From a virus: a DNA stretch of 64,000 nt. The notes beneath the pieces were generated by a model. It was not told the DNA's origin. It did no database searches and saw nothing but the letters and a program-made list of their open reading frames with translations. This document shows, piece after piece, positions 1 to 64,000 of this stretch. The stretch lies in the IMG/VR virus record IMGVR_UViG_3300037110_000161, positions 1 through 64,000 of that record. One strand, written 5' to 3'. Numbering within the stretch: position 1 is the first letter of the stretch; each line of letters starts with the position of its first letter. The translations under genes and the position numbers were made by a program.

Positions 1-1
1 C

Positions 2-2611
2 GGGAGGCGTTACGTAGGGCGGGATCACCACCAGCCGGGCGTTGGCCGCCTGGCTCGTCGCTTGCCCCGTGCTGAACGAACTCGCGGGGAGAAGCGGCTG
101 TGCGGAAAAGCCCTCGTCGCCAGGCGTCCGGTCGCCCCAATCGCTTTGGCCACGGAAAACGATGTTGGGACCGCCCACGAATATGCTGCCCGTCAGCGTA
201 ATCCCATCCGTGTTACCCACCGGGAGCGCCCCAGTGGCCCGCAGTCCGATACCGCCCCCGCCCGCGTTGCCCGCCGCAATGTCCGCTTGCGACGGATACG
301 TTACAGTCGGCGACAAGGCCGCCGGCCAATAGTACGGGTCTGCCGCCAACGCGCCCGCCTTCACCGGGGTCGCGCACTCGATGTCGATGCAGTTGTTCGC
401 GGAGTCATACTCCGCCCGCTCGACGATCACGCTGACCGGGCCGGAGGCCACATAGCCCGGCGCGTTGAAGTTCACGCAATCCAGCGCCTCCAGGTTCAGG
501 TGGTTGAGATAGGTGCGGAACTTGAGCCTCTTCCAGGTGTTCGACAACCGGTTCAACCAGAACGTCGCCATCTTCAGGATGATGTCCGGTTGGTTGAAGA
601 TGTACCACTCGTAGTCCTTCTCCAGCAGGCCATAGTGGGCGACGTTGTGCCGCAGGATCATGTACTGCGGCAAGGCTTCCTGGCCCGCGGCGTACTGCTC
701 CGCGCCCGGGACATACGTCATGTACCACTTGACGTTCATCTTCGTCACCACGTCTTCCATGCGGGTGAACTCGACCTCCATGCCCTGCTCGGCGTCGATG
801 TCACTCGGCGTAATCGTGTCCACGGGCGTGGGCTCTTCCGCCAGGTACTTCAGGTAGACCACATTGTCTTCCAGCCAGAACGCGCAACGCGACTGGAAGG
901 CGATCTCCTTCAAGACTTCCACGACGTTCTTCCGCTGCAAGAGCGGGAAATTTGCCGGAAAAGGTGCCAGCTTGGTGCGGACATAATTGAAGCTGGTCGC
1001 GTCATAGGTCAAGTTCGTGTAGTTGTCGATAATGTACTTCAGAATATCGACAATGTTCGGCCCGACCGTGGATTGGAAGGTGACGTACAGGTCGTCCGAC
1101 CAACCCTGGATCAAGTCGCCGTTGGCGTCCTGATAGGCTACGGTGCTCAAAAGCTGCGGCAGGACGATCTCGACGGCGGTTATGCTGCCGTAGTTGACCG
1201 TCTGGACCGTGTACATATCGGGGGTCAACACCACCAATTGTCGTGCGCCGTTGTAGGTGCGATAGGCTTTGACCGCCAACACGGTGCCCGGCGTGATCGA
1301 GGCGATGTAGGTGACCCCGGTGTACAACTTGACCGTCGTGCCCGCGTCCGCCCAGAACTGCTTGAGAATGTAGGGGGTGGCAGGCGTCGGCACGCTCGGC
1401 GTGGTAATCGTAATCGCATCGTAAATGGCGATGCACGGATTGCCGAAATCGCCGCAGAATGAGTCGCAGGGGACGGGAGCTTCGTAATGGACGTGGCTGG
1501 ACGATCCGACCGGCTGGCAGGCAGGAAGTGCCTGGTTCAAGCTGTAGTCGAGCCATTCGTTGTACCAGGCGTTTTCAATGGCAAGCGTCGCCGTGGGATC
1601 GTTGCTGGACTCGATGTAGAAATACTCCCCCTCGAAATGGCCCGTGAAGAGCGCGCCCTTGATGTCCAGAGTGACGGTCTGGTTCTGGGGGAAATCTTCG
1701 CCGCCGAGAATCTGCACGGGGTTGGCACCGGAGCCCAAGAGCAGTTGATGGGCGCGGTCGTACTGCTGGACGCGCTTCTCCTGCGCACAGGCCGCCGCCC
1801 GCACCATCCCCGCCTCCTGCTGGCCGATCTGCGCGTAGATCGCATTGGCCTGGTTCAGGTACTTCTGCGAGGTGACGGCATCCACGGAATCCCAGCAGGA
1901 AGCCACGTTCAACAAGAAGCCCGCGTGGATGGTCTCCTGGGCAAGCTGGGCCAGGCTTTTGGGGTCGTAGGCCGGCTGGGCACCATTGAGCGCTGTACTC
2001 GTGCCGTACTCGGTGACAATCCCAACGCCTTCGAGCAGCGTGCCCTCCACGGCGGCCCCCAGCGACAGCGCCGGGTAGTCGTAAACCAAGCCGAAAACCT
2101 GCGGCCAAGCCTTGCCCACCAGGTCGGCCGGGATGTAGGGGAAATTGCCCTCCTCGGCCGAGAAGCCGCACTCCAAGTCCTCGATCTGCGAGAGGACCGT
2201 GATCTTGACGGTGCGGTCCCGCTCGCTCCAGCTCACCGGACTGTTTATCAACCCCACGAAGGTCACGAACCGGTCGCTCCAGGCAAGACCCGTGAACCAC
2301 TGGTAGAGGCGGACCGTGCGCTTGGTGATGTCGTAAGAATCAAAGAGGGCCTTGATCGAGCCATCCGTGTCGTCCAGGGTGACCTCGATCTGTTTGGACG
2401 AGTTGTTCCAGGTCGTCACGTCGATCGCGTCGTCCAGATTGCCGATCTGGATGATCGCCCCGGGGATCACGGTGCCATCGGGAGTAATGGTGCGATCCGC
2501 GTACTGCTTGGGCTGCACCCCGTCGCGCCAGTCCACTTCCACGATCATAATCGGCTCGTTGCCAAGCCGCTGGGCCAGCGCGGCAAGCCCGTTGGCAGAA
2601 ATGCTACGCAT
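2..2611 (-). CDS. Tail tip / central baseplate (host-specificity J-like) protein, 3' end runs off the window
   Basis: Absent from the ORF track because it has no stop in the window. Manual translation from ATG 2611 (MRSISANGLAALAQRLGNEPIMIVEVDW...) is open for about 870 codons; AAGGAG RBS at 2621-2626; last gene of the tail cluster; beta-rich composition. Confidence 0.75.
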   Translation of the reverse strand, partial: MRSISANGLAALAQRLGNEPIMIVEVDWRDGVQPKQYADRTITPDGTVIPGAIIQIGNLDDAIDVTTWNNSSKQIEVTLDDTDGSIKALFDSYDITKRTVRLYQWFTGLAWSDRFVTFVGLINSPVSWSERDRTVKITVLSQIEDLECGFSAEEGNFPYIPADLVGKAWPQVFGLVYDYPALSLGAAVEGTLLEGVGIVTEYGTSTALNGAQPAYDPKSLAQLAQETIHAGFLLNVASCWDSVDAVTSQKYLNQANAIYAQIGQQEAGMVRAAACAQEKRVQQYDRAHQLLLGSGANPVQILGGEDFPQNQTVTLDIKGALFTGHFEGEYFYIESSNDPTATLAIENAWYNEWLDYSLNQALPACQPVGSSSHVHYEAPVPCDSFCGDFGNPCIAIYDAITITTPSVPTPATPYILKQFWADAGTTVKLYTGVTYIASITPGTVLAVKAYRTYNGARQLVVLTPDMYTVQTVNYGSITAVEIVLPQLLSTVAYQDANGDLIQGWSDDLYVTFQSTVGPNIVDILKYIIDNYTNLTYDATSFNYVRTKLAPFPANFPLLQRKNVVEVLKEIAFQSRCAFWLEDNVVYLKYLAEEPTPVDTITPSDIDAEQGMEVEFTRMEDVVTKMNVKWYMTYVPGAEQYAAGQEALPQYMILRHNVAHYGLLEKDYEWYIFNQPDIILKMATFWLNRLSNTWKRLKFRTYLNHLNLEALDCVNFNAPGYVASGPVSVIVERAEYDSANNCIDIECATPVKAGALAADPYYWPAALSPTVTYPSQADIAAGNAGGGGIGLRATGALPVGNTDGITLTGSIFVGGPNIVFRGQSDWGDRTPGDEGFSAQPLLPASSFSTGQATSQAANARLVVIPPYVTPP

Positions 2612-2642
2612 GTTGTAGGACTCCTTATGTGGTCAACCACAT

Positions 2643-2677
2643 AAGGAGTCTTATGTGGCTAAGGGAGTTATGTGGCG
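2643..2677 (+). repeat. RIT left terminal inverted repeat
   Basis: AAGGAGTCTTATGTGGCTAAGGGAGTTATGTGGCG; matches the reverse complement of 5997-6031 at 33/35 positions. Confidence 0.92.
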
Positions 2678-2740
2678 TCCAATCAGTCCCCCCGGGAATC
2701 AGGGCCGACAGCCAAACTGGACGCCACATAATGTAATCCT

Positions 2741-3757
2741 CTACAGCGTCTTCAGAAACTCCATCAATCCCTTGTCTTCGCGCCAGGGCTTCTTCGGCTT
2801 CTTTCGTCTCTTTCCTTCGACTTCGCAATTTGCCAGGGCTTTTGCCTTCATCTCCAGATCAACCTCTGCGTAAATGTTCGTCGTGTTAAGGCTGACGTGG
2901 CCTAGCCAGGCGCGAATCGTGTTGATGTCCACTCCAGCCCGTAGCAGGTGGGTGGCCGTCGTGTGCCGAATCGTATGGGGACTCACACGTTTCTTCGTAA
3001 TCGAAGGCAGTTTTGCCGCCACCTTCACCACGTGCCGTTCCACCAGTGTGTGAATGCCATATCGCGTTAAGGGCTGTCCACGTCGGTTCAGGAAGACATG
3101 CTCGGACGCCGCCCGGTTGCCAACCAGATCAAGTAGTTCAATAACTGTCTTGGTCCACAAGGGACAGCGGCGAGATTTGTTTCCTTTGCCATGAATGAGA
3201 ACGGACGACATGTCGCGCCCCGGCGTCGATCCCAGGTTGAGGTCGGTGATCCGCACGTGCGCCACCTCATCGGCCCGTGCGCCCGTGTTGTACAGGAACA
3301 GCAGGATGGCATGGTCCCGACGACCTTGAGCGGTGCCGCGGTCTGGCGCGGCTAACAAGGCATCCATCTCATCCTTCTCCAGGTAAGTGACCAAGGGGCG
3401 GTCGCCTTTCTTTAACGGAATGTTCCTGAGTTCCCCGTGCCATGAGAGCTGTGCAGGACTGCGCAAGGCGATGAAATGGCTCAGCGAACGAATCGCCGCC
3501 AGCCTTTGATTGCGCGTTGATGCCCCCCATCCGCGAGTCTTTTCGAGTTCTTTCAGGAAGGCACGAATTCGGGCGGCTGAAAGGTCCCCAATCCTCAGCA
3601 GGTCGAGTCGCCTGCGAGCAGCACGAGCGACGAATGGCAATAACAGGCACAACGTATCGCGGTAACTTCTTTGCGTGTTGCGGGCAAGATTCCGTTCGCT
3701 CACCACGTACTCCAGCAAGAATCGCCGGACCCAGGGGCCAAGTAAGTCGTTACTCAT
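2741..3757 (-). CDS. Tyrosine recombinase (RIT third gene)
   Basis: GARADE, HTIRH, LGH and TNIY catalytic motifs; N-terminal SAM-like domain; GGAGG RBS before ATG 3757. Confidence 0.92.
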   Translation of the reverse strand: MSNDLLGPWVRRFLLEYVVSERNLARNTQRSYRDTLCLLLPFVARAARRRLDLLRIGDLSAARIRAFLKELEKTRGWGASTRNQRLAAIRSLSHFIALRSPAQLSWHGELRNIPLKKGDRPLVTYLEKDEMDALLAAPDRGTAQGRRDHAILLFLYNTGARADEVAHVRITDLNLGSTPGRDMSSVLIHGKGNKSRRCPLWTKTVIELLDLVGNRAASEHVFLNRRGQPLTRYGIHTLVERHVVKVAAKLPSITKKRVSPHTIRHTTATHLLRAGVDINTIRAWLGHVSLNTTNIYAEVDLEMKAKALANCEVEGKRRKKPKKPWREDKGLMEFLKTL

Positions 3758-4682
3758 GGTGTCCCTCCTGTCCAGCATACAGGCCAAAGCGGTTGCCAGC
3801 TTTTTCGAGCAACGCGGGGGTCATGGTGAGATAGACCTGCGTGTTCTCGATGCGAACATGTCCGAGGTAGGTGGACAGTTGTGGCAGCAACTTCTGCACA
3901 TCAGCCCCTTGCTGATACCAGGAGGTGAGGCGATCAACGGCGAACGTGTGGCGCAAGTCATGCAGCCGAGGCTGAAAACGCGCGCTATCGGTTCGGAACA
4001 CCTTAGCTCGCTTGCAGACGAAACGGAAGTAGTTCAGGATCGCCTGAGGGTTTATCCGACCGCCTGTTGTCGTGGTAAAGAATGGCGCCGTCATCTCTCG
4101 CGTCTGGGGCCGTGCGTATGCTGCCAAGACTCGGCCAAGTTGCGGTCCAAAGGGTACCAAATGAGTCTTGAGGAATTTTGTGTGGCGGATCGTCAGGCAA
4201 GAGCCTTTCCAATCCACATCGGCACGTTCCAGGTTGAGTGCCTCCTGGCGTCGCAGCCCAGCGCCATAGAGCAGCAGGAAGATGGTTCGCATGGTACCTG
4301 GTTCCACGCAAGACCGTGGACGATGGATGGTGTCGATTGTCTGTAACAAACGGCGTAGCTCTTCATGTGAGTAGATGTAGGGCACCAAGGGAGGAACCTG
4401 CTGTGGCACCACAGGTGGCAAGGGCGCCACGGACACGTAGCGGCGGCTCGTGGCATAACGGTAAAAGGATCGCAAGATGCCGTACTTGATGTGCCAAGTG
4501 CGGGTGAGCGGCCCGGCTCCCGTCAAGAACTTTTGTACTTGCTTCGGACGGACATCCGCAATATCCGCCCGTGCGCCCATAAAGCGACCGAACTTCCCAA
4601 GATGACCACCGTGTGAAGGAGGGCGGTACCCTAGCGATCTTTGGTAGGCGAGGTACTGTTGAATCAACCGTTGAAGATTCAT
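3750..4682 (-). CDS. Tyrosine recombinase (RIT second gene)
   Basis: GLRRQE, HDLRH, LGH and TQVY motifs; overlaps both neighbours. Confidence 0.92.
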   Translation of the reverse strand: MNLQRLIQQYLAYQRSLGYRPPSHGGHLGKFGRFMGARADIADVRPKQVQKFLTGAGPLTRTWHIKYGILRSFYRYATSRRYVSVAPLPPVVPQQVPPLVPYIYSHEELRRLLQTIDTIHRPRSCVEPGTMRTIFLLLYGAGLRRQEALNLERADVDWKGSCLTIRHTKFLKTHLVPFGPQLGRVLAAYARPQTREMTAPFFTTTTGGRINPQAILNYFRFVCKRAKVFRTDSARFQPRLHDLRHTFAVDRLTSWYQQGADVQKLLPQLSTYLGHVRIENTQVYLTMTPALLEKAGNRFGLYAGQEGHHE

Positions 4683-5884
4683 CGCAGTCCTCCCAAGTCG
4701 AAGTCAGCCACCTGCCGGAGTCCGGCAATGTCCACTTTGGCATAAACGCGCGTGGTGTCAGGATTGGCATGCCCGAGATGGTCGCCAATCTCTTTTAGGC
4801 ACAAGCCTTGGGCCAACAAGTGAGTAGCACAAGCATGGCGAAGGGTGTGCGGCCCGTAATGAGGGGTGGACACGCCGAGTCGCCGCAAACGAATGGCGAC
4901 GACGTGCCACAGCGCCGAGCGAAACGGCCGGATCGGGTGGAGGAGCGTCAAAAACACCTCGCGGTGGTCCGAGCGTGGCCGTACCTCCTTGAGATAACGA
5001 AGGACAGCATCACCCACAGGGCGGATCAACGGATAGGTCCGCGTCCGTCGCGTCTTGGAAGATACGACGGAAAGTAACTCCCGATCCCAGTCGAAATCGC
5101 TGAGCCGGAGATGTCTAACTTCGCCACCCCGGAGACCGTAGATAGCAAAGAGCATGAGGATAGCGCGGTCGCGGATTTCAACCGGCCGACTTCCTTCTGT
5201 CATTGCCAGTAGTCGTCGCACTTCGTCCCAGGATGGCCCAACAGGCAGCGATACCTGGGTGAAAGTGCGAGGACTCCTGATGGCTTGTGCCAGCCCTTTT
5301 CGACACCACTGGCGTTCCTCGGCATACCGAAGAAAGGCGCGCAAGTCACCTGCGAACGTCTGAACCGTTTTCCGTGCGTACCTGTGCTGGTTAATCATCT
5401 CCAAGAACGCCTTGTCAATCTGAGTAATGCTGATCCCGCGAAGGGAACCGTTCTGGCTACCAAGGTCGCCGAGGAATTGCCGCAGGAATGTAGAGCGATG
5501 TGTCACTGTTGAGCTTGAGAAGCCTCTTTCATCTCGCATATAGTTGGCGAAGGATTCGATCCTTCTTGCATAAGGATTGGCAGGCACTGATACTTGCTCC
5601 AGGCGGCCGAGGAATTGGAGCCATCGAGTGGCAAGGGAAATAAAGCCCGACCGCTTGTCGTTGGCCTTCTGCTTGATCTCGTCACGAGAGATGTTTTCGG
5701 CGGGACGGCGAGCCAGTCTGAGAGTGTCTGCGATCCTCAAAAGCCAATCAGCATCGGCTCGTAGCGTCTTGCGGGGCAGCCCACGCTCGGCGAGGTGGGC
5801 GAGAAAGCGGCGTCGCTCCTCCGGCAGCGGGCCAGCATTATGACGCGCCAGCGCGTGCGGTTGTGTGAACAATTGCTCGAACAT
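4679..5884 (-). CDS. Tyrosine recombinase (RIT first gene)
   Basis: GLRGGE, HTLRH, LGH and TRVY motifs; GGAGG RBS. Confidence 0.92.
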   Translation of the reverse strand: MFEQLFTQPHALARHNAGPLPEERRRFLAHLAERGLPRKTLRADADWLLRIADTLRLARRPAENISRDEIKQKANDKRSGFISLATRWLQFLGRLEQVSVPANPYARRIESFANYMRDERGFSSSTVTHRSTFLRQFLGDLGSQNGSLRGISITQIDKAFLEMINQHRYARKTVQTFAGDLRAFLRYAEERQWCRKGLAQAIRSPRTFTQVSLPVGPSWDEVRRLLAMTEGSRPVEIRDRAILMLFAIYGLRGGEVRHLRLSDFDWDRELLSVVSSKTRRTRTYPLIRPVGDAVLRYLKEVRPRSDHREVFLTLLHPIRPFRSALWHVVAIRLRRLGVSTPHYGPHTLRHACATHLLAQGLCLKEIGDHLGHANPDTTRVYAKVDIAGLRQVADFDLGGLR

Positions 5885-5996
5885 AGTCGAACCTCCGAAA
5901 GGGGTGGAAACAAGAGAGACATTTCGACTATGGTACGCAAATTATGTGGCGCAGGAAACGACCAGATCATCTATTTTTCGAGAGAAGGATTGGCTT

Positions 5997-6031
5997 CGCC
6001 ACATAACGTCCTTAGCCACATAAGACTCCTT
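5997..6031 (-). repeat. RIT right terminal inverted repeat
   Basis: CGCCACATAACGTCCTTAGCCACATAAGACTCCTT, inverted copy of 2643-2677. Confidence 0.92.
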
Positions 6032-6413
6032 CAAACTCGATGTCGATGGCCTGCAATTCGCCGCGAGGCATGGGGGCAATCGCCGGCTGGGCCGCGTCGG
6101 GCGTATCAAACTCGAACGGGTTGTTGGTGAAGTTCCCCGCCCACACCCGGCCGCTGTGATCGGTGGCCTGCACCTTGGAGGCGAAGTAGGCGAAGATAAA
6201 GGCCCGCAACTCCAACGCCTTATTGCGCGAGAGCCAGAAGGTCCACTTCAGCTTCCGCCGTCCGCCGCGGCGCTTGACGTAGGTGTAGCGGGTCCCGTCC
6301 ATTGCCAGCTTGCGGCTCACGGAGTCCAGGATCGCTTCGGCGTCGCTGAACTGCGGGCTTGGCAAAAGCGTCGTGGTCTGAAGCGCCGGATAGGGGGCCG
6401 AAAACTGGAACAT
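6012..6413 (-). CDS. Minor tail (distal-tail-like) protein; last codons supplied by the RIT end
   Basis: 133 aa; resembles the C-terminal domain of 6422-8053 (LPSPQF...W.G..TN...EFEG); position just upstream of the tail tip gene. Confidence 0.6.
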   Translation of the reverse strand: MFQFSAPYPALQTTTLLPSPQFSDAEAILDSVSRKLAMDGTRYTYVKRRGGRRKLKWTFWLSRNKALELRAFIFAYFASKVQATDHSGRVWAGNFTNNPFEFDTPDAAQPAIAPMPRGELQAIDIEFEGVLCG

Positions 6414-6421
6414 CGTTGCAC

Positions 6422-8053
6422 CTACGTGGCTAACTCGCCTTCAAACTCGAAGCTCGCCGTATACATGCCTCGCCCATCCTGGGTCATGGGCTCGGTGGTG
6501 TTGGTAATCACCCCCGTCCAGTAGCGCTGCTCCCAGTCCACGTAGCCAATCTCCAGACCCAAATGCGTGGTCATAAAGTCCAGGAGGCCGCGGGCCTCGG
6601 TCTCATTCAAGCCGCTGAAGCTGAGCACTTGCACCTGGACTTTGGGCCAAATCGGATCGGCAAAGACGATGAGCGTGCCGCCGCGGGTCTCGCGGCTGAT
6701 GCGGTTGAATTGCAGCCGGTCCTTGTTGCCCAAGTCGGGCGACCGCAGGGTGAGCCAATCGCTGTAAGGCGGCGCGGCTGGATAAACCAGCGTGCCCGCC
6801 GCCACGCCGGCCACCGGTGACCAGACCAGCGTTGCGGGCGGCACAGGCGAACCGGCCGAAGTCGTACCGATAAAGGGATGGTACCGCCACTCCCAGTCCC
6901 GCCGCACCACAATGAACGCAACGGCCTCTTCCAGCGATAACGCCGAGGTGGCAGAAAAGTTGCGAACGCCGGAGACCTGGGCCACATCGCCCAGCGTCAG
7001 GGCGTCTCGAAGCGCCTTGACTGCGACGGCTGCCGCTGCATCAGCAAATACGAGCGTGCTGGCCGCCAACGGCACTTTGTTCAGGTTGGCCGCTGACACG
7101 AATACCAGCGTATCCGTGGCCATCGCCGGAATCGCCGCCGCGCGAATGACAATGCCCACCGCCTGCTGGCCGAAGGACAACAAGTGGCCGGCTGTGCGCG
7201 GCTGGCCCGGACGTAACGCGGCCGTGGCTACGTCCTGGAGGCCGACTGTGTACGCGACCGCGCCGGCAACCGGATCGTAACTGTAGTAGGTCTGCGACAA
7301 CGGGTCGCTGACTGCGGCGTAAAACGGCCTGATGCAGGTCGCCTGATCCTGCAAAGTCAGGCCCAGGTTGCTCTCGGCGGACACGACGGGCTTATGCACC
7401 ACGTGCGCGGCAAGTACCGCCTGGGCAACGAGCGCTAACTGCGACTGAGCCGTGACATTGTGAATCGTGGACCGGACAAAGCCTGGGGCCAAATCGGTAA
7501 GGCTCAGGGCGTCAGTCCGCCGGCACGCCAATACGATGTTCCGGCTGGCTGCGTCCGCAATCGCCAGGGTATCGACGACATGCTTCGTCTTCTCGACGAT
7601 AGCGTGGTCAGCCAGCGCCAGCTCAATGAATGCGACCTGGCACAGATTGACGTTTACCAACTGCCCCAGGCTGATGCTGTCGGCTGCGCTGCAAAGTTTC
7701 GGCCTGGTCCTTGAGCCAACCGACGCATCCTGCACGTTGAGGCTGTCAATGGCCCGGTTGCGCTTAGTGCCATTGCAAAGGTTGTTGTCGGCAAGATTCA
7801 AGGCGTCCTGAATCTTGCATGAGATCGGCGTCAGACGGGCCGTGTCCGTAAACGTCAGCGCATCGGCAGCAGCAACATTATGAACATTACTCGGCGGAGA
7901 AGCATTGGAGATCAGGTACTCGACGTACTGTCGGCTGACCCGGGCCTTGCCGCTGCCCGTGGCCAGCACCTCGGCGACCTGTCGCGTGACCCGCACCTTC
8001 CCGGCACCCTGGACGAGCACATCTGCGTATTGTCGAGTGGTGCGGAGCGTCAT
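6422..8053 (-). CDS. Minor tail protein with repeated D-x-L-x-L-x-D motifs and a C-terminal distal-tail-like domain
   Basis: 543 aa, Ala/Val/Thr-rich, within the tail cluster. Confidence 0.6.
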   Translation of the reverse strand: MTLRTTRQYADVLVQGAGKVRVTRQVAEVLATGSGKARVSRQYVEYLISNASPPSNVHNVAAADALTFTDTARLTPISCKIQDALNLADNNLCNGTKRNRAIDSLNVQDASVGSRTRPKLCSAADSISLGQLVNVNLCQVAFIELALADHAIVEKTKHVVDTLAIADAASRNIVLACRRTDALSLTDLAPGFVRSTIHNVTAQSQLALVAQAVLAAHVVHKPVVSAESNLGLTLQDQATCIRPFYAAVSDPLSQTYYSYDPVAGAVAYTVGLQDVATAALRPGQPRTAGHLLSFGQQAVGIVIRAAAIPAMATDTLVFVSAANLNKVPLAASTLVFADAAAAVAVKALRDALTLGDVAQVSGVRNFSATSALSLEEAVAFIVVRRDWEWRYHPFIGTTSAGSPVPPATLVWSPVAGVAAGTLVYPAAPPYSDWLTLRSPDLGNKDRLQFNRISRETRGGTLIVFADPIWPKVQVQVLSFSGLNETEARGLLDFMTTHLGLEIGYVDWEQRYWTGVITNTTEPMTQDGRGMYTASFEFEGELAT

Positions 8054-8054
8054 C

Positions 8055-9080
8055 TCAGCCTACCTCCACTCCAAATTGGACGGCGTTGATCGCCGCGGCC
8101 GACCACGCGCTGCCGGTATTGGGGTCTGTCTCGCTGATCCGCGTGGTGGTCACATAATTCGTCAGCGCGATCGCCTGGGCCGCGCCCGCACTCTCGGTTC
8201 CCCCAGACTTGATCTGCGTCTTTACGTTAAAGGCGTTGAGGTCCGTGTCCCGGCAATCGGTGTTGATCTGGACGCCCACGATCGCGCCCACCGTGGGCAG
8301 CGACCCGTAGTGCCACAGTTCTTCCTGGCCCGTCGTCACGCTTTCCAGGTAGGTGGCGTCGTCGTTGGCCGGATTCTCGTTGACCATCGTGTAATGATCC
8401 CCGGAGCCGCTGGGCGTCCATTGGGACAAGTCACCAGTCGCGTTGGGGAAGATCGCCAAGACTTTCACGTTGCCGAGGAAGTCGTTGTTGGCGGACCCAC
8501 TGCCGTCGCAAACATAGAAATCGTCGAAGAAGGGGACGTAGCCAAAGGCGATTGCCAGCTTGACGATGTTATGGTAATTGTCCGACCCCGCCTTGGTGTT
8601 CCCTGTGTAGCTGAACACGACCTGGCTACTGCTCCGCACCACGATCGAGCCGGCCGAAGCGTCACAGATGACCTTCAATTCGATGTACGCCCAGAAGCCC
8701 AGCCGCACCTGAGCCCCCGAGGTGGTGCCGAGGTGGGTGCTGCCCAAGTAAACGTCCAGTTCCGTGCTGCCGGGCGTATAGGTAACGTTGACGCCCAGGG
8801 TCGAGCCATCCATGAAGCCAATCACCGGCCCAGGGGCAGTGTACGGCTGAAAGCCGATGCCTGCGATCAACGTATTGCTGGTTGTCAGCACCGGGGTGTG
8901 AATTTCCCAGGAACCGGAGGTCGGCTGGATGCCCCAGCCGCCCGTGCGACCGGGCACTAGCTGGCAAGAACTGGCGGCGTTGGAGTAAGCGTAGCGACGC
9001 GCCAGACAGTCGCTCGGCGACACGTTGTTGAGGTTACCGGTGCCATAGCCCTCGAACCCGTCGATCCACAATAGCGACAT
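8055..9080 (-). CDS. Virion protein, putative lectin/LamG-like receptor-binding protein (paralog 2)
   Basis: Start MSLLWIDGFE at 9080 with GAGGT RBS; W-x-Y-I-E-L-K and FDDFYVCD beta-sandwich motifs; collinear with 9094-10125. Confidence 0.6.
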   Translation of the reverse strand: MSLLWIDGFEGYGTGNLNNVSPSDCLARRYAYSNAASSCQLVPGRTGGWGIQPTSGSWEIHTPVLTTSNTLIAGIGFQPYTAPGPVIGFMDGSTLGVNVTYTPGSTELDVYLGSTHLGTTSGAQVRLGFWAYIELKVICDASAGSIVVRSSSQVVFSYTGNTKAGSDNYHNIVKLAIAFGYVPFFDDFYVCDGSGSANNDFLGNVKVLAIFPNATGDLSQWTPSGSGDHYTMVNENPANDDATYLESVTTGQEELWHYGSLPTVGAIVGVQINTDCRDTDLNAFNVKTQIKSGGTESAGAAQAIALTNYVTTTRISETDPNTGSAWSAAAINAVQFGVEVG

Positions 9081-9093
9081 GTTCGCACCTCTC

Positions 9094-10125
9094 TTAGGCC
9101 ACCTGGACGCCGAATTGAGCGGCAGCCAGTGTGGCAGATGTCCACGCGGAAGCCGTGTTGGGATCAGTTTGGCAGACCCGCGATTGCGTGAGATAGGCCA
9201 TGCTACCGATCGACTGTGGCGTGCCGGCACTGGTGGCCACGCCTGACTTTATCAGGGTCTTGAGGCAGAAACTCTCGGCGTCCGTCTCGCGGCAATCCGT
9301 ATTGACTTGAATCCCCAGCACCGAAGGAGCCGACACCGGGTCTTGATAATTCCACAACTCTTCCGCGCCAGACTGATCCGTCTCCACGTAGCTTGCGTCG
9401 CTGTCCAGGGGATTTTCATCGACGTATCCGTAGTGGGCCCCGCTGCCGCTTCCGGTCCATCCGGCCGCGTCTCCGGCAGCGTTCGGCAAGAGGAGGCCCA
9501 CCTGCACGTCGCCGAGAAAGTTGTTGTTCACCGGGCCGCTGTTGTCGCAGACGTACCAATCGTCATACGTCGGAATCCAGCCACCGGCTGCCGCGAGCGC
9601 GACAACATTATGGTAGTTGTCTGGACCGGCCTTGGTATTGACGCCGGTCAGCGAGAGCTTCGTCACGCCGTTGACCCGGACCTTGACGGTGCCCGCTGTG
9701 GCATGGCACTTGACCTTCACCTCGACGTAGGACCAGGTGCCCTGCGCCAAGCCCGCTCCGCTGGTCGTTCCCAGCAGCGTGCCGTAATACCCGCAGACGA
9801 CCTGAATCTCACCGCTGCCGTTGTAGTTGAATGCTACGCCCTGCGTGGCCCCATCGAAAAGTTGAATGATTGGGCCACCGTTGTAATACGGATTGATGCC
9901 CAGGCCGCAAATCAGGGTGTCCGCGGTCGTGAGCGCGGCGGTGCGGATGACGAAGGAACCGCTGTCACCTCGCATGGCATAGCCGCCCAGGCGGCCCGCA
10001 CAGAGGACAGCATACTGCGGCACTAAGCTGTAAGGATACTTGCCGGCCAAGTAGGTGGCGGGCGTCGGCCCGCTGTTGATGCTGGTGCCCAGGGCCTCAA
10101 AGCCTTCGATCCAGAGTAGCGCCAT
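9094..10125 (-). CDS. Virion protein, putative lectin/LamG-like receptor-binding protein (paralog 1)
   Basis: Start MALLWIEGFE at 10125 with GAGG RBS; full-length similarity to 8055-9080 (shared NTKAG.DNYHN, NTDCR.TD, QFGV.V). Confidence 0.6.
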   Translation of the reverse strand: MALLWIEGFEALGTSINSGPTPATYLAGKYPYSLVPQYAVLCAGRLGGYAMRGDSGSFVIRTAALTTADTLICGLGINPYYNGGPIIQLFDGATQGVAFNYNGSGEIQVVCGYYGTLLGTTSGAGLAQGTWSYVEVKVKCHATAGTVKVRVNGVTKLSLTGVNTKAGPDNYHNVVALAAAGGWIPTYDDWYVCDNSGPVNNNFLGDVQVGLLLPNAAGDAAGWTGSGSGAHYGYVDENPLDSDASYVETDQSGAEELWNYQDPVSAPSVLGIQVNTDCRETDAESFCLKTLIKSGVATSAGTPQSIGSMAYLTQSRVCQTDPNTASAWTSATLAAAQFGVQVA

Positions 10126-10145
10126 GGCACGCCTCACACAAGAAC

Positions 10146-10183
10146 GGGGCCGGGCCAGCCGCACGAGCCACCGGCCCGGCCCC
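10146..10183 (-). terminator. Intergenic hairpin (terminator or mRNA stabiliser)
   Basis: 11-bp stem GGGGCCGGGCC/GGCCCGGCCCC followed on the minus strand by GTTCTT. Confidence 0.45.
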
Positions 10184-10202
10184 ACGAGGGAGAACACCAA
10201 AA

Positions 10203-10781
10203 TTACGCGCTGACCGTGTAGGTGACCTTCAACTGGTCGCCATTGGCCACGGTCACCGTGCCGCTGGCGAACTGGGCCTCGGCCCACAGCGTCCCGCCGC
10301 CGCTGTGGTCGTTCTTCGTGCTGGGGGCGGAACCGCCGCCGACCAGGAACAGGCCATAGACGCTCCCGGAACCGTTGATGTCGAAGACCGCGGGGCTGGC
10401 GTTGGTAACCGACTGGGCGGTGGACGTGGCATTGCCCCACCCCAGCCGCGTGGTCTCGGTAAAGGCCACGAACTCGTTCCAACCGTTGGTGCCCCCGATC
10501 TGGGCATAGGTGTCGCCGGCCGCCAGGGTCGGGGTCCCCGAGCCGTCGATCAGCCCGATGAACCACGCGGTAATCGGCGTGGCGGAGTTGAACATCACGT
10601 TGAAGAGCTTGTTCTTCCCCTCGTTGACGACAGAGTTGGGAAACTCGTACTGGCCGATTTTCTGCCCTTTGCGGAAGTGCTCGACCACGAACCGGCCGCG
10701 AGGTTGAAGGTGCTCTTCGATAGCGCGGGCACGGACCATCGAGCAACTGGCCGACTGCTGAACATTCGGGTTGTCGTTCAT
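10203..10781 (-). CDS. Minor tail / fibre-attachment structural protein
   Basis: 192 aa; EGKNKL...WFIGL...GDQLKVTYTVS pattern typical of small tail structural proteins; directly after the tape measure gene. Confidence 0.6.
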   Translation of the reverse strand: MNDNPNVQQSASCSMVRARAIEEHLQPRGRFVVEHFRKGQKIGQYEFPNSVVNEGKNKLFNVMFNSATPITAWFIGLIDGSGTPTLAAGDTYAQIGGTNGWNEFVAFTETTRLGWGNATSTAQSVTNASPAVFDINGSGSVYGLFLVGGGSAPSTKNDHSGGGTLWAEAQFASGTVTVANGDQLKVTYTVSA

Positions 10782-10855
10782 TGAATTTCCTCGTCAAGAA
10801 ATGAAGCGGGCCGCCTCGAAGCGGCCCACGAATTGCCCAGCCGGCTTGCCCGGCG

Positions 10856-13800
10856 TTACAGGATCGACGTGCCGCGGCGCAACTCGCGCCGCAGCTCGTT
10901 GGCGATGGACCGGGCCGTCTGCCGGCCCGTCCCGCCCCCCTCAACACGCACGTTGATGTCGCCGACGTTGGTGACGTGCCCTCCTTGGCTGTGGTAGGAG
11001 GGCTTTACCCCGGCATTCATCGCCGTGAGCTGGCTGGCAAACCGGCGGGTCGTGGCCGCGCTCATTACCATTTCCCCCGGCGAGAGCATGGCAGGGATCA
11101 CGTCCGTGCCCCGCGGGCGTCCGCCGCCCGCCAGAAAGGCCACACCGCCATGTGCAGCCGTCAGTTTTCCTTCCATACCGGGCGGCTGCACGTTGGCTGC
11201 CGCCTGGGCCAAGCGGCTCATGGCGTCACCGGCCGCCTGAATGGTGGCCAGGAACGTCTGCATTGCGCTGTTGCCCTCGCCGATGGCGGTCGTGATCTGC
11301 GAGACCTTATTGGTCACATCCCCGGCCTGCTTGCCGGCGTCGGGAAACTTTTGCTTCAAGGCGTCCATTCCCTGATTAGACTGCTGCATTTGCTGGCCAA
11401 GATTGGGGAACTTCTGCTGGATGCCGCGCAACCGCTCCGCGTAATCGAGCATTTCCTTCAAGCTCTTGAGATTCGCTTCCGTCGAACCCATGTGAAGGTC
11501 CAGCGACCAGGGCATGTTTTTCTTCAGGTCTTGGACCTTCTTCAGCAGGTCGTCCATGCCTTTGGCGTTGATCTGCATGGGATGCGACCGCATCTGCAAG
11601 ATCGTCTCGTTGATCTCGCGGAATTTCTTGGTCGCCACGTCCAGGTCGGCCTTCCCCGTGGTTCCGAACACGCCGGTGAGCATGTTCGCGCCAACCTTGA
11701 GCGCCTGGAACACGCCCACCGCGTCGTCCTTTTGGACCGCCATGTTGCCGGCGATCTGCCGCTGGCGACTGTCGATCTGCGCCAAGGCGTCGCGCTGATC
11801 GTCGTAGGCTTGCTTGACTTCCTTGCTCAGGGTCCGCTGCTGCGTGAGCGATTGCTCGGCCGCGTGGAACTGCTCCTCCATCGACTTCCCGGCCAGTTTG
11901 GACGGGTCACCGACGTAGACATCTAGCTTGATCTTGCCCAGGCCGGTAGTGATCCGCTGGTTCAACTCGGCGAGTTTCCCAGGGGCCACGAACAGGTCGC
12001 GGATCTCGGCCTTGGTGACCGCCCCCTCCATCGTCTCCCGCATCTTGCGTTTCATCGCGTCGAAGTTGAGCCAGTCGGAGACCTCCCACTTCTTGCCCGC
12101 GAACATCAGGTTTTGGAATTCCTGCAAGTCCTGCTTGGTCTTGGCGAGGGCCTTCTCGCGGTCTTCGCCCGCGAGGGGTTGGCCCTTCTTGTCGAACAGG
12201 TCCATCTGCTTGGCCACGTCCTTGGCCAACTCCCGCATCCGAGTGACGCGCTGTTCCTCGTCGGCCGCGGCCTTGGCTGCCGCCTGGGCCTGTGACTGCC
12301 GATTGGCCTGCAAAATCTTCTGTGCATCCAGTTGGCTTCGCAGTACCCACTCGATCGCCCGCTCGGCGTCCTCCTCGCCCATAGCGTCCTTCCGCCGCTG
12401 GGCGATCGACATCGCCTCTTGGGCGAACGCCTCCGCCCTCTTGTAGATGCTCTGCGCCACGTCCGTGTCCTGCGGCGTCTTGGCCTTCGCCATCTGCTCT
12501 TGGGCCTGGTGCGCCAACTGAAGGGCACGATTGGCATAGTCGGCCTGCTGGTCCCAGCCGCCCTTTCCATGCGTCTCGTTGAAGCGAAACTGCGTATCTG
12601 CCAAGGTGCCGGAGATTTCCTTGCTCCGCTTCACGGAATCCGTGACGGCCCGCTCGGCTTCCTGGGCCAGGTTCCGTAAGACGTGAACTTCCTTCTCCGC
12701 CTCTTCCACGATCTTGTTCATCGTGGCGTGCGAATCGTCCGTCAGCCGCTTGTTGTCTCCTTTGGTGTCGTCCACCATCTGGAAGTAGGCTTTGCGCTGC
12801 GCGGCCAGGGCTTGGTTCGCCCGTTGGACGATGGCCTGGTTGGCGCGGTCCTCTTCCTCAATCCGCCGCTGGGCGGCAGCCCGGACCATTTCCAGCCGCT
12901 CGTTCTCCGCGTTGCGGAAATCCTCTTCCACCTGCCGGATACTCTGGATGATCCGGGTGTTGGCGAAGTCGAAGGCGGCATAGGCTGTCAGACCCAGTAG
13001 CAGGCCGTTAACAGCGATACCCAGAGGACCGAGCCCCAGGGCCGCCAGGCGAGCATTCATCGCCATCGCGCCCATTGCCACGGCGAGACCGCCAAAGGCG
13101 GTCACGGCCGCGCCCAGCACGGGCACCAACGCCTTGATTGCCGCGCCCAGCGCGTCCGCCCCGCCCACGAAGCCCAGGAATTGATTGACCGCCTGGACGA
13201 TCGCGGCCCCCAGGTCCGTCGTCAGGAAGGTCTTCAGCTTGTTCATCTCGGTGAGCGTCTTCTGCGCGTCGCTGTCGATGAACAGCTTGTACTTCTCGTT
13301 GAACGCCGCCACGGTCATTTCGTGGAGGTGCTCCAGGGAGTCGGCCGTCCGCTTGCCGTCCTCGTCCGTCTCGCGCAGGGCACCGCTGATGGCCCGCACG
13401 TTGGGGATCAACTTGGCGAAGGCCGCCATGTTCTCGTCCGTGCTTTCTCGCAGCTTGAGCAGCGCGCCCTCCAGGCCCAGGGCGGCGATCATCTGCGGCC
13501 CGGACTCGAAGCCCAGGCTGCGCAGTTCCTTCGACAAGTCCTGGGAGGGCTTGATAAGGGCCATCATTGCCGAACGCAGCGCCGTGGCGGCCTCGGCCGG
13601 CTTCACGCCGGAAATGGTCAGCGTGACCATCATGGCGTTCAGCTCGTCCAGGCCCACGCCCAACTCGCTCGACACGGCCGTCACGCGGCCCAGCACCGAG
13701 GCCAGTTCCTCGCCCCGCACCCGGCCGACCTGGATCGTCCCAAAAAACTTCGCCGCCACTTCCTCCGCCTGGCTGGAACTCATGCGGTAGGAGTTCAATG

Positions 13801-14539
13801 TGCCGGCAACCAGGTTCACTGCCGCGCCGGCGTCCATCACGGCAACCTTGGACAGCTTAAAGGCCGCCGTGAGCACCTCGGCTTGCTGCGCGGTGCTCGT
13901 GAATTGGTTCGAGATCGCCTGGTACTGCGCCTCGGCGACTTGGGCCAGCGGGATGTTGAACTGCCGGGACAACTCGGCCAAGTGCTGCGAGATCGAATCA
14001 AGGCTGGTGCCCACGCCCGGCGCAACGGACTGAATCTCCGCCACGCGGGTCATAAATTGCAGGTTGGAGTCGAACGCCTCGTGCATCGCGTCACGCATGG
14101 CGCTGAGCGCGCGGACGATGGCCTGCGTCATTACGACGCGGCTCAAGGTCTCCCACGAGACGACGAAATGGGCCGCCGCCTTGTCGGCATCCTCGATCGG
14201 CGTCTTGTCGATCTGCGGCGTGACCTTCGGCACTTCTGTCGGCGTGACCGGCGCGGTTGCTTGGCCAGGAGTTTGCCCGGGGGCGGCGGCGCCGCTGGTC
14301 GACTGGGCGCTAAAAGCGGATTGCAGTTTCGCCATCGCGGTGGCGGCCGTATTGGCGCTACTGGCAATGTCCTTGAGGATTTGCACCGTCTCGGCGGCCT
14401 TGGTGTTCCAGGTCGCCATCGCGTCGCCCACGGAGCCCAGCCGGGCCTCGAAGCTGCCCAAGGCGCTGTCCATCTTCGCCAGCGCATCCAGTGCGGCACT
14501 GGCGTCGAAGCCCAGACTTTGGACAATTTCATCCGCCAT
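10856..14539 (-). CDS. Tail tape measure protein (TP901-like core)
   Basis: 1227 aa, Ala/Gln-rich helical protein with a central hydrophobic stretch and C-terminal GTDVIPAMLSPGE motif; follows the chaperone genes. Confidence 0.9.
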   Translation of the reverse strand: MADEIVQSLGFDASAALDALAKMDSALGSFEARLGSVGDAMATWNTKAAETVQILKDIASSANTAATAMAKLQSAFSAQSTSGAAAPGQTPGQATAPVTPTEVPKVTPQIDKTPIEDADKAAAHFVVSWETLSRVVMTQAIVRALSAMRDAMHEAFDSNLQFMTRVAEIQSVAPGVGTSLDSISQHLAELSRQFNIPLAQVAEAQYQAISNQFTSTAQQAEVLTAAFKLSKVAVMDAGAAVNLVAGTLNSYRMSSSQAEEVAAKFFGTIQVGRVRGEELASVLGRVTAVSSELGVGLDELNAMMVTLTISGVKPAEAATALRSAMMALIKPSQDLSKELRSLGFESGPQMIAALGLEGALLKLRESTDENMAAFAKLIPNVRAISGALRETDEDGKRTADSLEHLHEMTVAAFNEKYKLFIDSDAQKTLTEMNKLKTFLTTDLGAAIVQAVNQFLGFVGGADALGAAIKALVPVLGAAVTAFGGLAVAMGAMAMNARLAALGLGPLGIAVNGLLLGLTAYAAFDFANTRIIQSIRQVEEDFRNAENERLEMVRAAAQRRIEEEDRANQAIVQRANQALAAQRKAYFQMVDDTKGDNKRLTDDSHATMNKIVEEAEKEVHVLRNLAQEAERAVTDSVKRSKEISGTLADTQFRFNETHGKGGWDQQADYANRALQLAHQAQEQMAKAKTPQDTDVAQSIYKRAEAFAQEAMSIAQRRKDAMGEEDAERAIEWVLRSQLDAQKILQANRQSQAQAAAKAAADEEQRVTRMRELAKDVAKQMDLFDKKGQPLAGEDREKALAKTKQDLQEFQNLMFAGKKWEVSDWLNFDAMKRKMRETMEGAVTKAEIRDLFVAPGKLAELNQRITTGLGKIKLDVYVGDPSKLAGKSMEEQFHAAEQSLTQQRTLSKEVKQAYDDQRDALAQIDSRQRQIAGNMAVQKDDAVGVFQALKVGANMLTGVFGTTGKADLDVATKKFREINETILQMRSHPMQINAKGMDDLLKKVQDLKKNMPWSLDLHMGSTEANLKSLKEMLDYAERLRGIQQKFPNLGQQMQQSNQGMDALKQKFPDAGKQAGDVTNKVSQITTAIGEGNSAMQTFLATIQAAGDAMSRLAQAAANVQPPGMEGKLTAAHGGVAFLAGGGRPRGTDVIPAMLSPGEMVMSAATTRRFASQLTAMNAGVKPSYHSQGGHVTNVGDINVRVEGGGTGRQTARSIANELRRELRRGTSIL

Positions 14540-14542
14540 TGG

Positions 14543-15031
14543 CTACACCTTGATCTTCGTGACCTTCAGACAGGCAAAGGGATCGGGCAAACGCACGTTC
14601 TCCGCGAACTTGCGGAACGCCGTCTCTCCCTTCTTCTGAAAGTCGTAGGGACCGGGCTTCTTGAGGTGGAAGCCCCATTGCGTGGCGTCCGCGACCTCAT
14701 TGATGCACAACCAAGGCAGCGTGGTTGAGTAATTGAAAACGTAGCGGCCCTTCATCGCGTCGGTTTCCAGAGAACCGCTGCTCTCCGCCATCCCGCGACC
14801 GACGCGGCTAGGGGCCACCGGCGAAATCGGGATGTTGTACTCGATGTTGCGGGCAAGCGCCAGGAACGTGGCCCGCGATGCGCCGCTCCACACCGGCACC
14901 TCCGCCAGCACGGTGGCTTCCAACCACTGCATGATCGCCTGGGCGATGTCCTCCCGCAGTTGCCTGTCCAGCACCCGGCGGTACTTGTCTAAGTCGATGC
15001 GGGGGGCGCGAAGGGTGCCGGTGAATTTCAT
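14543..15031 (-). CDS. Tail completion protein, HK97 gp10-like
   Basis: EVPVWSGASR resembles the PVxTG motif of gp10-like proteins; 162 aa. Confidence 0.5.
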   Translation of the reverse strand: MKFTGTLRAPRIDLDKYRRVLDRQLREDIAQAIMQWLEATVLAEVPVWSGASRATFLALARNIEYNIPISPVAPSRVGRGMAESSGSLETDAMKGRYVFNYSTTLPWLCINEVADATQWGFHLKKPGPYDFQKKGETAFRKFAENVRLPDPFACLKVTKIKV

Positions 15032-15047
15032 GGTCAGGGACCTCCGC

Positions 15048-15724
15048 TCATTCGGCGGCAAAGGGCATCCTTGCCCCCAGCAGGCGAGCCTCCCGCTCGG
15101 ACTCGTCGTAAGCCCGCGTCTGGTCGAAGGCCACGATCAGGGCTTGCGTCTGGACGCCGCAATCGTCCCACGCGGGTTTTACGCCCGGCGGCAGGACGCC
15201 TAGGCGCTCGCAGGCGCACCAGACGGAGTATTCGGCGGTGCGGTGGGGAGGCCAGAGGATGCGACTTTCGCTGCCTCCCCAGCAAGAAAAACCTCGCGGG
15301 CTCGCTTGAGCTTGGCCTCGTCCAGGCAGTTGGCCTCCAAGACCAGGTTCATCACTCGCTGGCACTCGATGTCGCTCAGGCCGCCGCTGCGGAGGTCGGT
15401 GGACCAGTTCTTCCACGTGCTGGGATCGGCCAAGTTGACCGTATCCCACTCAACGTTGCTGGGCTCCAGCGATTTGGCAATCATGTAGCCGAGCCGCTTC
15501 TGGCCCCATTCGGACATGACCTGCTGGTACGTCGGGTCGTCGGCCAGCGGCACCCAGCCGTCGCGGGTCATCTTGCCCGGCGGCACGGGACGCGGGCAAA
15601 GGGCCTCGAAATCCTCCATGCTCGGCACAGGCCGGGCGCGGATCACAATCTCCTGCTCGCCGCGAGGCAGGACCAGGAACACTTCGGTGGGCAGGCTGTT
15701 GGGGTCGATACCGCCAATCTTCAT
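15048..15724 (-). CDS. Tail assembly chaperone GT fusion produced by a -1 frameshift
   Basis: The -1 frame is open from the slippery site to the stop at 15048 (…SCWGGSESRILWPPHRTAEYSVWCACERLGVLPP…). Confidence 0.7.
15200..15724 (-). CDS. Tail assembly chaperone (G-like)
   Basis: 174 aa between tail tube and tape measure; GGGAG RBS before MKIGGIDP. Confidence 0.75.
   Translation of the reverse strand: MKIGGIDPNSLPTEVFLVLPRGEQEIVIRARPVPSMEDFEALCPRPVPPGKMTRDGWVPLADDPTYQQVMSEWGQKRLGYMIAKSLEPSNVEWDTVNLADPSTWKNWSTDLRSGGLSDIECQRVMNLVLEANCLDEAKLKRAREVFLAGEAAKVASSGLPTAPPNTPSGAPASA
15244..15293 (-). promoter_or_regulatory. Programmed -1 ribosomal frameshift signal
   Basis: Slippery G GTT TTT (15293-15287), 5-nt spacer, then a perfect 9-bp stem TGGGGAGGC/GCCTCCCCA. 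Confidence 0.7.
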
Positions 15725-15760
15725 AGGTGTTCTCCCTCGATAGGTGCGAAAGACAAGATC

Positions 15761-15792
15761 GGCAGCGCCGGCGCTCGGATGCCGGCGCTGCC
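15761..15792 (-). terminator. Hairpin downstream of the major tail gene
   Basis: 12-bp stem GGCAGCGCCGGC/GCCGGCGCTGCC followed by ATCTTGTCTTT on the minus strand. Confidence 0.55.
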
Positions 15793-15847
15793 GGCTAGTC
15801 GGGTGGCTAGCAAAACCGGTCATTTGAGAAAGAGGACCGGGGAGTCG

Positions 15848-16924
15848 TTACACGTTGTCGCAGTCGGATCCGCGGTAGACGGTCGGCTCCTTGGCCATGC
15901 ACTTGCCGCTGAGCACGATGGTCGCCGCGTTATAGTTCATCTCGCGGGTCTCGGCCCGGAACATGGGGAACACGCTCGTCTCCCGATTGACCGGGGCGCA
16001 GGGCGGGTCGTATTCCACAATCACGTCGATGCAGTACGGCTCGCACTGGTCGGGCGAGGAACTGACCCACTCGACGGCGCTGTTGTGGCCTTTCAAGGCG
16101 TCCATCGGGCAGACGGCCTCACTGGTGCCGCTGGTGATGTGCTCGTACACGGCGTCGAGCTTCACGTCCATCGGCACGTCCTTCGGCTCGCGCACCGTGT
16201 CCAATAGTCCGCGGTCCAAGAGGTAGGTGTAGTCCCGATGCTCGGTGTAGGTCAGGTTCCCTTCGCCGATCTTGACGTTGATCTGCTGCGGCTTGAACGT
16301 GATGGCTGCACTGGCGGCATAGGTGCCCGCGCCCAAGGCAGGCGAGATGGTGATGCTGGTGGTGCCCCCGCCACCGCTCGGCGCGGTGCCGGCCACGGTC
16401 TCCGCGATGGCGACATAGGCGTCGGTGCCGATCAAGTTCGAGGTGTCCGCCGTCAGAGTGGCCTGCGGCGCATTGGCCAGCGTGCCTTGGAAGACCACTG
16501 TCCAGGAGCCGAGCGTCCCCGTCACGGCGACGTTCGACATCGCGCCCACCAGCGGTGCCAAGGCCGCCGCGACCGTCGTCGGATCAGCGTCGTAGGCAAT
16601 CTCCGTGGTCTGCGAGCCGCCCCACAAAAGCTTGAGCGTGCCGCCGGTGGCGTTGGTCACGGCCACCGTCTGCGTCTCATTCGCGCCGCCGGTGCCCGTG
16701 CCTTGCACGCGGGCGGTGACCGTATGGTCCACCGGATTCGTCTCGCCCACGATGCGGAGCCGAGCGCCCACGGGAACTGTTCCCGGGTTGAGGCTGTTGA
16801 GCGCCACCGACGTAAGGGTGAGGCTAGTCGCCCCGGCAACCGGCGCGGTCACGGGACCAACGGCGGTCCCCTTCAGGCCATCCTGGAAACGGATGGTGCA
16901 GTATTTCAGTTCAATGCGAGCCAT
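15848..16924 (-). CDS. Major tail (tube) protein with inserted accessory domain
   Basis: 358 aa; position upstream of the chaperones; Thr/Gly-rich insert NETQTVAVTNATGGT..., typical of tail-tube decoration domains. Confidence 0.75.
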   Translation of the reverse strand: MARIELKYCTIRFQDGLKGTAVGPVTAPVAGATSLTLTSVALNSLNPGTVPVGARLRIVGETNPVDHTVTARVQGTGTGGANETQTVAVTNATGGTLKLLWGGSQTTEIAYDADPTTVAAALAPLVGAMSNVAVTGTLGSWTVVFQGTLANAPQATLTADTSNLIGTDAYVAIAETVAGTAPSGGGGTTSITISPALGAGTYAASAAITFKPQQINVKIGEGNLTYTEHRDYTYLLDRGLLDTVREPKDVPMDVKLDAVYEHITSGTSEAVCPMDALKGHNSAVEWVSSSPDQCEPYCIDVIVEYDPPCAPVNRETSVFPMFRAETREMNYNAATIVLSGKCMAKEPTVYRGSDCDNV

Positions 16925-16944
16925 TGCTATGGGTCTCCTGTTGG

Positions 16945-17433
16945 CTAACTGTCGAAGTAACCGACGTAGCGGGCGTCGATCATCACCTGCTTCTGCCGGT
17001 CGGTCTGATCGGTCTGCCCGAAGTGGAAGATGCGCACGGCGTCGTTGCGTCCGGTGCGCGGTAGCAGGCAGCCGACGAAGCTGCCGTCGTCCCCCGGCTG
17101 AGCGCCGAGCCGCGTCACGGAGAGCGGGCCGTCCAACGCCGCGTGAAACTGCCCAACGATCTGGATGATGTCGTACTGGTTGGCGTTGATCTCATAGCGG
17201 CTGGTAAACAGCAGGTTGATGTCTACGCTGACCTCGTGGTAGTCGATGCTCAATTCCCGCGTGAAAGGGCCGGACATGCGAATCTCGACCCGGGCGGGGG
17301 CTTCCATGTAGGCGGTCGTCCGTTCGTCCAGACCCTCCACCAAAGCCGGGATATTGGCCTGCTGGGCAAGTTGCTTCATCAACGTCGCCACGGACGCAAA
17401 GGCCCACCGTGCCCAATTGGGATCGACCGCCAT
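16945..17433 (-). CDS. Tail terminator / neck protein
   Basis: 162 aa, immediately upstream of the tail tube gene. Confidence 0.55.
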   Translation of the reverse strand: MAVDPNWARWAFASVATLMKQLAQQANIPALVEGLDERTTAYMEAPARVEIRMSGPFTRELSIDYHEVSVDINLLFTSRYEINANQYDIIQIVGQFHAALDGPLSVTRLGAQPGDDGSFVGCLLPRTGRNDAVRIFHFGQTDQTDRQKQVMIDARYVGYFDS

Positions 17434-17441
17434 CGGAGCAC

Positions 17442-17954
17442 CTATGGACTGGTGAACGAGTTGTCTTGGAGCGTAAGCTGATCGGCTGTCGAGAGCCGCG
17501 TTATCCGCATGTCGCAGACTTCGACCCGCCCTTGGAGTTCCTTGGCGATCACCAGCCAGGCCCGGTGATATTCGTAGTCCGTCACGCTCTCGATGTCGTA
17601 GTGGCGATCGTTGAAGACGATCCAGTCGTCCTTCTTGAGCACGAGGTCCGGCGGGACTTCGCTGCGGTCGAATAGGAAGTGTCGGCCGCCGGTATCGAAG
17701 GAAGAGCCTTGTACAATCGCCCGGTTAGCGGTCATCGCCCCGGCGTTCTGCCGCACCTCCCGCTGACGCTTCTCAGGAAGCACCACCACGCGCTGCACCT
17801 TCCACTGCACGATCTGCCACTGCGTCTGGCCGCTGGTCGGGTCCGCCTGGACCTGCAACTTGCGGCGGACCACCACTGTCACGCCATGCTGGCGCTTGTG
17901 GACGTACATCGCCAGCCGCATGAAACGATCGTGGATCGGATTGGCCTGGTACAT
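17442..17954 (-). CDS. Head closure / neck protein
   Basis: 170 aa; DDWIVFNDRHYDIESV beta motif typical of head-tail joining proteins. Confidence 0.55.
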   Translation of the reverse strand: MYQANPIHDRFMRLAMYVHKRQHGVTVVVRRKLQVQADPTSGQTQWQIVQWKVQRVVVLPEKRQREVRQNAGAMTANRAIVQGSSFDTGGRHFLFDRSEVPPDLVLKKDDWIVFNDRHYDIESVTDYEYHRAWLVIAKELQGRVEVCDMRITRLSTADQLTLQDNSFTSP

Positions 17955-17958
17955 GGCG

Positions 17959-18228
17959 CTATCCTTCGGGGCACTTGTGTCGCAGGGGGCACTCGAAGCG
18001 GTCGCCCAGGGCCTTTTCCAGGCGTTCCATCATGGCCGTGTTCTGCGCGATTACGTCGGTGCAGCGCTCGACCATCGGCAGCAGCACGTCGCGCTGCTCG
18101 TCTTCCAGCTTCGTGATGCGGTCGCTCATTCGCAGTTCGCGGAGCCAGTTCTGCCAGAAGAAAAACGCCACCACGATCGCCAGTGGCCCGTACTGTTTCA
18201 GTAGCGGCCACAAGTAAGTCATGTCCAT
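17959..18228 (-). CDS. Small single-TM coiled-coil protein, holin-like
   Basis: GGAGG RBS; M-D-M start; QYGPLAIVVAFFFW TM segment followed by a coiled coil. Confidence 0.45.
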   Translation of the reverse strand: MDMTYLWPLLKQYGPLAIVVAFFFWQNWLRELRMSDRITKLEDEQRDVLLPMVERCTDVIAQNTAMMERLEKALGDRFECPLRHKCPEG

Positions 18229-18249
18229 GCCGACGCCTCCCTTCAAAGG

Positions 18250-18280
18250 CCGCCGGGCCGGGATGCCCCCGGCCCGGCGG
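18250..18280 (-). terminator. Hairpin after the capsid gene
   Basis: 12-bp stem CCGCCGGGCCGG/CCGGCCCGGCGG followed by CCTTT on the minus strand. Confidence 0.55.
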
Positions 18281-18294
18281 ATTGCACTGCCGAC

Positions 18295-19731
18295 TTAGCC
18301 CTGGAGCACGACGCAGAGGCGGTCGTCCAGGACGGCCACACCGGCGAGAATGTCCAGGTTGACCACCGTGCCGCCGTTGGCGATGCTGTACTGCATCGAA
18401 ACCCGCATGGCGATGTCGTTGTAGACACCGACGTGCGACAGCACGCCCATCGCGTTGTTGGGGATGGCCAGCGGACGGGTGACCAGGGCGATGGCGTTCC
18501 GATGGAAGGCCAAGTTCAGTGCGCCGGCCGGGCCGGGATAGCACTTGTCGCCGCTGGCGACAGCCTGCTCCAGCGGCCGATCCACGTAGATCGTCTGCTG
18601 GCCGGCGGCCGACAGGTAGGACTCGATCACGGTGTAGGTCACGCGGCCCGCACCGGTGCCGAAGGCGACCAACTGCCCGATTTGCGGGGCAGCGTTCCAG
18701 CCGGTCAAGACGATCCCTTCCACGTAGCCCGCGGCGTAGGCGGCACCTGCGACGCACGCCTTGTAGACCGTCAGCGGAGCGCTGGCAGCCGTGGCGTACT
18801 TGTTCACCTCGTTCAAGGTGATGGCCGTGGTGGCACCGGTCGCGGTGGTCGCGGCGGTGATGTACGTCGGCTGGTCATTTCCGGCCACGACGGCGAACTC
18901 GCCGATGTTCACGGCATAGTCGGCCAAGGTGACGGCCTGCGACCCGCCCGCGCCGGTGGCCAGGGCATTGGTGACGGTGCCCGTGGTGTCGGCATCAGCG
19001 TTGGCCAGCGAGGGGCTGTTGACGTTCTGGTCCATGTAGGTGTCGAAGCCCAGAATCCGTCCCAGGGTGGCGCTTTCCAACGCCGTACCGAAGTCGCCGC
19101 GCATCTGGGCGGCGATGAACAACTCGTTCTTCAACAGCGCGGTCTCGCTCACGGGAGCAAGCACCAGGTTGCGACCTTCCAGCGGGGCCTTGTTGATGTT
19201 CAACTGCTCGCGGGCTTCCAGCACGTAGTCCTTGCTGTTCTGGCAGGACAAGTTGAGCAACCGGCCGACGCGCCCGCTCGGGCCACCGTTGGCCAGGGCC
19301 GGGGTCAAAAAGGCATGGACGCGGCCCAGCACGGCGCGGTCCACCGAGCGGGCGATGGTCATCATGCCCGGCCGGAGGTAGATGTCCACCAGGTCTTGGA
19401 AGGACTTGCTGGCCTCGCCGTCCTTGATGGTGAAGCTGGTGTAGAACCACTGGTCCAGCGGCACCTTGACGTTCGTGGCCGAGGCATCTTGGTTCTGCAA
19501 GGGATCGCCGTCCGCCTTGCGGCGAATCTGGAACGTGCCGGGCCGGCGGGTGTTCACCACGTCGCCGAACTGCCGGATTTCGTTCTCGAAGTCGCGGTGG
19601 ACCAGGTTGGCGATCACCATGTTCTCTTGGAGGATCGCCAAGCCTTCCGAGGCCCACAGCTCCGGGATGAAGGCGGTGTTGTCGTTGTCGTAAGAGACGA
19701 CCACCGCGGGGGAGAGGTACAACGGATTCAT
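18295..19731 (-). CDS. Major capsid protein (P22 coat-like, HK97 fold with insertion domain)
   Basis: IPELWA..L..L...VHRDF...GDVVN..P; LGRILGFD.YMDQN; NLAFHRNAIALVTRPL; DIL.G C-terminus. Confidence 0.88.
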   Translation of the reverse strand: MNPLYLSPAVVVSYDNDNTAFIPELWASEGLAILQENMVIANLVHRDFENEIRQFGDVVNTRRPGTFQIRRKADGDPLQNQDASATNVKVPLDQWFYTSFTIKDGEASKSFQDLVDIYLRPGMMTIARSVDRAVLGRVHAFLTPALANGGPSGRVGRLLNLSCQNSKDYVLEAREQLNINKAPLEGRNLVLAPVSETALLKNELFIAAQMRGDFGTALESATLGRILGFDTYMDQNVNSPSLANADADTTGTVTNALATGAGGSQAVTLADYAVNIGEFAVVAGNDQPTYITAATTATGATTAITLNEVNKYATAASAPLTVYKACVAGAAYAAGYVEGIVLTGWNAAPQIGQLVAFGTGAGRVTYTVIESYLSAAGQQTIYVDRPLEQAVASGDKCYPGPAGALNLAFHRNAIALVTRPLAIPNNAMGVLSHVGVYNDIAMRVSMQYSIANGGTVVNLDILAGVAVLDDRLCVVLQG

Positions 19732-19764
19732 CGTTTTACTCCGTAGTTGTCAGTTCAAGAAACA

Positions 19765-19791
19765 CAAGAAGCCGCGACGTGCGGCTTCTTG
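19765..19791 (-). terminator. Hairpin between scaffold and capsid genes
   Basis: 11-bp stem CAAGAAGCCGC/GCGGCTTCTTG with a U-rich tail on the minus strand. Confidence 0.45.
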
Positions 19792-19816
19792 ACGACGAAC
19801 CCCTGATGAATGCGAA

Positions 19817-20704
19817 CTAGCGGCCGAGCTTGCCCTTGGGGGCACGCAATCCGAGCGCAGCAGGGTTCTTCGCTCGGAGTTCCATGTACTGCTCTTGAGT
19901 GAGCTTCCGCGGATCGAACTTGCCGCCAGTTCCCGACGCAAGGCCGCCGGTTGCCGCACTCGACCCGATGCCGCTGACGACGCCGGACTTAAAAAGGTTG
20001 CCGTAGATTTGCGGCAGGTCCTTCATCCGCTTCACAGCGCTGTCGGGCGTGTGGAGCGTGGCGGTCGGCTCTCCAGTATTGGGATCGGTGTCCGGGAAAT
20101 CGACCACGACCTTGAACTTCCCCGTGCCTTTGCCCGTCTTCTCGTCCGTGATCTCAATCAGACGGGTCATGGGACGCAACACGGACATGACCGTGTTGAC
20201 GTTGAACGCCTCGCCGCCGACGGCCGCGTCCTGCAAAGCCCGCTCCACCGTTCCTTCGCGGTAACGCTGCTCCCATTCCTTGGCGGCCTTCTCCGCATTG
20301 GTGATCTTGCCAGTGAGCTGCTCTTCGAGTTGCTTCTTCTCGTGAGCCAACTGCTGTTCCTTCGTCCGCGTTTCCTTCCGCAGGTCTTCCAACTGTTGGG
20401 CGAACTGCTCGCGCTCTTGGATGGTCAGGTTCTTCGACGCCGACACCTCCTCCAACATCTTCTCGACCCGCTGCACTTGTGCCTGATGCTTGCGCCGGTC
20501 ATCGGCCAGCATCCGGTTGACATCTTCCTGGGAGAAACGAGCATCGCCCGATCCGGTCCCGGCACCTGCTCCCGCGCCTGACGCAGCCGCGGCAACCGCG
20601 CCGGCATCGCCAGCACCCGCGCCGCTTCCGGCACCCGCGCTAGCACCCTCACCCTCGCCGTCGTAAGAAGCCAACACCGCACGCGACAGATAGAGAGGAT
20701 TCAT
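19817..20704 (-). CDS. Capsid scaffolding protein
   Basis: Gly/Ala low-complexity N-terminus, FSQEDVN motif, long coiled coil, GSG-rich C-terminus; directly upstream of the capsid gene. Confidence 0.8.
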   Translation of the reverse strand: MNPLYLSRAVLASYDGEGEGASAGAGSGAGAGDAGAVAAAASGAGAGAGTGSGDARFSQEDVNRMLADDRRKHQAQVQRVEKMLEEVSASKNLTIQEREQFAQQLEDLRKETRTKEQQLAHEKKQLEEQLTGKITNAEKAAKEWEQRYREGTVERALQDAAVGGEAFNVNTVMSVLRPMTRLIEITDEKTGKGTGKFKVVVDFPDTDPNTGEPTATLHTPDSAVKRMKDLPQIYGNLFKSGVVSGIGSSAATGGLASGTGGKFDPRKLTQEQYMELRAKNPAALGLRAPKGKLGR

Positions 20705-20826
20705 CACTGTTCTCGCACCCACGCTTAAAGGTACAGACGCCGAGCGTCGTGGTCCGCAGGCATCTCAAAGCCACGGCCTTAGAATGGGCCGCCGTGTTGG
20801 CCCAGCAATGGAGCCCATCAGCCGGG

Positions 20827-21396
20827 CTACGAAACTCGCGACAACCTCACCGCCTGGTCGTCGCGCAGGAAAGGCCTCAAGAGCGACCATGCCAGCGGAT
20901 TCGGCACGAGGTTGATAAGGTGTTCGATCGGCACCATGTTCCGCTCGTAGTGCGTGCGAACCTCGGCGTAGCCTTGGGCCGTGACGGAAAGGTTCTCCAA
21001 CTCCATCTGCGGGTCTACGCCGTCCAGCAGACTGTAGGCCAATTCGTACTCGGCCCGGCGGATGGCCTCGGGCACAATCGTGTCCGCGCCGCGGGGGAAC
21101 TCCAGCTCTTGGCTGGCATCCGCCGCACGCTCATCTTGCCGATATTGCTCCGCCTTCTCCCGATCGAATGTGCCATTGGTAGGATCACGCCAAGGTGGCA
21201 GCGTTTGTTGGCGAAAAAGCCAGACCGAATGCTTTTCCCCTTTGAAGGCCAAGTTGTCGATCAACCGCCGGGCCGCCAACAAAGCCTTTGGCCAATCCGC
21301 GTCGTCGGCGTCATTCCAGGCTTGCGAGTGCAGCCGGCCGGCAAAGTAGTCTTCCGCTTCACCAAGGTCGCCGTAATACGTTGCGTCAATCGCCAT
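20827..21396 (-). CDS. Head-tail connector / head completion protein
   Basis: Y..L.EA..YF..RL...W...KAL..A...ID.L.F.G and Q.LEFPR...VP..I..A..ELA motifs of head-tail adaptor families. Confidence 0.7.
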   Translation of the reverse strand: MAIDATYYGDLGEAEDYFAGRLHSQAWNDADDADWPKALLAARRLIDNLAFKGEKHSVWLFRQQTLPPWRDPTNGTFDREKAEQYRQDERAADASQELEFPRGADTIVPEAIRRAEYELAYSLLDGVDPQMELENLSVTAQGYAEVRTHYERNMVPIEHLINLVPNPLAWSLLRPFLRDDQAVRLSRVS

Positions 21397-22555
21397 GTGA
21401 TACCTGCTTCAGCCAGTCAAGCTGCGTTCGCTCTCGCTCCACGTACCAGCCGCCTTTCCAGAGGTCGGAAAGCATCTGGAAATACTCTTGGTAGCGCCAA
21501 CGCACGCGATCCAGGCTGTAGTTGGCCACAGACCGCCGATGAACATCGCTCCGGTCCAAGCGTGGCGCGTGACGCGCCGCAAAAAGGAAGTGGTCCAGCG
21601 TTCGACAGCGAAACCCGGTCCTGCCGTGCTCCACGGTCTCGGGAAACGCGCCCCAATCAGTCGTGATGGCCGGCGTGCCCGTCATTTGGGACTCAATCGC
21701 TACCGCGCCGAAGGGCTCGATATACGTGGTGGGGACAAAAGTGGCGATCGCGCCGCCGTAAAGCTCCGCCCGCTTCGCACCGGTGGCGAAGCCGACGTAC
21801 TCCAAGTTGTCGCCTTCGTAGACCTCGCCGTCCGCACAATGGATACGGTTGCCCTCGACCTTGACGCATCCCTGCCCGGCGATCTTCAGCTTGGCTCCCA
21901 GCCGCGTGCAGGTCTCGACGGCAATGTGGATGCCCTTCCGCTTGATGAGGCGGCCGAGGTAGAGATAGTAGCCGCCCCGGCCGCCGTCCGGCTGGAAGGG
22001 GTAGTCGGCCGGGTTCAAATAGTTGGGGATCACCACGTCGTAGAATTTGCCCTCCGGGTCGTAGCCGCCCTCCGCCCCCCAAATCTTGTGCATGTGGCTG
22101 TAAGACTCGAACACGCGGTACTTGGCGAAGGTGCCGTTGTAGCCGATGCCGTACTCTACCACCATCACGTCCGTACCCACGGCGTTGGCCAGAGGGATGT
22201 TAATGGTGCCCATGATAAGGCACACGAAGTCGCCCGGCCGCTTGCGCTTGTTGATCTCGGCCGCAGCCCGCTCATTGGTCAACTGCCAGTAGGGTGCCCG
22301 GCCGCTCCAATCAACCTCGTAGAGGGCATCGGGATTATACCTGCCAAAGAACCCCTCCTGCTCGGCCTTGGAGAGGATAGTCACGTCTTCGACGCAGCAA
22401 TCGGCGACTTCGCTCCCCTCCACGCCGTAGTGGAAGACCTCGTGGCCGAGGGATGCCATCATCTGGCAGAAGTGCAAGACCTTCATCGTGAAGGCGCAGG
22501 CCGAATGACTCATGTTCGTCTGCGTATGCGGCAAGGCAACCACGTGGAATCGCAT
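21386..22555 (-). CDS. Glycosyltransferase, GT-B fold (GT4-like)
   Basis: YLGRL..RKG, EPFGAVAIE (ExF...E) and GTPAITTDWGAFPETV motifs. Confidence 0.88.
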   Translation of the reverse strand: MRFHVVALPHTQTNMSHSACAFTMKVLHFCQMMASLGHEVFHYGVEGSEVADCCVEDVTILSKAEQEGFFGRYNPDALYEVDWSGRAPYWQLTNERAAAEINKRKRPGDFVCLIMGTINIPLANAVGTDVMVVEYGIGYNGTFAKYRVFESYSHMHKIWGAEGGYDPEGKFYDVVIPNYLNPADYPFQPDGGRGGYYLYLGRLIKRKGIHIAVETCTRLGAKLKIAGQGCVKVEGNRIHCADGEVYEGDNLEYVGFATGAKRAELYGGAIATFVPTTYIEPFGAVAIESQMTGTPAITTDWGAFPETVEHGRTGFRCRTLDHFLFAARHAPRLDRSDVHRRSVANYSLDRVRWRYQEYFQMLSDLWKGGWYVERERTQLDWLKQVSHGD

Positions 22556-22664
22556 GGCTTTCCCTCTAGGTTCCGAATTTCAGGTACAGGGTCTTCAGCG
22601 CCCAAATCGCGTCCTGCCACACCGTCGTGCCATTCACCCGGCGGTGCGGTCAGCTTGCTCTGGA

Positions 22665-24848
22665 CTAGCCCTTGACCTTCACGTAGGAAAAGTGCGCCAC
22701 CCAATTGACCGTGTACGTGGAAACCCCGCCGACCGAAAGTTGCAGGACCGAACTGTTGTTGACCAATCCCAAAACGTTGTAGTTGACGCCGTTGTAAGAG
22801 GTGTAAACCCAAACGGGTACCGCGAGCGTAACCACGCCGTTCAGGATATGAGCGTTTGCGCAACCGTAGCCGTGATAGTAGCCGATGTTCGACGTGCCGA
22901 TGATTCGGCCAACCAGATGGATGAAGATAGAAATCGTACTCGTAGTCTCGGCCGTAATGGGCAGTCCTGGTGCCAAATAGACGGTCGCCGCATTCACGGA
23001 TTGACCCTGGCAGACAATCTCTCCATGCACAGCGTCACCGGCAGTTGCAATCTGTCCGGTACATGCGACAGTCTGGCCATTCATGGTCGTTGTTGCGCCA
23101 GGACCAACTGCCACCCGCTGGGGATACAAGGTGGTGCCGTCAAACGTCAGGTTCGCGCTGTCGGTCACCGTGCTCGCCGATGCGGCATAGATGACTTGGC
23201 CTGCCGTCAGACCCGACAAGCCGGGTCCAGCCGGTCCCGTGGCTCCCGTCGCACCAACGCCGCCCGTGCCCCCAGTCGGCCCTGTGGCCCCCGTCGCGCC
23301 GACACCACCTGTTCCACCAGTAGGCCCCGTGGCTCCCGTCGCGCCGACGCCACCCGTACCACCGGTCGGTCCCGATGGTCCAGTCGCGCCGACACCGCCG
23401 GTGTTGCCTTGCGGGCCACTCGGTCCAGTCGGTCCCGTGGCCCCCGGCTGTCCGGCTAGTCCGATGTTCCAATTTGCGTAGGTTCCTGAGCCACCTGTGA
23501 GATCGGCAGTGAGGGTGAGTGTCCCGGCAGAATAGGTAGTCACCACTCCTTCCAACCAATTGGACGGAGTGGTCACATAAGAAACCCGCACTCGGTCCCC
23601 TGGCAGGTATGCCAGGCCAGATTGCGTTGCAAAACCAATGCTTCCAGTTCCAATCGTGTGGGAAGTTGTGGAGGTGGCGGTATAGCCAGCTCCCGTCGCT
23701 CCCGTTGGTCCGGTAGCACCTGTCGCACCAACGGCCCCGCTGCTGCCAGCAGTACCCTGCGGCCCACTTGGGCCGCTCGGTCCAGTCGCGCCCGTGGTTC
23801 CAACGCCGCTCGGCCCGGTCGGTCCCGTAGCACCTGTCGCGCCTACGGCACCGTTGCTGCCGGCCGTTCCTTGCGGCCCGCTGGGGCCGCTCGGTCCAGT
23901 CGCGCCCGTAGTTCCAATGCCGGTCGGCCCGGTCGGTCCCGTAGCGCCTGTCGCGCCTGTCGCGCCTACGGCCCCGTCATTTCCAGCAGCGCCTTGCGGC
24001 CCGCTGGGGCCACTCGGCCCAGTCGCGCCCGTGGTTCCAATGCCAGTCGCTCCGGTCGGGCCTGTAGCGCCTGTCGCGCCCACGGCCCCGTTGCCCCCAG
24101 CAGTACCTTGCGGCCCGCTGGGGCCACTCGGCCCCGTCGCGCCCGTGGTTCCAATGCCAGTTGGCCCGGTCGGTCCCGTAGCGCCTGTCGCGCCAACAGC
24201 CCCGTCATTTCCAGCAGCGCCCTGCGGCCCGCTGGGGCCACTCGGCCCAGTCGCGCCCGTGGTTCCAACGCCAGTCGGCCCGGTCGGTCCCGTAGCGCCT
24301 GTCGCGCCAACAGCACCATCACTTCCAGCAGCGCCTTGCGGCCCGCCCGGGCCACTCGCCCCAGTCGCGCCCGTGGTTCCAATGCCAGTCGGCCCGGTCG
24401 GTCCCGTAGCGCCCGTCGCGCCAGCGGCCCCATCGTTACCGGCAGTTCCTTGCGGCCCGCTGGGGCCACTCGGCCCCGTTGCGCCCGTGGTTCCAATGCC
24501 AGTCGGCCCGGTCGGTCCCGTAGCACCCGTCGCGCCAACAGCACCGTCATTTCCCGCAGCGCCCTGCGGCCCGCTGGGGCCACTCGGCCCCGTTGCGCCC
24601 GTGGTTCCAATGCCAGTCGGCCCGGTCGGTCCCGTAGCACCCGTCGCGCCAACAGCACCAGCGCTTCCCGCTGGCCCTGTCGCCCCCGTTGGGCCTGTTG
24701 CGCCGACCGGTCCCGTCGCGCCTGTCGCGCCCGTTGGTCCTGTCGCGCCATTGCCCCCGCTTCCGCCAGCACCCGGCCCGCTGGGGCCTGTCGGACCTGT
24801 AGGCCCAGTAGGGCCTTGCAATCCTGGATTCTCGTAATCGAATTGCAT
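22665..24848 (-). CDS. Collagen-like fibre protein (long)
   Basis: Extensive Gly-X-Thr/Ser triplets, an internal globular domain and a C-terminal globular domain; GAGGT RBS before ATG 24848. Confidence 0.85.
23710..24660. repeat. About 8 tandem 114-bp (38-aa) units within the collagen gene
   Basis: GTRGTTCCAA recurs at 23794, 23908, 24031, 24145, 24259, 24373, 24487 and 24601 (period 114, one unit 123). Confidence 0.85.
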
Positions 24849-24858
24849 CACAGCGACC

Positions 24859-25653
24859 TCACGGTGCAAAAGCGTACCAACTCAAGCTCCCGCTCGCATC
24901 GGACTTCAAGCACCAAAACTGATTGACACCAACGGGTGCGGGAGGCAAGCCCACGCTCGGACCTGTTGCACCCGTAGCGCCCTTCTCGCCGACAGGCCCA
25001 CGGGGGCCTGTTGCCCCGGTCGCACCTGTGGGCCCGGGATCGCCCTGGTCGCCCGCTGCTCCTTGTAGCCCTTGTGGACCGGACGGACCGCAGGGACCGG
25101 TCGAGCCAGCCGGGCCGGTGGCACCGGTCGGGCCACCGACCGGACCGGTCGCACCTGTTGCGCCTGTAGGACCAGACGGGCCAGTCGCACCCGTTGGGCC
25201 GCCGGATGGCCCACTAGGGCCCGTTGCACCCGTGGGGCCTGTGGCACCGACCGCCCCATCACTTCCCACTGGACCTGTCGCGCCCGTTGGTCCTGTTGCG
25301 CCGACCGCCCCATCGCTTCCAGCGGGTCCTGTCGCACCAACGGCCCCAGCGTCTCCTGTGGGGCCTGTTGCTCCGGCAGGACCAGTCGCACCGACAGGAC
25401 CGGTGGCACCTGTTGCCCCAACTCCGTCATTGCCCGGTGCGCCACTTGGCCCAGCGGGTCCGGTGGCACCCACAGGTCCCGTGGCACCCACAGGGCCAGT
25501 GGCCCCCTGCGCGCCGGTGGGACCCGTCGCGCCGAGGCGACCCTGCGGCCCTGTTGCGCCGACTGGGCCGGTTGGACCCGTGGGGCCGCCCGATGGACCA
25601 CTCGGCCCTTGGGGGCCCGTTGCACCGGTCGGATCAGCATAGATGAATGCCAC
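24859..25653 (-). CDS. Collagen-like protein (short)
   Basis: Gly-X-Y triplets over most of the 264 aa with a short C-terminal knob. Confidence 0.85.
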
Positions 25654-25655
25654 GG

Positions 25656-25979
25656 CTAGACTCCCATCCAGGCCAAGTCTTGATTGGAGCTTTGTGAAAT
25701 CACATAAATCTGCGAGGGGTCCTCAATGGGCAGGTCGATGCTGCTGCCTGGCAGAAGCGGCACACCACCTGTTCCCACCGCCGCATCTGCCGTGACCGCC
25801 TTGCGGCCGACAAAAATCACGTCCGTGTTCGGATTCAGGTCATTAGGACCCGGAGCCCGCAGCAAAATGCCCCGGACCAATTTCATCGACAACGGTGTCA
25901 AGGGCACTGCCACCGGACCAACCACCGTATGCCCATGTTGCAACGCGGACGATGGCGAGGTTTCTTTGACTTCCCACAT
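25656..25979 (-). CDS. Small virion protein (possible fibre adaptor)
   Basis: GAGG RBS before MWEVKETS; N.DVIFVG...G.PL.PG beta-sandwich pattern; 107 aa. Confidence 0.6.
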
Positions 25980-25981
25980 GG

Positions 25982-27874
25982 CTATTCCTCTTGATTGTGC
26001 TTGCCCTGGCCGCGCACGGGCGTCTTGGTCGTGTCGTTGAGAGTGGTGTCGCGGCTGGCGGCCTTCTCCACCTTGCCCGCGCCGGGGTTTGCCGAGAGAT
26101 CGTGGACGCCACGCGCGCCGGCGTCGCTGTTCATCTGCCCGACCTCGTTCAAGGCCGTGGATTCGGAGCCAGCCAGTTTCTCGGTAGCCGGATCGCGGCT
26201 GGTGGCCCCGGTGGTCTCGGTGCCCAATTGGCCGCCTCTTTGCTGGGCCTGCAAAATCCGAATCGCCCTGGCCGCATGGTCCGCGCGGGCCTGGATGTGC
26301 TCGTCGTCGTTGAAGCCCAGGGCCATTGAGCCGGTCTTCTCGCCGCACAGACCGGCCTCGACCGCCGCAATGATGGTCGTGGGGTCGCTGGTGGCGTAGG
26401 GGGCCTTGTCGATCTCATCGAAGATGGCTTGCATGTCGCTGACGCTGATCTTGCCTCCCAAAAGCGCCAAGACGATGTTCTTTGCCAGCTCGCGTTTAAC
26501 CTTCTGCCCGGGCACGGCGTACATCAACTTGACCAGGCTTTGGGCTTCCGCAATCCGATCGGAATCCGTCTTCAGGCTGTAGCGGTCGGGATATTTGATT
26601 GTGGCGACGTTCCGCTGCGAAACGTTTCGCTCTTCGTAGGCCGCCCAGAACTCGGCAATCTGCCGCTCGGCCGCCTCCAGGACCAAACCGATGTAGGACA
26701 GACCGGCTTCAAGCCCTTGGTTGTCCATCGACTTCGATTCCGCCGTGGCCCGGTTCGCCGTGTCTGCGACGGCCAGATGGATCAGCTTGCGGATGCCGTC
26801 CTCCAGCTTGGCTTGCAGGTCCATCGACGCCTTTAACGGTTCGCTCGACGGGTTGATGAACGAGGGAGCGTTCATCCCCTTGTCGTAGGTCCGGCCCTGA
26901 GTCACTCCGACCCGGATGTCATTGTCGGCACCAGGCTGTCCGCCCGTCGTCGCCGTCCCGTCTTCGCCCACGGAACTCTTTAAGTGGCCGCCCGTGGCCC
27001 GCTGGTCCTTTTGCTCGATATAGAAGGGGAAGTTGGCCTTGAGGGCGTAATTCACGTCGCCCGAGCCCAGGTTCAAAAGCGCGATCTGGTGCTCCACCAC
27101 GTCCTTAATCATCGAGTCGCCGATGTCCAGCAACACGAAAGGGATGCGCGTCAACTCCAACTCCACGGCCCCGGCCGGGTTCCCCTCACGGTCGATGGGA
27201 TTTCCGGCGGTGTCCAGAAATTGCAGGTTGACCAGACCCGTGTCGCGGTCGATCCACAACATGCGGAACCGCTCGACGGTCGTAGTTGGCAGGTAGGTCC
27301 GCTGGTCGAAGTTGAGAACTACGTCGCGGAGCAGAATCGCCTGGAACGTGGACGGCTCGTCCGGCTTGGAGCAAGTCCAGCTCAGGATGTCTTCAATGGG
27401 GTAGAAGTACAGGTACGGCCGATAATTCTTCACGTCCGCCAAGGTGGCGTTGCCCGGGACCAGTGGGGAATCGACGTACACGCCCACGCGGCCCATAATG
27501 AGCAACTCGGTCAGTACCTTGATGCCCAAGAAGCCGTTCATGGTGTTGCCGCGGAGATCGACGCCCAGGTCCAAGCCGTTGACCGCCCGCTGATACGCAC
27601 TGCTGCCGTCGCGCCGGCTCGTGTCCTTGAGCCGCTGGAAGATGGCATTGCGGACATCGTTGATAGCCACCCGAGCAAACGATGGGATCGGCGTCATATC
27701 CAGCCGCGCCTGGAACTCCGGTTCATCCTCCCGCGACGAGAACTTTTTGAGGTACAGCTTGCGGAAGTATTCGCCGCCGTTGTAGCAAATCCGCCATTTG
27801 CGCCAGTCCAGCAGGCTGCTGAGGTAACTCGGGTGCCTGACTTCGACGATGTTGGTGATGAACTCAACAACCAA
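25982..27874 (-). CDS. Portal protein
   Basis: Follows the terminase; HP.Y.....W.......GG N-terminus, GRVGVYVD and IPFV motifs; 630 aa. Confidence 0.85.
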   Translation of the reverse strand: MVVEFITNIVEVRHPSYLSSLLDWRKWRICYNGGEYFRKLYLKKFSSREDEPEFQARLDMTPIPSFARVAINDVRNAIFQRLKDTSRRDGSSAYQRAVNGLDLGVDLRGNTMNGFLGIKVLTELLIMGRVGVYVDSPLVPGNATLADVKNYRPYLYFYPIEDILSWTCSKPDEPSTFQAILLRDVVLNFDQRTYLPTTTVERFRMLWIDRDTGLVNLQFLDTAGNPIDREGNPAGAVELELTRIPFVLLDIGDSMIKDVVEHQIALLNLGSGDVNYALKANFPFYIEQKDQRATGGHLKSSVGEDGTATTGGQPGADNDIRVGVTQGRTYDKGMNAPSFINPSSEPLKASMDLQAKLEDGIRKLIHLAVADTANRATAESKSMDNQGLEAGLSYIGLVLEAAERQIAEFWAAYEERNVSQRNVATIKYPDRYSLKTDSDRIAEAQSLVKLMYAVPGQKVKRELAKNIVLALLGGKISVSDMQAIFDEIDKAPYATSDPTTIIAAVEAGLCGEKTGSMALGFNDDEHIQARADHAARAIRILQAQQRGGQLGTETTGATSRDPATEKLAGSESTALNEVGQMNSDAGARGVHDLSANPGAGKVEKAASRDTTLNDTTKTPVRGQGKHNQEE

Positions 27875-27886
27875 GATGGCACTCCT

Positions 27887-29581
27887 TTAGAGAACCTTGC
27901 TGATGCTGGTGCCGCCGGACGATGGCACGAACGTCAAAGCGATGTCGGCGTAGACCAAGGCATGGGCGTAGTGGTCAGGTCCGGTGTTCACGTAGGTGGC
28001 CTCCGGGTTGCCATGTTCATCTTTCTCATAGGTCCGCACGAGGTTCTTGACGTGCTCGCGGAACTCCAGCGAAATATCGGCCGGCAGCAATATCCGTGAA
28101 GGATTCATCTTGAAGCGGCCCAGCGTGCAACTCAGCCAGTTGGTGCGGTCTACCGTCGCCATAGGGGCACCGGTGTCTTCCTCGGTGATCGCTATTTCCT
28201 TGGCCGCGATTCCTCGCCGATAACGGCAGAGGTGGACATAGCCGTAAAACTTGCGGGCAAACCGCCGCGCGTCGTTGATGTTCGGATCGGCGTCCACCAC
28301 GCAGGCGAGGACTTGCCATTCCCGCATCAACTGGCCGACGTAGTTCCAGTCCTCCTCCCGGAACTTGCCGTACCAGAGCAGCTTGCCGACCGCTGCCAGA
28401 TTGATGTCCACACGGCGGTCGCCGTCAAACAGCCACTCCACTACGGTGATGTAGCCGGTCTTGCCCTGGTCCACACCCATCGTGATGCAGCGCCGACCGC
28501 CGATCCCCGGCCGCACGTCGCCGGTAATATGCTTCCGCACGGCGGCGTCCAGCATCGCGTCGGAGACCTGGGCACCTTCGCCGATGAATGGCAGGCCCAG
28601 CTTCGAGTTATGGAACTCTTTGTTGGCCGCCTCGTCGCCAAGGCCACGGAAGTGGGCAATGACGATCTCACCGGGAGAGACCGTAGACGAATAAAGCTGA
28701 TTGGCGTAAAAGCCACGGGACTCCTGCGGGCTGACTTGCAGGTTCGTCGGCTGCCACAAGCCCCCGGCCAGGAACTCCGGCTTGGCTCGATGGTCCAGCC
28801 TGTGTTTGCAGTCCTTGCACTTGATGAACGACTCGTGGCAGCGGGGATCGCTGACCGTCTCGCCGATGATCTCGACGCAATCGGGCCAGACGAACTCCGT
28901 CCATCGGCCGCAACAGGGGCATTTGAACTGGAAGTGTTCCTGCGTGCTGGTGAGGAACAGCTTGTGGATGCCGTACTTCGGCACGGTGGGCGTCGAGATG
29001 GCCAGGACATGCTTCTCGATCTGCCCGGACAAACGCTCCAAGGCCAACCAGATGGCCTTCGTGTCCATTTCGTCCAGCTCGTCCAGGACCAGTTCCGAAA
29101 CCGGAATGGACTTCAGGTTCGAGTCACCACGGCTTCCGCGGATGTACAGGACGTTGGTTCCCGTGGACTTCAGGCCCACGGTGTTGGTGTCAACGAACAG
29201 TTGCTTGAGATACGAGCTGAGCTTCAGTGCGGTGGCGAAGCGGGCCTTGGAAAAGTCGCTCGCATTCAACGTCGTGGGAAGCACGTACAGCACGTCACGC
29301 TTCAACTGGTCAAGCACAAAGAATGCCCGATTGATCCCAGCTTCAGTGATGCCCAACTGAGCCGCCTTCATCGCCACGGTGAAGGCCGCCTTGCTGTTGT
29401 GAATCTCGCGGCACCAGGGGTGATGTGCGAAGCCGTAGGGACCGGGGAAGGGTGCTCCCATCACCCTGCGATGCTCAGCCCATCGGCTACACGACTGTAA
29501 GGACGAGTTCTCCAAGCCGCGTGTGACGCCCTCTTGGAAGGCGTCCCACAGCTCGCCGCGGCTAGCGCGCTCTTCGACCAT
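27887..29581 (-). CDS. Terminase large subunit, lambda GpA-like
   Basis: KAAQLGITE Walker A variant, LVLDELDE Walker B, STPT, CPCC...CKDC Zn ribbon, MGVDQG and DHYAHA nuclease motifs. Confidence 0.9.
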   Translation of the reverse strand: MVEERASRGELWDAFQEGVTRGLENSSLQSCSRWAEHRRVMGAPFPGPYGFAHHPWCREIHNSKAAFTVAMKAAQLGITEAGINRAFFVLDQLKRDVLYVLPTTLNASDFSKARFATALKLSSYLKQLFVDTNTVGLKSTGTNVLYIRGSRGDSNLKSIPVSELVLDELDEMDTKAIWLALERLSGQIEKHVLAISTPTVPKYGIHKLFLTSTQEHFQFKCPCCGRWTEFVWPDCVEIIGETVSDPRCHESFIKCKDCKHRLDHRAKPEFLAGGLWQPTNLQVSPQESRGFYANQLYSSTVSPGEIVIAHFRGLGDEAANKEFHNSKLGLPFIGEGAQVSDAMLDAAVRKHITGDVRPGIGGRRCITMGVDQGKTGYITVVEWLFDGDRRVDINLAAVGKLLWYGKFREEDWNYVGQLMREWQVLACVVDADPNINDARRFARKFYGYVHLCRYRRGIAAKEIAITEEDTGAPMATVDRTNWLSCTLGRFKMNPSRILLPADISLEFREHVKNLVRTYEKDEHGNPEATYVNTGPDHYAHALVYADIALTFVPSSGGTSISKVL

Positions 29582-29675
29582 TGTGTAGCCACCGTTGTAG
29601 CAGAGGTTGCATGGCAGGTTCGCTTGGCGTCTTGCTCGGTCAGTCTGCGTTCATCCTGTGCAACCTCGTGTTTTC

Positions 29676-30095
29676 TCAGCCGGCCGCTACGGGCTCGTCG
29701 TCTGCGTCCATTTCTGACTCAACGGCCGGGGCCGGTTCACTGGTCGGAGCAGGCTCGGGTTCCACAACCGGCTCCGGTTCGTGGGCCGGTGCAACCGGGG
29801 CCGGCTCAACAACCGGAGGAGGTTCGATGGCCGGAGCTGGAGCAGACTCAAGCTTGTCGGCCGGCTTCCGCTTGGCGGACCTGAGCAAGGCCGGGCCGCA
29901 GCCGAAGGGCGGCCGGTGGTCTGGCCCCAGGAAGCACGAGTACACGTCCACCTCGTCTTCCTGAACGCCGTCCGGCAGGGGGATGTCCACCCAGTAGTGG
30001 CTGTCGTCTACCGTCGTTGTGACTTCGCCCTTCGGCGTGTAGAGGATGATGCTCACCAGCGGCAAACTGCTATTGTGCGGGACGGGCACTCGCAT
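29676..30095 (-). CDS. Hypothetical protein with Pro/Glu-rich tail
   Basis: GAGG RBS; 139 aa. Confidence 0.6.
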   Translation of the reverse strand: MRVPVPHNSSLPLVSIILYTPKGEVTTTVDDSHYWVDIPLPDGVQEDEVDVYSCFLGPDHRPPFGCGPALLRSAKRKPADKLESAPAPAIEPPPVVEPAPVAPAHEPEPVVEPEPAPTSEPAPAVESEMDADDEPVAAG

Positions 30096-30336
30096 TGTTT
30101 TCCTCGCAGGCTTGGGCGACTTCCAACAGGCGTGACGCCAGTCGTCGAAGATGACTGGGATCGCCGCCCGGTGCGCCGAGAAGCGTGTAAACGTGCATCA
30201 TTTCCACGGCCGCGTTGCAGGTGACCAGCGCGTGGTGCCAGAGGCGTTTGCCGTCTTCGAGCATCAGCCCGGAGACCGGCGGCAGCTTTGGTTTCACCGG
30301 CGTCGGCGGGCAGTTCGCACACCGTCGCTCGGCCAT
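30070..30336 (-). CDS. Hypothetical protein
   Basis: MAERRCANC start coupled (TGATG) to the upstream stop; 88 aa. Confidence 0.55.
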   Translation of the reverse strand: MAERRCANCPPTPVKPKLPPVSGLMLEDGKRLWHHALVTCNAAVEMMHVYTLLGAPGGDPSHLRRLASRLLEVAQACEENNASARPAQ

Positions 30337-30761
30337 CACGACCTCCCGAAGACTTCGTTCATCAGCCGAACGGCCTCGTCGATGTCCTGCGTCTGCACAG
30401 TATCGTGACCACAGCGGATCACGAAGTAGACCGGGATGCTCGTGATGCCATAGTACCGCTTGGTCATTTCCGAGCACTTGTCGATGTTGATCCGTTCGAC
30501 ATCCACGCCCATCTGCTCCAAGGCGTCTAGCTGCGGTTGGCCGGCTTGGCAAGCAGGGCACCAATCGGCACCAAAGGCAATGATCTTCGGCCGGCAACAC
30601 TGGCCGTGTTGCTTGTCCGGTTGCGCCTCGTGGCGTTGGTCGGGCGTCGGCCAAGGGGCCACCGGCGTCGGAGGCTCACAGCCGGCGATCAAAATGGTCG
30701 TCAAGATCACAGCCAGCGGCACCAGCACGGATTTGCAAAAAGATCGCGTCTTCATGTTCAC
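30336..30761 (-). CDS. Thioredoxin-family lipoprotein
   Basis: Lipobox LIAGC, WCPAC active site, SIP cis-Pro loop. Confidence 0.8.
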   Translation of the reverse strand: MNMKTRSFCKSVLVPLAVILTTILIAGCEPPTPVAPWPTPDQRHEAQPDKQHGQCCRPKIIAFGADWCPACQAGQPQLDALEQMGVDVERINIDKCSEMTKRYYGITSIPVYFVIRCGHDTVQTQDIDEAVRLMNEVFGRS

Positions 30762-30788
30762 GGCGAATCTCCTGGCACGGCAAGACTG

Positions 30789-30917
30789 CGGTTCTCGAAA
30801 GGCTCGCGGCGCATCCGGGAGCCCTTGGAGAACCGGCCCCGGCCGGTTACGACGCCGGCCGGGGCACGGGAGTGGGAAGACCTGCCAAAGTGCGCTTGCG
30901 TCAGTGGCGTGGCAGGT
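30789..30917 (-). other. Three consecutive hairpins in an intergenic region (structured RNA candidate)
   Basis: Stems at 30789-30835, 30836-30865 and 30880-30917; the first extends via G-U pairs on the minus strand. Confidence 0.4.
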
Positions 30918-30930
30918 TGCTCGGACGCGA

Positions 30931-31365
30931 TTAGGACTTGGCCGAAGCAGAGGCGGGGGCCGGAGCCGCGGAAGCGGGAGCGTCGGCCGGGGCAGCCGCT
31001 CCCTCGATCACGGCGATCTTCGCCTTCACCAGGGCCATGCCCTCGGGCGTGGCGAGCTTCTTGTCCAGCACGTTCTCATAGGTGGATTCCAGTTCCTTCT
31101 CGATGGCGTCGTTGCCGGACTCCACCAACTTGGAGAGATCGTGAATCTTTTCGAGCAGATCGTTCACGTCGCCCACGGCAAAGTCTTCGAGCAGGGCCGG
31201 CAACAGCTTGAGGCCGACCGCCCGCAGCTTGATGGCCAGGACTTGAGCATCCCGCTTCTTGGTCGTCAGCGCTTCGTTCTTGCCGAAGAGCCACTTGCCG
31301 ATCTCACGACCAACGAGCACGCACGCCACGGCGGCCAGAATCCAAATCACAACAATGGGGTTCAT
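30931..31365 (-). CDS. N-terminally anchored membrane protein with helical/coiled-coil body
   Basis: MNPIVVIWILAAVACVLVG TM segment; GGAG RBS. Confidence 0.65.
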   Translation of the reverse strand: MNPIVVIWILAAVACVLVGREIGKWLFGKNEALTTKKRDAQVLAIKLRAVGLKLLPALLEDFAVGDVNDLLEKIHDLSKLVESGNDAIEKELESTYENVLDKKLATPEGMALVKAKIAVIEGAAAPADAPASAAPAPASASAKS

Positions 31366-31439
31366 CTTTCTTCTCCGCGTTTGGGAATGCCGCAGGCGCG
31401 GCGTAGCAGTCACCGGACAAAGGCAGTCGCACTAAGGAA

Positions 31440-32141
31440 TCAACAGTGCGTGGCCGGCAGCAACTTCTCTTTGAGTTTCTTACCGTAGCCGAGGCAAAAG
31501 CCGACCAGGAAACCAGCGCCACCGATCGGGACCACAAGCCAACCAGGCAGTGCGGACTCGGGCTCCGCCAGATCGGGGTTCACCACCTCGGGCTTGCCGC
31601 CGTCGTTAATCGGCTGCGGCTCGGGATCGTGATTGGGCTGTGGCTGAGGTTTCGGACGTTCCAGATTGTTGAGGCGGTTGTCGGTATCCCGCCGCCACGG
31701 CAAGATAGGTCGCAGCCCTTGGGCCTTGCCGACCGCCCCCGCCAGGGCCCCGTTCAGCCCGGCCGCCGTCATGGGAAGGTCCTTCCCCGCCGCCTCGTAG
31801 ACCACTACCGCGTCGGGTTGCTGCATTCGCACGGTGGGTAGCCCCGCGACGTTCGGAGCATACCGCTCCTTGTAGATCGCCGTGTCACTCGTCACAGGGC
31901 AGAATTGCACCTGGTCCTTCAGTTTGGTCAGATTTGGATTGTTGTCGAACCAGTTCAGGATTTCGTTGTAGCGGGCGTCGTTGGAGTCTCCGACGACACT
32001 GATGTACCACTTGCCCTGGTCGTTGGGCAGGTTGACCACGCGCTCTTCGGCCAGGACGCCGTTCACTGTGTCGGCGAAACAGGGGACTACGACCGCGAAG
32101 AGGGCGACCGCACACATCGCGCATAGCAACAGCTTGTTCAT
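31440..32141 (-). CDS. Exported thioredoxin-like protein with Pro-rich linker and C-terminal TM
   Basis: Signal peptide, GLPT cis-Pro-like motif without CxxC, PKPQPQP linker, C-terminal hydrophobic helix followed by KKLK. Confidence 0.6.
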   Translation of the reverse strand: MNKLLLCAMCAVALFAVVVPCFADTVNGVLAEERVVNLPNDQGKWYISVVGDSNDARYNEILNWFDNNPNLTKLKDQVQFCPVTSDTAIYKERYAPNVAGLPTVRMQQPDAVVVYEAAGKDLPMTAAGLNGALAGAVGKAQGLRPILPWRRDTDNRLNNLERPKPQPQPNHDPEPQPINDGGKPEVVNPDLAEPESALPGWLVVPIGGAGFLVGFCLGYGKKLKEKLLPATHC

Positions 32142-32171
32142 TGCTTTCCTCTCGTGAAACAGACTTGGGCG

Positions 32172-32741
32172 TTATTGTGGAAGCGGAGCCGCCGGAGTGT
32201 AGATCGGCGTTATGGCCCACCCGTCGCTGGCCTGCCATTCAGCAATCAGCGTCTCGCGCGGGACCCAGATGTACTGCTCGACGGCGTTGTCGTCCAAGAG
32301 GGCGGCCCACTTTTCATCCAGGTGGACCAAGGCAACCATGTGCTGGCCGCCCCGAATCGTAATGCCGCAGCCGCGTCGCGTGCGGCACGCCCACTCCAAG
32401 AACTTCACGTCGCCGTTGGTGACGGAGGCGTAGCGCACGCCGGCCTCGTCGAGCCGCTGGGCCATGTCGTCCGGCCACTCGCCGTCGCCGCAGTTCTGTC
32501 GGACCCAATTGGCAGTGCGGTAGCGGCCCTGCCAACGCAACAGGGAAACCATTGTGGCCCAGGTGCAAGAACCTTGACCACCCTCTCCCCACCAATTGCT
32601 CTGCCGCAGGGCGAGCGGCAAGTTGACCGTGGGACGCTCCACCACAGGGCGTCCCTTCCGCACCGGCGGGGCCACGATGCCGGGCGACTCGCAACCGGCA
32701 ACCACCACCAGCAACAACACTGCCAGGACAATCCGCTTCAT
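32172..32741 (-). CDS. Lipoprotein with papain-like (C39-like) peptidase domain
   Basis: Lipobox VAGC; GSCTWA catalytic Cys, QHMVAL His, LLDDN Asp. Confidence 0.7.
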   Translation of the reverse strand: MKRIVLAVLLLVVVAGCESPGIVAPPVRKGRPVVERPTVNLPLALRQSNWWGEGGQGSCTWATMVSLLRWQGRYRTANWVRQNCGDGEWPDDMAQRLDEAGVRYASVTNGDVKFLEWACRTRRGCGITIRGGQHMVALVHLDEKWAALLDDNAVEQYIWVPRETLIAEWQASDGWAITPIYTPAAPLPQ

Positions 32742-33400
32742 CGCAGCCTCCGTGGTTTGAAGACCAGTTCCTTGTACTGAAGCATCCGGCACAGGTGGTT
32801 GGGGTTCCAGCGGGCGGCGCTCACCGTTGGCATGAGGCCGAGGTCCGCATAGGCGGCGGCCACCCACTCCGAACAAAAGATCATGTGCAGGTCTTGTTCG
32901 CGGAACAACGATTCCACAAAAGACAACCCGACGCCGGCCGCGCGAAACGCCCCCATCGCGTCATAAGGCGTGTGGATCGTTGCCATCACAAAGTCGCTCA
33001 GCCGGCTGTCTTCATGCGCATAGAGCGGCCGATAGAGTGGATAGTGCCAGACTTTGCCTGGGTAAGCCTGGAGAATCTTGGTGAGGTCGTGGGCCTGGGT
33101 GCCATTGAAGCATTCGCCCGAGAGTTCGCAGGGCATGTTCTCCAGCGTCGTGCTCTCGAACAACAGCAACCGGCCGTCTGCGGCGTGGGCCATGACCCCG
33201 ACGTGGCTGATGCCCCAAAACGGAATCCCGTAGGTGCCAAGATTGATAAGCGCACTGATCCAACTGTTGCCCGAGAAGCCGATCACGTCCCCAGCCTTGA
33301 GGTCATTCGGGTTGACGATCAGGCCCAGGTCGTACCGCGACAACGCTTTCAGCGTTGGTGAGGTGGGCGGTTGGCGGCACATTGACAGGAAGGGGAACAT
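32738..33400 (-). CDS. Permuted papain-like NlpC/P60 enzyme (YiiX/YebB-like)
   Basis: KAGDVI, SHVGV (His), TPYD and FCSEWVAAAY (Cys) in permuted order; GAGGT RBS before ATG 33400. Confidence 0.8.
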   Translation of the reverse strand: MFPFLSMCRQPPTSPTLKALSRYDLGLIVNPNDLKAGDVIGFSGNSWISALINLGTYGIPFWGISHVGVMAHAADGRLLLFESTTLENMPCELSGECFNGTQAHDLTKILQAYPGKVWHYPLYRPLYAHEDSRLSDFVMATIHTPYDAMGAFRAAGVGLSFVESLFREQDLHMIFCSEWVAAAYADLGLMPTVSAARWNPNHLCRMLQYKELVFKPRRLR

Positions 33401-33572
33401 GTTGCACCTCAGGTCCGGGGATCCGCGCCATGCAGATGTTGTCGATGTACTTGGACGTGCCGTTGCGGCGAATGCCGAGGCGTTTTTGCTCGTCGGCCCA
33501 GCAGTCCTCGCAGCGGTCCTCGCCGCCATAGGTGACAATGCGACCGCACTCACACCAGACGGGCAATTGCAT
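33303..33572 (-). CDS. Small Cys-rich (CxC...CxxC) protein
   Basis: ATG coupled to the upstream stop (TAATG), GGAG RBS; 3' part overlaps the next gene. Confidence 0.45.
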   Translation of the reverse strand: MQLPVWCECGRIVTYGGEDRCEDCWADEQKRLGIRRNGTSKYIDNICMARIPGPEVQHVPLPVNVPPTAHLTNAESVVAVRPGPDRQPE

Positions 33573-34141
33573 TAGGACTCCGCCAGGGCCGAAAGGGTGG
33601 GCACGGTGGCCGCGTCGTTGCGGGCTTCTTGGATTGTGGTTATCACGTCGCGGATCAACGTGTCCACAAGCTGATCGTAATTGGGCAAGCCTTCGAGGCG
33701 AGCCACGAGCTTCTGGCATATCTGCTGCCCGACACGCAAGAGCGTCGGCTTTGCCAGCAGACTGCCCAGCCGCTCTTCGATCTGGTTGCACGTCTTGACC
33801 AGCTTTTCGAGCGTGAGGATATGGCTGTTTACACGCCCGTAGATCGCCAACCGTTCTACGTCCGAGTGGGCCGAATTCCACAGTCCCTCGACCATCATGC
33901 GAGTCAGGGCGATCTCGTCACGGAGCGATTTGATGTCGTCGTGTTCGGCAAAGGCCGCCAATCGGGCACGATCCTGGGCTCGTGCCAAGAGGTATTGCCG
34001 CAACCCCTTTTCTGGCGGCTGGTACGAGCCAGCGTGGACCCGGCAATAATCCGACCCTTCCTCGGCAACCGTCATGCACTGCCCGGTGCCGACCGACGCC
34101 TTGCAGCGGCGGGGATCCGCTAGGTCCGTCACTCGCTCCAT
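33572..34141 (-). CDS. Putative terminase small subunit
   Basis: RCKA....GQC...YCRVHAG Zn motif (HGGxSTG-like) followed by helical SLRDEIALTR; first gene of the late operon. Confidence 0.55.
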   Translation of the reverse strand: MERVTDLADPRRCKASVGTGQCMTVAEEGSDYCRVHAGSYQPPEKGLRQYLLARAQDRARLAAFAEHDDIKSLRDEIALTRMMVEGLWNSAHSDVERLAIYGRVNSHILTLEKLVKTCNQIEERLGSLLAKPTLLRVGQQICQKLVARLEGLPNYDQLVDTLIRDVITTIQEARNDAATVPTLSALAES

Positions 34142-34288
34142 GATTCGCCTCAACCGCGGCCACGAGAGTTCCTACGCTATTACCAGATACCGAAAACGGT
34201 GTTTTTTTCGGACAGAACTCGAAATCTCTCTGCCACGCGCTCTAATACCCGTCCCTGGTTGCTGATTCAACCGGTGAAGGAGATCAAC

Positions 34289-34807
34289 ATGCGACACCAC
34301 GAGCGCAGGCCATCAGGCCCGCCGCGTCAGAACGCCCCCAAGCCCGTCTTGCCGATGGTTCAGCTTCCGATCTACCGCGTCAAACAGCGGCACCTGGAAG
34401 CTTTCCTGGCGAGGGTGTACCGGATGGACGGCTTCGACTTCCTGTTGGCGGCTGGGGTCACGCCCGGAATGTGTCCGGAATACCTGGTCAGTCCGGCGCT
34501 GCCACCGGCAATGAGCGCCCGGCAGGAGGCCGACCGCATCCGCCAAGGCCGCCGAACCCGCAACGTGGGCCTGATCCTAAACGTACTCTGCCTGGACGGC
34601 TTTATCCCGGCCGGGCGGTACACCATCGACACGCACCCCGCGCCACCGCCCGGCCAGGTCTACCGGACCTTGTTGATCGAGACGGGCGATCCCAACCATC
34701 CACGGTGCGCAGAGTTCAAGCGGCAGCACCGCAGCAACCGCGCGTTTACACAACTGGCAGCGCAGATGGACAAGGCGGTCTTGGATGCTCAACGCGAGCA
34801 GAAATGA
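34289..34807 (+). CDS. Hypothetical protein (divergent from the late operon)
   Basis: AAGGAG RBS; 172 aa. Confidence 0.65.
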   Translation: MRHHERRPSGPPRQNAPKPVLPMVQLPIYRVKQRHLEAFLARVYRMDGFDFLLAAGVTPGMCPEYLVSPALPPAMSARQEADRIRQGRRTRNVGLILNVLCLDGFIPAGRYTIDTHPAPPPGQVYRTLLIETGDPNHPRCAEFKRQHRSNRAFTQLAAQMDKAVLDAQREQK

Positions 34808-35100
34808 GCCGGCCGCTCACACGCCGCGGCCGGTAGTGGACCTGCGATGTTTCGGTAATCGGTTCCATTCTGAAGCAAGCCAGGAACCATCTGAGCATAT
34901 GGGCTCATCGCTCGGCGCAACTTCGTAGCGTTCGGACGCAAGCGCCCCACGTTCGTCTGCTGCAACGGCATGTTAGGCGACCATTTCCAAGCGGATCCTG
35001 CCATCAGACTCTCCGTCCCAGCGTTCTTGTTGCCGCCGGAAAGCGTGCTTGCCTTTGAAGCATCAATCAGTCTGGTAGGCTGCGAAGATTGTGAGGAGCC

Positions 35101-36429
35101 CTAATCGCCGCCACCTTCAAGCATGGCAGCGTCGAACTCCTCGTCAAATTCGGCTCGTGCAGCATCAACCATCGGCTTGATCTGCGCCCTGATCTCTTCG
35201 GAGGATTCGCTCTGATACACTTCGTCGAGAAGATCTGATCGCCCCTCGAGTTCTGCACACGCGCCAGCATAGTGCGTATCATCGTAAGCTCCTAGGATCG
35301 CCTCAACCCACACCTTGCGCCCTTCGGCTGGCGTCGACAAGTAGTCTTTCACGGCTTCTCCCGTGCTCATCAAATAGAACATCCGCCGCAGCCGTGGGTC
35401 GGACACAACCTGGTCCGTGTGGTTTTCTCGCATGAGGCGACGGAGAGTCTCTTCACCGTAAAGTTCTAGGACTGCCTGAACGAATCGTCGCTGCCGAGGG
35501 CTATCCGAACCGAGGTCGCTTCCCAACTTCCGAAAGATGCCATTGCGTTCAAGCCACGACCACGCGTCGCGGCGGCGGTAATTGCTCAAGCACTCGATTA
35601 CCACATCGAGACTCGGTCGGCTTTCGGGCTCCTTTGCGAGCATTCGCCGCACAACGTTGCCGAGGTATCTCCGCTCAGGCGACCAGCCGGAATCCTCGAT
35701 CTCTATGGGTTGGTTTCGGACGGCCATCACCAGCCGAGAATAGAGACCAATATCGGAAAAAATCGGCTGCCCGGTAAGAAGCTGATAGCCTATTGTGCCC
35801 AACGAATAGACATCCGAAGAAGTGCTGCATTCCTCCCGGAACAGCCATTCGGGCGCTGCGAACCGAAGAGTTCCCAAGAAACTCTGTGAATTGGTAACGG
35901 TCGCTTCGCTCTGAAGTCGCACGACGCCCAGGTCGAGCAACACCGCTTGGCCGCCACTGTCGCGCATTACGTTCGCGGATTTCACATCTCTATGGAGAAT
36001 ACCGTGATCGTGCAGCGCTTTCAGTCCATTGGCGGTTCCGAGGAGCAGATTCCGAGCCAAATCCGTGGGCACAGGTCCACGGCTGGTCAGGCTTTCCAGA
36101 GTCTCGCCTGTAATAAGGCTCATCACCACGTACCGCGGCAAGCCATCCTTCCAGAAGGCGGCTGTATCGTGGACCTTCACGAGGTTCGGGTGTGCCAGGT
36201 AACTGCCGACCATCGACTCTCTAATTCGCCGCGCGATTATTATCCGCGCCTCTTCGCGTTCGAAAATCGCGGGGGCGTACCATTTCAAGCAGAATCGTTC
36301 ACCTGCTCGGAACGATGTCCACGGAACACTGAGCTGAACCTCGAAGACCGTCCCGGTGGCTCCGCTGCCGAGCTTCCGTTCTATCTTGAAAAGGCCGTCG
36401 ATTATCTCGCCAATTGCAGGGAGTCCCAT
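35101..36429 (-). CDS. Hanks-type Ser/Thr protein kinase with unknown helical C-terminal domain
   Basis: GSGATG, FCLK, HRDVKSAN, DLG, APE and DVYSLG motifs. Confidence 0.9.
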   Translation of the reverse strand: MGLPAIGEIIDGLFKIERKLGSGATGTVFEVQLSVPWTSFRAGERFCLKWYAPAIFEREEARIIIARRIRESMVGSYLAHPNLVKVHDTAAFWKDGLPRYVVMSLITGETLESLTSRGPVPTDLARNLLLGTANGLKALHDHGILHRDVKSANVMRDSGGQAVLLDLGVVRLQSEATVTNSQSFLGTLRFAAPEWLFREECSTSSDVYSLGTIGYQLLTGQPIFSDIGLYSRLVMAVRNQPIEIEDSGWSPERRYLGNVVRRMLAKEPESRPSLDVVIECLSNYRRRDAWSWLERNGIFRKLGSDLGSDSPRQRRFVQAVLELYGEETLRRLMRENHTDQVVSDPRLRRMFYLMSTGEAVKDYLSTPAEGRKVWVEAILGAYDDTHYAGACAELEGRSDLLDEVYQSESSEEIRAQIKPMVDAARAEFDEEFDAAMLEGGGD

Positions 36430-36466
36430 GGTTGTTTCTAACTTCGGCTGTGGGGCGAAGGTGCCG

Positions 36467-37399
36467 TCAGCGCGTTTCGCGCCACGGCACCTCTAAGCCT
36501 ATTACGCTCAGCTTCTCCTCCAACTCATCGCGCTCCCTGCTCCGCCGAAAGCCTTGCTCCTCCCGCACGAGCAATCCTTCCTCTTCGGCCCGCCGCACGG
36601 CCATCGCGATATCGCCACTATGCAGTGCGCGGATGATTTCCAATTCCAGGCGGGAGAATGAAACTGCTTGCAACTGAAAATCCAGGAATGCTTGCCAGGT
36701 GAGGGGGCACCATTTGCTGACGATCGTTTGCCCAATGATATTCGTGTAGCTGCGAATTTCCTGCTGCGCGTGTGCGTCCATGCGGAGCAGGAGAAAATGC
36801 AACAGGTTGTGCAGATCGATCTTCCAGTACGCCTCCGTGTACGTCGCTAGAGGTAAATCCTTTCTCGCCTGCTCCCTTGCAATGCCCAGTCGAAGGCGCT
36901 CTTCGTAGACGTCACGTGCCAGTACCTGTACAGCCTTCTCGCGATCGGAGAGATGTGCCCCGACTTCCGCATCGACGGTACCGCTACTCCCTTGCTGGTT
37001 CGTCTGGGACTGCTTCCGCCATTCTCCTGGGGTCGTCCGTTGCGCCGCGTCGATTGCCACCGAGTACCGTGTCGAGTACTCGTTCACATTCGCCGTCCTG
37101 TGCCGAATCCACTGTCGCCACGTATCCATCGGGACGCGCACATGCAGCTTGATTTCGCACATCTCGAAGGGCGTCGTATGGCGATGCCGCAGTAAGTAGC
37201 GTATCAGCCCCTGGTCTTCCCGTACTTTCTTGGTTCCCGTGCCGTACGAGACGCGCGCCGCCTGCACGATGGATTCGTCCGATCCCATGTAGTCGATGAC
37301 GCGCACGAAGCCATCATCGAGGACTTTGAACGGCACACCGAGGATCTCATCCAACGCCTCCACCCGCGGCCGGCTCAACTTCTCCCATTCTTTTTCCAT
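36467..37399 (-). CDS. thyX: FAD-dependent thymidylate synthase
   Basis: AARVSY, HTTPFE, RQWIRHRTANVNEYSTRY (RHRx7SxR), REQARKDLP and HAQQEIR motifs. Confidence 0.95.
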   Translation of the reverse strand: MEKEWEKLSRPRVEALDEILGVPFKVLDDGFVRVIDYMGSDESIVQAARVSYGTGTKKVREDQGLIRYLLRHRHTTPFEMCEIKLHVRVPMDTWRQWIRHRTANVNEYSTRYSVAIDAAQRTTPGEWRKQSQTNQQGSSGTVDAEVGAHLSDREKAVQVLARDVYEERLRLGIAREQARKDLPLATYTEAYWKIDLHNLLHFLLLRMDAHAQQEIRSYTNIIGQTIVSKWCPLTWQAFLDFQLQAVSFSRLELEIIRALHSGDIAMAVRRAEEEGLLVREEQGFRRSRERDELEEKLSVIGLEVPWRETR

Positions 37400-37419
37400 G
37401 GTTCTTCGACTCCTCCCAA

Positions 37420-39213
37420 CTATTGCTGCCTATCGGCACGGAGGATCGCCCGCGCCACCGCAGCCGCAAGGAGCGGCGGCACCGCGTCCGCCACCTGCTG
37501 CTGCTGGAAACCGATCGATCCCAAGAACTCGTACGAGTCCGGGAATGACTGCAATCTCGCCGCTTCCCGGACTGACAGACCGCGGCTCTGCGTCGGGTGA
37601 ATCAGCATGTTCTTCCGGAAGTTCCCGATCACCTTCGATGGCTCATTTCGCTTCAGGCGGAAGTAAATGCCCGTGTGGCAACGGGTGTAGTCCTTGTAGT
37701 TCCTCAGCAGCTTGTGCGGTATCGCCTCCCAGTTCTGTCCTGGCTTGATGCATTTGTACCGTTGGAGAACGTAGTCCGCGTTGCACGTCACGAGGTTCCC
37801 CTGCACGACGCCGTTCGTTTTCGATCGCATCATCACCTGGTACGCGGACAGCGTAGCGTCCGCTCTATACGGCAGGACATCGGTCTCATCTCCATTCCGC
37901 AGGAGCGGCAGATCCCCGATCGCCGCCCAGACGGACACGAGCGGTTGTTTCTCCGGCCCGTGCGTCGCTTCGAGAAACGGGATGGAGATTCCCAGGCGAT
38001 TCCCGATGACGAACACTCGTCGGCGCACCTGCGGGACGCCGAACTCTGCCGAATTCAATTCGCGACACTCCGCCTTGTAGCCGAAATCCTTGGCACCCCC
38101 GATGATCGCTTGCAGTACTTCGCCGCCGCCGAGCGTGCGAAGGCCGGCCACATTCTCCAAGACGAACCAAGCCGGTCGCATTACGTCCACGACATCCAAG
38201 AACTGTTGGTACAGATGATTGCGGGGATTATCGAGCGTCCGCGTCCGCCGGTTCGATTCAGAAAAGCCTTGACAAGGCGGCCCGCCGATGATCGCCGTCA
38301 GGTCGCCCGGTCGCAGCGCGAGCTTCCGCATGATCGCCTTTGGATCGACAGTCCGAATATCTTCTTGGACCACATCCGTGTTTCGGTGATTGTGCCGGTA
38401 GGTCGTCGCGACGCGCAGATCCTCCTCGACGGCCTGCACGATTGAGAACCCCGCTTCTTGGAACCCGACACTCATGCCACCCGCCCCCGCGAACAGATCG
38501 ACCGCAAGTGGCTTCGGCCGAACGGCGACCGGCAACGGTTTTTCCGCACGGCCGTGTGAACAGGAGCGCCGGAGACAGCACCCATCACACTGGGGCTCGA
38601 TCGCATGGCAGCGCGCGCGTCCATGTGCGACCGCGGCCACGTGGAATCCATGGCGAGACTCCGCAGGCACGGCATCCTGCAATGCCGCGTGCGCCGCGTC
38701 GTACGACAGGCGACGCGACACGAATCCCAACCGGACGCCCAAGCGAAAGGTGTGGATGTCTACCGGAAGCACCGGCATGTCGAAGCAGTATAGGAGCACG
38801 CAGCGTGCCGCCTTCTTGCCTACGCCCGGTAGCGCCACGAGCGCACGCTCGGCCTCGTCAGGCTCCATCCCTTTTAGCCAGGAGAGCGTCAGCTTGCCGT
38901 GGCGTGCCACGATGCTTCGCAGCATGTCGCGGATCAGTTTCGCCCGGCGTTGTCCCATACCGGCACAGGCGATAGTCTTACGGATCTCGGCCAATGTCGC
39001 CGTCCGTACCGCATTCCATGTTCCGAAACTCGCCTTCAGGTTCGCGTACGCCTTACGGTATTTCTTCTCATCAGTCTTCTCCGAGAGGAGGATGAAGACC
39101 AGCTCGTCGAGGGCATTCCGTTTGTTCCCCAGCTTCGGCAAGCCGTACTCTTGCAGCAGAAGCGCCGTCAGGCGCTTCACGCGATTCACATTCCGAGTCT
39201 TGGCCGTCTTCAT
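37420..39213 (-). CDS. Fusion of an HhH-GPD (EndoIII-like, 4Fe-4S) DNA glycosylase and a C5 DNA cytosine methyltransferase
   Basis: N-terminal LPGVGKKAARCVLL...PVDIH and Cx6Cx2Cx5C; C-terminal DLFAGAGG, GGPPCQGFS, ENV, QVRRR and SVREAARLQSFPD; ATG 39213 overlaps the upstream stop (ATGA). Confidence 0.9.
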   Translation of the reverse strand: MKTAKTRNVNRVKRLTALLLQEYGLPKLGNKRNALDELVFILLSEKTDEKKYRKAYANLKASFGTWNAVRTATLAEIRKTIACAGMGQRRAKLIRDMLRSIVARHGKLTLSWLKGMEPDEAERALVALPGVGKKAARCVLLYCFDMPVLPVDIHTFRLGVRLGFVSRRLSYDAAHAALQDAVPAESRHGFHVAAVAHGRARCHAIEPQCDGCCLRRSCSHGRAEKPLPVAVRPKPLAVDLFAGAGGMSVGFQEAGFSIVQAVEEDLRVATTYRHNHRNTDVVQEDIRTVDPKAIMRKLALRPGDLTAIIGGPPCQGFSESNRRTRTLDNPRNHLYQQFLDVVDVMRPAWFVLENVAGLRTLGGGEVLQAIIGGAKDFGYKAECRELNSAEFGVPQVRRRVFVIGNRLGISIPFLEATHGPEKQPLVSVWAAIGDLPLLRNGDETDVLPYRADATLSAYQVMMRSKTNGVVQGNLVTCNADYVLQRYKCIKPGQNWEAIPHKLLRNYKDYTRCHTGIYFRLKRNEPSKVIGNFRKNMLIHPTQSRGLSVREAARLQSFPDSYEFLGSIGFQQQQVADAVPPLLAAAVARAILRADRQQ

Positions 39214-40193
39214 GGAGGCAGCCCGTCGATGAACAGTGTATCGGCTCCCGACGAGTAGTCCCGCACGTTGTATTCGCCGGGCACACAGTACGTGACCTGT
39301 ATCTGCGGAAACTCCTCCACGAGCAGCAGCACCGCAAGCGTGGACAGCTTGGTGCTCATGGGAGCCAGTACGACGTTGCTCTCTCGCAGGCACGGCTCCA
39401 CCAGGCACCGCAACTGCGTATAACATTCGTGGATGTCGGCAGTTGCGAAACGGAACTCCTCCACGTCCTGACGGGACAACACCAACTCCTGCTCCGCGAT
39501 ATTGCGAGCCAGGAACCGTTCGGTCGTCGGCGGATCGCCGATGCCCATGAGCACCTTCTTCGGCTCATGCTCATCAATGACCTTCAAGACACGATCAGGC
39601 TCGAACCCAGCGAGGACAGCCAAGACCGTCGGCTGACTCGGGTCTTGGACACCCGAGAACCCAACGACGTTCCGGACGCTACGGAATCCTCGACTCAGCC
39701 ACGATCCATGGTCGGCCGGAGACACGTAGACTGCGCGCACCGTGGGCTTGGGCTCGAACGATCGGAGGAGGGCGGAGGCGATGAGAAGCGATTCCCTATT
39801 AAACGTCGTCGTGTCGATCGTCACCGTGGGTTGCTGATCCTGCGGCTGCCAGTCCGTCAGTAACGCCTTCCGTAGCGTCTCCAGTTGCTTCGGTGCGTCG
39901 AACAGCGAACCCTCCACGACATCCACCCGATCCGCGTGTCGCGCGAGAATTGTAATCAACTGGTACAAGTGCGGCCGTGTACCCACACCCTGGCAGCCTT
40001 CGAGGCACTCGCTGTTGGCGTAAATGATCGCCTGGCGAGCCCGGTATGTCGGCGGCAGGCACTCCGCGGCTTTCACGCTCCGCGGCTCGAAACTCGCGCA
40101 CGCGAGGAACAGATCGTCAGGCTTGCCAACAATTGCCGGCTGAAGCACCTGATCCCGAATCGCTTGGGCAATCGTACATCGGAAGGGACTCAT
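39210..40193 (-). CDS. Hypothetical protein, two Rossmann-like (CARF-like) repeats
   Basis: Paired motifs CASFEPR/LAGFEPDR and IDTTTFNR/APMSTK; ATGA-coupled on both sides. Confidence 0.6.
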   Translation of the reverse strand: MSPFRCTIAQAIRDQVLQPAIVGKPDDLFLACASFEPRSVKAAECLPPTYRARQAIIYANSECLEGCQGVGTRPHLYQLITILARHADRVDVVEGSLFDAPKQLETLRKALLTDWQPQDQQPTVTIDTTTFNRESLLIASALLRSFEPKPTVRAVYVSPADHGSWLSRGFRSVRNVVGFSGVQDPSQPTVLAVLAGFEPDRVLKVIDEHEPKKVLMGIGDPPTTERFLARNIAEQELVLSRQDVEEFRFATADIHECYTQLRCLVEPCLRESNVVLAPMSTKLSTLAVLLLVEEFPQIQVTYCVPGEYNVRDYSSGADTLFIDGLPP

Positions 40194-42019
40194 TCCTTCT
40201 CCTCCCCAGGGTCGCTCGGGAATAGTGGTCTGTTCTCGTCGTCCTCCACCACGCCGAGACGCATCCGGACGAACCGAGGAGGATCGCTGCAAGCAAGCTC
40301 CAAATGGTCGGAGCTCAATTGGATACGTCCTTCAAAGCCCGTTGGATCGAGCTTGAAGACCGGGCACAGGCGACGATTCAAGATGTACCAGGGCTGGCGT
40401 CCACCGCCTTCTTTCGTGCTGTAGGTGCGACGTTGGAAGTACCGATGTTGCACGCCGAGTCGCAGGATTTCCTCCAGGTTCGACGAGAGCGACTCGCGCA
40501 CAGTGAAGGAGAACACGCGAGCCTCGCGCGCCGATGGATCATGCAGCCGTTCGTAGAAGAGACGCCCCAGGGACTCGATCAACGTGCGCAACGCGTCCAA
40601 TTGGCTCCAATTCTCCGGCGGAAGATCCTTCCGGATATCCTGGAGCTTCACGTCCAGGAACTCTTCCGAGTACCGGTAGCAGACTTCATCCTGCACGCTC
40701 GGCGGTACTGCGCGCAGTTCACCCAGCTTCGCCCCTTTCTTCACGCATGCGTCCACCATGAGATAGCATGGTTCCAGGAAGTCCCGCACGATGCCCGACG
40801 AAAGATGCACCAGGTTCTGGAATCCAGCATAGCTCTTGCGCTGCTTCTTTCGTTTCAGTTCCTGAAACAGCCGCGCCGTCGCGTAGCGCGTGACGTAGTC
40901 GCCCTGCCTCCCCGGCTCTCCCGCCTTGTGCCACTCCTCTGCCGTCTCTTTCTTGATGTCGTCGAAGCGCTGCCGTTCCGTGTCATTCACCGGGAGGAAC
41001 TGGTCGATGTTCTTCTCCGGGAGCGGGGACAACGTCAGGCGGCGCTCGGCGATGAGTCGTACTTTGTTGGCGTAGTCGGACTTCGATTGGGTGTACAACT
41101 CCTCCACGTTGACTTCCGAGTAGTCATGCGGTTGCTCAATCAGGCCGCCCCGTAGCGTCAGGAGCGTGTCGTACTTCTCCCGTTGTGCCGAGACTTTCAC
41201 GCAAAGCCATTGGTTATCTCGGTTCGCGACCCAACTGTTGACGATCCTCTGTTGCACTCGGTTTAGGCGGTCCGCATCATCGAGGAGCACATACACGGAC
41301 GCACCACGGATCACCGGAAGGTCGCCTACCAACTGCATGAACGGCAACAGGAAATCATGGTAGCCGCTGGTCGCCCCCTCGTACTGCGTCTCGCCGCGGC
41401 CGAGGCACCGCCAGCGCAAGAATCCTCCGATCTTCAGATTCTCCAGGCTGAACAATCGGTGCAGCCAGCCCAGCGGATCAACGGCAATGTCGTTCGATTC
41501 CGTCGCTCCTCGCCCCGATGCGGCAATCGATGCCGGCTCGAAGAGCATGATCACCTTCTTCGCGAACGCCGTCAGCTCACATACGCCGATCACGCCGGCC
41601 GCGAACTGATCGCGCAAACACACAATCAGCCGATCCGCAATGGTGATGTTCAGGAGGTGCTCGCTCAAGATCGCCGTCGCCGACTCATCGAGCGTCTCGA
41701 ATTCCGTCTTGTTCAACTGCCCTTCCTTGCAGGGGCAGTACACGCCGAGGAATGGTTCGGACGTGCTGAAGACCTTCTCGATCCCGCCATGCACGATGCC
41801 CTGGCACTGTGGCTCCAAGTACCGCAGCATCATGCTCTTGCCGGAGCCTCTCGACCCCCAAATGAACGTGTGCCGACGCTGGCGGACCGTTTCGATCTGC
41901 GTGTACTGCTCGATGAAAAGGCCGACGAGTTGCTCCGGGGGCAACTTCTCCGGGCTCTCGACCACGAAAGGGTTACCGGGTAACAGGCCGGGAGTCGCAA
42001 GTGTATTCATATCGGTCAT
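40190..42019 (-). CDS. ORC/CDC6-like (STAND-type) P-loop ATPase with C-terminal winged-helix-like region
   Basis: NPF, GSRGSGKS Walker A, VLLDDAD Walker B, YAGF..L..LSSG.VRDFLE; ATG 42019 overlaps the HD gene stop. Confidence 0.8.
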   Translation of the reverse strand: MTDMNTLATPGLLPGNPFVVESPEKLPPEQLVGLFIEQYTQIETVRQRRHTFIWGSRGSGKSMMLRYLEPQCQGIVHGGIEKVFSTSEPFLGVYCPCKEGQLNKTEFETLDESATAILSEHLLNITIADRLIVCLRDQFAAGVIGVCELTAFAKKVIMLFEPASIAASGRGATESNDIAVDPLGWLHRLFSLENLKIGGFLRWRCLGRGETQYEGATSGYHDFLLPFMQLVGDLPVIRGASVYVLLDDADRLNRVQQRIVNSWVANRDNQWLCVKVSAQREKYDTLLTLRGGLIEQPHDYSEVNVEELYTQSKSDYANKVRLIAERRLTLSPLPEKNIDQFLPVNDTERQRFDDIKKETAEEWHKAGEPGRQGDYVTRYATARLFQELKRKKQRKSYAGFQNLVHLSSGIVRDFLEPCYLMVDACVKKGAKLGELRAVPPSVQDEVCYRYSEEFLDVKLQDIRKDLPPENWSQLDALRTLIESLGRLFYERLHDPSAREARVFSFTVRESLSSNLEEILRLGVQHRYFQRRTYSTKEGGGRQPWYILNRRLCPVFKLDPTGFEGRIQLSSDHLELACSDPPRFVRMRLGVVEDDENRPLFPSDPGEEKE

Positions 42020-43044
42020 GGCTTCAGCGCCTCGGCAAGGGTCTCCGGACGCCACTGCGGGTGGCGCTCGAAGAACGGTTGGAACAGTCCGACGCCCGGA
42101 TATGACGTGTGGTCCAGGCCGCAATCGCCGATGGGCAGCGTCAGGGTGTCATAGCCGCCGTGGCGTTCGGCTCCTCGGACGAGCGTCAGCCGGGCCTCGA
42201 TCTCCCGGATAGATGCGTATCTCGCCAGGCTCGTGCCACAGTAAATCCGTTCGTTATTCATTTTCTCCAGTCGGCACAGGACGTACTCCAGCACGGAGAT
42301 TTTTCCCTCACCATCGCAGCGCCCGTGGAAGTCTCTGCAGGGGCACCGACGCAGAATCGCATCCGTGTCGAGTTCGATCGTCACGACGATTCTCTCACGC
42401 TCCGGTTCCGGCCGGGCGCTCACGACCGCCCTGGCGTACTGCCAGTAGATCTGTTGGCCTTCCGGTACGTCGGGAAGCAGTGCAAGACTAATGCGTGAAC
42501 GGTTCTCGGACACCTCATCGGCGAACTTCAAGACGGCGGCGAGTGTTCGGGGATACACCTGGTACGTGACGGAGCCCATCGCGCAATCTTCGTCGGGTTT
42601 CGGGACGCTCAACCCCCTGTCGCCCGCATGCGCACGGACGATCTCGTTGACGAGGCGCTGTGTCGTAGGGCATGGGAAGCCAAGCGTGCGGATGCTCTCC
42701 ATCAACTTGAGCACCCGATCGGCATGATTCGAACGACCATAGACCATGCCCACGTCGTGCCAGATGATGGCGGCGAGCATGAGGAACAAATCCATCGTCG
42801 TGAGATCCGATTTGCTCTTCAACCGCGGTGCGAGCAGGTAGCCGGCAGTCTGGATGACCGACTGGATGTGCGGCTTGCCATGATCCGTGTAGTACGGGCA
42901 TGCGGTTTGCACCCACTCGTAGTACTCGGTTTCCAAGTACTGTCGCATCGTCTCGTACCGATGCCACAGATTCTCAGCGTTCGCGTCTTTCGCAGCGCGT
43001 CGCTCAAGTTCCCGCTCAAGGCTCGGCGTGTCTTTCATGCTCAC
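42016..43044 (-). CDS. HD-superfamily phosphohydrolase (conflict-system HD-CE type)
   Basis: YTDHGKPH, WHDVGM, H, AH and LAAVLKFADE motifs. Confidence 0.8.
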   Translation of the reverse strand: MSMKDTPSLERELERRAAKDANAENLWHRYETMRQYLETEYYEWVQTACPYYTDHGKPHIQSVIQTAGYLLAPRLKSKSDLTTMDLFLMLAAIIWHDVGMVYGRSNHADRVLKLMESIRTLGFPCPTTQRLVNEIVRAHAGDRGLSVPKPDEDCAMGSVTYQVYPRTLAAVLKFADEVSENRSRISLALLPDVPEGQQIYWQYARAVVSARPEPERERIVVTIELDTDAILRRCPCRDFHGRCDGEGKISVLEYVLCRLEKMNNERIYCGTSLARYASIREIEARLTLVRGAERHGGYDTLTLPIGDCGLDHTSYPGVGLFQPFFERHPQWRPETLAEALKP

Positions 43045-43139
43045 TCGCCCACGTTTGCAACGTTGAGAGCATCACCGGCGCTCGGAAATAACCCGACAGA
43101 GGCAAACGGATACACTGTTTAGACGGGGTGAAACCCCGA

Positions 43140-43167
43140 ATTATAACCGATTTGGGCAAAATGTGAA
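43140..43167 (-). promoter_or_regulatory. sigma70-like promoter of the six-gene island
   Basis: TTCACA-N16-TATAAT about 95 nt upstream of the HD gene, followed by a GGGGT-TTC-ACCCC hairpin. Confidence 0.6.
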
Positions 43168-43463
43168 CACCTGGCGACTGGCGACGAGTCAAAACCGAGC
43201 AGCGGCTTCCACCCCCCCATATTACCACTGTTGCCAATCAGCGGCACCGCCGGCCACGCAAGTCGGGCAGGCTATCGTCGACGACCATTCCACAGTTGGA
43301 CGGCCGAATGGCCAGCGAAACGAACCGCAGCGCACGTCGGTAGCGACACCGCCTCGGCCCGAAGGTCGGAAGCGCCCAAGAAAAGGGGCAGATGAGCGTG
43401 GTTTCGCACCGCGTAAGAGGGCATGGGGTCTTCGTCAGACCCTGTAAGTGCGGGCGGTGTTGA

Positions 43464-44180
43464 TTATTGCCTCAAAAGGTGGTTCGGTATTGGGCAGGGA
43501 ATTGGGTCGGTCGAAGTTACATTGACCTTCTCGCCTGGGATAATGACCTCGAACTCTTTCGAGAAGTTGAAATATGCAATGACATCGGTGACCGCGCATT
43601 CCCCAGTCAGGTAGACTTTGTGGGCTTTGTAGTATTCATACGCAAAGTCGATCGCGACCGGCAGCTCAAAGGTCCAGCTCAAGCCGCGCTTGTTAAGGTT
43701 CTCTTGGCAGCCGCGATAAACCCTCAGAGGGTCGCTACGAGTCAATAGAAAAGATCGCTCTGCCGGGGTCATCAACTTCACCAACCCTAGGCGGGGACTT
43801 GCAAACAGCCGCCGGTATCTCTGGGAGTGCTCGTGCTTGAATTCGGTGTTCTTCTTAGGAGCATGAACCCAGATGTGACCTAGGATAGTCCAATACTCGT
43901 CATCGCTTAGGGCATTACAGGTAGCCTCGAAGTTCGCGGCCGTGTTCGTGTCAACAGATTCGTACTGCGAGTGGTGTCGCAGAGCGACTGGGACTAGTCG
44001 ATCGGCAGCTTCATCGGCCGGATCTGGCTCATAAAGAGCTGCATGGCCGGCAGCCTCGAAGAAGTCGCCACGCGCCATCGCTGGCTCGTAGGGCGGAATC
44101 TTCCCGTTCCCTCGCTTCAACGAGAGAGAATACGCGAGATTACGAGCCTCTTCATGCTGAAAGGCGGTCAACGGCGGCAT
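43464..44180 (-). CDS. Putative ADP-ribosyltransferase (R-S-E clade)
   Basis: VYRG ... GLSWT ... A..FA ... KEFEVII motifs in the C-terminal half. Confidence 0.6.
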   Translation of the reverse strand: MPPLTAFQHEEARNLAYSLSLKRGNGKIPPYEPAMARGDFFEAAGHAALYEPDPADEAADRLVPVALRHHSQYESVDTNTAANFEATCNALSDDEYWTILGHIWVHAPKKNTEFKHEHSQRYRRLFASPRLGLVKLMTPAERSFLLTRSDPLRVYRGCQENLNKRGLSWTFELPVAIDFAYEYYKAHKVYLTGECAVTDVIAYFNFSKEFEVIIPGEKVNVTSTDPIPCPIPNHLLRQ

Positions 44181-44206
44181 ATCAATCTTCTCAACTACCC
44201 GTGTGA

Positions 44207-44395
44207 TCAGTGAATCGCAGCAGGACCAACCGCCACTGACGGCGGCACACTCCCGGAAATAGCCACGGGGTAACACGACCCAGAACGGAAGAGAGAATCA
44301 TCTCCGCCCCGAGGCCGGGGGTTCATGCAGGCGTAGTAAACTGCGGGCGCGTGCCGGCCTAGGAGAGCCTCCAGTCGCCACCAAAAATCCTCCAT
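44207..44395 (-). CDS. Small hypothetical protein
   Basis: Strong GAGGAGG RBS before ATG; 62 aa; no motif. Confidence 0.3.
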   Translation of the reverse strand: MEDFWWRLEALLGRHAPAVYYACMNPRPRGGDDSLFRSGSCYPVAISGSVPPSVAVGPAAIH

Positions 44396-44764
44396 CCGCG
44401 CCCCTCCTCGCTAAACTCTCTGACGGTATTTGAGCGTAACCGCCACCCCCCCTTCGTCAAGGAAACGGGCGGATGCAATGCCGCGTCGTGCCACGGATGG
44501 GGAGAAAGTCATCGCGCGCCAGTTGCGACACACCGACGCGCACTGGGAAACGCGTTGCCGTCGAGCGGAGATTGACCGTCCCAACTACCCGTGACGCGTG
44601 AAACAGACCATCGACCAATAAATGAGACGCTCGGCGTTGCGGTGTCGTCGCCTGGTAGGGTCTTTCTTTTGACCGGCAATCGTAACGATGGCCCTGGGGG
44701 CAGCATTCCCCAAAGCCATGGCGCTCCGAAATTCCCGCCCGACAACACGCTGGCCGGCTGACAG

Positions 44765-45052
44765 CTAGCGCTTCTTCTTCGATTCGCCCTTGGTCGCCTC
44801 GGCCTTCATGTCGGCGACGATGCGGCGGGTCTCGTTGATGATGGCAGTCATGCCCTCGTTCCACGCTTGGGCGTCAAGCAAGCGAAGCGGGCTTGCCAAA
44901 GAGGTGCCGGGAAAGGTGATCCGCACTTCAGAGCCCTTCCCCGACTTGTAGGCGGCAATCTCTGACTTGATTATCAGTGAGGCATTTGCACCCGTGTAGG
45001 GGCGGACCGTCAATCGCACGCCCCAGTCCAGAATCTCGCGTTCGACAGCCAT
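44765..45052 (-). CDS. Hypothetical protein
   Basis: 95 aa, tightly packed in the operon. Confidence 0.65.
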   Translation of the reverse strand: MAVEREILDWGVRLTVRPYTGANASLIIKSEIAAYKSGKGSEVRITFPGTSLASPLRLLDAQAWNEGMTAIINETRRIVADMKAEATKGESKKKR

Positions 45053-45053
45053 G

Positions 45054-45335
45054 TCAGTATTCCTCGGGAAGCAGGATGCACGTTGAAGACCGGTCAGCCT
45101 CGGTTATGATCCAGATTTTCACGCCCGTGTCAAGATGGTAGGCGCTGAGAATCCGGGCACATTGGGCAATGGCGTCGTCATTGGCCCGCCGGTCTTCCAC
45201 GCCCAGGTCGCCCCAGTCGCCGGACACTTGGCGAGCCAGGAATTCCGTCGGCCGCTGCCCGGCTTCCTCGAACTGCGCCAACGCCCCAGGGGTCACCACC
45301 AACTGGCCTAACGCGAACATCGGTCGGTCGCTCAT
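45054..45335 (-). CDS. Conserved mobile-element small protein (GDWG...RILSAY...WIITEADRS.T.ILLPEEY family)
   Basis: Recognisable motif set common in plasmid and phage accessory regions; function unknown. Confidence 0.75.
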   Translation of the reverse strand: MSDRPMFALGQLVVTPGALAQFEEAGQRPTEFLARQVSGDWGDLGVEDRRANDDAIAQCARILSAYHLDTGVKIWIITEADRSSTCILLPEEY

Positions 45336-45357
45336 AGTTAGAGTCCAGCGTTCAAGT

Positions 45358-45876
45358 TCATCGCCGACCTCGCTTCAAGTAGGCCGGATCGAACAGGCGT
45401 TTCAGCAGCGTGCAAGCATAGATCGAGGCATCACGATCCGGCCGGTAGACCACCCAATCCGGCGCGCCGGCCGCTGGGCACCACAGGTAGCGTGGCGGAT
45501 CGGCGGCAGTCCAGGCCATTCCGCGGGCTTCGGCCGCTGACCGCAAGTGGCGCGTCGTGAAGTCCACGATTTCTTGGCTGTTCAGAATTCCGACCCAGAC
45601 GTGGATCTCCGGCAGGTTGCCCAAGGCGACCGATAAGGCGCTTTCTGACGAAGTCGGCGTCCACATGTAGGCAAAATGAGTGTCGATTTGGCCATCGTCT
45701 TCCACACGACGGACGCGCGGCCATTGAAGCGAGCCAGCTTGAATCACCGCCGGCAGCCCGTGCTGACACAAGACCGCAGCCGTGTGGTGGGCGTAATAGA
45801 GGCACTGACCCGGCTGGTCTTCCAGCCGGCCGATCTGCCGCTCGATTTCGGCGATGATTTTGCCTCGTTTTCCCAT
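45358..45876 (-). CDS. Hypothetical protein with transglutaminase/papain-like C-H-D pattern
   Basis: GQCL ... HVWV ... IVDFT. Confidence 0.55.
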   Translation of the reverse strand: MGKRGKIIAEIERQIGRLEDQPGQCLYYAHHTAAVLCQHGLPAVIQAGSLQWPRVRRVEDDGQIDTHFAYMWTPTSSESALSVALGNLPEIHVWVGILNSQEIVDFTTRHLRSAAEARGMAWTAADPPRYLWCPAAGAPDWVVYRPDRDASIYACTLLKRLFDPAYLKRGRR

Positions 45877-46193
45877 CAGTACACGGCCTCCAAGACGGGA
45901 TGCAGGGGTCGGATGTCGCCGGCCTTGAGCCTGACGTAATTGAAGATCAAGGGCCGGTGCTGACCAGTCGGCAGCCGCTCGACGTAGGGATCATGGCCCC
46001 GCGCCATCCCTTGCCGGCGTTCACGTTCCAGCGTCGGCGTGAGCAGCTTCGGGTCGAAGCCGAACGATTCGACTTCTTCCGGCTCGGTTCCCTGGGCCTG
46101 AACTGCGGCCCAAAGGTCGAGAATGCGGTAGAGCCGGGCCTGCTCTTCGCGCCGGGCCTTGATCCTTGCAAGTGTGTCTTCAGCAGGAGTCAT
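45876..46193 (-). CDS. Hypothetical protein
   Basis: 105 aa; TGATG coupling to the next gene. Confidence 0.6.
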   Translation of the reverse strand: MTPAEDTLARIKARREEQARLYRILDLWAAVQAQGTEPEEVESFGFDPKLLTPTLERERRQGMARGHDPYVERLPTGQHRPLIFNYVRLKAGDIRPLHPVLEAVY

Positions 46194-46273
46194 GGTTCAA
46201 TGATGCCGTAGATAAAATGAAGGGCAAACGTGTCGGGCGGGGCTTACACCCGACCGAATCTGCGTGCCTCTCG

Positions 46274-47728
46274 CTATTGGGCTGCCGACACCACGGCACT
46301 TTCGCTTGCCATCTCTACCACCACCCGAAGCAGAAAGTCCTGAAAGTCGCGGCTGGTGTCGGTCGCACCCGTGACCCAATGAGTGACTTCCTCCAAGGCA
46401 GTCTTGAGCACCATCTTCGTGACGCCGCTGGCATGATCCTCGGCGATGTAGACGCCCGTTTCGTCGCAGAAGCCCAACAACCGGCTTCCGCCATTCATCA
46501 CGTCGCGAAAGCACCCGACCGCTGGCTTCGCCTTGTCGTTGGTCATGCTCAGGTTGACGAGCCAGCCCCATACTGTATCGACAGCTTCAACAGCAGCCGG
46601 CGTGGCGGGCAGCTTCTCGCGGCCCTGCTTCTCGTTCTCCGTAAGCACCTGGGCATCGGTCTTGACACCGAAGCGGGCGGCGGCCGTCACGATGTTGTCG
46701 GCCCTGATGGATTTGGCGGCGTAGCCCTTCCTCTCCACAAACTCGACGATCGTGGCGGATGGGCCGCACAGAATCGCATCGCCAGCCACGGCTTGCCACG
46801 CCTGCTGCCAGTTCTTTTGCTGCTCGGGCTGGGGCGTCTCCCACGACGGGCAGATGTAGTGTGGGTCCAACGTGTCCTCGAAGGCCGGCTTCTGGTCCAC
46901 CAGGGCCTTGAACACCGGGACCAACTCCGGGGCGGACGCCTTGCGGTACAACTTGGCGATCGCCGCCTTGATGGTGTAATCGCTGCTGTTGCGGCATTCG
47001 TCGATTTGCAATTCGGCCTGTTTGAAGTTGTAGTCATAGACCGAATCGTCGGTCGCTTCTTCGATCTCGCGGACCCAGACGCCGGCCCGGTAGATCACGG
47101 CGGTCTTCTTGCCGTTGAGGTTCCGGGTCGCCTTGGGCAGGAACGACTGCTTGACTTGCTCGGGGCGACCGGAAAAATGCAGGAACCGTTTGGGCAACTC
47201 GTCCAAATACCGCCGAACTTCCTCGTTCAGCTCCACGTACACGCGGGTGTAGCCGTCCTTCGCCTTGACCTTCTCGTCTTCGACTGGCATAACGCACAGC
47301 CGTGCATCCGAAAGCGCCGGAATGAACTCGCCGTTCTCTTCGCGGAGCGTGCGGTCGATGGCGTTGCTAATGAACTCGCGCATCGCCATGCCCAGGTCGG
47401 TCCAGTCGATCGCGCCGAAGTCGAGCACCCAACCCAGATCGATGGTCCGAGTGGACGTGCCGCCCAATTTGCACATGACCCGCTTGACCAGCTTGCGAGT
47501 CAGGCCGTCGTCGATCTCGTCGTCACGGGTCTGGAAGTCCAGGCGGGTTTTGCCACAGTAAACGATAACCTTGAGCCCGGCCCGCAAGAGCACGTTAATC
47601 GCGTGCTTGTTGCCGCTGCCAAACTGGCCGATCGCGCCTTCCACGCCGCAATCGCGGGTCGTGCTGACGCCAAGCAAAGTGAAGCCTTCCACGGGAGCCA
47701 CGCCGGGATTCTGGACGAGAAGAAACAT
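46274..47728 (-). CDS. GHKL-type ATPase with permuted motifs and C-terminal zincin-like motif
   Basis: QNPG, LLG.ST, IGQFGSG at the N-terminus; REFISNAID at about aa 117; EEVTH near the C-terminus; GAGGT RBS. Confidence 0.7.
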   Translation of the reverse strand: MFLLVQNPGVAPVEGFTLLGVSTTRDCGVEGAIGQFGSGNKHAINVLLRAGLKVIVYCGKTRLDFQTRDDEIDDGLTRKLVKRVMCKLGGTSTRTIDLGWVLDFGAIDWTDLGMAMREFISNAIDRTLREENGEFIPALSDARLCVMPVEDEKVKAKDGYTRVYVELNEEVRRYLDELPKRFLHFSGRPEQVKQSFLPKATRNLNGKKTAVIYRAGVWVREIEEATDDSVYDYNFKQAELQIDECRNSSDYTIKAAIAKLYRKASAPELVPVFKALVDQKPAFEDTLDPHYICPSWETPQPEQQKNWQQAWQAVAGDAILCGPSATIVEFVERKGYAAKSIRADNIVTAAARFGVKTDAQVLTENEKQGREKLPATPAAVEAVDTVWGWLVNLSMTNDKAKPAVGCFRDVMNGGSRLLGFCDETGVYIAEDHASGVTKMVLKTALEEVTHWVTGATDTSRDFQDFLLRVVVEMASESAVVSAAQ

Positions 47729-47809
47729 GGGTTGTACCTCAAAGATGTAACGTCATGGATTGAATTTGCCCGGATGGCGGCAGCCGCCAGTTCCGATTTT
47801 CGGCCGCGG

Positions 47810-47989
47810 TCAGTCGGTCTTGTCGCGAGTCCTTTCCAATTGCTGACCCTGCTCGGTCAGTTGGCCTTCGAGTTGCTCAACTGTTCCTTCCAATTCCTTG
47901 ATGCGTTTGATGGCGATGCCCAGGACTTCGGATTCCCGGCCACCGACGATGCCCAACACGCCACGCAGTTTGTCGAGATTGCTGCTCAT
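47810..47989 (-). CDS. Small coiled-coil protein
   Basis: 59 aa; GGAG RBS, ATGA overlap. Confidence 0.5.
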   Translation of the reverse strand: MSSNLDKLRGVLGIVGGRESEVLGIAIKRIKELEGTVEQLEGQLTEQGQQLERTRDKTD

Positions 47990-48120
47990 TGGCTTTCTCC
48001 ATTGCCGTTGCCCAGGTACTCGACCACAGATTGCCACCACCGGGATACCGTGCTCAACTGCTCGCGTCCCGTATCGCGCCGGCCGAAGGTCTTGGCGCTG
48101 GTCAACTCGGTGCCGTTCAT
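47986..48120 (-). CDS. Small hypothetical protein (44 aa)
   Basis: ATGA-coupled at both ends (MNGTELTSAKTF...); not in the ORF track. Confidence 0.4.
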   Translation of the reverse strand: MNGTELTSAKTFGRRDTGREQLSTVSRWWQSVVEYLGNGNGESQ

Positions 48121-48764
48121 TCGTCGCCCCCTTCTTCACTGCCCTCTTCCTCCACCATTTCGCCACCGCAGCCGCAGGTCGGCAGGCCGGCTTCGTCCAA
48201 CCACTTGCGGGTCATGCGCACCACGCAACCGCACTGTTGGCACGTGACTTTGAGCATCCGCGTGGTCTGCGTCTTCGGCCGGTTGCTGGCCACCAGGCGG
48301 GCGTGTGGGTAGTCGCCAAGCTGTTCGATTAGTTCTTTGAGCCGGGTCTGCAACGCCTCGCCCGCGACCGTGGCCGTCATTTTGCCCTCCAGCCCAATGG
48401 CCTTGGCGACTCGCCGGAACGGCCCACGGTGTTTGCAGTCGATCCCCACGGCCGTATGAACCAACTCGTGAACCAGGGTGGCGGTGACTTCGATGCTCTC
48501 CTTGAGCAGCGGGGAAATAAAGACCTGGAACGACTTGTCTTCGCTGCTCTCGACGCCCCAGCACTCGCCGATGCGGCGGGCCTTGTTCGCCAAGGCGGAC
48601 TTCGAAGGAAAACCGCACGAAACGCGAATCTTCTCGGGCAGGGGCGCCCCGATCTGCTCGAAATCGGGTCGGAGCAAGTCGATCATCTGTTGCAGCCAGT
48701 CTTCGCGGATCACGGGTGCGTCTCCAAGAGTTGTGTAAACGTTGGCTATAGTGTAGCCATGCAT
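48117..48764 (-). CDS. SprT-like metalloprotease with C-terminal Zn ribbon
   Basis: IGECW, HELVH, H.GPF, CQQC...CGC; start uncertain. Confidence 0.75.
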   Translation of the reverse strand: MHGYTIANVYTTLGDAPVIREDWLQQMIDLLRPDFEQIGAPLPEKIRVSCGFPSKSALANKARRIGECWGVESSEDKSFQVFISPLLKESIEVTATLVHELVHTAVGIDCKHRGPFRRVAKAIGLEGKMTATVAGEALQTRLKELIEQLGDYPHARLVASNRPKTQTTRMLKVTCQQCGCVVRMTRKWLDEAGLPTCGCGGEMVEEEGSEEGGDE

Positions 48765-48779
48765 CGAAATGGGTGCATG

Positions 48780-49529
48780 TCAATGTGCCGGCAAAGCACC
48801 TTCCAGGGTGCGAAAGCGATTGATCCTACCCAAACACTCGGATGCGTGACGCTGGAACAGTCGCCATACAGCCGGTTTGGTGTAAGCCTTGCCATCGCGG
48901 GTGAAGTGGCCGTTTTCGTTGAGCCACTGGGCGATCTCGTCCAGCGTGCGTCCGTCGGCCCGCAGTTCCTTTATCGTCGGGACCAGGTGGGCGTACTTCC
49001 TGTCGGTTTCGGCGCGACGTTTCGCGGCCGACCGCTGCGTCGCCTTCCTGAACCCTCGCAGGTGCTCGCGGCCCTGCCACGCACCCTCGCGGGCCGAGCC
49101 CAGCTTGACGCCACGGGCCCTGGCGGCGGCCAGGGCCTTTCTCGTCCGCTCGCCGATAAGTCGCGCCTCCTCTTGGGCCACGGCAGCCAAGATGTGTAGC
49201 GTCAGGGTGTTGGCCCCCTTGCAATCGCAGCATACGAAGTCCACCTTCGACTCCATCAAGGCTGCCGTGAAGGCGACGTTGCGGGCAAGCCGATCCAGTT
49301 TGGCGACCACCAGCGTGGCGTTGGAGAGCTTCGCATGGGCGAGGGCCTTCGCCAGCTCCGGTCGATCGGGGGTCGTTCCTGTCTCGATTTCGGTGTAGTG
49401 GGCGATCTCGCTGCCACCCGACTCAGCAATCAGCTTCAAGACATCCATTTGTTGGGCCTCAAGACCCAAGCCCGACCTGCCCTGACGCTTGGTGCTGACG
49501 CGGTAGTACGGAATGAAGCGTGCGGTCAT
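48780..49529 (-). CDS. Serine recombinase (resolvase family) with C-terminal recombinase/HTH domain
   Basis: YYRVST catalytic Ser, GLEAQ, RPEL, KLDRLAR and E...I.ERT motifs. Confidence 0.9.
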   Translation of the reverse strand: MTARFIPYYRVSTKRQGRSGLGLEAQQMDVLKLIAESGGSEIAHYTEIETGTTPDRPELAKALAHAKLSNATLVVAKLDRLARNVAFTAALMESKVDFVCCDCKGANTLTLHILAAVAQEEARLIGERTRKALAAARARGVKLGSAREGAWQGREHLRGFRKATQRSAAKRRAETDRKYAHLVPTIKELRADGRTLDEIAQWLNENGHFTRDGKAYTKPAVWRLFQRHASECLGRINRFRTLEGALPAH

Positions 49530-49551
49530 CGTGGTGTGTCCTTCTAGTATT

Positions 49552-49579
49552 ATCATACCACGAAATGGCTGAATGTCAA
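49552..49579 (-). promoter_or_regulatory. sigma70-like promoter of the serine recombinase gene
   Basis: TTGACA-N16-TATGAT with a TG extension. Confidence 0.7.
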
Positions 49580-50247
49580 ATCGCCAAACGAGATTTTCGG
49601 AGTGGCGGGGACGGCTTTTCAGCAAGGCGCGACATCCACGAACGTCGAGATGGCATTCCGGGGCGCCATCCCACGCCTCACGATCCAAGCGGGGGCACCC
49701 AGCGAGGAACACCAGCGCGGTGGCCCAACCTATCGTCATGCGGAGCTGGGTGCGCGAGGCTTGTGCGGCCCGGTGAACGTTTTCCTACCGGAGGGCCAAT
49801 CCAGTCGCTGCTCGGCTCTCCGTTTCCGGACCGATGCTCGCCGCAACCCTTGTGGCCCTTGTGCCGGGGTTTGCACCGGGGGGTGGGATGAGGTAGGATT
49901 GAATCGACAATTTGAAATTGACGCGCAAGCGTCGAGTCACTGCTTCCCAACGAACGACCAACCTGGGCTTCCGAGCCCTTGAACGTGAAGGCAGTGCTTG
50001 ACCGCGCTTCCCCGAAAGGGGGAGCGTCGGCCGGCACTGTTTCACGTTGCCCCTTGGTCGGGGCGTTGGGAGCAGTCTGGTTTGACGCTCCCCTGTCTTT
50101 TTTCGGGGCCTGCATGACCGCACGCGATCGTCTTGCTCAACAGTTCGACGAATTACGCGATAGGGTTCGCGCTCTGTCCACAGTCATGAGCTGGCCCGGT
50201 CTGCCACAGGTGGGCCTTGTTGCCGACATCGATCTCACAGGTGCATC

Positions 50248-50460
50248 ATGTTGATCGCGGAAATGCGGTGTCGGCTGCGATGCCTCGGCTGGAAGCCCCT
50301 GGACGACGCGCAGCAAGCCTACGATGGTAGCTGGTGGTTGAGTGCCCAGAGTTGTGGGCACACCATCGTCGCCCTTGCTGACAGCCGCTCAGAAACCTGG
50401 TCACTTGCCTGCTCGATGGCGATGAAGCTTACACGCAACGGCCTGGTGAACCCTCTATGA
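50248..50460 (+). CDS. Hypothetical protein
   Basis: 70 aa, AGGT RBS, coupled to the next ORF. Confidence 0.45.
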   Translation: MLIAEMRCRLRCLGWKPLDDAQQAYDGSWWLSAQSCGHTIVALADSRSETWSLACSMAMKLTRNGLVNPL

Positions 50461-50708
50461 CCCACCCAATCGCAACAGGCATAAAAATAGACGACCTGCG
50501 CCAGCTTGTCGCGCGGAAGACCGAGGCCGTCAAGCGGCTCGAATCGCAATTGGAGACCGAGGATGCGGAATTAGTCGAACTAGAGCGGCAACTTGAAACG
50601 CTTGAAGATGAACACGAGGTGAGCCCGGATGAAACCAAGAGGCCGGAACCCGCAATCAGACCTGCGGATAGCCGTACTTCCAGCGAAAGGCGGGATCGGC
50701 TCGTTTGA
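50457..50708 (+). CDS. Hypothetical coiled-coil protein
   Basis: 83 aa, acidic heptads, ATGA overlap. Confidence 0.45.
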   Translation: MTHPIATGIKIDDLRQLVARKTEAVKRLESQLETEDAELVELERQLETLEDEHEVSPDETKRPEPAIRPADSRTSSERRDRLV

Positions 50709-51102
50709 TCGCCAAGGCCGTGAACACGGCGTTGGACTCTTCGCAGCCAGCCAGGGCGCGCTTCCACTCGTTGACCATGTATCGGGTCACGCCCCAGAAG
50801 TGTGCTACGGCCACCTCGTCTTCTTCTGCCACGGCGCGGACCAGGCCGGCGAACAGAATCGGCATGAGGCCCTTGTGCCGGCCACGCTTGCAGTGGAAGC
50901 CCGGCCAGGGAATCGGCGCCTCAGTCATGCCTTCCACCGTGACATCCCCGTAATACTCGTCGTGGACCGTCGAACCGACCTTGACGCTCGGCGGCATGTA
51001 CGGGCCGGCACGGAACGGATACCCGTTGGCCAGCGGATATTCGACGGCCGTCGGCTGCTCGCCGCTGTCGCGGGGCTTCGCCCTTTGTTTTGCAGCCGTC
51101 AC
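50656..51102 (-). CDS. HTH-containing hypothetical protein
   Basis: AVAHFWGVTRYMVNEWKRAL helix-turn-helix pattern; GTGA overlap with the upstream gene. Confidence 0.6.
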   Translation of the reverse strand: MTAAKQRAKPRDSGEQPTAVEYPLANGYPFRAGPYMPPSVKVGSTVHDEYYGDVTVEGMTEAPIPWPGFHCKRGRHKGLMPILFAGLVRAVAEEDEVAVAHFWGVTRYMVNEWKRALAGCEESNAVFTALAIKRADPAFRWKYGYPQV

Positions 51103-51833
51103 GCCGTCTTCTCCATGCACGGGATGATTTGCGGCTTGCCGCCGCGATCCTTGACTTTGCCCAGAAAACCGTCACCGAGGTAGCGTTTCAGCAACCGCCA
51201 CACCGACACCTGATTGAATGGATGGCCAGCCGTAGTCGTATGCCCATTGTTGTTCAACCATTCGGCGATCTCGTCCATCGTCTTGCCGGCTTCCCGCATT
51301 TCCTTCAAGGTCGGCATGATGAAGCGGTAAGTCTCTTCGGTGCGCTGCCGCCGCAACTTTGCCGACTGGGCGATCGCTTTCTTCGTCCCCCGCAAGTGCT
51401 CCCGACCTTCCCAATGGCCAGGCCGTGCCGACCCCAGCTTGATTCCCTTCCTCTTGACGGCCTCGGCCAGGGTCCGCTTCGTCCGCTCGCTGATCCGCCG
51501 CGACTCCTCCTCGGCCGAGGCGACCAGGATGTGGACCGTGAACTTGTTGCACTGCTCGTTATCGAGACACGCGAAGTCCACGCGACTCTCAAGCAAGATC
51601 GCGAGAAACCTGGCGTTTCGCCCAAGGCGGCCGAGTTTCGCGATGACCAGGACCGCCTCGTCGCGGCGGCACTGCTCAAGGGCTTCCACCAATCGGGGCC
51701 ACTGCCGCTTTCCTTCCACGAATTCGGCGATCAACGCGCCGTTGTTGAACTTGACGAACTCCGCCACAGCCGAGCGGTCGGTCTGCCGATAGTGGTAAGA
51801 GACATACTTGACTTTTGTCGTATGGATATTCAT
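51099..51833 (-). CDS. Serine recombinase paralog with degenerate catalytic motifs
   Basis: Collinear with 48780-49529 (KLGSAR.G.W.GREHLRG, DEIA.WLN.NGH) but YRVST becomes YRQTD and DRLAR becomes GRLGR. Confidence 0.8.
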   Translation of the reverse strand: MNIHTTKVKYVSYHYRQTDRSAVAEFVKFNNGALIAEFVEGKRQWPRLVEALEQCRRDEAVLVIAKLGRLGRNARFLAILLESRVDFACLDNEQCNKFTVHILVASAEEESRRISERTKRTLAEAVKRKGIKLGSARPGHWEGREHLRGTKKAIAQSAKLRRQRTEETYRFIMPTLKEMREAGKTMDEIAEWLNNNGHTTTAGHPFNQVSVWRLLKRYLGDGFLGKVKDRGGKPQIIPCMEKTA

Positions 51834-51867
51834 AATCAACCCCGCTTTATTTCTGGCCTGTAGCGCA

Positions 51868-51896
51868 AGCTTACACCACCTCCAAGGGAAAGTCAA
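51868..51896 (-). promoter_or_regulatory. sigma70-like promoter
   Basis: TTGACT-N17-TAAGCT upstream of 51833. Confidence 0.5.
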
Positions 51897-52316
51897 ATGG
51901 ACGCAAATGTGGTCACGCCGATGCTGACGCTTTTCCGTTCCGACGAACCTTCCTATCAACCGCTTCATCCCTCAAAATCGCTTCAACCCGAAGACGGCGA
52001 TCCGCAGGCGTCGCTGGAAAACTTGAAGCAGCTCGGACTGGTGATTCAGGAGATCTGGGCGCGGAAGGGACTCTCCCGAATCTTGATCCAGTTCGCCACG
52101 GGCGAACAATACGTTGCGCTCGGCTTGCGGAACCCGGCGGCTTTGGCTTTTCTCGCCTCGAACGCCGGCTTCGGCGACTACCACGAACTGGAATCGTTCT
52201 ACGCCCGCCTGCCGGCCGACTATGACGGCAAGCTGCCCGCCGTGACGGATCGCCACGGCATGCTGCCGCCGAAAGAGTACGACGACGCAATCCCCGCACC
52301 CGCAGGCGACCGGTAA
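51897..52316 (+). CDS. Hypothetical protein
   Basis: 139 aa, AAGGGA RBS, GC3-rich codons. Confidence 0.55.
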   Translation: MDANVVTPMLTLFRSDEPSYQPLHPSKSLQPEDGDPQASLENLKQLGLVIQEIWARKGLSRILIQFATGEQYVALGLRNPAALAFLASNAGFGDYHELESFYARLPADYDGKLPAVTDRHGMLPPKEYDDAIPAPAGDR

Positions 52317-52367
52317 CGGCCGGCCTCACCACCCCTCCTTTGTTCTTGGAGGACGGGTGAGTGATGC

Positions 52368-52652
52368 GTCACCATCAGTCACCCGCCCGTGGACGCCGCA
52401 ATACTGCAATAAGCCTCTCGCGGGCAAGCGGTTGTGACGCCAGTGGCCTGCGGGTCATGGTGACTGGTGACTCATGGTGAGCCTTTTTTCCCATTACCAC
52501 TCTATGTATATGTGTTACTACTTCTGATCTATGTTTCTTAACAACGATTGGGGAAAAAGGGACACCAAACGAGGAGAAAACGCAGGTTTCTGGCAGCAAC
52601 TCGTTGTCGAGCAATGGGTTAGTTTGGTGACTCATTTGCCTGGGCGGGTGAC
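52368..52652. repeat. Cluster of GGTGAC/GTCACC hexamers around an AT-rich stretch (candidate origin)
   Basis: Hexamers at 52368, 52378, 52459, 52466, 52626 and 52647; AT-rich 52484-52560. Confidence 0.35.
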
Positions 52653-53471
52653 GCTTTCAGCCACGATGTTTCGATCGCTCTTACCGCCTCCCTCGCCCTC
52701 GTCCCGCGTGTAAACACACGTTGTCCGTCCGCGCTCGTCCCCTCCAGTAGCCGGCATGAGTTTTCGGCCGGCTTTCGACAGGCCCTAATCGGGCCGTCTG
52801 TTTACAGTGCCGCGTCAGACCTCCCTTTGTGCGTGCGAGCACAGTCAGAGGAGCAAGCCCGCGCGCTCGCCGTTCCGATTGTGTCGGTTTTCCCAAATAG
52901 ACTGACCCTCCACCACCCTTACTGGGGGAAGTGTCCGCGGGCAAGGCCGGCCACATCGCTACGACCCCTACAATCGCAACGGTTGCGTTTGCTTGAACGG
53001 TGGTTCAAGCAAACCGAACTAGGGCAAGGCAACGGCCCGCGGGTCCGCTCACCCGGCCGCGGGCCGCGGGGTCGACCTGGTGGGGAGGCTGAAGCGCATT
53101 TTCTAACCGCGCGCTTCTAACCGCGCGTGAGATTTACGTGGCCTCGTGACGTAACATATTACCCGCAAGCAACTTACGATCTTAGTTCCCACCCGCAAGC
53201 TACTTCGGCACGTTGCCCCGCGAGCATAGGGCAGAGAATCGGCCGCGCAGACAATATATATACGGCGCAACTCCGGCGCGAATTCGGCGCTTGCTCACCT
53301 TGCCCCGATAACTCTTGCAACCCGCAAGATTCTCTCTTCTCCGGCGCTTTCTGCGCGGATTCCGCTCAAGTTTGGTTGACGACATTTGAACATGCGACGA
53401 AAGAAGTGCATGATTAAATAGATCAGACATCGCACAAAAGACGCGAATACTTGCAACAGTGAGGGTCAACC

Positions 53472-53660
53472 ATGTTAAGCATCATTCGCAAGGCAACCGG
53501 GAAGCGAGTGGCAGAAGTGGAAGAGGGGCATTGGTTGGAAACCGTTTTAGCGTGTCTGCCATTCGGGGTTTATGGGGTGGAAGACTCGGAAGGCAACGAA
53601 GTGAATCAAGCAACCGTCAAGGCGGGTCGGGTTTCCTTCAGCAACGCAACAGGGAGCTAG
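53472..53660 (+). CDS. Hypothetical protein
   Basis: GAGGG RBS; first gene of the plus-strand cassette. Confidence 0.55.
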   Translation: MLSIIRKATGKRVAEVEEGHWLETVLACLPFGVYGVEDSEGNEVNQATVKAGRVSFSNATGS

Positions 53661-53664
53661 CACC

Positions 53665-53826
53665 ATGAGTAAGAAACATTTTCGGGCGCTTGCCGATGCA
53701 ATTTCCAGCATTGCCGACAAGGCGGAACGGGAGCGCGTTTGCGAGTTAGTGGGCGCGGTCTGCGCCGGGTGCAATGGCCGTTTCTGCTGGTATACGTGGC
53801 GCGCGGCTTGTGGAGTAAGGGGGTAG
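53665..53826 (+). CDS. Small phage protein (MSKKHF.ALA...N.RF....W..AC type), 53 aa
   Basis: Manual translation; GGGAG RBS; fills the gap between neighbours exactly; below the ORF-track length cut-off. Confidence 0.65.
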   Translation: MSKKHFRALADAISSIADKAERERVCELVGAVCAGCNGRFCWYTWRAACGVRG

Positions 53827-53830
53827 CACC

Positions 53831-54190
53831 ATGCTGGCAACACAGAAAACCATTCTGGCCGATTTTGAAATTCAATTCCTGGGGATTGATTCCCCCTCCT
53901 ACTTCCCCGGATACGGAACCGCGTTTACCCCGTTTCGTTTCTGCGCGTACGGCATTGGGGACACTGAAGAGGAGGCGTTAGAAGACTGCTTGGAAATGAT
54001 GGCGCAATCTGCTGGGTTCGATTTCGACGAACTGGCGGAGCAACGCATCCGGGCAGAATACGGCGCTTGCGACACAACCACGGTTGCCGAAGCGCTGGGG
54101 TGGTCGGAAGAGGAAACCGAAGAGGTTTCGGATAGCGGGGAAGAGTGTTATTTCCACGTTGGCATTAGGTGGAATGAGAAGGCGAACTAG
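53831..54190 (+). CDS. Acidic hypothetical protein
   Basis: 119 aa, Glu/Asp-rich. Confidence 0.7.
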   Translation: MLATQKTILADFEIQFLGIDSPSYFPGYGTAFTPFRFCAYGIGDTEEEALEDCLEMMAQSAGFDFDELAEQRIRAEYGACDTTTVAEALGWSEEETEEVSDSGEECYFHVGIRWNEKAN

Positions 54191-54208
54191 CAACCGGGAG
54201 CAACTACC

Positions 54209-54718
54209 ATGATTCGGTTTCGATGGTTGACGGGGGATAGGGATTTTCTGACCTACGGGGGCAAGTGGATTTCGACCCGCCAGAATAACGGGGAATTCGA
54301 TTACTACCTTGTAATTGAGTTGCTCAACTGGCGGGAAACGGTTGGGGAACGGGAAGCGCCGCCGGAAACCTACAACGTTTCTCTGTCTGTCGTTTCGCCT
54401 CAGGAGGCGCAAGGAAAGATCAGCGCGGCGCTAGACTGTTGCGGAATCACGGAAGCAATGCTTCAGACCGCAACTGGAAACGGATACCGCGATACGGTTC
54501 TAGTGGAAGCGCTCTATACCTACGGGATACATACCCCGGTCTGGAGTAAAGACGGGAACAATTGGCGCGCGCTAATGCGGGAAGCGCGCCAAGAGGCAAG
54601 GCAATGCGAATTCCTTTTCGGATTCTACCTTGACCGGCCCGTCAATCGCATCGGTACAACGGGGTGGGAATCCTTACGGGGTGACTTGACCAGCGCGCTT
54701 GACCGGGTTTGCAACTAG
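54209..54718 (+). CDS. Hypothetical protein
   Basis: 169 aa; GGAG RBS. Confidence 0.7.
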   Translation: MIRFRWLTGDRDFLTYGGKWISTRQNNGEFDYYLVIELLNWRETVGEREAPPETYNVSLSVVSPQEAQGKISAALDCCGITEAMLQTATGNGYRDTVLVEALYTYGIHTPVWSKDGNNWRALMREARQEARQCEFLFGFYLDRPVNRIGTTGWESLRGDLTSALDRVCN

Positions 54719-54729
54719 GAGCAACTACC

Positions 54730-55482
54730 ATGCAACTAGGGGAAATGGACCTGGAAACGGCAGCAAGGGAGGCGCGGGGCAATTGGCAGAAGTTTGACTG
54801 CTTTGCTTGGCACGATAGGCCGGAAGATTCGGAGGAGTGGGCGATTGTCTACACTCACAACCGGGATTCCGACTTATTGGACCAAAGCAACGCCGATGCG
54901 ATCGACAAGGCGCTAGCGCCGTTTACCGAAGGGGACAACCCCGATGTCCGGGCGGAACATCACGGGCATTGGGCTTGTGGGTGGATTGACGGTTACGCCA
55001 TTCGCGTCTACCGCAACGGCCAGATTACCGAAGCATTTCGCGCCTACCATGAGCTAGCGGCGCGGCTTGCGGATTACCCCATCTTGGACGAAGAAGACCA
55101 CTCCCGGCGGGAATATGAGGCAACGCTAGAGAATCTCCGCAATGAGGGTTTCGCTGATTGCTACGCGCCACCGGAGGAGTGGGCCGGGGAAGTCTTTTCG
55201 TGGTTGTGGGACCACAACCAAAGCGCCGTTGAAAACCGCGATGGAAACGGGGGCTATGCCACTAAAGAAGAGATAGGCGAAGCGCTGGACGCGCTGGGGT
55301 ATCGGATTCTGTGGGTGGTTTCCTACGTCGATACAGGAGAGGTTAGGGAAGAGTACCGCGAAGAATCGGAAGCGCAAGAGCGCTGCGAAGCGCTGCGCGC
55401 CGACGGAGTTCTAGGCGCGACCTACTGCGAACAATTGCCGACTTATGAGGAAAACAACAATGACGCTAACACTGCAACGTGA
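54730..55482 (+). CDS. Acidic hypothetical protein (RDS..L..SN, HWACGW, L.DYPILDE motifs)
   Basis: 250 aa; AGGAG RBS. Confidence 0.75.
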   Translation: MQLGEMDLETAAREARGNWQKFDCFAWHDRPEDSEEWAIVYTHNRDSDLLDQSNADAIDKALAPFTEGDNPDVRAEHHGHWACGWIDGYAIRVYRNGQITEAFRAYHELAARLADYPILDEEDHSRREYEATLENLRNEGFADCYAPPEEWAGEVFSWLWDHNQSAVENRDGNGGYATKEEIGEALDALGYRILWVVSYVDTGEVREEYREESEAQERCEALRADGVLGATYCEQLPTYEENNNDANTAT

Positions 55483-55873
55483 GTATGCGCAAGCGCGCAA
55501 GGCGGGTTACTCCGCCCGGGAATCCCTGCGCACTGCGCGGATTGTCCGGGAGTGGGACAACTTGGAATCCGCGGGGCTTGTCCGATTGCGGGCGGAGGGG
55601 GAGCAAGAGGGCTATTTCGACGTTTACGGGGAACCGGACAGCGCGAAGGAACGGGCAGAAATCGAGCGCTACCTTGACCTATGGGGTTGCTATTGCTGCC
55701 TTGCCGAATACCTTGACACCCGCGGCACGTGGCAAGTAGCCGATTCCATCAGCATGTGTGTCTACGCGAACCCCTTGGACCCCTTGGAGAATTGGTACAT
55801 TCCCGACTTGATGGAATCGGCTATTGAAACGGCAACAGCGGTTCATTTTCAACGGGCAGGGAGTGGCATATAG
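55460..55873 (+). CDS. Hypothetical protein
   Basis: 137 aa; GAGG RBS. Confidence 0.65.
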   Translation: MTLTLQREYAQARKAGYSARESLRTARIVREWDNLESAGLVRLRAEGEQEGYFDVYGEPDSAKERAEIERYLDLWGCYCCLAEYLDTRGTWQVADSISMCVYANPLDPLENWYIPDLMESAIETATAVHFQRAGSGI

Positions 55874-55874
55874 C

Positions 55875-56204
55875 GGCCGGGGCTTGCCCCCGGGGCAAAC
55901 AGCGGGCCGCGGGTCCGCTCACCCGGCCGCGCTTGTACGCGCCGCGGGAAGGGGCCGGCGCTTGCTCCCGGGCAGACAACGGGCCGCGGGTCCGCCCACC
56001 CGGCTGCGCTTGTACGCGCCGCGGGAAGGGGCCGGCGCTTGCTCCCGGGCAGACAACGGGCCGCGGGTCCGCCCACCCGGCTGCGCTTGTACGCGCCGCG
56101 GGAAGGGGCCGGCGCTTGCTCCCGGGCAGACAACGGGCCGCGGGTCCGCCCACCCGGCTGCGCTTGTACGCGCCGCGGGAAGGGGCCGGCGCTTGCGCTC
56201 GGGC
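55875..56204. repeat. 77-bp GC-rich tandem repeat, about 4 copies
   Basis: Unit starts GGGCCGCGGGTCCG at 55904, 55981, 56058 and 56135; near-identical units, no spacers. Confidence 0.92.
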
Positions 56205-56274
56205 GATTGCACGGGGCGCAAAAAATGGGCAAGGGTCTTTTCCCTTGCCCGTAATCGTTCGGCCGGGTTGCTTG

Positions 56275-56517
56275 CTAGCTTGCCTTGCGGGAAGAGGGTT
56301 TCCAATTCTTCGGAGGGAACTTGTGTTTGACTTGCTTGCTTAGCTCATGGAGAATCGAATCGAAACACTCCGCATAGCGGGGGAGATTCCGCAAACGGTA
56401 AAGCAAACCGCTATGGGGGCGTACCCCGTTGCGGACCAATTCCCGCATTGCCGGCTTGTCACATGGAGCAATCGGGTCAAGGAGGAATTCCAACGTTGCA
56501 TCGTTCATTGTTGCCAC
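56275..56517 (-). CDS. Hypothetical protein
   Basis: About 80 aa; GGAG upstream of the internal ATG. Confidence 0.35.
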   Translation of the reverse strand: MATMNDATLEFLLDPIAPCDKPAMRELVRNGVRPHSGLLYRLRNLPRYAECFDSILHELSKQVKHKFPPKNWKPSSRKAS

Positions 56518-57410
56518 TCCAAGGGTTGAAAAGTGATGTTTGCGACATCAACTCTTCTGCCATGTCGGGCGAAGAAGTCACGCGATTTTCCCCGGAAAAC
56601 ACGGGGGTTTTCGACAAAGCGCGCCGACAAACAACCCTCCTTTGCGATGCACGAACTGACGCAGAAACGGCCGCACCAGGTTGCCCCTAACCGTAGGCTG
56701 AAGTGGCTACAGAAAATCAAAATCCGGTTTCATGGCGCGCCGGAAAGTGCTAGCGCGCCGGCGCGGCTTCACTTTCTCGCGGTCGGCGCAATCTTGTTGC
56801 CGACCCTTCTCGAAGGCCGGCGCGATCCTCGGCGACCCGCAAGTTTCTTTTGAACTTCCCGCCTTGCTGAAAGCCGCGGTAGTCAAGCCGGCTTGACCGG
56901 GCCAGCTTGATGGGGCCGGCTGGCAGCTCGACCTTCAAGCCGCCTGTGGACCGAGCCGAGGCGGCCATTGACGGCGGGGTGACCGTCAAAGCGGCTGGCG
57001 GCCGGCTCCCGATCGGCCTACGCGGCGGCACGCAGCCTATTGTGGCTTGACGGGCGGCGGGCGCGCTGGCGGCCGGGAAGCTATCGGGCGGCCGGGCGGC
57101 GGCCTTGTAGCGTGTAAACGCGCGAAAGTGATTGGGCCGGCCCGATCGGTCCCGCGCGATCGGCGAAAAGACAGCGGCGGCGTCCCCTTTGCCGATCATG
57201 CGCCCCATCATGCGCCCGATCATGCGCCCCGGCCGGCGGAAGGCACTGCAGCCGGGCCACAGGCAGGCGTGAAACGGTTAGGCAGCGCCGGTGGGAATCG
57301 GAAGCGGCCGGATGGCGGGCCACCGGCTGGCGGAAGAGTGAGGCGTCGAAAATCCTTATGGCCCTGTTTCGGACCCTCCCAGAATCCTTATGGCGGGCGG
57401 CCGGGGTGGT

Positions 57411-57584
57411 TCAATCCGTGTAGCTTACTCCGGTCTTGTCCGGCGGCTCTTTCCCCTTGGCAAGGGCGGCCTTTGCGCCATGGCGCAAGCGGCGGCTGGC
57501 GCGCTTGATTGTGGTCTTGGCACCGGGCCGGTGACGTCCGGCTTTGCAGGTCTTGCAGCTACAGAATTTCAGGTGATTGGGCAT
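57411..57584 (-). CDS. Small basic protein with CxCxxC motif (57 aa)
   Basis: Manual translation MPNHLKFCSCKTCKAGRHRPGAKTTIKRASRRLRH...YTD; not in the ORF track. Confidence 0.5.
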   Translation of the reverse strand: MPNHLKFCSCKTCKAGRHRPGAKTTIKRASRRLRHGAKAALAKGKEPPDKTGVSYTD

Positions 57585-57629
57585 AGCGTTGCACCGGCCT
57601 GTTGCTCCGGTTGCCTCACGATTCGGGAA

Positions 57630-57662
57630 GCCGGGCGGCCCGGTGAGGGCGGGCCGCCCGGC
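57630..57662 (-). terminator. Dispersed intergenic hairpin, copy 1
   Basis: 13-bp stem GCCGGGCGGCCCG/CGGGCCGCCCGGC, identical to the stem at 61538-61574. Confidence 0.6.
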
Positions 57663-57679
57663 GGGGAGCTACGCAACGC

Positions 57680-57979
57680 TTAGGCTCTTGCCAGTTCGCG
57701 GCAAGCGCGGTGCATGGTAGGGGCGACTCGCTTGATCGGTCGGGGGTTGTAGCCGATGCTTCGCAACTCGGCTAGCAGATCGGCGGCTTCCGCTTCGCTG
57801 GCGGGCCGGCTGTTGCGGATGCACAGCCCGAAGTCCGCCGCGGCGTGCTGCCCGACGTGTTGATAGCTGGTACAAAGGTAGCCGTAGTTGTCGGCCGGCA
57901 AGACGGGGAAGAGCGCGAACACGTCGCTATCGTCGCCCTTCCAAACACGAATCACAACAGGGTCAAAGGTGCTGCTCAT
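57680..57979 (-). CDS. Conserved small phage protein (ALFP...C.SY.H.GQH...EL..IGY)
   Basis: AGGAG RBS; 99 aa. Confidence 0.7.
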   Translation of the reverse strand: MSSTFDPVVIRVWKGDDSDVFALFPVLPADNYGYLCTSYQHVGQHAAADFGLCIRNSRPASEAEAADLLAELRSIGYNPRPIKRVAPTMHRACRELARA

Positions 57980-58007
57980 GGTGTGCTCCTGTTTGGCTGG
58001 TCGTGCG

Positions 58008-58529
58008 TCATGGAATCGTGCGGTTGGCGATGGCGTCGACGGCGGTTTCAATACCCTCAACATAGGCCGGCGATTCCACGTCCACTCCCGCGCAGGCATG
58101 GGCGAGAATCAGCGATTCAAGGCCGTCGATAGCCGCGTTGTACTGTCGATTCGCGGCCGTCTTGTGTTCGCGGAGGTCACTGACGATGGAGCCGCTACCC
58201 GGCTCTTCCACCCCGTTCTCTCTCGCCAACGTCACGGTGATCCCGTAGCAGGGGAGTTGAATCTTGCGACCAACCGTTCGGTCAGAATCGGCTGGTAGCG
58301 TCAACGCCAGTCCGGCCACCTTCAGCGCCGCTTCGGTTTCCGTTTCCTTGGCGACGAAGAATTCCCTGATGGCCGGGTTCCCGTATTCGTCCATGATGCC
58401 GGGCGTGGAAAGGACGGTCTCCAGGAGCCGGTCCATCGCGCATGCCAAGCCTTCCGGGTCGGTTTTCCGCGGATTGTATTCGACCTCGACGGTCAACGTG
58501 GTCTTCTTAGTCTTTTTGATCTTTGCCAT
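58008..58529 (-). CDS. Hypothetical protein
   Basis: GAGG RBS; 173 aa. Confidence 0.7.
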   Translation of the reverse strand: MAKIKKTKKTTLTVEVEYNPRKTDPEGLACAMDRLLETVLSTPGIMDEYGNPAIREFFVAKETETEAALKVAGLALTLPADSDRTVGRKIQLPCYGITVTLARENGVEEPGSGSIVSDLREHKTAANRQYNAAIDGLESLILAHACAGVDVESPAYVEGIETAVDAIANRTIP

Positions 58530-58567
58530 TTGATCCTCTTGCGGTTGGGCGCTGTTGAGAGGCCGCG

Positions 58568-58837
58568 TCAGACCTCTTCTATGCTACGGATGGACGGAAT
58601 CACTGTGTCGCCCACCGACACGCCCAATTTTCGCAGAGCCTCAGCAAGTTCTGGGTACTCATCGGTGGGCAAGCCGAAGTCTTCGGCGACTTCGATGTAA
58701 TCCATGCTCTGGCACACTGGCTCTGCTTCACCTTGAAACAGCTTGGCAATAGCCTCGGCCTCACTGGTCGCTTCGACTCGGTACTTCATTGCATGAAGTT
58801 CGTATTGTTCAATCTCGTAAGTCAATGTCGTTTTCAC
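58568..58837 (-). CDS. Acidic hypothetical protein
   Basis: 89 aa; GTGA overlap. Confidence 0.65.
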   Translation of the reverse strand: MKTTLTYEIEQYELHAMKYRVEATSEAEAIAKLFQGEAEPVCQSMDYIEVAEDFGLPTDEYPELAEALRKLGVSVGDTVIPSIRSIEEV

Positions 58838-59202
58838 GTTTGAGCGTCCCCTGTGCTTGAATTGCGATCGTCCTGGATCAGGCGGGCGTAATTTGCTTCG
58901 TCCAGCTCGTGCGTTTCGTAGGGGAGATTTTCCAGGTAAGTGGCGTCAACAGAAACGTGGCAATACCCGCCGTTGGCGCGCCAAATTGCCAGGGACAGCC
59001 GCTCGGTGAACTCTTCTTCGCTTTCGCCTCCGCACAGTGAGTTCTGCGCAGATGCGTGCATCGTTGCCGCGCTGTCGTTCTCGTCGCCAGTACGCCACCA
59101 GTCATCAAACGGCCACTCCTGTTCTGCCGCCGCTTGGATTTCGGCCACCTTTGCCGGGTCGTACCCCGACACCTCTACGCTCATCTCGTAAAAGCTGCTC
59201 AT
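58834..59202 (-). CDS. Acidic hypothetical protein
   Basis: 122 aa; AGGAGGAG RBS. Confidence 0.7.
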   Translation of the reverse strand: MSSFYEMSVEVSGYDPAKVAEIQAAAEQEWPFDDWWRTGDENDSAATMHASAQNSLCGGESEEEFTERLSLAIWRANGGYCHVSVDATYLENLPYETHELDEANYARLIQDDRNSSTGDAQT

Positions 59203-59720
59203 GTTCGCTCCTCCTTCCGGCCGAACGCTGCCCGCTGGTCTTCGATGAAGTCATGGGCGTTCTGCCATTGAGTCGTGTCGGCAGTGACGAATACCGCCCC
59301 ACCACCGAACTCGCCCACGCGGGGTTTTGAGCACGTGGCGGAGTAGGTGAGCGACCAACACTGGTCGGGCCGGAACTGCTTGAGAAACTTCTGCACCAGC
59401 CAAGCGACGTTGCTGGCGTCTCCCCAGTCTTCCGCGTACAACCACAAGTGGCGGCCCCAACCTCCCGTATCGTGATCTTCATGGAAGCCATACTCAAAAC
59501 CCAGCGCATCCCATTGGGCATCGTGGTCCGGCTTGTCACGTAAGAAACGAACGCCGGACCAATCCGCATCTGCGTCGACCAGGTCGGCCGGCACGGCGTC
59601 TTCGGGGTATTCCTTCTCACCAATGGCGCGGACAGGTTGAAGCTGGTCCTTCAGCCACGCCTCCTCTTGCGCGGTAAGGTTCGCAACGACTTCCGAGAAT
59701 TGCAGGTAGTTGTCTGCCAC
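59199..59720 (-). CDS. Acidic hypothetical protein (TCSKPR.GEFGGGA motif)
   Basis: 173 aa; AAGGAG RBS. Confidence 0.7.
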   Translation of the reverse strand: MADNYLQFSEVVANLTAQEEAWLKDQLQPVRAIGEKEYPEDAVPADLVDADADWSGVRFLRDKPDHDAQWDALGFEYGFHEDHDTGGWGRHLWLYAEDWGDASNVAWLVQKFLKQFRPDQCWSLTYSATCSKPRVGEFGGGAVFVTADTTQWQNAHDFIEDQRAAFGRKEERT

Positions 59721-59722
59721 CG

Positions 59723-60085
59723 TTACTCTCCTTCTCTTGGTTGGCTTTCGATCAGGTCTTCGATTTGCCTCTCGGTGTCTTGGGCACCCAACCCATCGAC
59801 CAGGTATCGGATCTGGTCATCCAATCCGCCGTTGTTTATGTCGGCGGCGATGCTGGCCGCGAATTCGTGGACCATTTCGTCCAAGTCTTCCGGCTCCAGG
59901 CCCGCGGCGTCCGCCCTGTCCACCAACTTGGCCACCAGTTTCTCGTTGTCGGCCTCGGCGGGCTGAAGATCCATGTCGCAATCGCAGTGTTCGCAGACCT
60001 GCCCGCCGTGCTCGGCCAGCCAGTCGTAGCGGATTTCCAGAGAGAGCCCGCATTGCGGGCATTTCCAGGTCCGGGCTGTGTTCAT
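59723..60085 (-). CDS. Zn-ribbon plus acidic helical protein
   Basis: CPQC...CEHC; very acidic C-terminal half; ATGA overlap. Confidence 0.65.
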   Translation of the reverse strand: MNTARTWKCPQCGLSLEIRYDWLAEHGGQVCEHCDCDMDLQPAEADNEKLVAKLVDRADAAGLEPEDLDEMVHEFAASIAADINNGGLDDQIRYLVDGLGAQDTERQIEDLIESQPREGE

Positions 60086-60357
60086 CGGCGGTGTCCTATC
60101 TTTTCGGTCTTCTTCTTGAGGAAGTCGGCTTGATGGCAGACGGGGTGTAGCGCCCGGATTGCCATTTTTGCTTTCTCGATGCACGTGAAGGCGTTGGCAA
60201 AATGACAATCGTATTCTTCCAACGGCATGAATGGCGGCGGCCTCTTCAGCCGCGCCTGTAGCACCGCGCGGCTGGCTTTCAAGTCGGCGGCCAGCGATGC
60301 AAGCTGGGCACCGGCGGAGTCCAGTTCGGTCAAGATTCGATCTTTGGCGTAGATCAC
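60082..60357 (-). CDS. Hypothetical protein
   Basis: 91 aa; AAGGA RBS. Confidence 0.55.
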   Translation of the reverse strand: MIYAKDRILTELDSAGAQLASLAADLKASRAVLQARLKRPPPFMPLEEYDCHFANAFTCIEKAKMAIRALHPVCHQADFLKKKTEKIGHRR

Positions 60358-60381
60358 GGCATCATTCCTTTCGGCAAGGAG

Positions 60382-60912
60382 TCAACCATCCACAATTTCA
60401 AAGGCCGGCAAAGGCGGCAGTTTCGGGGGCATGGATCGGCTCAGTCTGCGGTAAATCCTCTCCCACGCCTGCAGGCGTTTTTCCGCTGTGCGTCTCTTGT
60501 CGTTCACCAGCTTCGCCATGCCGTGCATAGCCTTCTCGATCTCTTCGCAGCAAATGACCGGAGCGCCATTCTGCGTAGTCAGCATACACCGGTCCGCCTT
60601 GCCCGGTAGGTCGGGGCGAAACTCCACAAAGCACGGATCATATTCGTACTTCCCCGACGTTTGCCGCTGGAAAGGGATTTTGTGCTCGCGCAACCAGCCC
60701 TCCAGTTCCTCGAATTCTCCCCAGGCAGCTTCGCAGTCGGCGAAGTGCAGCAGGCCGCTTTCGTCGCGCGCGCTTAGAATGCCATCTTCCGATGTGGAAG
60801 CGATGGGAGTTTCGTCCCAATCCAACCTCAAGTCGGAAATGGGGAACTCGTCTAAGAGACTGCGGGACAGCTTGCCCCCAATCCAGATTTCTGCGGCCAT
60901 GCGGTCGGCCAT
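60382..60912 (-). CDS. Hypothetical protein
   Basis: 176 aa; GGAGAG RBS. Confidence 0.7.
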   Translation of the reverse strand: MADRMAAEIWIGGKLSRSLLDEFPISDLRLDWDETPIASTSEDGILSARDESGLLHFADCEAAWGEFEELEGWLREHKIPFQRQTSGKYEYDPCFVEFRPDLPGKADRCMLTTQNGAPVICCEEIEKAMHGMAKLVNDKRRTAEKRLQAWERIYRRLSRSMPPKLPPLPAFEIVDG

Positions 60913-60962
60913 AAGATGCTCTCCCGCGGGGTTTGCCCGTTGTAGAAGTTGATATGTTGTAG

Positions 60963-61241
60963 TTAGATGAAAGCCTCTTCTAGCCCGGCCTCCACGGCGG
61001 CCCGCTCGGTATGGTTCAACGGGCGCACCAGATTGGCTTGGGCATCGCCCCAGAACAGGCTGATAAAGTCGTACCCGTGATAGTTTGGCGTAACGAAGCC
61101 CACGCCCGGCCCGGCGTCGATCCAGTCGGTCGCGGTGCCCACGTTCAAGTCGTTCAAGTAGTCCAAGACGGCAGCAAAATCATCGCCGAAGTTCTCATAG
61201 TCCCCCGCGTCCCCCACCCTCAGCCAAAGTTGCCCGCTCAT
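60963..61241 (-). CDS. Acidic hypothetical protein
   Basis: 92 aa; AAGGA RBS. Confidence 0.65.
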   Translation of the reverse strand: MSGQLWLRVGDAGDYENFGDDFAAVLDYLNDLNVGTATDWIDAGPGVGFVTPNYHGYDFISLFWGDAQANLVRPLNHTERAAVEAGLEEAFI

Positions 61242-61290
61242 GGTTGCTTGTTTCCTTTATGATTCACGCACACGTTGGGCTGCTCGCATG

Positions 61291-61518
61291 TCACGGCGCG
61301 ACGGCCCGATTCTCCGCTTCTCCTTTCCACCCGCACGAATCACGATTGCCACACTCCGCAAGCAGCTCGCCGCATTCTGGGCACCGGGCGTCAAGGTAGG
61401 CGTCAAAGGCTTCCGTACAACCGGCACAAGCATAGACCTTGCGTGTTCCGATTAGCGCGTGGCTGTGGTTGTCGCGGCGGGTATTGATCGGCTGGCGGCA
61501 GATTATGCACTTGGGCAT
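61291..61518 (-). CDS. Small Cys-rich Zn-finger protein
   Basis: CIIC...CAGC...CPEC...C; 75 aa. Confidence 0.55.
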   Translation of the reverse strand: MPKCIICRQPINTRRDNHSHALIGTRKVYACAGCTEAFDAYLDARCPECGELLAECGNRDSCGWKGEAENRAVAP

Positions 61519-61537
61519 CGGTCGGTTCCAAAAGGGG

Positions 61538-61574
61538 GCCGGGCGGCCCGGAGGGGACAGACGGGCCGCCCGGC
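61538..61574 (-). terminator. Dispersed intergenic hairpin, copy 2
   Basis: Same 13-bp stem as 57630-57662 with a different loop. Confidence 0.6.
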
Positions 61575-61597
61575 GGGAGCAATGCAACGGGATGGGG

Positions 61598-62074
61598 TCA
61601 GGCGTTGTCGGCAACCTCGCCAATCATCTTGCGAAGGGCCTCCCGCTTGTCGGTTTCTAAGGCGTCGGTATCGTCGCACTCCTCGGCCGTTTCATCGAAA
61701 TCGCTGATAATGCCGCCGGCTTCGCTGTTGATCTTCTCGATCAGTTCGCGCCATTCGTTGTAGACAGCGTTGCCGTAGGTGAACGCGGCCATTGTGCTAA
61801 TGGCCTCTTTCGGGGCCTGCCCTTGCCAAAGGCCGCTGTCGGTTTCCTCAAAGTCCACTAACTGGTCGATCAGGGTGGCGGCGTCGATCAGGCTGTACGC
61901 CTTATCGACGTGGCACTCATGGTGCCAAGCATCGCCATTAGGGTAGTCGTTCAGCAGATCGTCGCTGGCCTCTCCATCGTCCAGCAGTTGCTCCAGGATT
62001 TCGTCGGCGAAGTTGCGAACCGTATCGGCGGCATCGTCGGCCGCTTCGCGGAGATAGTTGGTTGTTTCGGTCAT
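61598..62074 (-). CDS. Ocr-like acidic protein (putative DNA mimic)
   Basis: About 40 D/E versus about 10 K/R by manual count; EETDSGLW motif resembling T7 Ocr EFEDSGLM (recalled). Confidence 0.55.
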   Translation of the reverse strand: MTETTNYLREAADDAADTVRNFADEILEQLLDDGEASDDLLNDYPNGDAWHHECHVDKAYSLIDAATLIDQLVDFEETDSGLWQGQAPKEAISTMAAFTYGNAVYNEWRELIEKINSEAGGIISDFDETAEECDDTDALETDKREALRKMIGEVADNA

Positions 62075-62092
62075 GTTGCGTGCTCCGGTTGC

Positions 62093-62674
62093 CTAGGCCA
62101 CGATGCGAACCGATTGGAAGGGCGCGCCGGTCACGGCCGGGCCGCCCGTGCTGTTGCAGCGGGCGATTTCCAGGTGGCAGGGCATCCACCCGGTAGACTT
62201 GCCGACCCGGAAGCGGCGGCGCTCGCCGTGGCGGTCCACCACTTCTACCCGCTTCCCTTCCAAGCCAATCAGTTGCGCGGTCAATTCGGCCGGGCAACGC
62301 TTCCCGGTGCGCTGGCAGTATGCGCCGGCCCGGTCAAGGAGGGTCCGGTAGGCTTTGTACGCGCGGGTGGTGCCCCGTGCTTGCGGTGGAAGATCGTCGG
62401 CGTCGAGCGCTTCGCTGCGCAGCCATGCCGCCACGGCCTTGTGCCGCTCAAGGCATACGTCAAAGCCCAGGCAGGTATACCCGGACTTGTCGGGAATGAC
62501 GTACAGCTCTTGTTCGGCGTTGACTGTCACGGGCATGGGCTTCTCGAAAGCCTCCAAGGCGGCCCTCACGCGGTCTAGGCTGGGTGCCAGAAACGTCGTC
62601 CGCTCGCAATTCAGCAGCAATTGCTTCGCGGCCTGTTTCAAGTCGGCAATCTGTTTCGCGGTCGGCCGCCTCAT
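62093..62674 (-). CDS. Conserved phage hypothetical protein (QLIGLEGKRVEV...VGKSTGW.P.HLE)
   Basis: GGGAG RBS; 193 aa. Confidence 0.7.
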   Translation of the reverse strand: MRRPTAKQIADLKQAAKQLLLNCERTTFLAPSLDRVRAALEAFEKPMPVTVNAEQELYVIPDKSGYTCLGFDVCLERHKAVAAWLRSEALDADDLPPQARGTTRAYKAYRTLLDRAGAYCQRTGKRCPAELTAQLIGLEGKRVEVVDRHGERRRFRVGKSTGWMPCHLEIARCNSTGGPAVTGAPFQSVRIVA

Positions 62675-62710
62675 GGTGCTTGCTCCCTGTCGCGTTTGCC
62701 TCACTACACA

Positions 62711-62738
62711 AGCATAGCACAACATAGCTGAATGTCAC
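62711..62738 (-). promoter_or_regulatory. sigma70-like promoter homologous to 49552-49579
   Basis: GTGACA-TTCAGCTATGTTGTGC-TATGCT versus TTGACA-TTCAGCCATTTCGTGG-TATGAT. Confidence 0.55.
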
Positions 62739-62755
62739 ATAGCCGCGAAAGGTTT

Positions 62756-62959
62756 TTAGGCGGGCGCACCGCTGGCAAGGTGTTGCACTCGCACTACCTC
62801 GCTACCGGCCAGTTTGTTGTAAAGGGCCGGGTATTGCCGCATGAATTCGCAGCGGGTTGCCTTTGTCGGCTCCGGCCCCGCGGTCCCCATTGGCAGATAA
62901 TGGAGAAACCAGCGGAGTAGCACGTCACGGTCAAAACTATCAAGGTTCTCGACCATCAT
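62756..62959 (-). CDS. Hypothetical protein
   Basis: 67 aa; GGAG RBS, ATGA overlap. Confidence 0.55.
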   Translation of the reverse strand: MMVENLDSFDRDVLLRWFLHYLPMGTAGPEPTKATRCEFMRQYPALYNKLAGSEVVRVQHLASGAPA

Positions 62960-63423
62960 GTTGGCTTGCTCCCCCAGTAGGCGCGTGAGAAGTGCTCGCG
63001 CGTCGGCTGGTATTCAGGATAGTAGCGGCGGATAAGATACACCCCCGCGTGGAAGTCGGCATTCTCCAAGGGGTCAACGCCGGAGTCGATCGTCAAGTTG
63101 CCGGCGTGCCAGCCCGCTTCGTTTTCGGGGTGGAAGTTGAAGCAACCTCGGAAATAGCCCATCACTTGGAGAATCCAATCTTGCACCGTAGGCGAATCGA
63201 GGGCCGGCTTCTGCCGCTCCCAGGTGTTCAAGACCGTGCGAACCGCGGCCCGCGTGGCAGGGTCAAGCATCGGCGAATCCACGGCGTACTCTAACGACAT
63301 GCAAGTGCGGTTTTCCGGCTTGCGGCGTAGGTCGGTTTGTACGCTCTTGGTAAGCATCGGATGCGTGGGCGGGCAAAGGAACCCGCCCATGCCCTCCAGG
63401 ATGATACGGCCTTTCTGTTGCAT
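62956..63423 (-). CDS. Hypothetical protein
   Basis: 155 aa from MQQKGR; GGAG RBS. Confidence 0.65.
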   Translation of the reverse strand: MQQKGRIILEGMGGFLCPPTHPMLTKSVQTDLRRKPENRTCMSLEYAVDSPMLDPATRAAVRTVLNTWERQKPALDSPTVQDWILQVMGYFRGCFNFHPENEAGWHAGNLTIDSGVDPLENADFHAGVYLIRRYYPEYQPTREHFSRAYWGSKPT

Positions 63424-63439
63424 GGCGGTTGCTCCGGCC

Positions 63440-64000
63440 TCAGGCGGCGTGGCTGGCAGCCGGCGCGGGAACGTGGAATACCCCTCCCACGTCAATCTGC
63501 CGGCGCAGCCAGCGGTAGAAGTCGATGTCGTTTACGTTGTCGTCAACGATGCGGTCATAATCGACGGCCATGTCCGGGTTCAAGGCAATCCGGCGGGTCC
63601 GCTCGCAACGCACAGTCGCCAGGTGGTAGTGGGCTTGTTCGATAAACTTGTCCACGTCGGCAACGCTCACGGGCTCACGTTGGAAACAGGCCGGCTGAAG
63701 GGCTTGCGTTACCCGTTCCACGGCGGAAAAGCGGCCGTTGGCAAAGCGTTCCGGGATTTCGACAAACCGGCCGGGGTACTGCCGTCGCACTTCCGGCGGG
63801 ACTTCCATGCCGGCGGCAACGGCGGCGGCAACGATCATTTCGTGCGTAATGCCGGTCAAGGCGAGCAGATCGGCGTCAAGCTCGATGAAGCTGCCGTAGT
63901 AATCGCCCTTGTAAATGCGCCGCGGTGCCCCTTGGTTGACGCTGGCGACGGCTTGCCGCCGTTTCGCGGTCGTTTGCCCGACTACCACAAGGGCCGGCGT
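63440..64000 (-). CDS. Hypothetical protein, 5' end probably outside the window
   Basis: Open frame running to the window edge. Confidence 0.55.
   Translation of the reverse strand, partial: TPALVVVGQTTAKRRQAVASVNQGAPRRIYKGDYYGSFIELDADLLALTGITHEMIVAAAVAAGMEVPPEVRRQYPGRFVEIPERFANGRFSAVERVTQALQPACFQREPVSVADVDKFIEQAHYHLATVRCERTRRIALNPDMAVDYDRIVDDNVNDIDFYRWLRRQIDVGGVFHVPAPAASHAA

What the first reader, a model, noticed from the sequence alone, without database searches (positions are those of the whole stretch)
19687..20704. Scaffold and major capsid begin with the same 15-aa leader
Seen: capsid MNPLYLSPAVVVSYD and scaffold MNPLYLSRAVLASYD. The DNA differs at many synonymous positions (CCG TTG TAC CTC TCC vs CCT CTC TAT CTG TCG), so conservation is at the protein level. 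No prohead protease is encoded in the head module. Known: staphylococcal phage 80alpha scaffold and capsid share an N-terminal motif cleaved by host Prp. Inference: an analogous but different processing or targeting signal, cleaved by a host protease or by one of the phage papain-fold enzymes at 32-33 kb.
Basis: partly seen in the sequence, partly recalled or inferred. Interest (0 to 1): 0.72.

Follow-up and report, generated by a model that had tools for sequence, protein, structure and literature searches.

The report
Shared leader on capsid and scaffold
The coat protein and the scaffolding protein of this uncultured phage, and of many relatives, begin with the same short peptide that changes in step in both proteins from phage to phage, which points to an unstudied recognition step in head assembly.

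Summary
Capsid (18295-19731, minus strand) and scaffold (19817-20704, minus strand) both start with a 14-residue leader (MNPLYLS.AV..SY, then D). A leader profile finds it nowhere else in the 73-kb phage genome. Related viral contigs and Planctomycetota prophages carry it on both proteins. So do distant relatives with capsids 38-48% identical, where each lineage has its own leader word, matched between the two proteins. Codon use shows no gene conversion, so the match is kept at protein level. Leaderless homologues begin exactly where the leader ends. AlphaFold2 leaves the leader unstructured ahead of a confident P22/Sf6-like coat fold.

The Prp/L27 reading fails. The phage and five host genomes have no Prp, host L27 has no extension, and no host protein carries the leader. 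The papain-like genes at 32-33 kb sit in a clade-specific cassette missing from distant leader-bearing genomes. The genes shared across the family are packaging and structural only.

Best reading: a tethered, co-evolving assembly tag that both proteins present to one phage-side site. Whether it is clipped at [F/Y]|[D/E/A] is open. No cultured phage searched carries it.

The parts
18295..19731 (-). Major capsid (coat) protein gene, 478 aa, P22/Sf6-like HK97 fold
   Evidence: phrog_283 at 2e-50 and PF11651 at 2.2e-22. AF2 mean pLDDT 91.9. Foldseek top hits are Sf6, CUS-3 and P22 coat proteins, E 1e-14 to 1e-11.
19690..19731 (-). Capsid leader, residues 1-14 (MNPLYLSPAVVVSY). The predicted boundary is Y14|D15.
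   Evidence: Family profiles start at residues 18-22. Leaderless homologues begin at this boundary. AF2 gives no secondary structure for residues 1-17, pLDDT about 52-56 for residues 1-20 and below 50 for residues 12-16.
19817..20704 (-). Scaffolding protein gene, 295 aa from the ATG at 20704
   Evidence: phrog_206 at 8.4e-09. Homologous scaffolds lie directly upstream of the capsid gene in related loci.
20663..20704 (-). Scaffold leader, residues 1-14 (MNPLYLSRAVLASY). The predicted boundary is Y14|D15.
   Evidence: Matched leaders occur in cognate scaffolds of relatives.
20540..20662 (-). Gly/Ala/acid-rich low-complexity tether (residues 15-55) between the scaffold leader and the conserved RFSQEDVN / coiled-coil part
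   Evidence: Read from the translation. Relatives have linkers of variable length and composition at the same place.
20827..21396 (-). All-alpha adaptor-like protein (189 aa) in the slot between portal and scaffold where a prohead protease often sits. It is context, not a protease.
   Evidence: phrog_477 at 8.5e-13 and PF20557 at 26.2 bits, just under its cut-off of 27. A homologue was found in 62 of 65 distant loci; in the 25 printed it lies just upstream of the scaffold. The AF2 model is all helices, pLDDT 85.9. Nothing matched in the PDB. In BFVD it matched DnaT-like phage proteins, with weak gp6/adaptor rows.

Best explanation
The 14-residue leader is a separate, flexibly tethered N-terminal peptide module. 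Coat and scaffold both present it to one common recognition site during procapsid assembly.

In this clade it has two conserved anchors. One is Leu-Tyr at positions -11/-10. The other is small residue, Cys/Ser, Phe/Tyr at -3 to -1. Between them lie variable residues that change in step in the two proteins.

The site co-evolves with the phage, and the only genes shared by all leader-bearing relatives examined are packaging and structural genes. I therefore infer that the site lies on a phage structural partner, most simply the coat/scaffold lattice itself. On this view the scaffold N-terminus imitates a coat N-terminus. That gives the scaffold a second handle on coat subunits, besides the C-terminal contact known from P22-like phages (recalled knowledge).

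At or before maturation the tag is displaced. It may also be clipped at the [F/Y]|[D/E/A] junction; I put that at roughly 40-50%.

Shown: presence, conservation, co-variation, protein-level selection, modularity, and absence of the Prp/L27 system. Inferred: the binding site, the mimicry and the cleavage.
For: 1. Exclusivity. The leader profile hits only capsid and scaffold in the own genome. Across all loci held at that point, including four long related records, there were 162 hits at E<0.01: 89 capsids, 67 scaffolds and 6 fragments of those two genes.

2. Conservation and co-variation in the close clade. There are 59 loci with both leaders, giving 45 unique pairs. At the variable positions P9-P3, 3.24 of 7 residues are identical within a genome, against 2.24 for shuffled pairings; 0 of 10,000 shuffles reached the observed value. 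These rows were picked by the leader profile, so the conservation of the anchors is partly by construction, and the shuffle ignores relatedness.

3. Distant relatives. Their capsids are 38-48% identical to ours, and the three fetched in full have 37-53% G+C. They have their own words, matched in both proteins, for example SYQIKW[IV]G, IQLTYC, FRPYY, LSVF. In 59 unique pairs, the best ungapped BLOSUM62 score of capsid P8-P1 within the cognate scaffold N-terminus averages 22.9, against 8.7 for non-cognate scaffolds. The cognate scaffold ranks first of 59 for 21 of 59 leaders.

4. No gene conversion. Codons are identical at 130 of 335 identical residues (0.39), against 0.37 in shuffled pairings. 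In distant pairs the figure is 81 of 189, against 74 expected from codon usage.

5. Modularity. Of 125 anchored full-length cluster representatives, 109 have a leader of 8 residues or more (median 14). Eleven have none, and most of those start M-[A/G/P]-N, with the Met sitting at the leader's last position. The spacer after the junction varies in length in the capsid, and the scaffold has a long low-complexity tether. AF2 leaves residues 1-17 without secondary structure and at low confidence ahead of a confident fold.

6. No universal enzyme. The genes shared with three distant genomes that have terminal repeats are TerS, TerL, portal, the adaptor-like protein, scaffold, capsid and head-completion/tail genes only. 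S78, ClpP and Prp gave 0 of 10 in distant records and 0 in the own genome.

7. Precedent. In 80alpha the scaffold's N-terminal sequence is required for assembly but need not be cleaved (abstract and passages of PMC5744158).
Against: - No binding site was identified. AF2 did not dock the leader onto the coat monomer.
- Co-variation can also arise if each host lineage supplies its own protease or chaperone, as Prp motifs follow host L27 (passages of PMC9405229).
- The strongest conservation sits right at the junction (Cys, then Phe/Tyr, then an acidic or Ala residue). Leaderless proteins start exactly there. Both are what a scissile site would give.
- One leaderless capsid (L090) sits beside a scaffold that still has a leader-like N-terminus, so the two are not always lost together.
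- The shuffle tests do not correct for shared ancestry.
- CheckV rates the own genome 60% complete, so a gene beyond the contig ends cannot be excluded.
Confidence: 0.45

Rival explanations
1. A cleaved propeptide processed by a host protease. This would be a functional analogue of the 80alpha/Prp system using a different, unidentified host enzyme. The cut would fall after the Phe/Tyr at position 14 in both proteins.
For: - Same format as 80alpha: 13-14 residues removed, with the cut after Phe.
- Conservation peaks at the junction. P1 is F or Y in 45 of 45 capsids and 45 of 45 scaffolds of the close clade, and P2 is Cys in 40 and 38 of 45 (rows picked by the profile).
- Leaderless homologues start with Met in place of P1, so cleavage would give the same mature N-terminus.
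- The junction residues 12-16 have the lowest AF2 confidence.
- No phage protease was found.
Against: - Prp is over cut-off in 0 of 5 host genomes, and host L27 has no extension in 5 of 5.
- No host protein carries the leader in those 5 genomes or in 301 Planctomycetota genomes sampled.
- The last residue differs between lineages (mostly F/Y, but also G, H, C) and is usually matched between capsid and scaffold. The family spans genomes of 37-61% G+C. Many hosts would each need a fitting enzyme.
- The closest solved coats (Sf6, CUS-3, P22) belong to phages that, as I recall, assemble without proteolysis.
Confidence: 0.3
2. The leader is cleaved by one of the phage's own papain-like enzymes: C92/YiiX-like at 32738-33400, the C39-like lipoprotein at 32172-32741, or a second C39-like gene at genome positions 70154-70750.
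For: - Atlas look-alikes are C92- and C39-type peptidases (leads only).
- The C92-like family keeps an invariant His and Cys in 14 of 14 sequences.
- The C92/C39 pair is present in 4 of 5 long records of the close clade.
- The third gene gives weak C39-like Pfam hits below cut-off and has no signal peptide.
- C39 peptidases in general remove N-terminal leaders (recalled knowledge).
Against: - The C39-like protein at 32 kb has a lipoprotein signal (weak Pfam LPAM_1 hit), so it should leave the cytoplasm.
- The cassette also holds a thioredoxin-like lipoprotein and membrane proteins and lies just before TerL, like a lysis cassette.
- The cassette is an insertion between TerS and TerL. It is missing from three distant genomes with terminal repeats that still have matched leaders.
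- The C92 profile found nothing credible in 10 distant records. The one match had E 0.006 over 34 positions.
- The third gene was found in 0 of 5 long related viral records.
- Capsid leaders have no Gly-Gly site.
Confidence: 0.05
3. The shared peptide recruits a host factor that is not a protease, such as a chaperone, to fold or co-localise the two proteins. This idea was raised for 80alpha.
For: The 80alpha authors suggest association with a common chaperone (passage of PMC5744158). The leader is hydrophobic, predicted unstructured and tethered.
Against: General chaperones do not need a two-anchor motif with an almost fixed Cys-Phe/Tyr end. Lineage-specific words matched within each genome fit a co-evolving partner better than a conserved host machine.
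Confidence: 0.1
4. The match is not functional at protein level. It would be a by-product of recent duplication or gene conversion, or of a shared translation-initiation signal in the mRNA.
For: Both leaders sit at start codons of adjacent, highly expressed late genes. 33 of 45 nucleotides are identical.
Against: Codon identity at identical residues is at the level expected from codon usage: 0.39 against 0.37, and 81 against 74 expected. The peptide match persists in relatives whose capsids are only about 40% identical, while the DNA differs.
Confidence: 0.03

Closest known systems
Staphylococcus phage 80alpha capsid and scaffold N-terminal motif cleaved by host Prp (MEROPS C108), which mimics the ribosomal protein L27 extension
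   Same: Both capsid and scaffold carry the same short N-terminal peptide of 13-14 residues ending in an aromatic residue. The phage encodes no prohead protease. In 80alpha the scaffold peptide is needed for assembly (passages of PMC5744158; Table 1 of PMC9405229).
   Different: - The sequence is unrelated: LYLS..V.[C/S][F/Y] here, against ..NLQFF|A.
- The hosts are Planctomycetota with no Prp over cut-off and a short L27.
- No host protein carries the leader.
- The word differs from lineage to lineage and co-varies within each genome.
- Cleavage is not shown.
P22 / Sf6 / CUS-3 coat proteins and their scaffolding proteins
   Same: The coat fold matches (Foldseek E 1e-14 to 1e-11) and so does Pfam PF11651. 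The gene order is portal, scaffold, coat, with no protease gene.
   Different: The close family and most distant representatives carry an extra N-terminal leader ahead of the N-arm, and a matching one sits on the scaffold. I recall nothing like it for P22-like phages. The cultured relatives searched are leaderless. An adaptor-like gene sits between portal and scaffold. The tail module with a tape measure protein looks siphovirus-like, which is my reading.
T4 capsid targeting sequences, and the propeptides or delta domains removed by prohead proteases (S77, S78)
   Same: These are also N-terminal peptides that direct proteins into the assembling prohead and are later removed (recalled knowledge).
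   Different: No S77, S78 or ClpP-type protease was found in the phage, and no S78 or ClpP in 10 distant relatives. The leader sits on coat and scaffold only, not on other head proteins.
Double-glycine leaders cut by C39 peptidases
   Same: A short N-terminal leader is involved, and the phage has C39-like genes.
   Different: The capsid leaders have no Gly-Gly site. The C39-like protein at 32 kb has a lipoprotein signal. The cassette is missing from distant leader-bearing genomes.

Membership tests
Prp-dependent capsid/scaffold processing (80alpha type) | Capsid and scaffold share an N-terminal peptide of about 13-14 residues ending in Phe | tested here: met
   There are 14 residues ending in Tyr in both proteins. 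The last residue is F or Y in 45 of 45 pairs of the close clade.
Prp-dependent capsid/scaffold processing (80alpha type) | The peptide matches the N-terminal extension of host ribosomal protein L27 | tested here: not met
   L27 starts MAHKKGQGSS with no extension in 5 of 5 prophage-bearing host genomes.
Prp-dependent capsid/scaffold processing (80alpha type) | The host (or phage) encodes Prp (PF04327) | tested here: not met
   0 hits in the phage. 0 of 5 host genomes over cut-off, best E 0.08. 0 of 10 distant phage records.
Prp-dependent capsid/scaffold processing (80alpha type) | The peptide is removed from both proteins in vivo | not testable with these tools
   This needs protein chemistry. 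The searches of 50,697 phage records found only leaderless relatives.
P22-like coat protein (PF11651, HK97 fold with inserted domain) | Sequence and fold match | tested here: met
   PF11651 at 79.9 bits against a cut-off of 24. phrog_283 at 2e-50. Foldseek matches to Sf6, CUS-3 and P22 coats.
Prohead-protease-dependent maturation (S78 HK97 type, S77 T4 type, ClpP/S14 type) | A prohead protease gene in the phage | tested here: not met
   PF04586, PF03420 and PF00574 gave 0 hits at E<=10 in the 73-kb genome. The gene in the usual protease slot is an all-alpha adaptor-like protein.
C39 double-glycine leader system | The leader ends in Gly-Gly and a cytoplasmic C39 peptidase is conserved with it | tested here: not met
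   The capsid leader ends SY|DNDN. The C39-like protein at 32172-32741 has a lipoprotein signal. The cassette is absent from distant leader-bearing genomes. The second C39-like gene was found in 0 of 5 related viral records.

The most novel reading that the evidence does not exclude
The leader is a self-recognition code for head assembly. Coat and scaffold would carry the same short word because the words pair with each other, or with one pocket on the coat lattice. The word would diversify from lineage to lineage so that a phage's scaffold assembles only its own coat. That would shield it from cross-assembly with related co-resident prophages and from capsid-hijacking satellites. It would be a new, portable specificity module for HK97-fold shells, independent of any protease.
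Probability: 0.15. Interest if true: 0.85.

Novelty: new variant of a known kind. Interest (0 to 1): 0.72.

Why it matters
Until now the textbook case of a capsid and a scaffold sharing an N-terminal peptide was 80alpha, explained by mimicry of a host ribosomal protein. Even there the role of the peptide is unclear.

Here the same architecture appears in a large, uncultured family of phages with P22-like coats. 2,559 cluster representatives match the capsid at E<=0.001. Of 125 anchored full-length ones among the best 150, 109 carry a leader. The hosts lack the Prp/L27 system, and the words are lineage-specific and co-vary between the two proteins.

That makes the general question testable: what does a shared coat/scaffold N-terminal peptide do? 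Two genes expressed together, leader swaps between lineages and N-terminal mass spectrometry would answer it. If the tag is a docking code, it could be used to direct cargo or control assembly of HK97-fold shells.

My four full-text searches found no paper describing it. Subscription journals were not searched.

Tried and rejected
1. Complex prediction of the C92-like protein (alignment A3) with capsid residues 1-40 (alignment A1) gave no verdict. It counts neither for nor against binding.

2. Lipoprotein signal reading of the leader (..V-A-C looks like a lipobox). Rejected by reasoning: the leader is too short, has no basic start and has Arg or Pro in its middle. Our phage has Ser instead of Cys in both proteins, and some relatives have Ala or Val.

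3. Self-cleavage through a Cys/Ser nucleophile, or at Asn. Rejected: the Cys is replaced by Ala or Val in some capsids (L056, L057, L085), and scaffolds have no Asn at the junction.

4. Adaptor-like gene as a hidden protease. Rejected: the AF2 model is all helices. Foldseek found nothing in the PDB. BFVD matches are DnaT-like or gp6/adaptor-type phage proteins. The alignment profile matched no solved structure at E<0.1.

5. C92-like gene. Its profile matched no solved structure. PHROG gave only phrog_1128, named enoyl-CoA hydratase-like, which I take as uninformative.

6. Searching short divergent contigs for the C92 gene was uninformative, because the contigs end before the place where it would lie.

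The fold library pdb_via_wide was not on the machine. Supplements of papers were not opened; supplementary tables of the Prp papers could list further motif-bearing phages.

8. Limits of the tests:
- Leader rows were chosen by the leader profile.
- Leader ends assume a fixed 8-residue spacing to the conserved Pro, so the counts of last residues are rough.
- Loci whose scaffold or capsid start lay off the contig were dropped.
- Shuffle tests ignore relatedness.
Full report
**What is there**

The window is the first 64 kb of a 73,270-bp single-contig viral record (61% G+C). On the minus strand lies a late operon:
- TerL, 27887-29581 (PF05876/PF20454)
- portal, 25982-27874 (phrog_145)
- two collagen-like Gly-x-y proteins and a GT1 glycosyltransferase, 21386-25653
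- a 189-aa adaptor-like protein, 20827-21396
- scaffold, 19817-20704
- capsid, 18295-19731
- head-completion and tail genes, including a 1227-aa tape measure-type protein

The capsid starts MNPLYLSPAVVVSYDNDN and the scaffold starts MNPLYLSRAVLASYDGEGEG.

**More than chance**

Loose motifs hit only these two starts in six frames. A profile built from 73 leaders hits only these two ORFs in the whole genome (E about 4e-08; next best 0.15).

**Conservation in the close clade**

A scan of viral contigs with the capsid gave 187 relatives. I kept the best 80, at 54-99% identity. Nearly every locus that holds both gene starts has the leader on both proteins.

A scan of one genome per species gave 21 loci. 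The closest are prophages in Planctomycetota assemblies labelled Pirellulales, Thermoguttaceae and Planctomycetaceae. These too have both leaders. Three other labels (Anaerolinea, Saccharibacteria, an archaeon) may be binning errors; that is my judgement.

Across all loci held at that point, the profile gave 162 hits at E<0.01: 89 capsids, 67 scaffolds and 6 fragments of those two genes. No third protein carries the leader.

In 45 unique capsid/scaffold pairs the consensus is:
- capsid: M-N-x-L-Y-L-S-x-[A/P]-x-[V/T]-A-C-[Y/F] | [A/D/E]-N
- scaffold: x-x-x-L-Y-L-[S/A]-R-[P/A]-x-[V/L]-[A/S]-C-F | [E/D]-G-[E/D]-G

At the variable positions the two leaders of one genome share 3.24 of 7 residues, against 2.24 in shuffled pairings (0 of 10,000 shuffles reach this). 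These rows were chosen by the profile and the shuffle ignores relatedness. The pattern is still plain by eye: both proteins read ..RARLVCF in one subclade..[Q/R]P[F/W]..C[Y/F] in another..P.VACF in a third, and L068 has Arg in place of Phe/Tyr in both.

**The wider family**

The capsid matches 2,559 cluster representatives at E<=0.001. Of the best 150, 131 have 420 aa or more and 125 could be anchored on the conserved Pro-Glu-x-Trp of the N-arm.
- 109 have 8 or more residues ahead of the [A/D]-N-[D/S/N] start of the N-arm (median 14).
- 5 have 2-7 residues.
- 11 have none, and most of those begin M-[A/G/P]-N. The initiator Met sits where the leader's last residue would be.

A second contig scan, with an alignment of distant representatives, gave 527 relatives, of which 80 were kept. 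In these loci the capsid and the protein encoded just upstream again start with matched words that differ from lineage to lineage. Examples are SYQIKWIG/SYQIKWVG, IQLTYC/IQLTYC, FRPYY/FRPYY, LSVF/LSVF and LLAY/ILAY. In the scaffold the word is mostly followed by an acidic, Gly- or Pro-rich tether.

In 59 unique pairs, the capsid's last eight leader residues score 22.9 on average against the cognate scaffold N-terminus and 8.7 against non-cognate ones. The cognate scaffold ranks first of 59 in 21 cases, and close relatives compete for first place.

**Protein-level selection**

Codons are identical at 130 of 335 identical residues in the close clade (0.39), against 0.37 in shuffled pairings. In distant pairs the figure is 81 of 189, against 74 expected from codon usage. 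So gene conversion does not maintain the match.

**A tethered module**

Pfam and PHROG capsid profiles start at residues 18-22. AF2 with 148 sequences gives a confident coat fold (pLDDT 91.9, pTM 0.88). Residues 1-20 average about 52-56 and residues 12-16 fall below 50. There is no secondary structure before the N-arm helix at residue 18. The closest solved folds are the Sf6, CUS-3 and P22 coats.

Some capsids have extra residues just after the junction. The scaffold leader is followed by a low-complexity stretch of about 40 residues.

Of nine leaderless capsid loci examined, eight have an upstream coiled-coil-like protein without a leader-type start (L091, L093, L094, L096, L098-L101). One, L090, keeps a leader-like scaffold start. 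A tenth locus, L204, gave no anchor in that script.

**Not the Prp system**

In 80alpha, host Prp cuts between F and A, removes 13-14 residues from both proteins, and the motif copies the L27 extension (passages of PMC5744158; passages and Table 1 of PMC9405229). [quoted passage not shown]

Here:
- Prp has 0 hits in the phage.
- Prp is over cut-off in 0 of 5 prophage-bearing host genomes and gave 0 hits in 10 distant phage records.
- L27 begins MAHKKGQGSS in 5 of 5 hosts.
- The leader profile finds only the prophage capsid and scaffold in those five genomes; the next best hit has E>1.5.
- In 301 sampled Planctomycetota genomes, apart from that same prophage pair, there are only 10 single hits at E 0.006-0.046. 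All are internal or lie in short non-coding-looking frames.

**No phage protease found**

S78, ClpP and S77 profiles give nothing in the genome. The 189-aa gene in the slot before the scaffold has a homologue in 62 of 65 distant loci; in the 25 printed it lies just upstream of the scaffold. Its model is all helices and matches DnaT-like and gp6/adaptor-type phage proteins.

The C92-like family has an invariant His and Cys. The pair is present in 4 of 5 long records of the close clade.

Against them:
- The C39-like protein has a lipoprotein signal.
- The neighbours are a thioredoxin-like lipoprotein and membrane proteins.
- Comparison with three distant genomes that have terminal repeats shows the whole cassette is an insertion between TerS (33572-34153) and TerL in the close clade.
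- The C92 profile finds nothing credible in 10 distant records.
- A second C39-like gene at genome positions 70154-70750 is absent from 5 of 5 long related viral records.

The genes shared by all are TerS, TerL, portal, adaptor-like protein, scaffold, capsid and head-completion/tail genes.

**Interpretation**

Five things are shown:
- a modular N-terminal peptide found only on coat and scaffold
- that it is ancient and widespread in this coat family
- that it is kept alike in the two proteins by selection on the protein
- that its words are lineage-specific
- that it is unrelated to Prp/L27

From this I infer that both proteins present the peptide to one co-evolving site. No enzyme is shared across the family, so the site most likely lies on a phage structural partner. 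The scaffold N-terminus would then imitate a coat N-terminus.

Cleavage at [F/Y]|[D/E/A] stays plausible. Conservation peaks at the junction, leaderless proteins start there, and 80alpha is a precedent. A host protease would then be the agent. I give about 0.45 to the docking-tag reading (with or without later clipping), 0.30 to a host-protease propeptide, 0.10 to a host chaperone tag, 0.05 to the phage papain-like enzymes and 0.03 to a non-functional origin.

**Novelty**

Among 50,697 phage records, the window capsid matched 24 records at 27-31% identity and a distant representative matched 62, the 25 listed at 27-29%. In the five I opened, the capsid gene starts 2-9 codons before the match, so they are leaderless. 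Four full-text searches found only the 80alpha/Prp literature. I file this as a new variant of a known kind: a shared capsid/scaffold N-terminal peptide with different sequence logic, no host template and co-varying words.

Noticed in passing
L037:3106-3989, L045:3312-3972, L048:3330-3966, L049:4065-4713: In four relatives a group I intron (Rfam RF00028, 50-76 bits, at or above the gathering score) splits the capsid gene just after the leader and the start of the N-arm, near the conserved IPEL|W codons.
   Followed up: partly
window 2741-5884 (-): Three adjacent tyrosine recombinase genes (348, 310 and 401 aa; PF00589) form a trio. It resembles what I recall as 'recombinase in trio' elements. 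It is absent from four long relatives.
   Followed up: no
window 21386-25653 (-): Two collagen-like Gly-x-y repeat proteins (264 and 734 aa) and a GT1 glycosyltransferase are inserted between the portal and the adaptor-like gene. The region is variable: the glycosyltransferase occurs in 1 of 4 relatives and the collagen-like genes are essentially absent. They may be head fibres or decoration, which is a guess.
   Followed up: no
window 29676-33553 (-): A cassette of a C92/YiiX-like papain-fold protein, a C39-like lipoprotein, a 233-aa secreted/membrane protein, a 160-aa membrane protein and a thioredoxin-like lipoprotein is inserted between TerS (33572-34153) and TerL in the close clade only. 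It looks like a lysis or envelope cassette.
   Followed up: partly
window 17959-18246 (-): A 95-aa protein with an N-terminal hydrophobic segment lies directly after the capsid gene. It is conserved in 4 of 4 close relatives (50-71% identity) but found in only 14 of 65 distant loci. A membrane protein inside a head module is unusual.
   Followed up: no
window 35101-44276: A variable block absent from four relatives holds a Ser/Thr protein kinase, ThyX, a fusion of HhH-GPD glycosylase with C-5 cytosine methylase, and an ORC/Cdc6-like protein (PF24389, 7.6e-91).
   Followed up: no
L132:8154-8750 (genome 70154-70750, outside the window): A second C39-like cysteine peptidase candidate without a signal peptide gives weak Pfam hits below cut-off. 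It occurs in 2 of 5 host genomes about 50-60 kb from the prophage capsid, but in 0 of 5 long viral relatives.
   Followed up: partly
L090 (about 5200-6100): This capsid is leaderless (it starts MPNNLVALIPQIW), but the scaffold beside it still starts with a leader-like hydrophobic word followed by a Gly-rich tether. It is an exception to the joint loss of the two leaders.
   Followed up: no

What the first reader, a model, noticed from the sequence alone, without database searches (positions are those of the whole stretch)
35101..43167. Six-gene nuclease-free modification/defence island: HD hydrolase, ORC/CDC6-like ATPase, CARF-like protein, glycosylase::C5-MTase, ThyX, Ser/Thr kinase
Seen: one promoter (TTCACA-N16-TATAAT). 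The first four genes are chained by ATGA stop/start overlaps (42016-42019, 40190-40193, 39210-39213), then gaps of 20 and 37 bp lead to thyX and the kinase. The block sits between the late operon and the small-gene region. Catalytic motifs look intact and no restriction endonuclease or Vsr is present. Known: HD hydrolases, STAND/ORC-like NTPases, CARF domains and Hanks kinases each occur in anti-phage systems, and C5 MTases mark self DNA. Inference: a prophage-borne system centred on pyrimidine C5 chemistry, in which methylation marks self, the ATPase/CARF pair senses invasion and HD (nucleotide depletion) or the kinase acts as effector. I do not recognise this six-part combination as a named system.
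Basis: partly seen in the sequence, partly recalled or inferred. Interest (0 to 1): 0.88.

Follow-up and report, generated by a model that had tools for sequence, protein, structure and literature searches.

The report
Phage-borne methylase-linked HD/ATPase/CARF defence module
This phage carries a widespread but untested gene module, most likely an anti-phage defence, made of a cytosine methylase, an HD hydrolase, an ATPase and a double CARF-like sensor, which often sits beside a thymidylate synthase; the neighbouring kinase is not part of it.

Summary
The six minus-strand genes, the three ATGA overlaps, the 20- and 37-nt gaps and the promoter-like site are all present. The window is an IMG/VR viral record.

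In 57 related loci and 3 plasmids the conserved unit is four genes, not six: C5-cytosine methylase, HD-CE hydrolase, ORC/CDC6-like AAA+ ATPase and a tandem CARF-like protein. The methylase is adjacent in 27 of 27 loci with enough flank.

Two accessory modules recur:
- T:G repair: Vsr, or the HhH-GPD glycosylase that is fused to the methylase here.
- A thymidylate-synthase-type enzyme, within 84 nt in 25 of 56 loci and in 16 of 24 well-flanked ones. It comes in five forms, ThyX or ThyA-like, and is usually an extra copy.

The kinase occurs in 0 of 60 related loci, so it is a separate gene.

The CARF-like protein models as two CARF-like halves, and a complex model supports its binding to the ATPase (0.86; best control 0.00).

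Best reading: a methylation-gated, nuclease-free immunity module. The mechanism is inferred. The components are already in Pfam and PADLOC, but no named system matched, and the source papers could not be read.

The parts
43140..43167 (-). Promoter-like site TTCACA-N16-TATAAT upstream of the HD gene
   Evidence: 11 of 12 matches. The count of such sites in the region is not above the shuffles (3 against a mean of 3.2).
42016..43044 (-). HD-CE phosphohydrolase, 342 aa from the GTG at 43044. An ATG at 43038 is an alternative start.
   Evidence: PF24391, 63.6 bits against 27. H55, H59, H96, D97, R104, H107, H139, D176, E177, E180 and R184 are invariant in 32 sequences. AF2 model, pLDDT 92.6; the start codons.
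40190..42019 (-). ORC/CDC6-like AAA+ ATPase, 609 aa. Its start overlaps the HD stop as ATGA.
   Evidence: PF24389, E 5.9e-91, full length. Walker A G55/G58/G60/K61/S62 and D247/D248 are invariant in 20 sequences.
39210..40193 (-). Tandem CARF-like protein, 327 aa (CARF6 profile). Its start overlaps the ATPase stop as ATGA.
   Evidence: PDLC01917, E 4.9e-68. AF2 model, pLDDT 94.5, two Rossmann-like halves. Foldseek matches to Csm6, Cam1, Can2, Card1, Csa3, Can1 and Cap4-SAVED; predicted complex with the ATPase.
38542..39213 (-). N-terminal HhH-GPD (endonuclease III-like) glycosylase domain of the fusion protein, residues about 1-224
   Evidence: PF00730, E 1.7e-08. NF053634, E 6.1e-36, and TIGR01083 nth, E 1.1e-25, both below their cut-offs. 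The same fusion occurs in L004, L011, L016, L018, L019, L021 and L023.
37420..38508 (-). C5-cytosine DNA methyltransferase domain of the fusion protein, residues about 236-597. The whole protein is 37420-39213, and its start overlaps the CARF stop as ATGA.
   Evidence: PF00145, E 4.6e-59. TIGR00675, 175 bits against 100.65. GPPCQGFS is present. The motif X variant QVADAVP is shared by 18 of 41 system-linked methylases.
36467..37399 (-). ThyX, flavin-dependent thymidylate synthase, 310 aa. A frequent accessory of the module.
   Evidence: TIGR02170, 175 bits against 87.9; the RHR...S.R motif and the Arg aligned with the T. maritima residue mutated in 4gtl are kept; a thymidylate-synthase-type gene is adjacent in 25 of 56 loci.
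35101..36429 (-). Ser/Thr protein kinase, 442 aa. It is adjacent and probably co-transcribed, but it is not part of the conserved module.
   Evidence: Pkinase, E 1.8e-36; mad6, E 3.6e-48, and PD-T4-6, E 1.4e-46; no homologue in 57 + 3 related loci; the C-terminal 150 aa matches no usable family.

Best explanation
The window holds a phage-borne copy of a widespread mobile module. Its obligate core is four genes: a C5-cytosine DNA methylase, an HD-CE phosphohydrolase, an ORC/CDC6-like AAA+ ATPase and a tandem CARF-like protein. Two optional accessories recur: T:G-mismatch repair (here the HhH-GPD domain fused to the methylase) and a thymidylate-synthase-type enzyme (here ThyX).

Most likely it is a methylation-gated immunity system, similar in logic to R-M and BREX.
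- The methylase writes 5mC on resident DNA (inferred).
- The ATPase and the CARF-like protein form a sensor/switch complex. A model supports the binding.
- On sensing an invader, the complex releases the HD-CE hydrolase against nucleotides, stalling replication (inferred).
- The thymidylate-synthase-type enzyme would buffer or reshape the 5-methyl-pyrimidine nucleotide pool (inferred; this is the weakest step).
- In a lysogen the module would exclude other phages, while the methylase protects prophage and host DNA (inferred).

The kinase is a separate neighbouring gene, possibly a single-gene defence or a host-takeover kinase.
For: Gene order. HD-ATPase-CARF is kept in all 43 loci that hold all three genes.

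Methylase linkage.
- A C5-methylase is adjacent in 27 of 27 loci with at least 1300 nt on both flanks.
- It is kept in the distant versions where the ATPase is 25-35% identical: L053, L057, L058 and the plasmid loci L060-L062.
- Every one of the 15 loci without a methylase hit is cut by a contig end.

Distribution. The loci come from Acidobacteriota, Planctomycetota, Chloroflexota, Armatimonadota, Verrucomicrobiota, Thermodesulfobacteriota and Haloarcula, and from alphaproteobacterial plasmids. Recombinase or integrase genes flank L008 and L013. Other defence genes lie nearby: an NgoFVII-type endonuclease in L053, a type I S/M gene in L057 and AbiEii in L061.

Intact sites. The catalytic residues that are invariant across the family are present in the window's copies.

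CARF-like protein. It has a CARF-like fold and carries the [DN]X[ST]XXX[RK] signature as D127-T129-R133, directly after strand 4.

ATPase-CARF complex. Score 0.86; best of 3 controls 0.00. That mark was reached by 58 of 80 solved complexes and by 2 of 110 mismatched pairs. The runs agree in at least 96% of contacts, and the partner's pLDDT is at least 86. No solved relative of the ATPase exists by sequence. The interface includes conserved residues: ATPase K98, E99 and G100; CARF G169, R174, G178 and G181.

HD-CE elsewhere. The domain is fused to HSP90-type ATPase, RelA/SpoT and SAM-methylase domains in other protein clusters. 'CE' stands for conflict effector, predicted to target nucleotides (passages citing Nicastro et al. 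2023).

Thymidylate-synthase-type gene.
- It lies within 84 nt of the core in 25 of 56 loci, and in 16 of 24 well-flanked loci.
- It comes in five forms.
- The form changes at least 12 times on the ATPase tree.
- It is an extra copy beside a housekeeping enzyme in 4 of 5 genomes checked.
Against: - Nothing here shows methylation, protection or HD activity.
- The HD model has no Foldseek match at E <= 0.001. Only weak phosphodiesterase rows appear, with TM 0.2-0.33, so a nucleotide rather than a DNA substrate is not shown.
- No signal-making cyclase was found, so the CARF ligand is unknown.
- The role of the thymidylate synthase does not follow from an R-M-like model. Also, 8 of 24 well-flanked loci lack one.
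- The loci are not independent: 3 pairs have identical ATPases, and many are close relatives.
- The complex model used my own unpaired alignments, so its calibration holds only roughly.
- HD-ATPase binding was not tested.
Confidence: 0.55

Rival explanations
1. The module is a true DNA-targeting restriction system. The ORC/CDC6-like ATPase loads on unmethylated DNA, and the HD domain cuts DNA, as the HD nuclease of Cas3 does. The CARF-like protein is only a structural or regulatory subunit.
For: The strict linkage with a methylase (27 of 27) and with T:G repair is what classical Dcm-type R-M systems show. The invariant H..HD..H..H..D residues fit a two-metal HD site; that such sites include nucleases is recalled, not tested. 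ORC/Cdc6-clade ATPases bind DNA (passages).
Against: The HD-CE family is fused elsewhere to RelA/SpoT and HSP90-type modules and was named as a nucleotide-targeting effector. No nuclease appears among the Foldseek rows. This reading does not explain the thymidylate synthase.
Confidence: 0.2
2. The module is not immunity but a 5-methyl-pyrimidine nucleotide or DNA-modification pathway. The HD hydrolase would remove dCTP or dUTP, the thymidylate-synthase-type enzyme would make dTMP or 5-methyl-dCMP, the methylase would finish the job on DNA, and T:G repair would handle deamination. This resembles the dCTPase plus dCMP-hydroxymethylase logic of T-even phages.
For: - The ThyA-like fusion enzymes lack the Asn of the H-x-Y-x-N motif: Asp in 4 of 6 and Lys in 2 of 6. 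That Asp at this site marks dCMP-specific enzymes is recalled, not tested.
- A dCMP deaminase lies two genes from the module in L024.
- Pterin and folate genes (FolE2, SDR, FTCD_C) flank it in L004.
- The window's copy is in a phage.
Against: - The module lies mostly in cellular chromosomes and plasmids: 14 genome loci and 4 plasmids, against 1 other viral contig and 1 partial hit in 50,697 GenBank phages.
- 8 of 24 well-flanked loci have no thymidylate synthase.
- The window's ThyX keeps all the dUMP-site residues compared.
- A metabolic pathway gives no role to the ATPase-CARF sensor pair.
Confidence: 0.1
3. One reading: all six genes form one system, with the kinase as a second effector or as a regulator.
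For: The kinase lies 37 nt downstream on the same strand. No terminator-like site was found on the minus strand between thyX and the kinase. It matches defence kinase profiles: mad6, E 3.6e-48, and PD-T4-6, E 1.4e-46.
Against: No kinase homologue occurs in 57 related loci or in 3 plasmid loci, including the other viral contig L003. Its MAD6 NCBIfam score is 109 bits against a cut-off of 460.
Confidence: 0.05

Closest known systems
HD-CE 'conflict effector' systems with NTPase switches (Nicastro, Burroughs, Iyer and Aravind, NAR 2023; Pfam PF24391 and PF24389)
   Same: The HD protein and the ATPase match these two Pfam families above their cut-offs. The logic is an effector controlled by an NTPase.
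   Different: I could not read the paper; it is not held. I therefore cannot say whether it describes the methylase, the CARF-like partner or the thymidylate-synthase link. No experiment on this module was found in the held library.
BREX (passages of PMC12839542)
   Same: Self-marking by methylation, an ORC/Cdc6-clade ATPase at the centre, a phosphoesterase partner and no classical restriction endonuclease.
   Different: BREX uses PglX, PglZ, BrxA, BrxB and BrxL, and BrxC has 1200-1300 residues. Here the methylase is always a C5 type, the hydrolase is HD-CE, and the partner is a tandem CARF-like protein. No BREX profile matched except a weak PglW kinase hit, E 1.7e-10 against a cut-off of 990 bits.
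PUA-Calcineurin-CE-HAD (bioRxiv 10.64898/2026.01.15.699771, passages)
   Same: A nucleotide-degrading 'CE' effector whose trigger derives from the host's own DNA methylation (m6-dAMP). This offers a model in which a methylase is needed although no nuclease is present.
   Different: The sensor (PUA), the effector (calcineurin-like plus HAD) and the mark (Dam m6A) are all different, and the methylase is not encoded in that module. Transferring the idea to 5mC is my inference.
Type III CRISPR / CBASS CARF and SAVED sensors
   Same: A CARF-like Rossmann fold with the strand-4 signature. Two CARF units in one chain, as in Can1 and SAVED.
   Different: No Cas10 or CD-NTase signal maker was found in the locus. 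The partner is an AAA+ ATPase, not a fused nuclease. TM scores are low (0.26-0.50).
Dcm-Vsr type II R-M systems
   Same: A C5-methylase with linked T:G repair. Vsr occurs in 10 loci, and HhH-GPD is fused in 8 loci and separate in 2.
   Different: There is no restriction endonuclease. The HD/ATPase/CARF trio stands in its place.
Clover (CloA/CloB; PMC12265719, abstract)
   Same: An HD-superfamily nucleotide hydrolase used in defence and tuned by thymidine nucleotides.
   Different: The families and partners are unrelated, and Clover has no methylase. It is cited only as a precedent for a link between thymidylate and an HD effector.

Membership tests
HD-CE (PF24391) | Profile match above Pfam's gathering score | tested here: met
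   63.6 bits against 27; the nearest Atlas clusters are 100% PF24391.
HD-CE (PF24391) | HD-superfamily metal-binding residues intact | tested here: met
   H59, H96, D97, H107, H139 and D176 are invariant in 32 sequences, the window's included.
HD-CE (PF24391) | Hydrolysis of free nucleotides | not testable with these tools
   Only weak phosphodiesterase-like fold rows.
ORC-CDC6-like AAA+ ATPase (PF24389) | Full-length profile match with Walker A and Walker B | tested here: met
   306 bits, profile positions 1-571 of 571. GxxGxGKS and DD are invariant.
CARF superfamily | Rossmann-like CARF fold | tested here: met
   pLDDT 94.5. Csm6, Cam1, Can2, Card1, Csa3 and Can1 at Foldseek probability 1.00, but TM only 0.26-0.50. 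CARF6 profile, E 4.9e-68.
CARF superfamily | [DN]X[ST]XXX[RK] signature after strand 4 and a polar residue after strand 1 (PMC4012209) | tested here: met
   D127-T129-R133 follows strand 123-127, and S34 follows strand 26-33. The second half has S280-T281-K282 after strand 273-278.
CARF superfamily | A linked cyclic-oligonucleotide synthase (Cas10 or CD-NTase) | tested here: not met
   None among the six genes and none among the recurrent neighbours. The rest of the viral record was not searched.
Type II restriction-modification | A cognate restriction endonuclease beside the methylase | tested here: not met
   No endonuclease family in the six proteins.
BREX | PglX, PglZ and BrxC core | tested here: not met
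   PADLOC gave no hit for the HD or the ATPase. There is only a sub-threshold PglW kinase hit.
MADS | MAD6 kinase at equivalog level, with the other mad genes | tested here: not met
   109 bits against a cut-off of 460. No other mad profile hit.
PD-T4-6 kinase defence | Ser/Thr kinase matching the PD-T4-6 profiles | tested here: inconclusive
   E 1.4e-46, but the profiles cover only the generic kinase domain and PADLOC gives no cut-off.
ThyX | Equivalog-level match and substrate-site residues | tested here: met
   175 bits against 87.9. RHR, S, R and the later Arg residues align with T. maritima ThyX.
Vsr | Vsr domain present | tested here: not met
   Not in the window's six genes. Present in 10 related loci.

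The most novel reading that the evidence does not exclude
This would be a 5-methyl-pyrimidine immune circuit. The module's own Dcm-type methylome and its dedicated thymidylate-synthase or dCMP-methylase-type enzyme would set the levels of 5-methylated deoxypyrimidine nucleotides (5m-dCMP, dTMP). The tandem CARF-like protein, bound to the ORC/CDC6-like ATPase, would read these as a danger or a restraint signal, for example when a phage degrades methylated host DNA. That would switch on the HD-CE hydrolase to collapse nucleotide pools. It would be a 5mC counterpart of the m6-dAMP-triggered PUA-Cal-HAD system, and a CARF-type sensor working without any cyclase.
Probability: 0.18. Interest if true: 0.85.

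Novelty: new variant of a known kind. Interest (0 to 1): 0.62.

Why it matters
The module recurs in at least seven phyla of bacteria and archaea, on plasmids and in phages. Even so, RefSeq calls its three central proteins 'hypothetical', and PADLOC names no system for them.

It ties four things into one unit: a strictly C5-type methylase, a nuclease-free HD effector, a CARF-type sensor with no signal synthase, and, in two thirds of well-flanked loci, an extra thymidylate-synthase-type enzyme of interchangeable origin. Swapping unrelated enzymes of the same type at one position is one of the stronger genomic signs of a functional link. No characterised defence system that I know of includes a thymidylate synthase (recalled).

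Working it out would show how methylation can gate immunity without a nuclease, and what a cyclase-less CARF domain senses.

Tried and rejected
Literature.
- Searches for CARF6, HD-CE and ORC-CDC6-like found nothing relevant in the held library.
- Searches combining thymidylate synthase or thyX with CARF, cytosine methyltransferase, HD domain and defence gave 0 papers or 1 irrelevant paper.
- The two likely source papers are not held: Makarova et al. 2020 on CARF classification and Nicastro et al. 2023. Whether the whole module is already described in print therefore stays open. Supplements were closed and not asked for.

Searches that found little.
- PDB sequence searches found nothing for the HD or the ATPase.
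- Foldseek on the HD model gave no row at E <= 0.001.
- DNA similarity to GenBank phages hit only thyX.
- The Atlas gave no usable lead for the kinase's C-terminal part.
- Pfam gave nothing for 9 of 10 further window genes.

Ideas rejected.
- A thymidylate-synthase gene as a mere integration hot-spot. Five different enzyme forms, both orientations, both sides of the module and extra-copy status in 4 of 5 genomes speak against it.
- The module being phage-specific.

Full report
WHAT IS THERE. Six minus-strand ORFs fill 35101-43044.
- Their family matches are HD-CE (PF24391), ORC-CDC6-like AAA+ ATPase (PF24389, full length), a protein matching the PADLOC CARF6 profile over its whole length (E 4.9e-68), an HhH-GPD::C5-methylase fusion, ThyX and a Ser/Thr kinase.
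- The count of promoter-like sites in the region is not above chance (3 against 3.2).
- The window is part of a 73,270-base IMG/VR viral record.
- Terminase, portal, major head protein, tape measure, a collagen-like tail fibre and serine recombinases lie around the block.

THE CONSERVED UNIT. Using the ATPase as seed, I collected 57 related loci: 1 other viral contig, 14 genome contigs and 42 metagenome contigs.

tblastn with the six window proteins and clustering of all ORFs gave these results:
- HD-ATPase-CARF lie in the same order in all 43 loci that hold all three genes.
- A C5-methylase is adjacent, upstream of HD or downstream of CARF, in 27 of 27 loci with at least 1300 nt on both flanks.
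- 42 of 57 loci have a methylase hit. The 15 without one are all cut by a contig end.
- The tetrad persists in versions whose ATPase is only 25-35% identical to the window's: L053, L057, L058 and the alphaproteobacterial plasmids pDG3-1c, pRLG201 and a Yoonia plasmid.
- RefSeq annotates the three central proteins of pDG3-1c as 'hypothetical protein'.
- The kinase has no homologue in any of the 57 loci or the 3 plasmid loci. The conserved unit is therefore four genes, and the kinase is a neighbour.

ACCESSORIES. T:G-repair genes recur. Vsr is present in 10 loci. HhH-GPD is fused to the methylase, as in the window, in 8 loci, and is a separate gene in 2. The glycosylase domain thus fills the slot that Vsr fills elsewhere.

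The more surprising accessory is a thymidylate-synthase-type gene, which lies within 84 nt of the core in 25 of 56 loci and in 16 of 24 loci with a full core and at least 1000 nt on both sides. It also occurs in 2 of 3 plasmid loci. It comes in five forms:
- long ThyX, as in the window;
- a short ThyX of about 214 aa;
- a tandem ThyX of about 470 aa;
- another ThyX form, in L018;
- a ThyA-like enzyme fused to MtrA-like and pterin-binding domains.

Further points on this gene:
- On an ATPase tree of 47 rows (44 different) its form changes at least 12 times. Loci with identical ATPases (L007/L035, L024/L025, L045/L046) show that the sample is not independent.
- In 4 of 5 genomes checked, a second, housekeeping thymidylate synthase lies elsewhere. 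The linked gene is therefore an extra copy.
- The window's ThyX keeps the RHR...S.R motif and the later arginines that align with T. maritima ThyX, including the residue altered in 4gtl. It looks canonical.
- The ThyA-like fusions keep the catalytic Cys but have Asp (4 of 6) or Lys (2 of 6) where thymidylate synthases have the Asn of H-x-Y-x-N. That Asn-to-Asp shifts specificity from dUMP to dCMP is recalled from the literature, not taken from a call.
- In L004 the fusion enzyme lies among FolE2, SDR and FTCD_C genes. In L024 a dCMP deaminase lies two genes away.

THE PROTEINS.
- ATPase: Walker A (G55, G58, G60, K61, S62) and D247/D248 are invariant in 20 sequences.
- HD: H55, H59, H96, D97, R104, H107, H139, D176, E177, E180 and R184 are invariant in 32 sequences. 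Its model is confident (pLDDT 92.6) but has no Foldseek match in the PDB at E <= 0.001; only weak phosphodiesterase rows appear. In the ESM Atlas the HD-CE domain is fused in other clusters to HSP90-type ATPase, RelA/SpoT and SAM-methylase domains. 'CE' stands for 'conflict effector', a family predicted to attack nucleotides (passages citing Nicastro et al. 2023).
- CARF-like protein: it models at pLDDT 94.5 as two Rossmann-like halves. Foldseek finds Csm6, Cam1, Can2, Card1, Csa3, the two-CARF nuclease Can1 (TM 0.50) and a SAVED receptor, all at low TM.
- The CARF signature [DN]X[ST]XXX[RK] after strand 4 (PMC4012209, passages) is present as the invariant D127 and R133 with the nearly invariant T129. 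The second half has S280-T281-K282 at the same place. Both halves carry an FEPxR motif after strand 1.

BINDING. A complex model of ATPase plus CARF-like protein supports binding.
- Score 0.86; best of 3 controls 0.00.
- That mark was reached by 58 of 80 solved complexes and by 2 of 110 mismatched pairs.
- The runs agree in at least 96% of their contacts, and the partner's pLDDT is at least 86.
- My own alignments were used, so the calibration holds only roughly.
- The ATPase has no solved relative by sequence, so recall of a known complex is unlikely.
- Conserved residues of both proteins lie in the interface: ATPase K98, E99 and G100; CARF G169, R174, G178 and G181.
- The predicted ligand-pocket residues are not in the interface.

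HOW IT PROBABLY WORKS. What is shown: a co-inherited tetrad with intact active sites, a modelled ATPase-CARF complex, sporadic distribution across phyla, mobile contexts (recombinases in L008 and L013, plasmids, two viral contigs) and defence genes nearby (NgoFVII-type endonuclease, type I S/M, AbiEii).

What is inferred:
- The methylase marks resident DNA.
- The ATPase-CARF pair senses invasion, either as unmethylated DNA or as a nucleotide ligand.
- The HD-CE hydrolase is the effector.

In logic this resembles BREX, which has a methylase, an ORC/Cdc6-clade ATPase, a phosphoesterase and no classical nuclease. It also resembles the Aravind-type 'NTPase switch plus nucleotide-targeting effector' systems. 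The exclusive use of C5-methylases, the T:G-repair genes and the interchangeable thymidylate-synthase-type enzymes point to a specific dependence on 5-methyl-pyrimidine chemistry, which a plain R-M model does not explain.

Two published systems give precedents. PUA-Cal-HAD is triggered by methylome-derived m6-dAMP. Clover is an HD dNTPase tuned by thymidine nucleotides. A 5mC analogue is my boldest reading, at about 0.18.

The rivals are HD as a DNase (0.2), a nucleotide or DNA-modification pathway rather than immunity (0.1) and the six-gene version with the kinase (0.05).

HOST AND CONTEXT. The window's ATPase groups, with SH-aLRT 97, with Isosphaeraceae loci that also carry long ThyX. This suggests a planctomycete host. 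The module is rare in phages: 1 other IMG/VR contig and 1 partial hit among 50,697 GenBank phage records. In a temperate phage it would act as a moron that excludes competitors (inference).

NOVELTY AND LIMITS. The parts are catalogued in Pfam (PF24389, PF24391) and in the PADLOC CARF6 profile. NCBI names homologues 'ORC-CDC6 family AAA ATPase'. No PADLOC system profile matched the HD or the ATPase. No held paper describes the module or a defence system with a thymidylate synthase.

I therefore rate it a new variant of a known kind, namely methylation-linked, NTPase-switched immunity. Its interest is real but moderate.

Noticed in passing
window 22665-24869 (-): A 734-aa collagen-like tail-fibre gene lies in the most G+C-rich stretch of the window (0.694 at 24001-26000). 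It matches many PHROG tail-fibre families in several stretches.
   Followed up: no
window 21386-22555 (-): A glycosyltransferase (phrog_3408, E 4.9e-75) sits among the structural genes, between the tail fibre and the head genes.
   Followed up: no
window 48780-49739 (-) and 51099-51968 (-): Two serine-recombinase-type genes lie about 1.4 kb apart: phrog_125/phrog_95, and PF00239 Resolvase. This suggests a temperate or invertible element.
   Followed up: no
window 35101-35562 (-), kinase residues 290-442: The C-terminal 150 residues or so of the kinase match no family, and the Atlas gave no usable look-alike (TM at most 0.38). It may be a sensor domain.
   Followed up: partly
L004 2553-4720 and 12689-13387; L021 likewise: The ThyA-like fusion form of the module is flanked by SDR, FolE2 GTP cyclohydrolase and FTCD_C genes. 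That would amount to a local pterin and one-carbon supply set.
   Followed up: partly
L024 9426-9986 (+): A dCMP/cytidine deaminase gene lies two genes downstream of the module's methylase.
   Followed up: no
L008 12139-12922 (-); L038, L044, L047, L049, L051: The linked short ThyX of L008 is split into two ORFs (159 + 101 aa). In five metagenome loci the ATPase is in two pieces. These may be frameshifts, decay or assembly errors.
   Followed up: no
L053 6729-7679 (-); L057 3947-5425 (-); L061 11115-12125 (+); L043 5463-6464 (+): Other defence-type genes lie next to the module: an NgoFVII-type endonuclease, a type I R-M S/M gene, an AbiEii toxin and a second Cdc6-like AAA ATPase.
   Followed up: no
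window 37420-38508 (-) and the methylases of related loci: Methylase motif X reads QVADAVP or QVADSVP instead of the usual GNAVP in 21 of 41 system-linked methylases. This marks a dedicated methylase lineage.
   Followed up: partly
L060 10319-12851 (-): On Agrobacterium plasmid pDG3-1c a second C5-methylase and a hypothetical gene follow thyX and vsr. This may be a second R-M-like unit back to back with the module.
   Followed up: no

Follow-up and report, generated by a model that had tools for sequence, protein, structure and literature searches.

A phage-encoded fusion of an EndoIII-1-like glycosylase to a C5 cytosine methylase in a predicted immune operon

The operon and its phage

The window analysed here is a stretch of 64,000 nucleotides, positions 1 to 64,000 of the IMG/VR record IMGVR_UViG_3300037110_000161 (73,270 bases, CheckV completeness 60%). 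It belongs to a temperate tailed phage, a point absent from the original prediction: PHROG searches recovered terminase, portal, major head and tape measure genes, and the phage record encodes three Tyr and two Ser recombinases. The following features were found in and around the operon of interest:

43140..43167, minus strand: promoter-like TTCACA-16-TATAAT, 11/12 matches, about 95 nt upstream of the HD-CE start
42016..43044, minus strand: HD-CE phosphohydrolase, 342 aa, first gene of the operon (PF24391, 63.6 bits, cut-off 27)
40190..42019, minus strand: ORC/Cdc6-like AAA+ ATPase, 609 aa (PF24389, E 7.6e-91, profile positions 1-571 of 571)
39210..40193, minus strand: CARF-like protein, 327 aa (PADLOC CARF6 model PDLC01917, E 4.9e-68, residues 11-325)
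37420..39213, minus strand: glycosylase-methylase fusion, 597 aa
36467..37399, minus strand: ThyX flavin-dependent thymidylate synthase, 310 aa (TIGR02170, 175.4 bits, cut-off 87.9; PF02511)
35101..36429, minus strand: Ser/Thr protein kinase, 442 aa (PF00069, 126.4 bits), 37 nt after ThyX

The operon runs from HD-CE through the ORC/Cdc6-like ATPase and the CARF-like protein to the fusion, its fourth gene, and ThyX. Three ATGA overlaps couple the first four genes, the ATPase gene having one at both ends. The HD dyad of the first protein can be read in ...IIWHDVGM..., and the ATPase carries a Walker A (GSRGSGKS) and a Walker B (VLLDDAD) motif. HD-CE is predicted to be the nucleotide-targeting effector of the operon, 'CE' standing for conflict effector in the accessible part of a recent preprint (bioRxiv 10.64898/2026.01.15.699771, citing Nicastro et al. 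2023). The CARF-like protein matched no Pfam or NCBIfam model, and its gene is kept upstream of the methylase in related loci. Promoter-like sites number three in the region and 2.4 in shuffled sequences, which is not above chance, so the site listed above offers weak support.

With HD-CE, ORC-CDC6-like and CARF-like genes recognised by Pfam and PADLOC in one operon with a methylase, the operon is predicted to be an anti-phage immune system. The HD-CE/ORC/CARF triad is present in 75 of the 80 genome loci carrying the methylase family, and the same four-gene set in 53 of the 80 as well as in six of seven viral loci. HD-CE/ORC-CDC6-like systems (PF24391, PF24389) were reportedly predicted to be immune systems by Nicastro, Burroughs, Iyer and Aravind in 2023 (NAR). 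The phage operon resembles them in that its ATPase matches PF24389 end to end and its first gene encodes HD-CE, but here the methylase bears an extra glycosylase head and the operon resides on a phage.

ThyX starts 20 nt past the fusion stop, with GGAGGA in the spacer, and adjoins the system in 13/80 genome loci, in 2/7 viral loci and at one further locus (L155). The kinase matched the PADLOC models mad6 (3.6e-48) and PD-T4-6 (1.4e-46), and NCBIfam MAD6 at 109 bits, under the cut-off of 460. No kinase match was found in the 87 loci of the methylase family; since the kinase is not conserved with the HD-CE/ORC/CARF system, it is probably a separate defence gene.

Integrity of the fusion gene

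The fusion gene is a single stop-free reading frame. The ATG at 39213 was taken as its start because it shares an ATGA with the stop codon of the preceding gene and because homologues share a start at this position (P0002 begins MKT...). A longer mechanical ORF, extending up to 39426 (668 aa), was rejected, as its 71 extra residues would overlap the CARF-like gene.

The identical 597-aa protein is present on five contigs from three sources, in keeping with the single polypeptide that had been proposed from the sequence. A stop or frameshift between the domains was looked for, and contigs from three DNA runs other than the source (X7 record 15, X8 record 19 and X10 record 5) bridge the junction at 38499-38559 with 0 gaps. 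Broken versions occur on two near-identical ENA contigs (P0003 and P0123 on one, P0122 on the other), both with several indels inside the single gene; these indels are presumably assembly errors. A real split gene was judged unlikely because intact contigs number five and broken ones two, each broken copy has several indels, and the three non-source runs have none.

RNA-library contigs (X15) covered 8 of 30 bins, including 38386-38581 over the junction, which is no proof of transcription.

Two domains and a short linker

Within the fusion gene, the following parts were distinguished:

38560..39213, minus strand: EndoIII-like HhH-GPD glycosylase domain with 4Fe-4S motif, residues 1-218
38812-38814, minus strand: Lys134, aligned to the Lys of E. 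coli Nth
38758-38760, minus strand: Asp152, aligned to the catalytic Asp of E. coli Nth
38560-38610, minus strand: Cys202/209/212/218 (C202-x6-C209-x2-C212-x5-C218)
38509..38559, minus strand: inter-domain linker SHGRAEKPLPVAVRPKP, residues 219-235 (17 residues)
37420..38508, minus strand: C5 cytosine methylase domain, residues 236-597, with the stop TAG at 37420-37422
38272-38274, minus strand: Cys314 of methylase motif IV (GGPPCQGFS)

HhH-GPD (PF00730) matched residues 42-183 at 35.2 bits, and at 38.6 bits when the whole genome was scanned; both scores exceed the Pfam gathering cut-off of 26.2. The strings by which the domain had first been recognised (LPGVGKKAARCVLL, PVDIH, ILLSEKT and the spacing Cx6Cx2Cx5C) were each found in the translation. 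When the domain was aligned to E. coli Nth and MutY (both taken from NC_000913.3), Lys134 and Asp152 fell on the Nth residues that we take to be K120 and D138. MutY has Ser at the Lys position, and the four Cys align with the cluster Cys of both proteins. Asp152, His154 and the four Cys never vary among 28 full-length homologues, in which Lys134 is at least 90% conserved; across 38 fused forms from several clades, the Lys is kept in 35, the Asp in 36 and each Cys in all 38. The catalytic Lys and Asp are thus present as originally claimed. So is the unusual pocket segment, and this peculiarity holds for the fused clade, in which the intercalating segment has E45 in 15/30 and K46 in 18/30 sequences, while position 45 is mostly Q in stand-alone relatives (79/152).

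The methylase domain is complete and DNMT1/MET1-like. PF00145 covers residues 238-591 (200.9 bits, E 4.6e-59, profile positions 4-323 of 324), and the NCBIfam dcm model (TIGR00675) was matched above its cut-off (E 2.5e-51; 175.2 bits, cut-off 100.65). Besides the PCQ Cys, the full motif set includes motif I DLFAGAGG with the SAM-binding FxGxG, ENV, QVRRR and REAARLQSFPD. F241, G243, G245, P313, C314, Q315, E353, N354, V355, R397 and R399 are invariant in the 28 homologues. DNMT1 was the top hit of a PDB sequence search with this domain (2.2e-37; M.HaeIII 3.2e-31), and DNMT1 and MET1 rank first in a Foldseek comparison of the AF2 model with the PDB. The best 50 Foldseek matches, among them ZMET2 and M.HaeIII, are all methylases, and none of these solved chains spans both domains. 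To judge from these conserved residues, the glycosylase and methylase halves both look active.

The linker columns are gap-free in the alignment of the 28 homologues (A1), with R232/P233 conserved. The full-length AF2 model has a pTM of 0.87, and mean pLDDT in 10-residue blocks over residues 201-240 is 87-94. Such a short, gap-free and confidently modelled linker would fit coupled action of the two domains on one DNA site.

Relatives of the glycosylase

When the full domain was compared with solved proteins, D. radiodurans EndoIII-1 came closest (DR2438; 8a5c/4unf; PDB phmmer, 102.4 bits, E 2.4e-28), and D. radiodurans EndoIII-3 (4uob) scored 76.8 bits. The NCBIfam model of the DR2438-type glycosylase (NF053634) was matched at E 6.1e-36 and 124 bits, below its cut-off of 400, and canonical nth (TIGR01083) at E 1.1e-25 and 90.5 bits, below the equivalog cut-off of 211.7. 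PRK10702 (61.7, cut-off 405) and TIGR01084 (18.8 bits, cut-off 286.5) were also below their cut-offs. The Mig.MthI structure (1kea, E 5.2e-7) is among the weakest of the 47 PDB phmmer matches, and MutY is absent from these 47. Both the distant sequence and the Lys at position 134 set the glycosylase apart from Mig and MutY, and the PDB search places it in the unusual D. radiodurans EndoIII-1 group.

In common with DrEndoIII-1/-3, the phage domain has the Fe-S cluster, the Lys, the Asp and, relative to E. coli Nth, an insertion of about nine residues after the helix preceding HhH. It differs from them in that only about one third of positions are identical and it is no equivalog of NF053634. 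The Deinococcus proteins stand alone, whereas the phage glycosylase is fused to a methylase; position 45 is mostly Q and position 46 varied (N, R or Q commonest) in the DrEndoIII-1 group, as opposed to E45/K46 in the phage fusion. The accessible part of PMC10523315 counts DrEndoIII-1/-3 among the 'unusual EndoIII' enzymes, whose classical activity is weak or absent; for DrEndoIII-1 it gives weak action on thymine glycol and single-stranded DNA and mentions none on T:G. The clade is patchy: with E <= 1e-25 as the threshold, 36 of the 401 Planctomycetota genomes have a member. On a FastTree tree, a branch with support 98 and length 1.0 divides the clade from the housekeeping Nth-like genes of these genomes, which group by themselves, and E. 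coli Nth also lies apart from it.

A likeness to the plant DME/ROS1 branch had been suggested as well. At the sequence level it stands for the core: a PDB sequence search with residues 65-167 puts ROS1 first among solved proteins (62.4 bits, E 4e-16), ahead of DrEndoIII-1 (50.4) and E. coli Nth (29.9 bits), with about 37 identical positions per 100 aligned, counted by hand. ROS1/DME (PDB 7yhq, 7yho) are likewise Fe-S HhH-GPD enzymes with the Lys and Asp, functionally tied to 5mC. However, the match is confined to the core; over the whole domain DrEndoIII-1 outscores ROS1 (69.6 bits). DME/ROS1 carry long insertions in their glycosylase domain, and the phage domain is a compact, contiguous 218 residues. 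That the likeness is peculiar to the fused clade can be rejected, as stand-alone relatives match ROS1 too (P0183, 72.1 bits; P0128, 53.3 bits).

Recurrent fusion to C5 methylases

The glycosylase is present in only 5/80 genome loci of the methylase family, and 6/7 viral loci carry the system unfused. Since the triad is found in 75 of these 80 loci, the glycosylase is an accessory, and the immune operon can do without it. A glycosylase acting in trans was considered for unfused systems and rejected, as in three of four such genomes (G001, G003 and G004) the best match elsewhere was not a close one (E 3.5e-9 to 6.9e-14). The fourth (G002) carries another glycosylase-methylase fusion (L084).

Among the best 150 glycosylase representatives (50% identity), a C5 methylase is fused in 22 (the 22nd being P0084), 15 in the order glycosylase-methylase and seven in the order methylase-glycosylase, and no other fusion partner was seen. 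When the ten longest representatives were scanned, all ten proved to be glycosylase-C5 methylase fusions. Fused forms are scattered over the tree of 201 domain sequences. Its well-supported branches force at least seven glycosylase-methylase and at least four methylase-glycosylase positions, and 17 changes between fused and not fused are needed on it; the tree is FastTree only, has many open forks, and includes gene fragments among its short rows labelled 'alone' or 'fused'. The partner methylases of other clades are 27-36% identical to the phage methylase, compared with 57-65% within the orthologous family. As far as these sequences tell, members of the EndoIII-1-like group have repeatedly and independently become joined to different C5 methylases, with either partner first.

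Glycosylase-methylase fusions span several phyla and also occur in phages, and their defence contexts are of at least three kinds. One orthologous fusion (L002) lies with a helicase and a PD-(D/E)XK nuclease, another (L001) with a DUF499-like ATPase and a helicase. Separate adjacent glycosylase and methylase genes were also found (L097/L159, L099/L158 and L150), the pair at L150 among housekeeping genes. No consistent nuclease partner was seen around L150, L157, L158 and L159, whose contexts are heterogeneous. Of the Planctomycetota loci of the clade, 25/30 are without a C5 methylase within 1.5 kb. Where it has a partner, the glycosylase goes with C5 methylation and not with any single defence system.

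Vsr beside unfused systems

Genes for a C5 methylase and for T:G repair occur together in dcm-vsr of E. coli and in M.MthTI-Mig.MthI of Methanothermobacter; in the E. coli K-12 annotation, dcm and vsr overlap. The phage fusion shares with these pairs the genetic linkage of a C5 methylase to a repair activity, which is putative in the phage protein. Vsr, however, is an endonuclease of another fold, and Mig a distant HhH-GPD relative, whereas the phage partner is EndoIII-1-like, keeps the Lys and is covalently linked.

Within 900 bp, a Vsr homologue was found beside 17/81 unfused and 0/19 fused systems (Fisher p 0.037, without flank control). With at least 600 bp on both flanks, the counts are 14/62 unfused and 0/12 fused (p 0.11), and with at least 900 bp 12/59 and 0/9 (p 0.34); the loci compared are phylogenetically non-independent. 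The complementarity of Vsr and fusion thus has the expected sign but is statistically weak, and not significant once flanks are controlled. Neither Vsr nor a glycosylase is nearby in 64/81 unfused systems, and no Vsr was found in the phage record. T:G repair is a selected add-on of this methylase family.

Function of the fused head

Cytosine methylation is mutagenic, and cells using it need a countermeasure, Vsr and Mig being the two textbook examples in bacteria and archaea. Three options had been offered for the head: a built-in Vsr substitute, a writer-eraser, or a restriction glycosylase acting in place of the missing nuclease. The first fits the comparative data best, and we prefer it because fusions to C5 methylases are recurrent and Vsr occurs beside unfused systems. 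The talk of a missing nuclease misread the context: the operon has a predicted effector in HD-CE, together with the ATPase and the CARF-like protein, and 75/80 methylase loci lack the glycosylase.

We therefore favour a built-in base-excision function that repairs lesions arising from methylation, T:G among them, a reading with about an even chance of being right. The fusion would be a two-headed enzyme, with a DNMT1-like C5 methylase at its C-terminus and a glycosylase at its N-terminus. The methylase may mark phage and lysogen DNA as 'self' for the immune operon, in which an ORC/Cdc6-like ATPase and a CARF-like sensor would act with a nucleotide-degrading HD-CE effector. The EndoIII-1-like Fe-S head, possibly also an AP lyase, would be an accessory repair activity tethered by the short, fixed linker, removing the mutagenic lesions that cytosine methylation leaves at the methylase's own sites or close to them, where tethering could direct it. 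Candidate lesions are T opposite G from deamination of 5mC, U:G from enzyme-promoted cytosine deamination, and thymine glycol opposite G, to which oxidation of 5mC leads; restoring C would then fall to the base-excision repair of the host. C5 methylases bind mismatched target bases tightly. The head may thus do the work of Vsr or Mig while coming from another glycosylase lineage.

Several points weigh against repair, the weak Vsr contrast and the 64/81 unfused systems with neither Vsr nor glycosylase nearby among them. Known T:G or A:G mismatch glycosylases lack the Lys (MutY as noted; Mig, which has Tyr at the Nth Lys position), and the EndoIII-1-like head keeps it, like modified-base enzymes. 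The nearest characterised relative, DrEndoIII-1, is weak on thymine glycol, and similarity to Mig.MthI is low. If repair is nevertheless its role, the data point to a third, repeatedly arisen answer to the mutagenicity of 5mC, an EndoIII-1-like Fe-S glycosylase covalently tied to the methylase, and the 'unusual' EndoIII group 1/3 enzymes would gain a plausible cellular role. A methylase with a tethered, site-directed base-excision head would also be a natural template for targeted base-excision tools. The fusion further brings together a DNMT1/MET1-like writer and a ROS1-core relative in a single prokaryotic chain, which opens the origin of the eukaryotic methylation/demethylation toolkit to tests by phylogeny and biochemistry. 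Among the papers searched, none on an EndoIII/HhH-GPD-C5 methylase fusion or on this operon was found, and earlier work may describe either, candidates being Nicastro 2023, Burroughs 2015, Makarova 2020 (CARF) and Iyer 2011.

Alternatively, the glycosylase/lyase might be a defence arm that attacks invader DNA, either nicking it or signalling to the CARF/ORC/HD-CE module, with its targets being i) unmethylated sites read by the methylase (a type-IIC-like 'restriction glycosylase') or ii) hypermodified phage bases. This would amount to a new type of restriction enzyme, and we consider it unlikely. The gene does lie within a prophage defence operon, its orthologues lie in other defence-like contexts, and the nuclease-free methylase and glycosylase pair at L150 could itself be a restriction-modification pair. 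According to the accessible part of PMC12191111, which also cites a paper on defence glycosylases, HhH/EndoIII-like domains sense hypermodified bases in END nucleases, so that an EndoIII-like domain has been recruited into a defence protein there too. In the END proteins described in that text, however, the EndoIII/Ogg domain has lost its catalytic residues and sits on a PLD nuclease with no methylase, whereas EndoIII-1-like fusions, the phage protein included, keep these residues. Moreover, the genome and viral loci that lack the glycosylase indicate that defence is independent of it, and the operon already has a predicted effector in HD-CE. Closely related stand-alone copies beside methylases are bare catalytic cores, some 230 aa long, in which no sequence-reading domain is evident, and in unfused systems the equivalent accessory position is taken by Vsr, a pure repair enzyme.

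A writer-eraser, whose head would excise 5mC, or a cytosine oxidised or modified in another way, in the manner of plant DME/ROS1, could proofread off-target methylation or strip foreign methylation from incoming DNA. The ROS1 match of the core, the Lys and Asp kept as in bifunctional modified-base enzymes, and a partner methylase that is DNMT1/MET1-like by sequence and fold all suit this reading, and a recurrent, exclusive C5 methylase fusion would suit any 5mC-centred activity. Against this, the ROS1 likeness is common to relatives with no methylase nearby (P0183, P0128), most Planctomycetota loci lack such a neighbour, the whole domain is nearer DrEndoIII-1 and has none of the DME/ROS1 insertions, and writing and erasing one mark in one polypeptide would be a futile cycle unless regulated. 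All in all, we find a writer-eraser quite improbable. Equally doubtful is the broader proposal that the EndoIII-1-like lineage consists of dedicated '5mC-side' glycosylases, the prokaryotic stock of DME/ROS1, with a fused head that excises 5mC or a derivative. If it did, the protein would be either a single-chain writer-eraser or a nuclease-free restriction glycosylase on foreign DNA, and the CARF/ORC/HD-CE immune module could take the resulting excision products or nicks as its input.

Finally, an ordinary EndoIII that removes oxidised pyrimidines in general, the fusion meaning nothing beyond co-expression, is very unlikely: all EndoIII hallmarks are present and the nearest characterised relative acts on thymine glycol (accessible part of PMC10523315), but housekeeping Nth-like genes split off, the clade is patchy, the score falls below the nth equivalog cut-off, and C5 methylase is the one partner of its many fusions in both orders.

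The fusion gene and its operon

The IMG/VR record (73,270 bases, linear, CheckV completeness estimate 60%) is a temperate tailed phage or prophage. Its features in the window are as follows.

2744-5884, minus strand: three tandem tyrosine recombinases (348, 310 and 401 aa), near one window end
6425-29581, minus strand: whole phage structural and packaging module
10859-14539, minus strand: tape measure
18298-19731, minus strand: major head
19820-20722, minus strand: scaffold
22668-24869, minus strand: collagen-like tail fibre; GC about 0.69 around 24-26 kb
25985-27874, minus strand: portal
27890-29581, minus strand: large terminase
35101-36429, minus strand: Ser/Thr kinase, after ThyX (PADLOC mad6 3.6e-48, PD-T4-6 1.4e-46)
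36467..37399, minus strand: ThyX, operon gene 5, 20 nt past the fusion; spacer holds GGAGGA
37420..39213, minus strand: glycosylase-methylase fusion, operon gene 4
39210..40193, minus strand: CARF-like protein, operon gene 3 (PADLOC CARF6 model, 4.9e-68)
40190..42019, minus strand: ORC-CDC6-like AAA+ ATPase, operon gene 2 (PF24389, E 7.6e-91, profile end to end)
42016..43044, minus strand: HD-CE phosphohydrolase, operon gene 1 (PF24391)
48783-49739 and 51102-51968, minus strand: two serine recombinases

The first three gene junctions of the operon are ATGA overlaps. About 95 nt upstream of HD-CE lies a TTCACA-16-TATAAT site, of a kind no commoner here than in shuffles. HD-CE and Calcineurin-CE, two families of predicted immune effectors that would degrade nucleotides, were reportedly defined by Nicastro and colleagues in 2023; 'CE' means conflict effector. 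The Ser/Thr kinase, whose C-terminal half of about 160 aa has no assigned family, is not conserved beside this system elsewhere, and the prophage probably carries it as a separate, second defence gene within a defence islet. The recombinase set could reflect more than one integrated element, or an element with the recombinase trio inside the phage.

The fusion gene is one open frame of 597 codons, with its start placed at 39213 because of the ATGA overlap with the upstream gene's stop and the N-termini of homologues. Pfam placed a complete C5 cytosine methylase at residues 238-591 (E 4.6e-59) and, ahead of it, an HhH-GPD domain spanning residues 42-183 (35.2 bits against a cut-off of 26.2). 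In agreement with Pfam, the NCBIfam dcm model scored above its own cut-off, while nth (1.1e-25) and a D. radiodurans DR2438-type glycosylase (6.1e-36) matched below theirs. All motif strings quoted in the original prediction are present in the 597-aa translation, and its assignment of a lyase-position Lys and a catalytic Asp was borne out by alignment to E. coli Nth and MutY (NC_000913.3): Lys134 occupies the Nth lyase position (Ser in MutY), Asp152 aligns with the catalytic Asp, and Cys202/209/212/218 with the Fe-S cysteines. Among 28 full-length homologues, D152, H154, the four Cys and the methylase motifs FxGxGG, PCQGFS, ENV and QxRxR were all invariant, K134 was conserved in at least 90%, and the 17-residue linker showed no gaps. 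In an AlphaFold2 model of the whole protein (mean pLDDT 88.2, pTM 0.87), the 10-residue blocks around the linker had mean pLDDT of 87-94.

The original prediction of a single polypeptide held. The exact 597-aa protein is recorded on five contigs from three sources, and Logan contigs of three DNA runs (X7, X8 and X10, peat and permafrost metagenomes, none flagged as a possible source) cross the domain junction without gaps. A contig (38386-38581) of an RNA-library run, X15, crosses it as well, which is no proof of transcription. The glycosylase-methylase architecture recurs, at 53-69% identity, in about 80 clusters (clustered at 90% identity). A near-identical gene is broken in two ENA contigs of 98,868 and 16,105 bases (proteins P0003 and P0123 on one, P0122 on the other). 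Because these versions carry several indels within one gene, we read them as probable assembly errors rather than a truly split gene, given the five intact contigs and three intact runs. Separately, a 93% identical relative, P0084 (388 aa, on one 5,110-base contig), joins the glycosylase and the first ~60 methylase residues (to about residue 295) in frame to the last ~95 residues of ThyX, with about 1.7 kb missing. Either the deletion is natural, inactivating the methylase and sparing the glycosylase, or the contig is an assembly chimera.

Recurrent fusion to C5 methylases

A search with the N-terminal domain against 1.84 billion cluster representatives gave 7,398 matches, of which 261 reached E <= 1e-30. 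The best 150 representatives were mostly stand-alone proteins of 200-390 aa. A C5 methylase domain was found in 22 of these 150 (21 by HMM count, plus P0084), with the glycosylase first in 15 and the methylase first in seven; no other fusion partner was seen among them. For the 10 longest representatives, Pfam confirmed the C5 methylase fusion in every case.

Fused forms were scattered on a FastTree of 201 domain sequences, a quick-method tree with many open forks and some fragments among its rows, on which well-supported branches forced at least seven separate positions for the glycosylase-methylase order and at least four for the reverse. At least 17 changes between fused and not fused were counted on it, and one large sub-clade of 75 stand-alone proteins contained no fusions. 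Since both gene orders exist, a single fusion event cannot explain them. The methylases joined to other glycosylase clades were 27-36% identical to that of the fusion, compared with 57-65% within the orthologous family. Whatever the clade, fused forms retained the catalytic residues (K in 35/38, D in 36/38, each Cys in 38/38).

Separate, adjacent glycosylase and methylase genes also occur (loci L097/L159, L099/L158 and L150), one such pair sitting among purK, prfC and acyl-lipid genes. At L158:276-5482 (= G167:C173), an open frame whose length depends on the start chosen (572-680 aa) ends in the glycosylase, preceded by an unassigned stretch of about 350-460 aa. Downstream come a C5 methylase gene of its own and genes for a GHKL (HATPase_c_3) ATPase and an O-methyltransferase-like protein. 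Locus L084/L156 (G002:C484) encodes a further glycosylase-methylase fusion, 746 aa long, whose N-terminus is extended by 100 aa.

Methylase as core, glycosylase as accessory

We surveyed the 80 best loci of the fusion's methylase family, taking one genome per species and counting a partner gene as present at tblastn E <= 1e-5. At least one of the three partners (HD-CE, ATPase, CARF-like) was found at 75 of the 80, the ATPase at 72 and all three at 53, several loci being cut short by contig ends; all three were also present at six of seven viral loci. As the partners recur at both genome and viral loci, the methylase is a core part of a four-gene system.

The glycosylase was fused at only five of the 80 loci (L001-L004, L010). 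A metagenome-contig scan with glycosylase-specific patterns found 22 loci, about 15 of them orthologous fusions, and every orthologous one having upstream sequence was preceded by the CARF-like, ATPase and HD-CE genes. No close glycosylase homologue was found elsewhere in three genomes with unfused systems (G001, G003, G004), where the best matches (E 3.5e-9 to 6.9e-14) were ordinary paralogues. The immune operon can do without the glycosylase.

Two fusion orthologues, with glycosylase halves 55-56% identical to the fusion's, lie in other company: one (L002, 179-9761) downstream of a 1,414-aa helicase, a PD-(D/E)XK nuclease and an unassigned 762-aa protein, the other (L001, 2605-9722) downstream of a DUF499-like AAA ATPase and a helicase. 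The fused methylase module appears to be exchanged between defence systems.

ThyX adjoins the system at 13 of the 80 genome loci, two of the seven viral loci and L155, across several phyla (L006, L009, L011, L013, L014, L019, L020, L037, L041, L048, L065, L066, L070, L123, L125, L155), for example in Chlorobium, Chromatiales, Trueperaceae and Latescibacterota. Identity to the window's own ThyX is 47-78% (13 of the 16 loci at 61-78%; L013, L037 and L066 at 47-51%).

Vsr beside related systems

C5 methylases and T:G repair are a textbook pairing, as in dcm-vsr and M.MthTI-Mig. Using E. coli Vsr as query and counting hits within 900 bp of the system's span, we found homologues directly beside many unfused systems, some following ThyX or the CARF-like gene, often immediately, and others ahead of the methylase. 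Vsr was present at 17/81 unfused and 0/19 fused loci (Fisher p 0.037, loci not independent). When flanks of at least 600 bp on both sides were demanded, the counts were 14/62 and 0/12 (p = 0.11), and with at least 900 bp, 12/59 and 0/9 (p = 0.34). Because the loci are not independent, the contrast is only a hint. Nevertheless, Vsr appears to be optional in the system, and T:G repair shows itself as a recurrent add-on of the fusion's methylase family. No Vsr was found in the phage record itself. The Vsr-bearing loci were L006, L009, L011, L014, L023-L026, L030, L032, L035, L037, L061, L071 and L123-L125.

Glycosylase lineage and possible role

The simplest account, to which we give about an even chance of being correct, is that the glycosylase would serve as a repair head for lesions arising from cytosine methylation (T:G, U:G or Tg:G), with the tether delivering it to the methylase's own sites. 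This is suggested by the following: i) the glycosylase is dispensable for the operon and yet is repeatedly and exclusively tied to C5 methylases of differing subfamilies and contexts, and ii) its catalytic residues are kept and it occupies the accessory niche of Vsr. Against it stand the conserved Lys, typical of enzymes that remove modified bases and not of those that remove normal T, the low similarity to Mig and MutY, and the weakness of the Vsr contrast. In a search of all PDB sequences with the N-terminal domain, Mig.MthI (1kea) reached only 5.2e-7 and MutY was absent from the 47 matches.

A role in defence, with the glycosylase acting on invader DNA as a restriction glycosylase or generating a signal, would suit its place in an immune operon, albeit one that can do without it, and we regard this as unlikely.

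Somewhat less likely again is excision of 5mC or another modified C in the manner of DME. The original prediction had likened a residue pattern of the domain to the DME/ROS1 branch, and over residues 65-167 alone Arabidopsis ROS1 did rank first (62.4 bits, followed by DrEndoIII-1 at 50.4, OGG1 at 38.7 and E. coli Nth at 29.9). That likeness stood, but not as a distinction of the fusion: since two stand-alone relatives match ROS1 likewise (72.1 and 53.3 bits), it would, on sequence comparison, be a property of the whole EndoIII-1-like group.

Least probable of the three rivals is a generic EndoIII.

The best PDB match of the whole domain was D. radiodurans EndoIII-1 (8a5c/4unf; E 2.4e-28, 102.4 bits), ahead of EndoIII-3 (1.6e-20), ROS1 (2.6e-18, residues 65-167 only), E. 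coli Nth (8.3e-16) and, in descending order, Geobacillus Nth, human NTH1 and OGG1. On the FastTree, a branch of length 1.0 with support 98 sets fused and stand-alone members together apart from housekeeping Nth-like genes and E. coli Nth, and the clade is patchy, with a match at E <= 1e-25 in 36 of 401 sampled Planctomycetota genomes. Passages of PMC10523315 describe DrEndoIII-1 as a weak, mostly monofunctional glycosylase on thymine glycol and single-stranded DNA, and the classical activity of DrEndoIII-3 as undetectable.

Parts of this picture are already on record. The HD-CE/ORC-CDC6-like system is known from Pfam families and, reportedly, from Nicastro et al. 2023. Public databases already contain the fused architecture, under named entries annotated as methylase only; the Thalassoglobus and Calycomorphotria fusions, for instance, bear only the NCBI name 'DNA (cytosine-5-)-methyltransferase'. 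In the literature searched, an EndoIII-C5 methylase fusion was found neither described nor assayed; several likely sources lie outside it, and the fusion may already be in print.

Relatives of the methylase half

By sequence, the best solved relatives of the methylase half (37423-38508, minus strand) were mammalian DNMT1 (2.2e-37) and Arabidopsis MET1, with M.HaeIII (3.2e-31) and M.HhaI ranking below them, and Foldseek on the predicted model of the whole protein returned the same order. In sequence and fold alike, this half is nearer to DNMT1/MET1 of eukaryotes than to any bacterial methylase of solved structure, and the resemblance takes in the region before motif IX.
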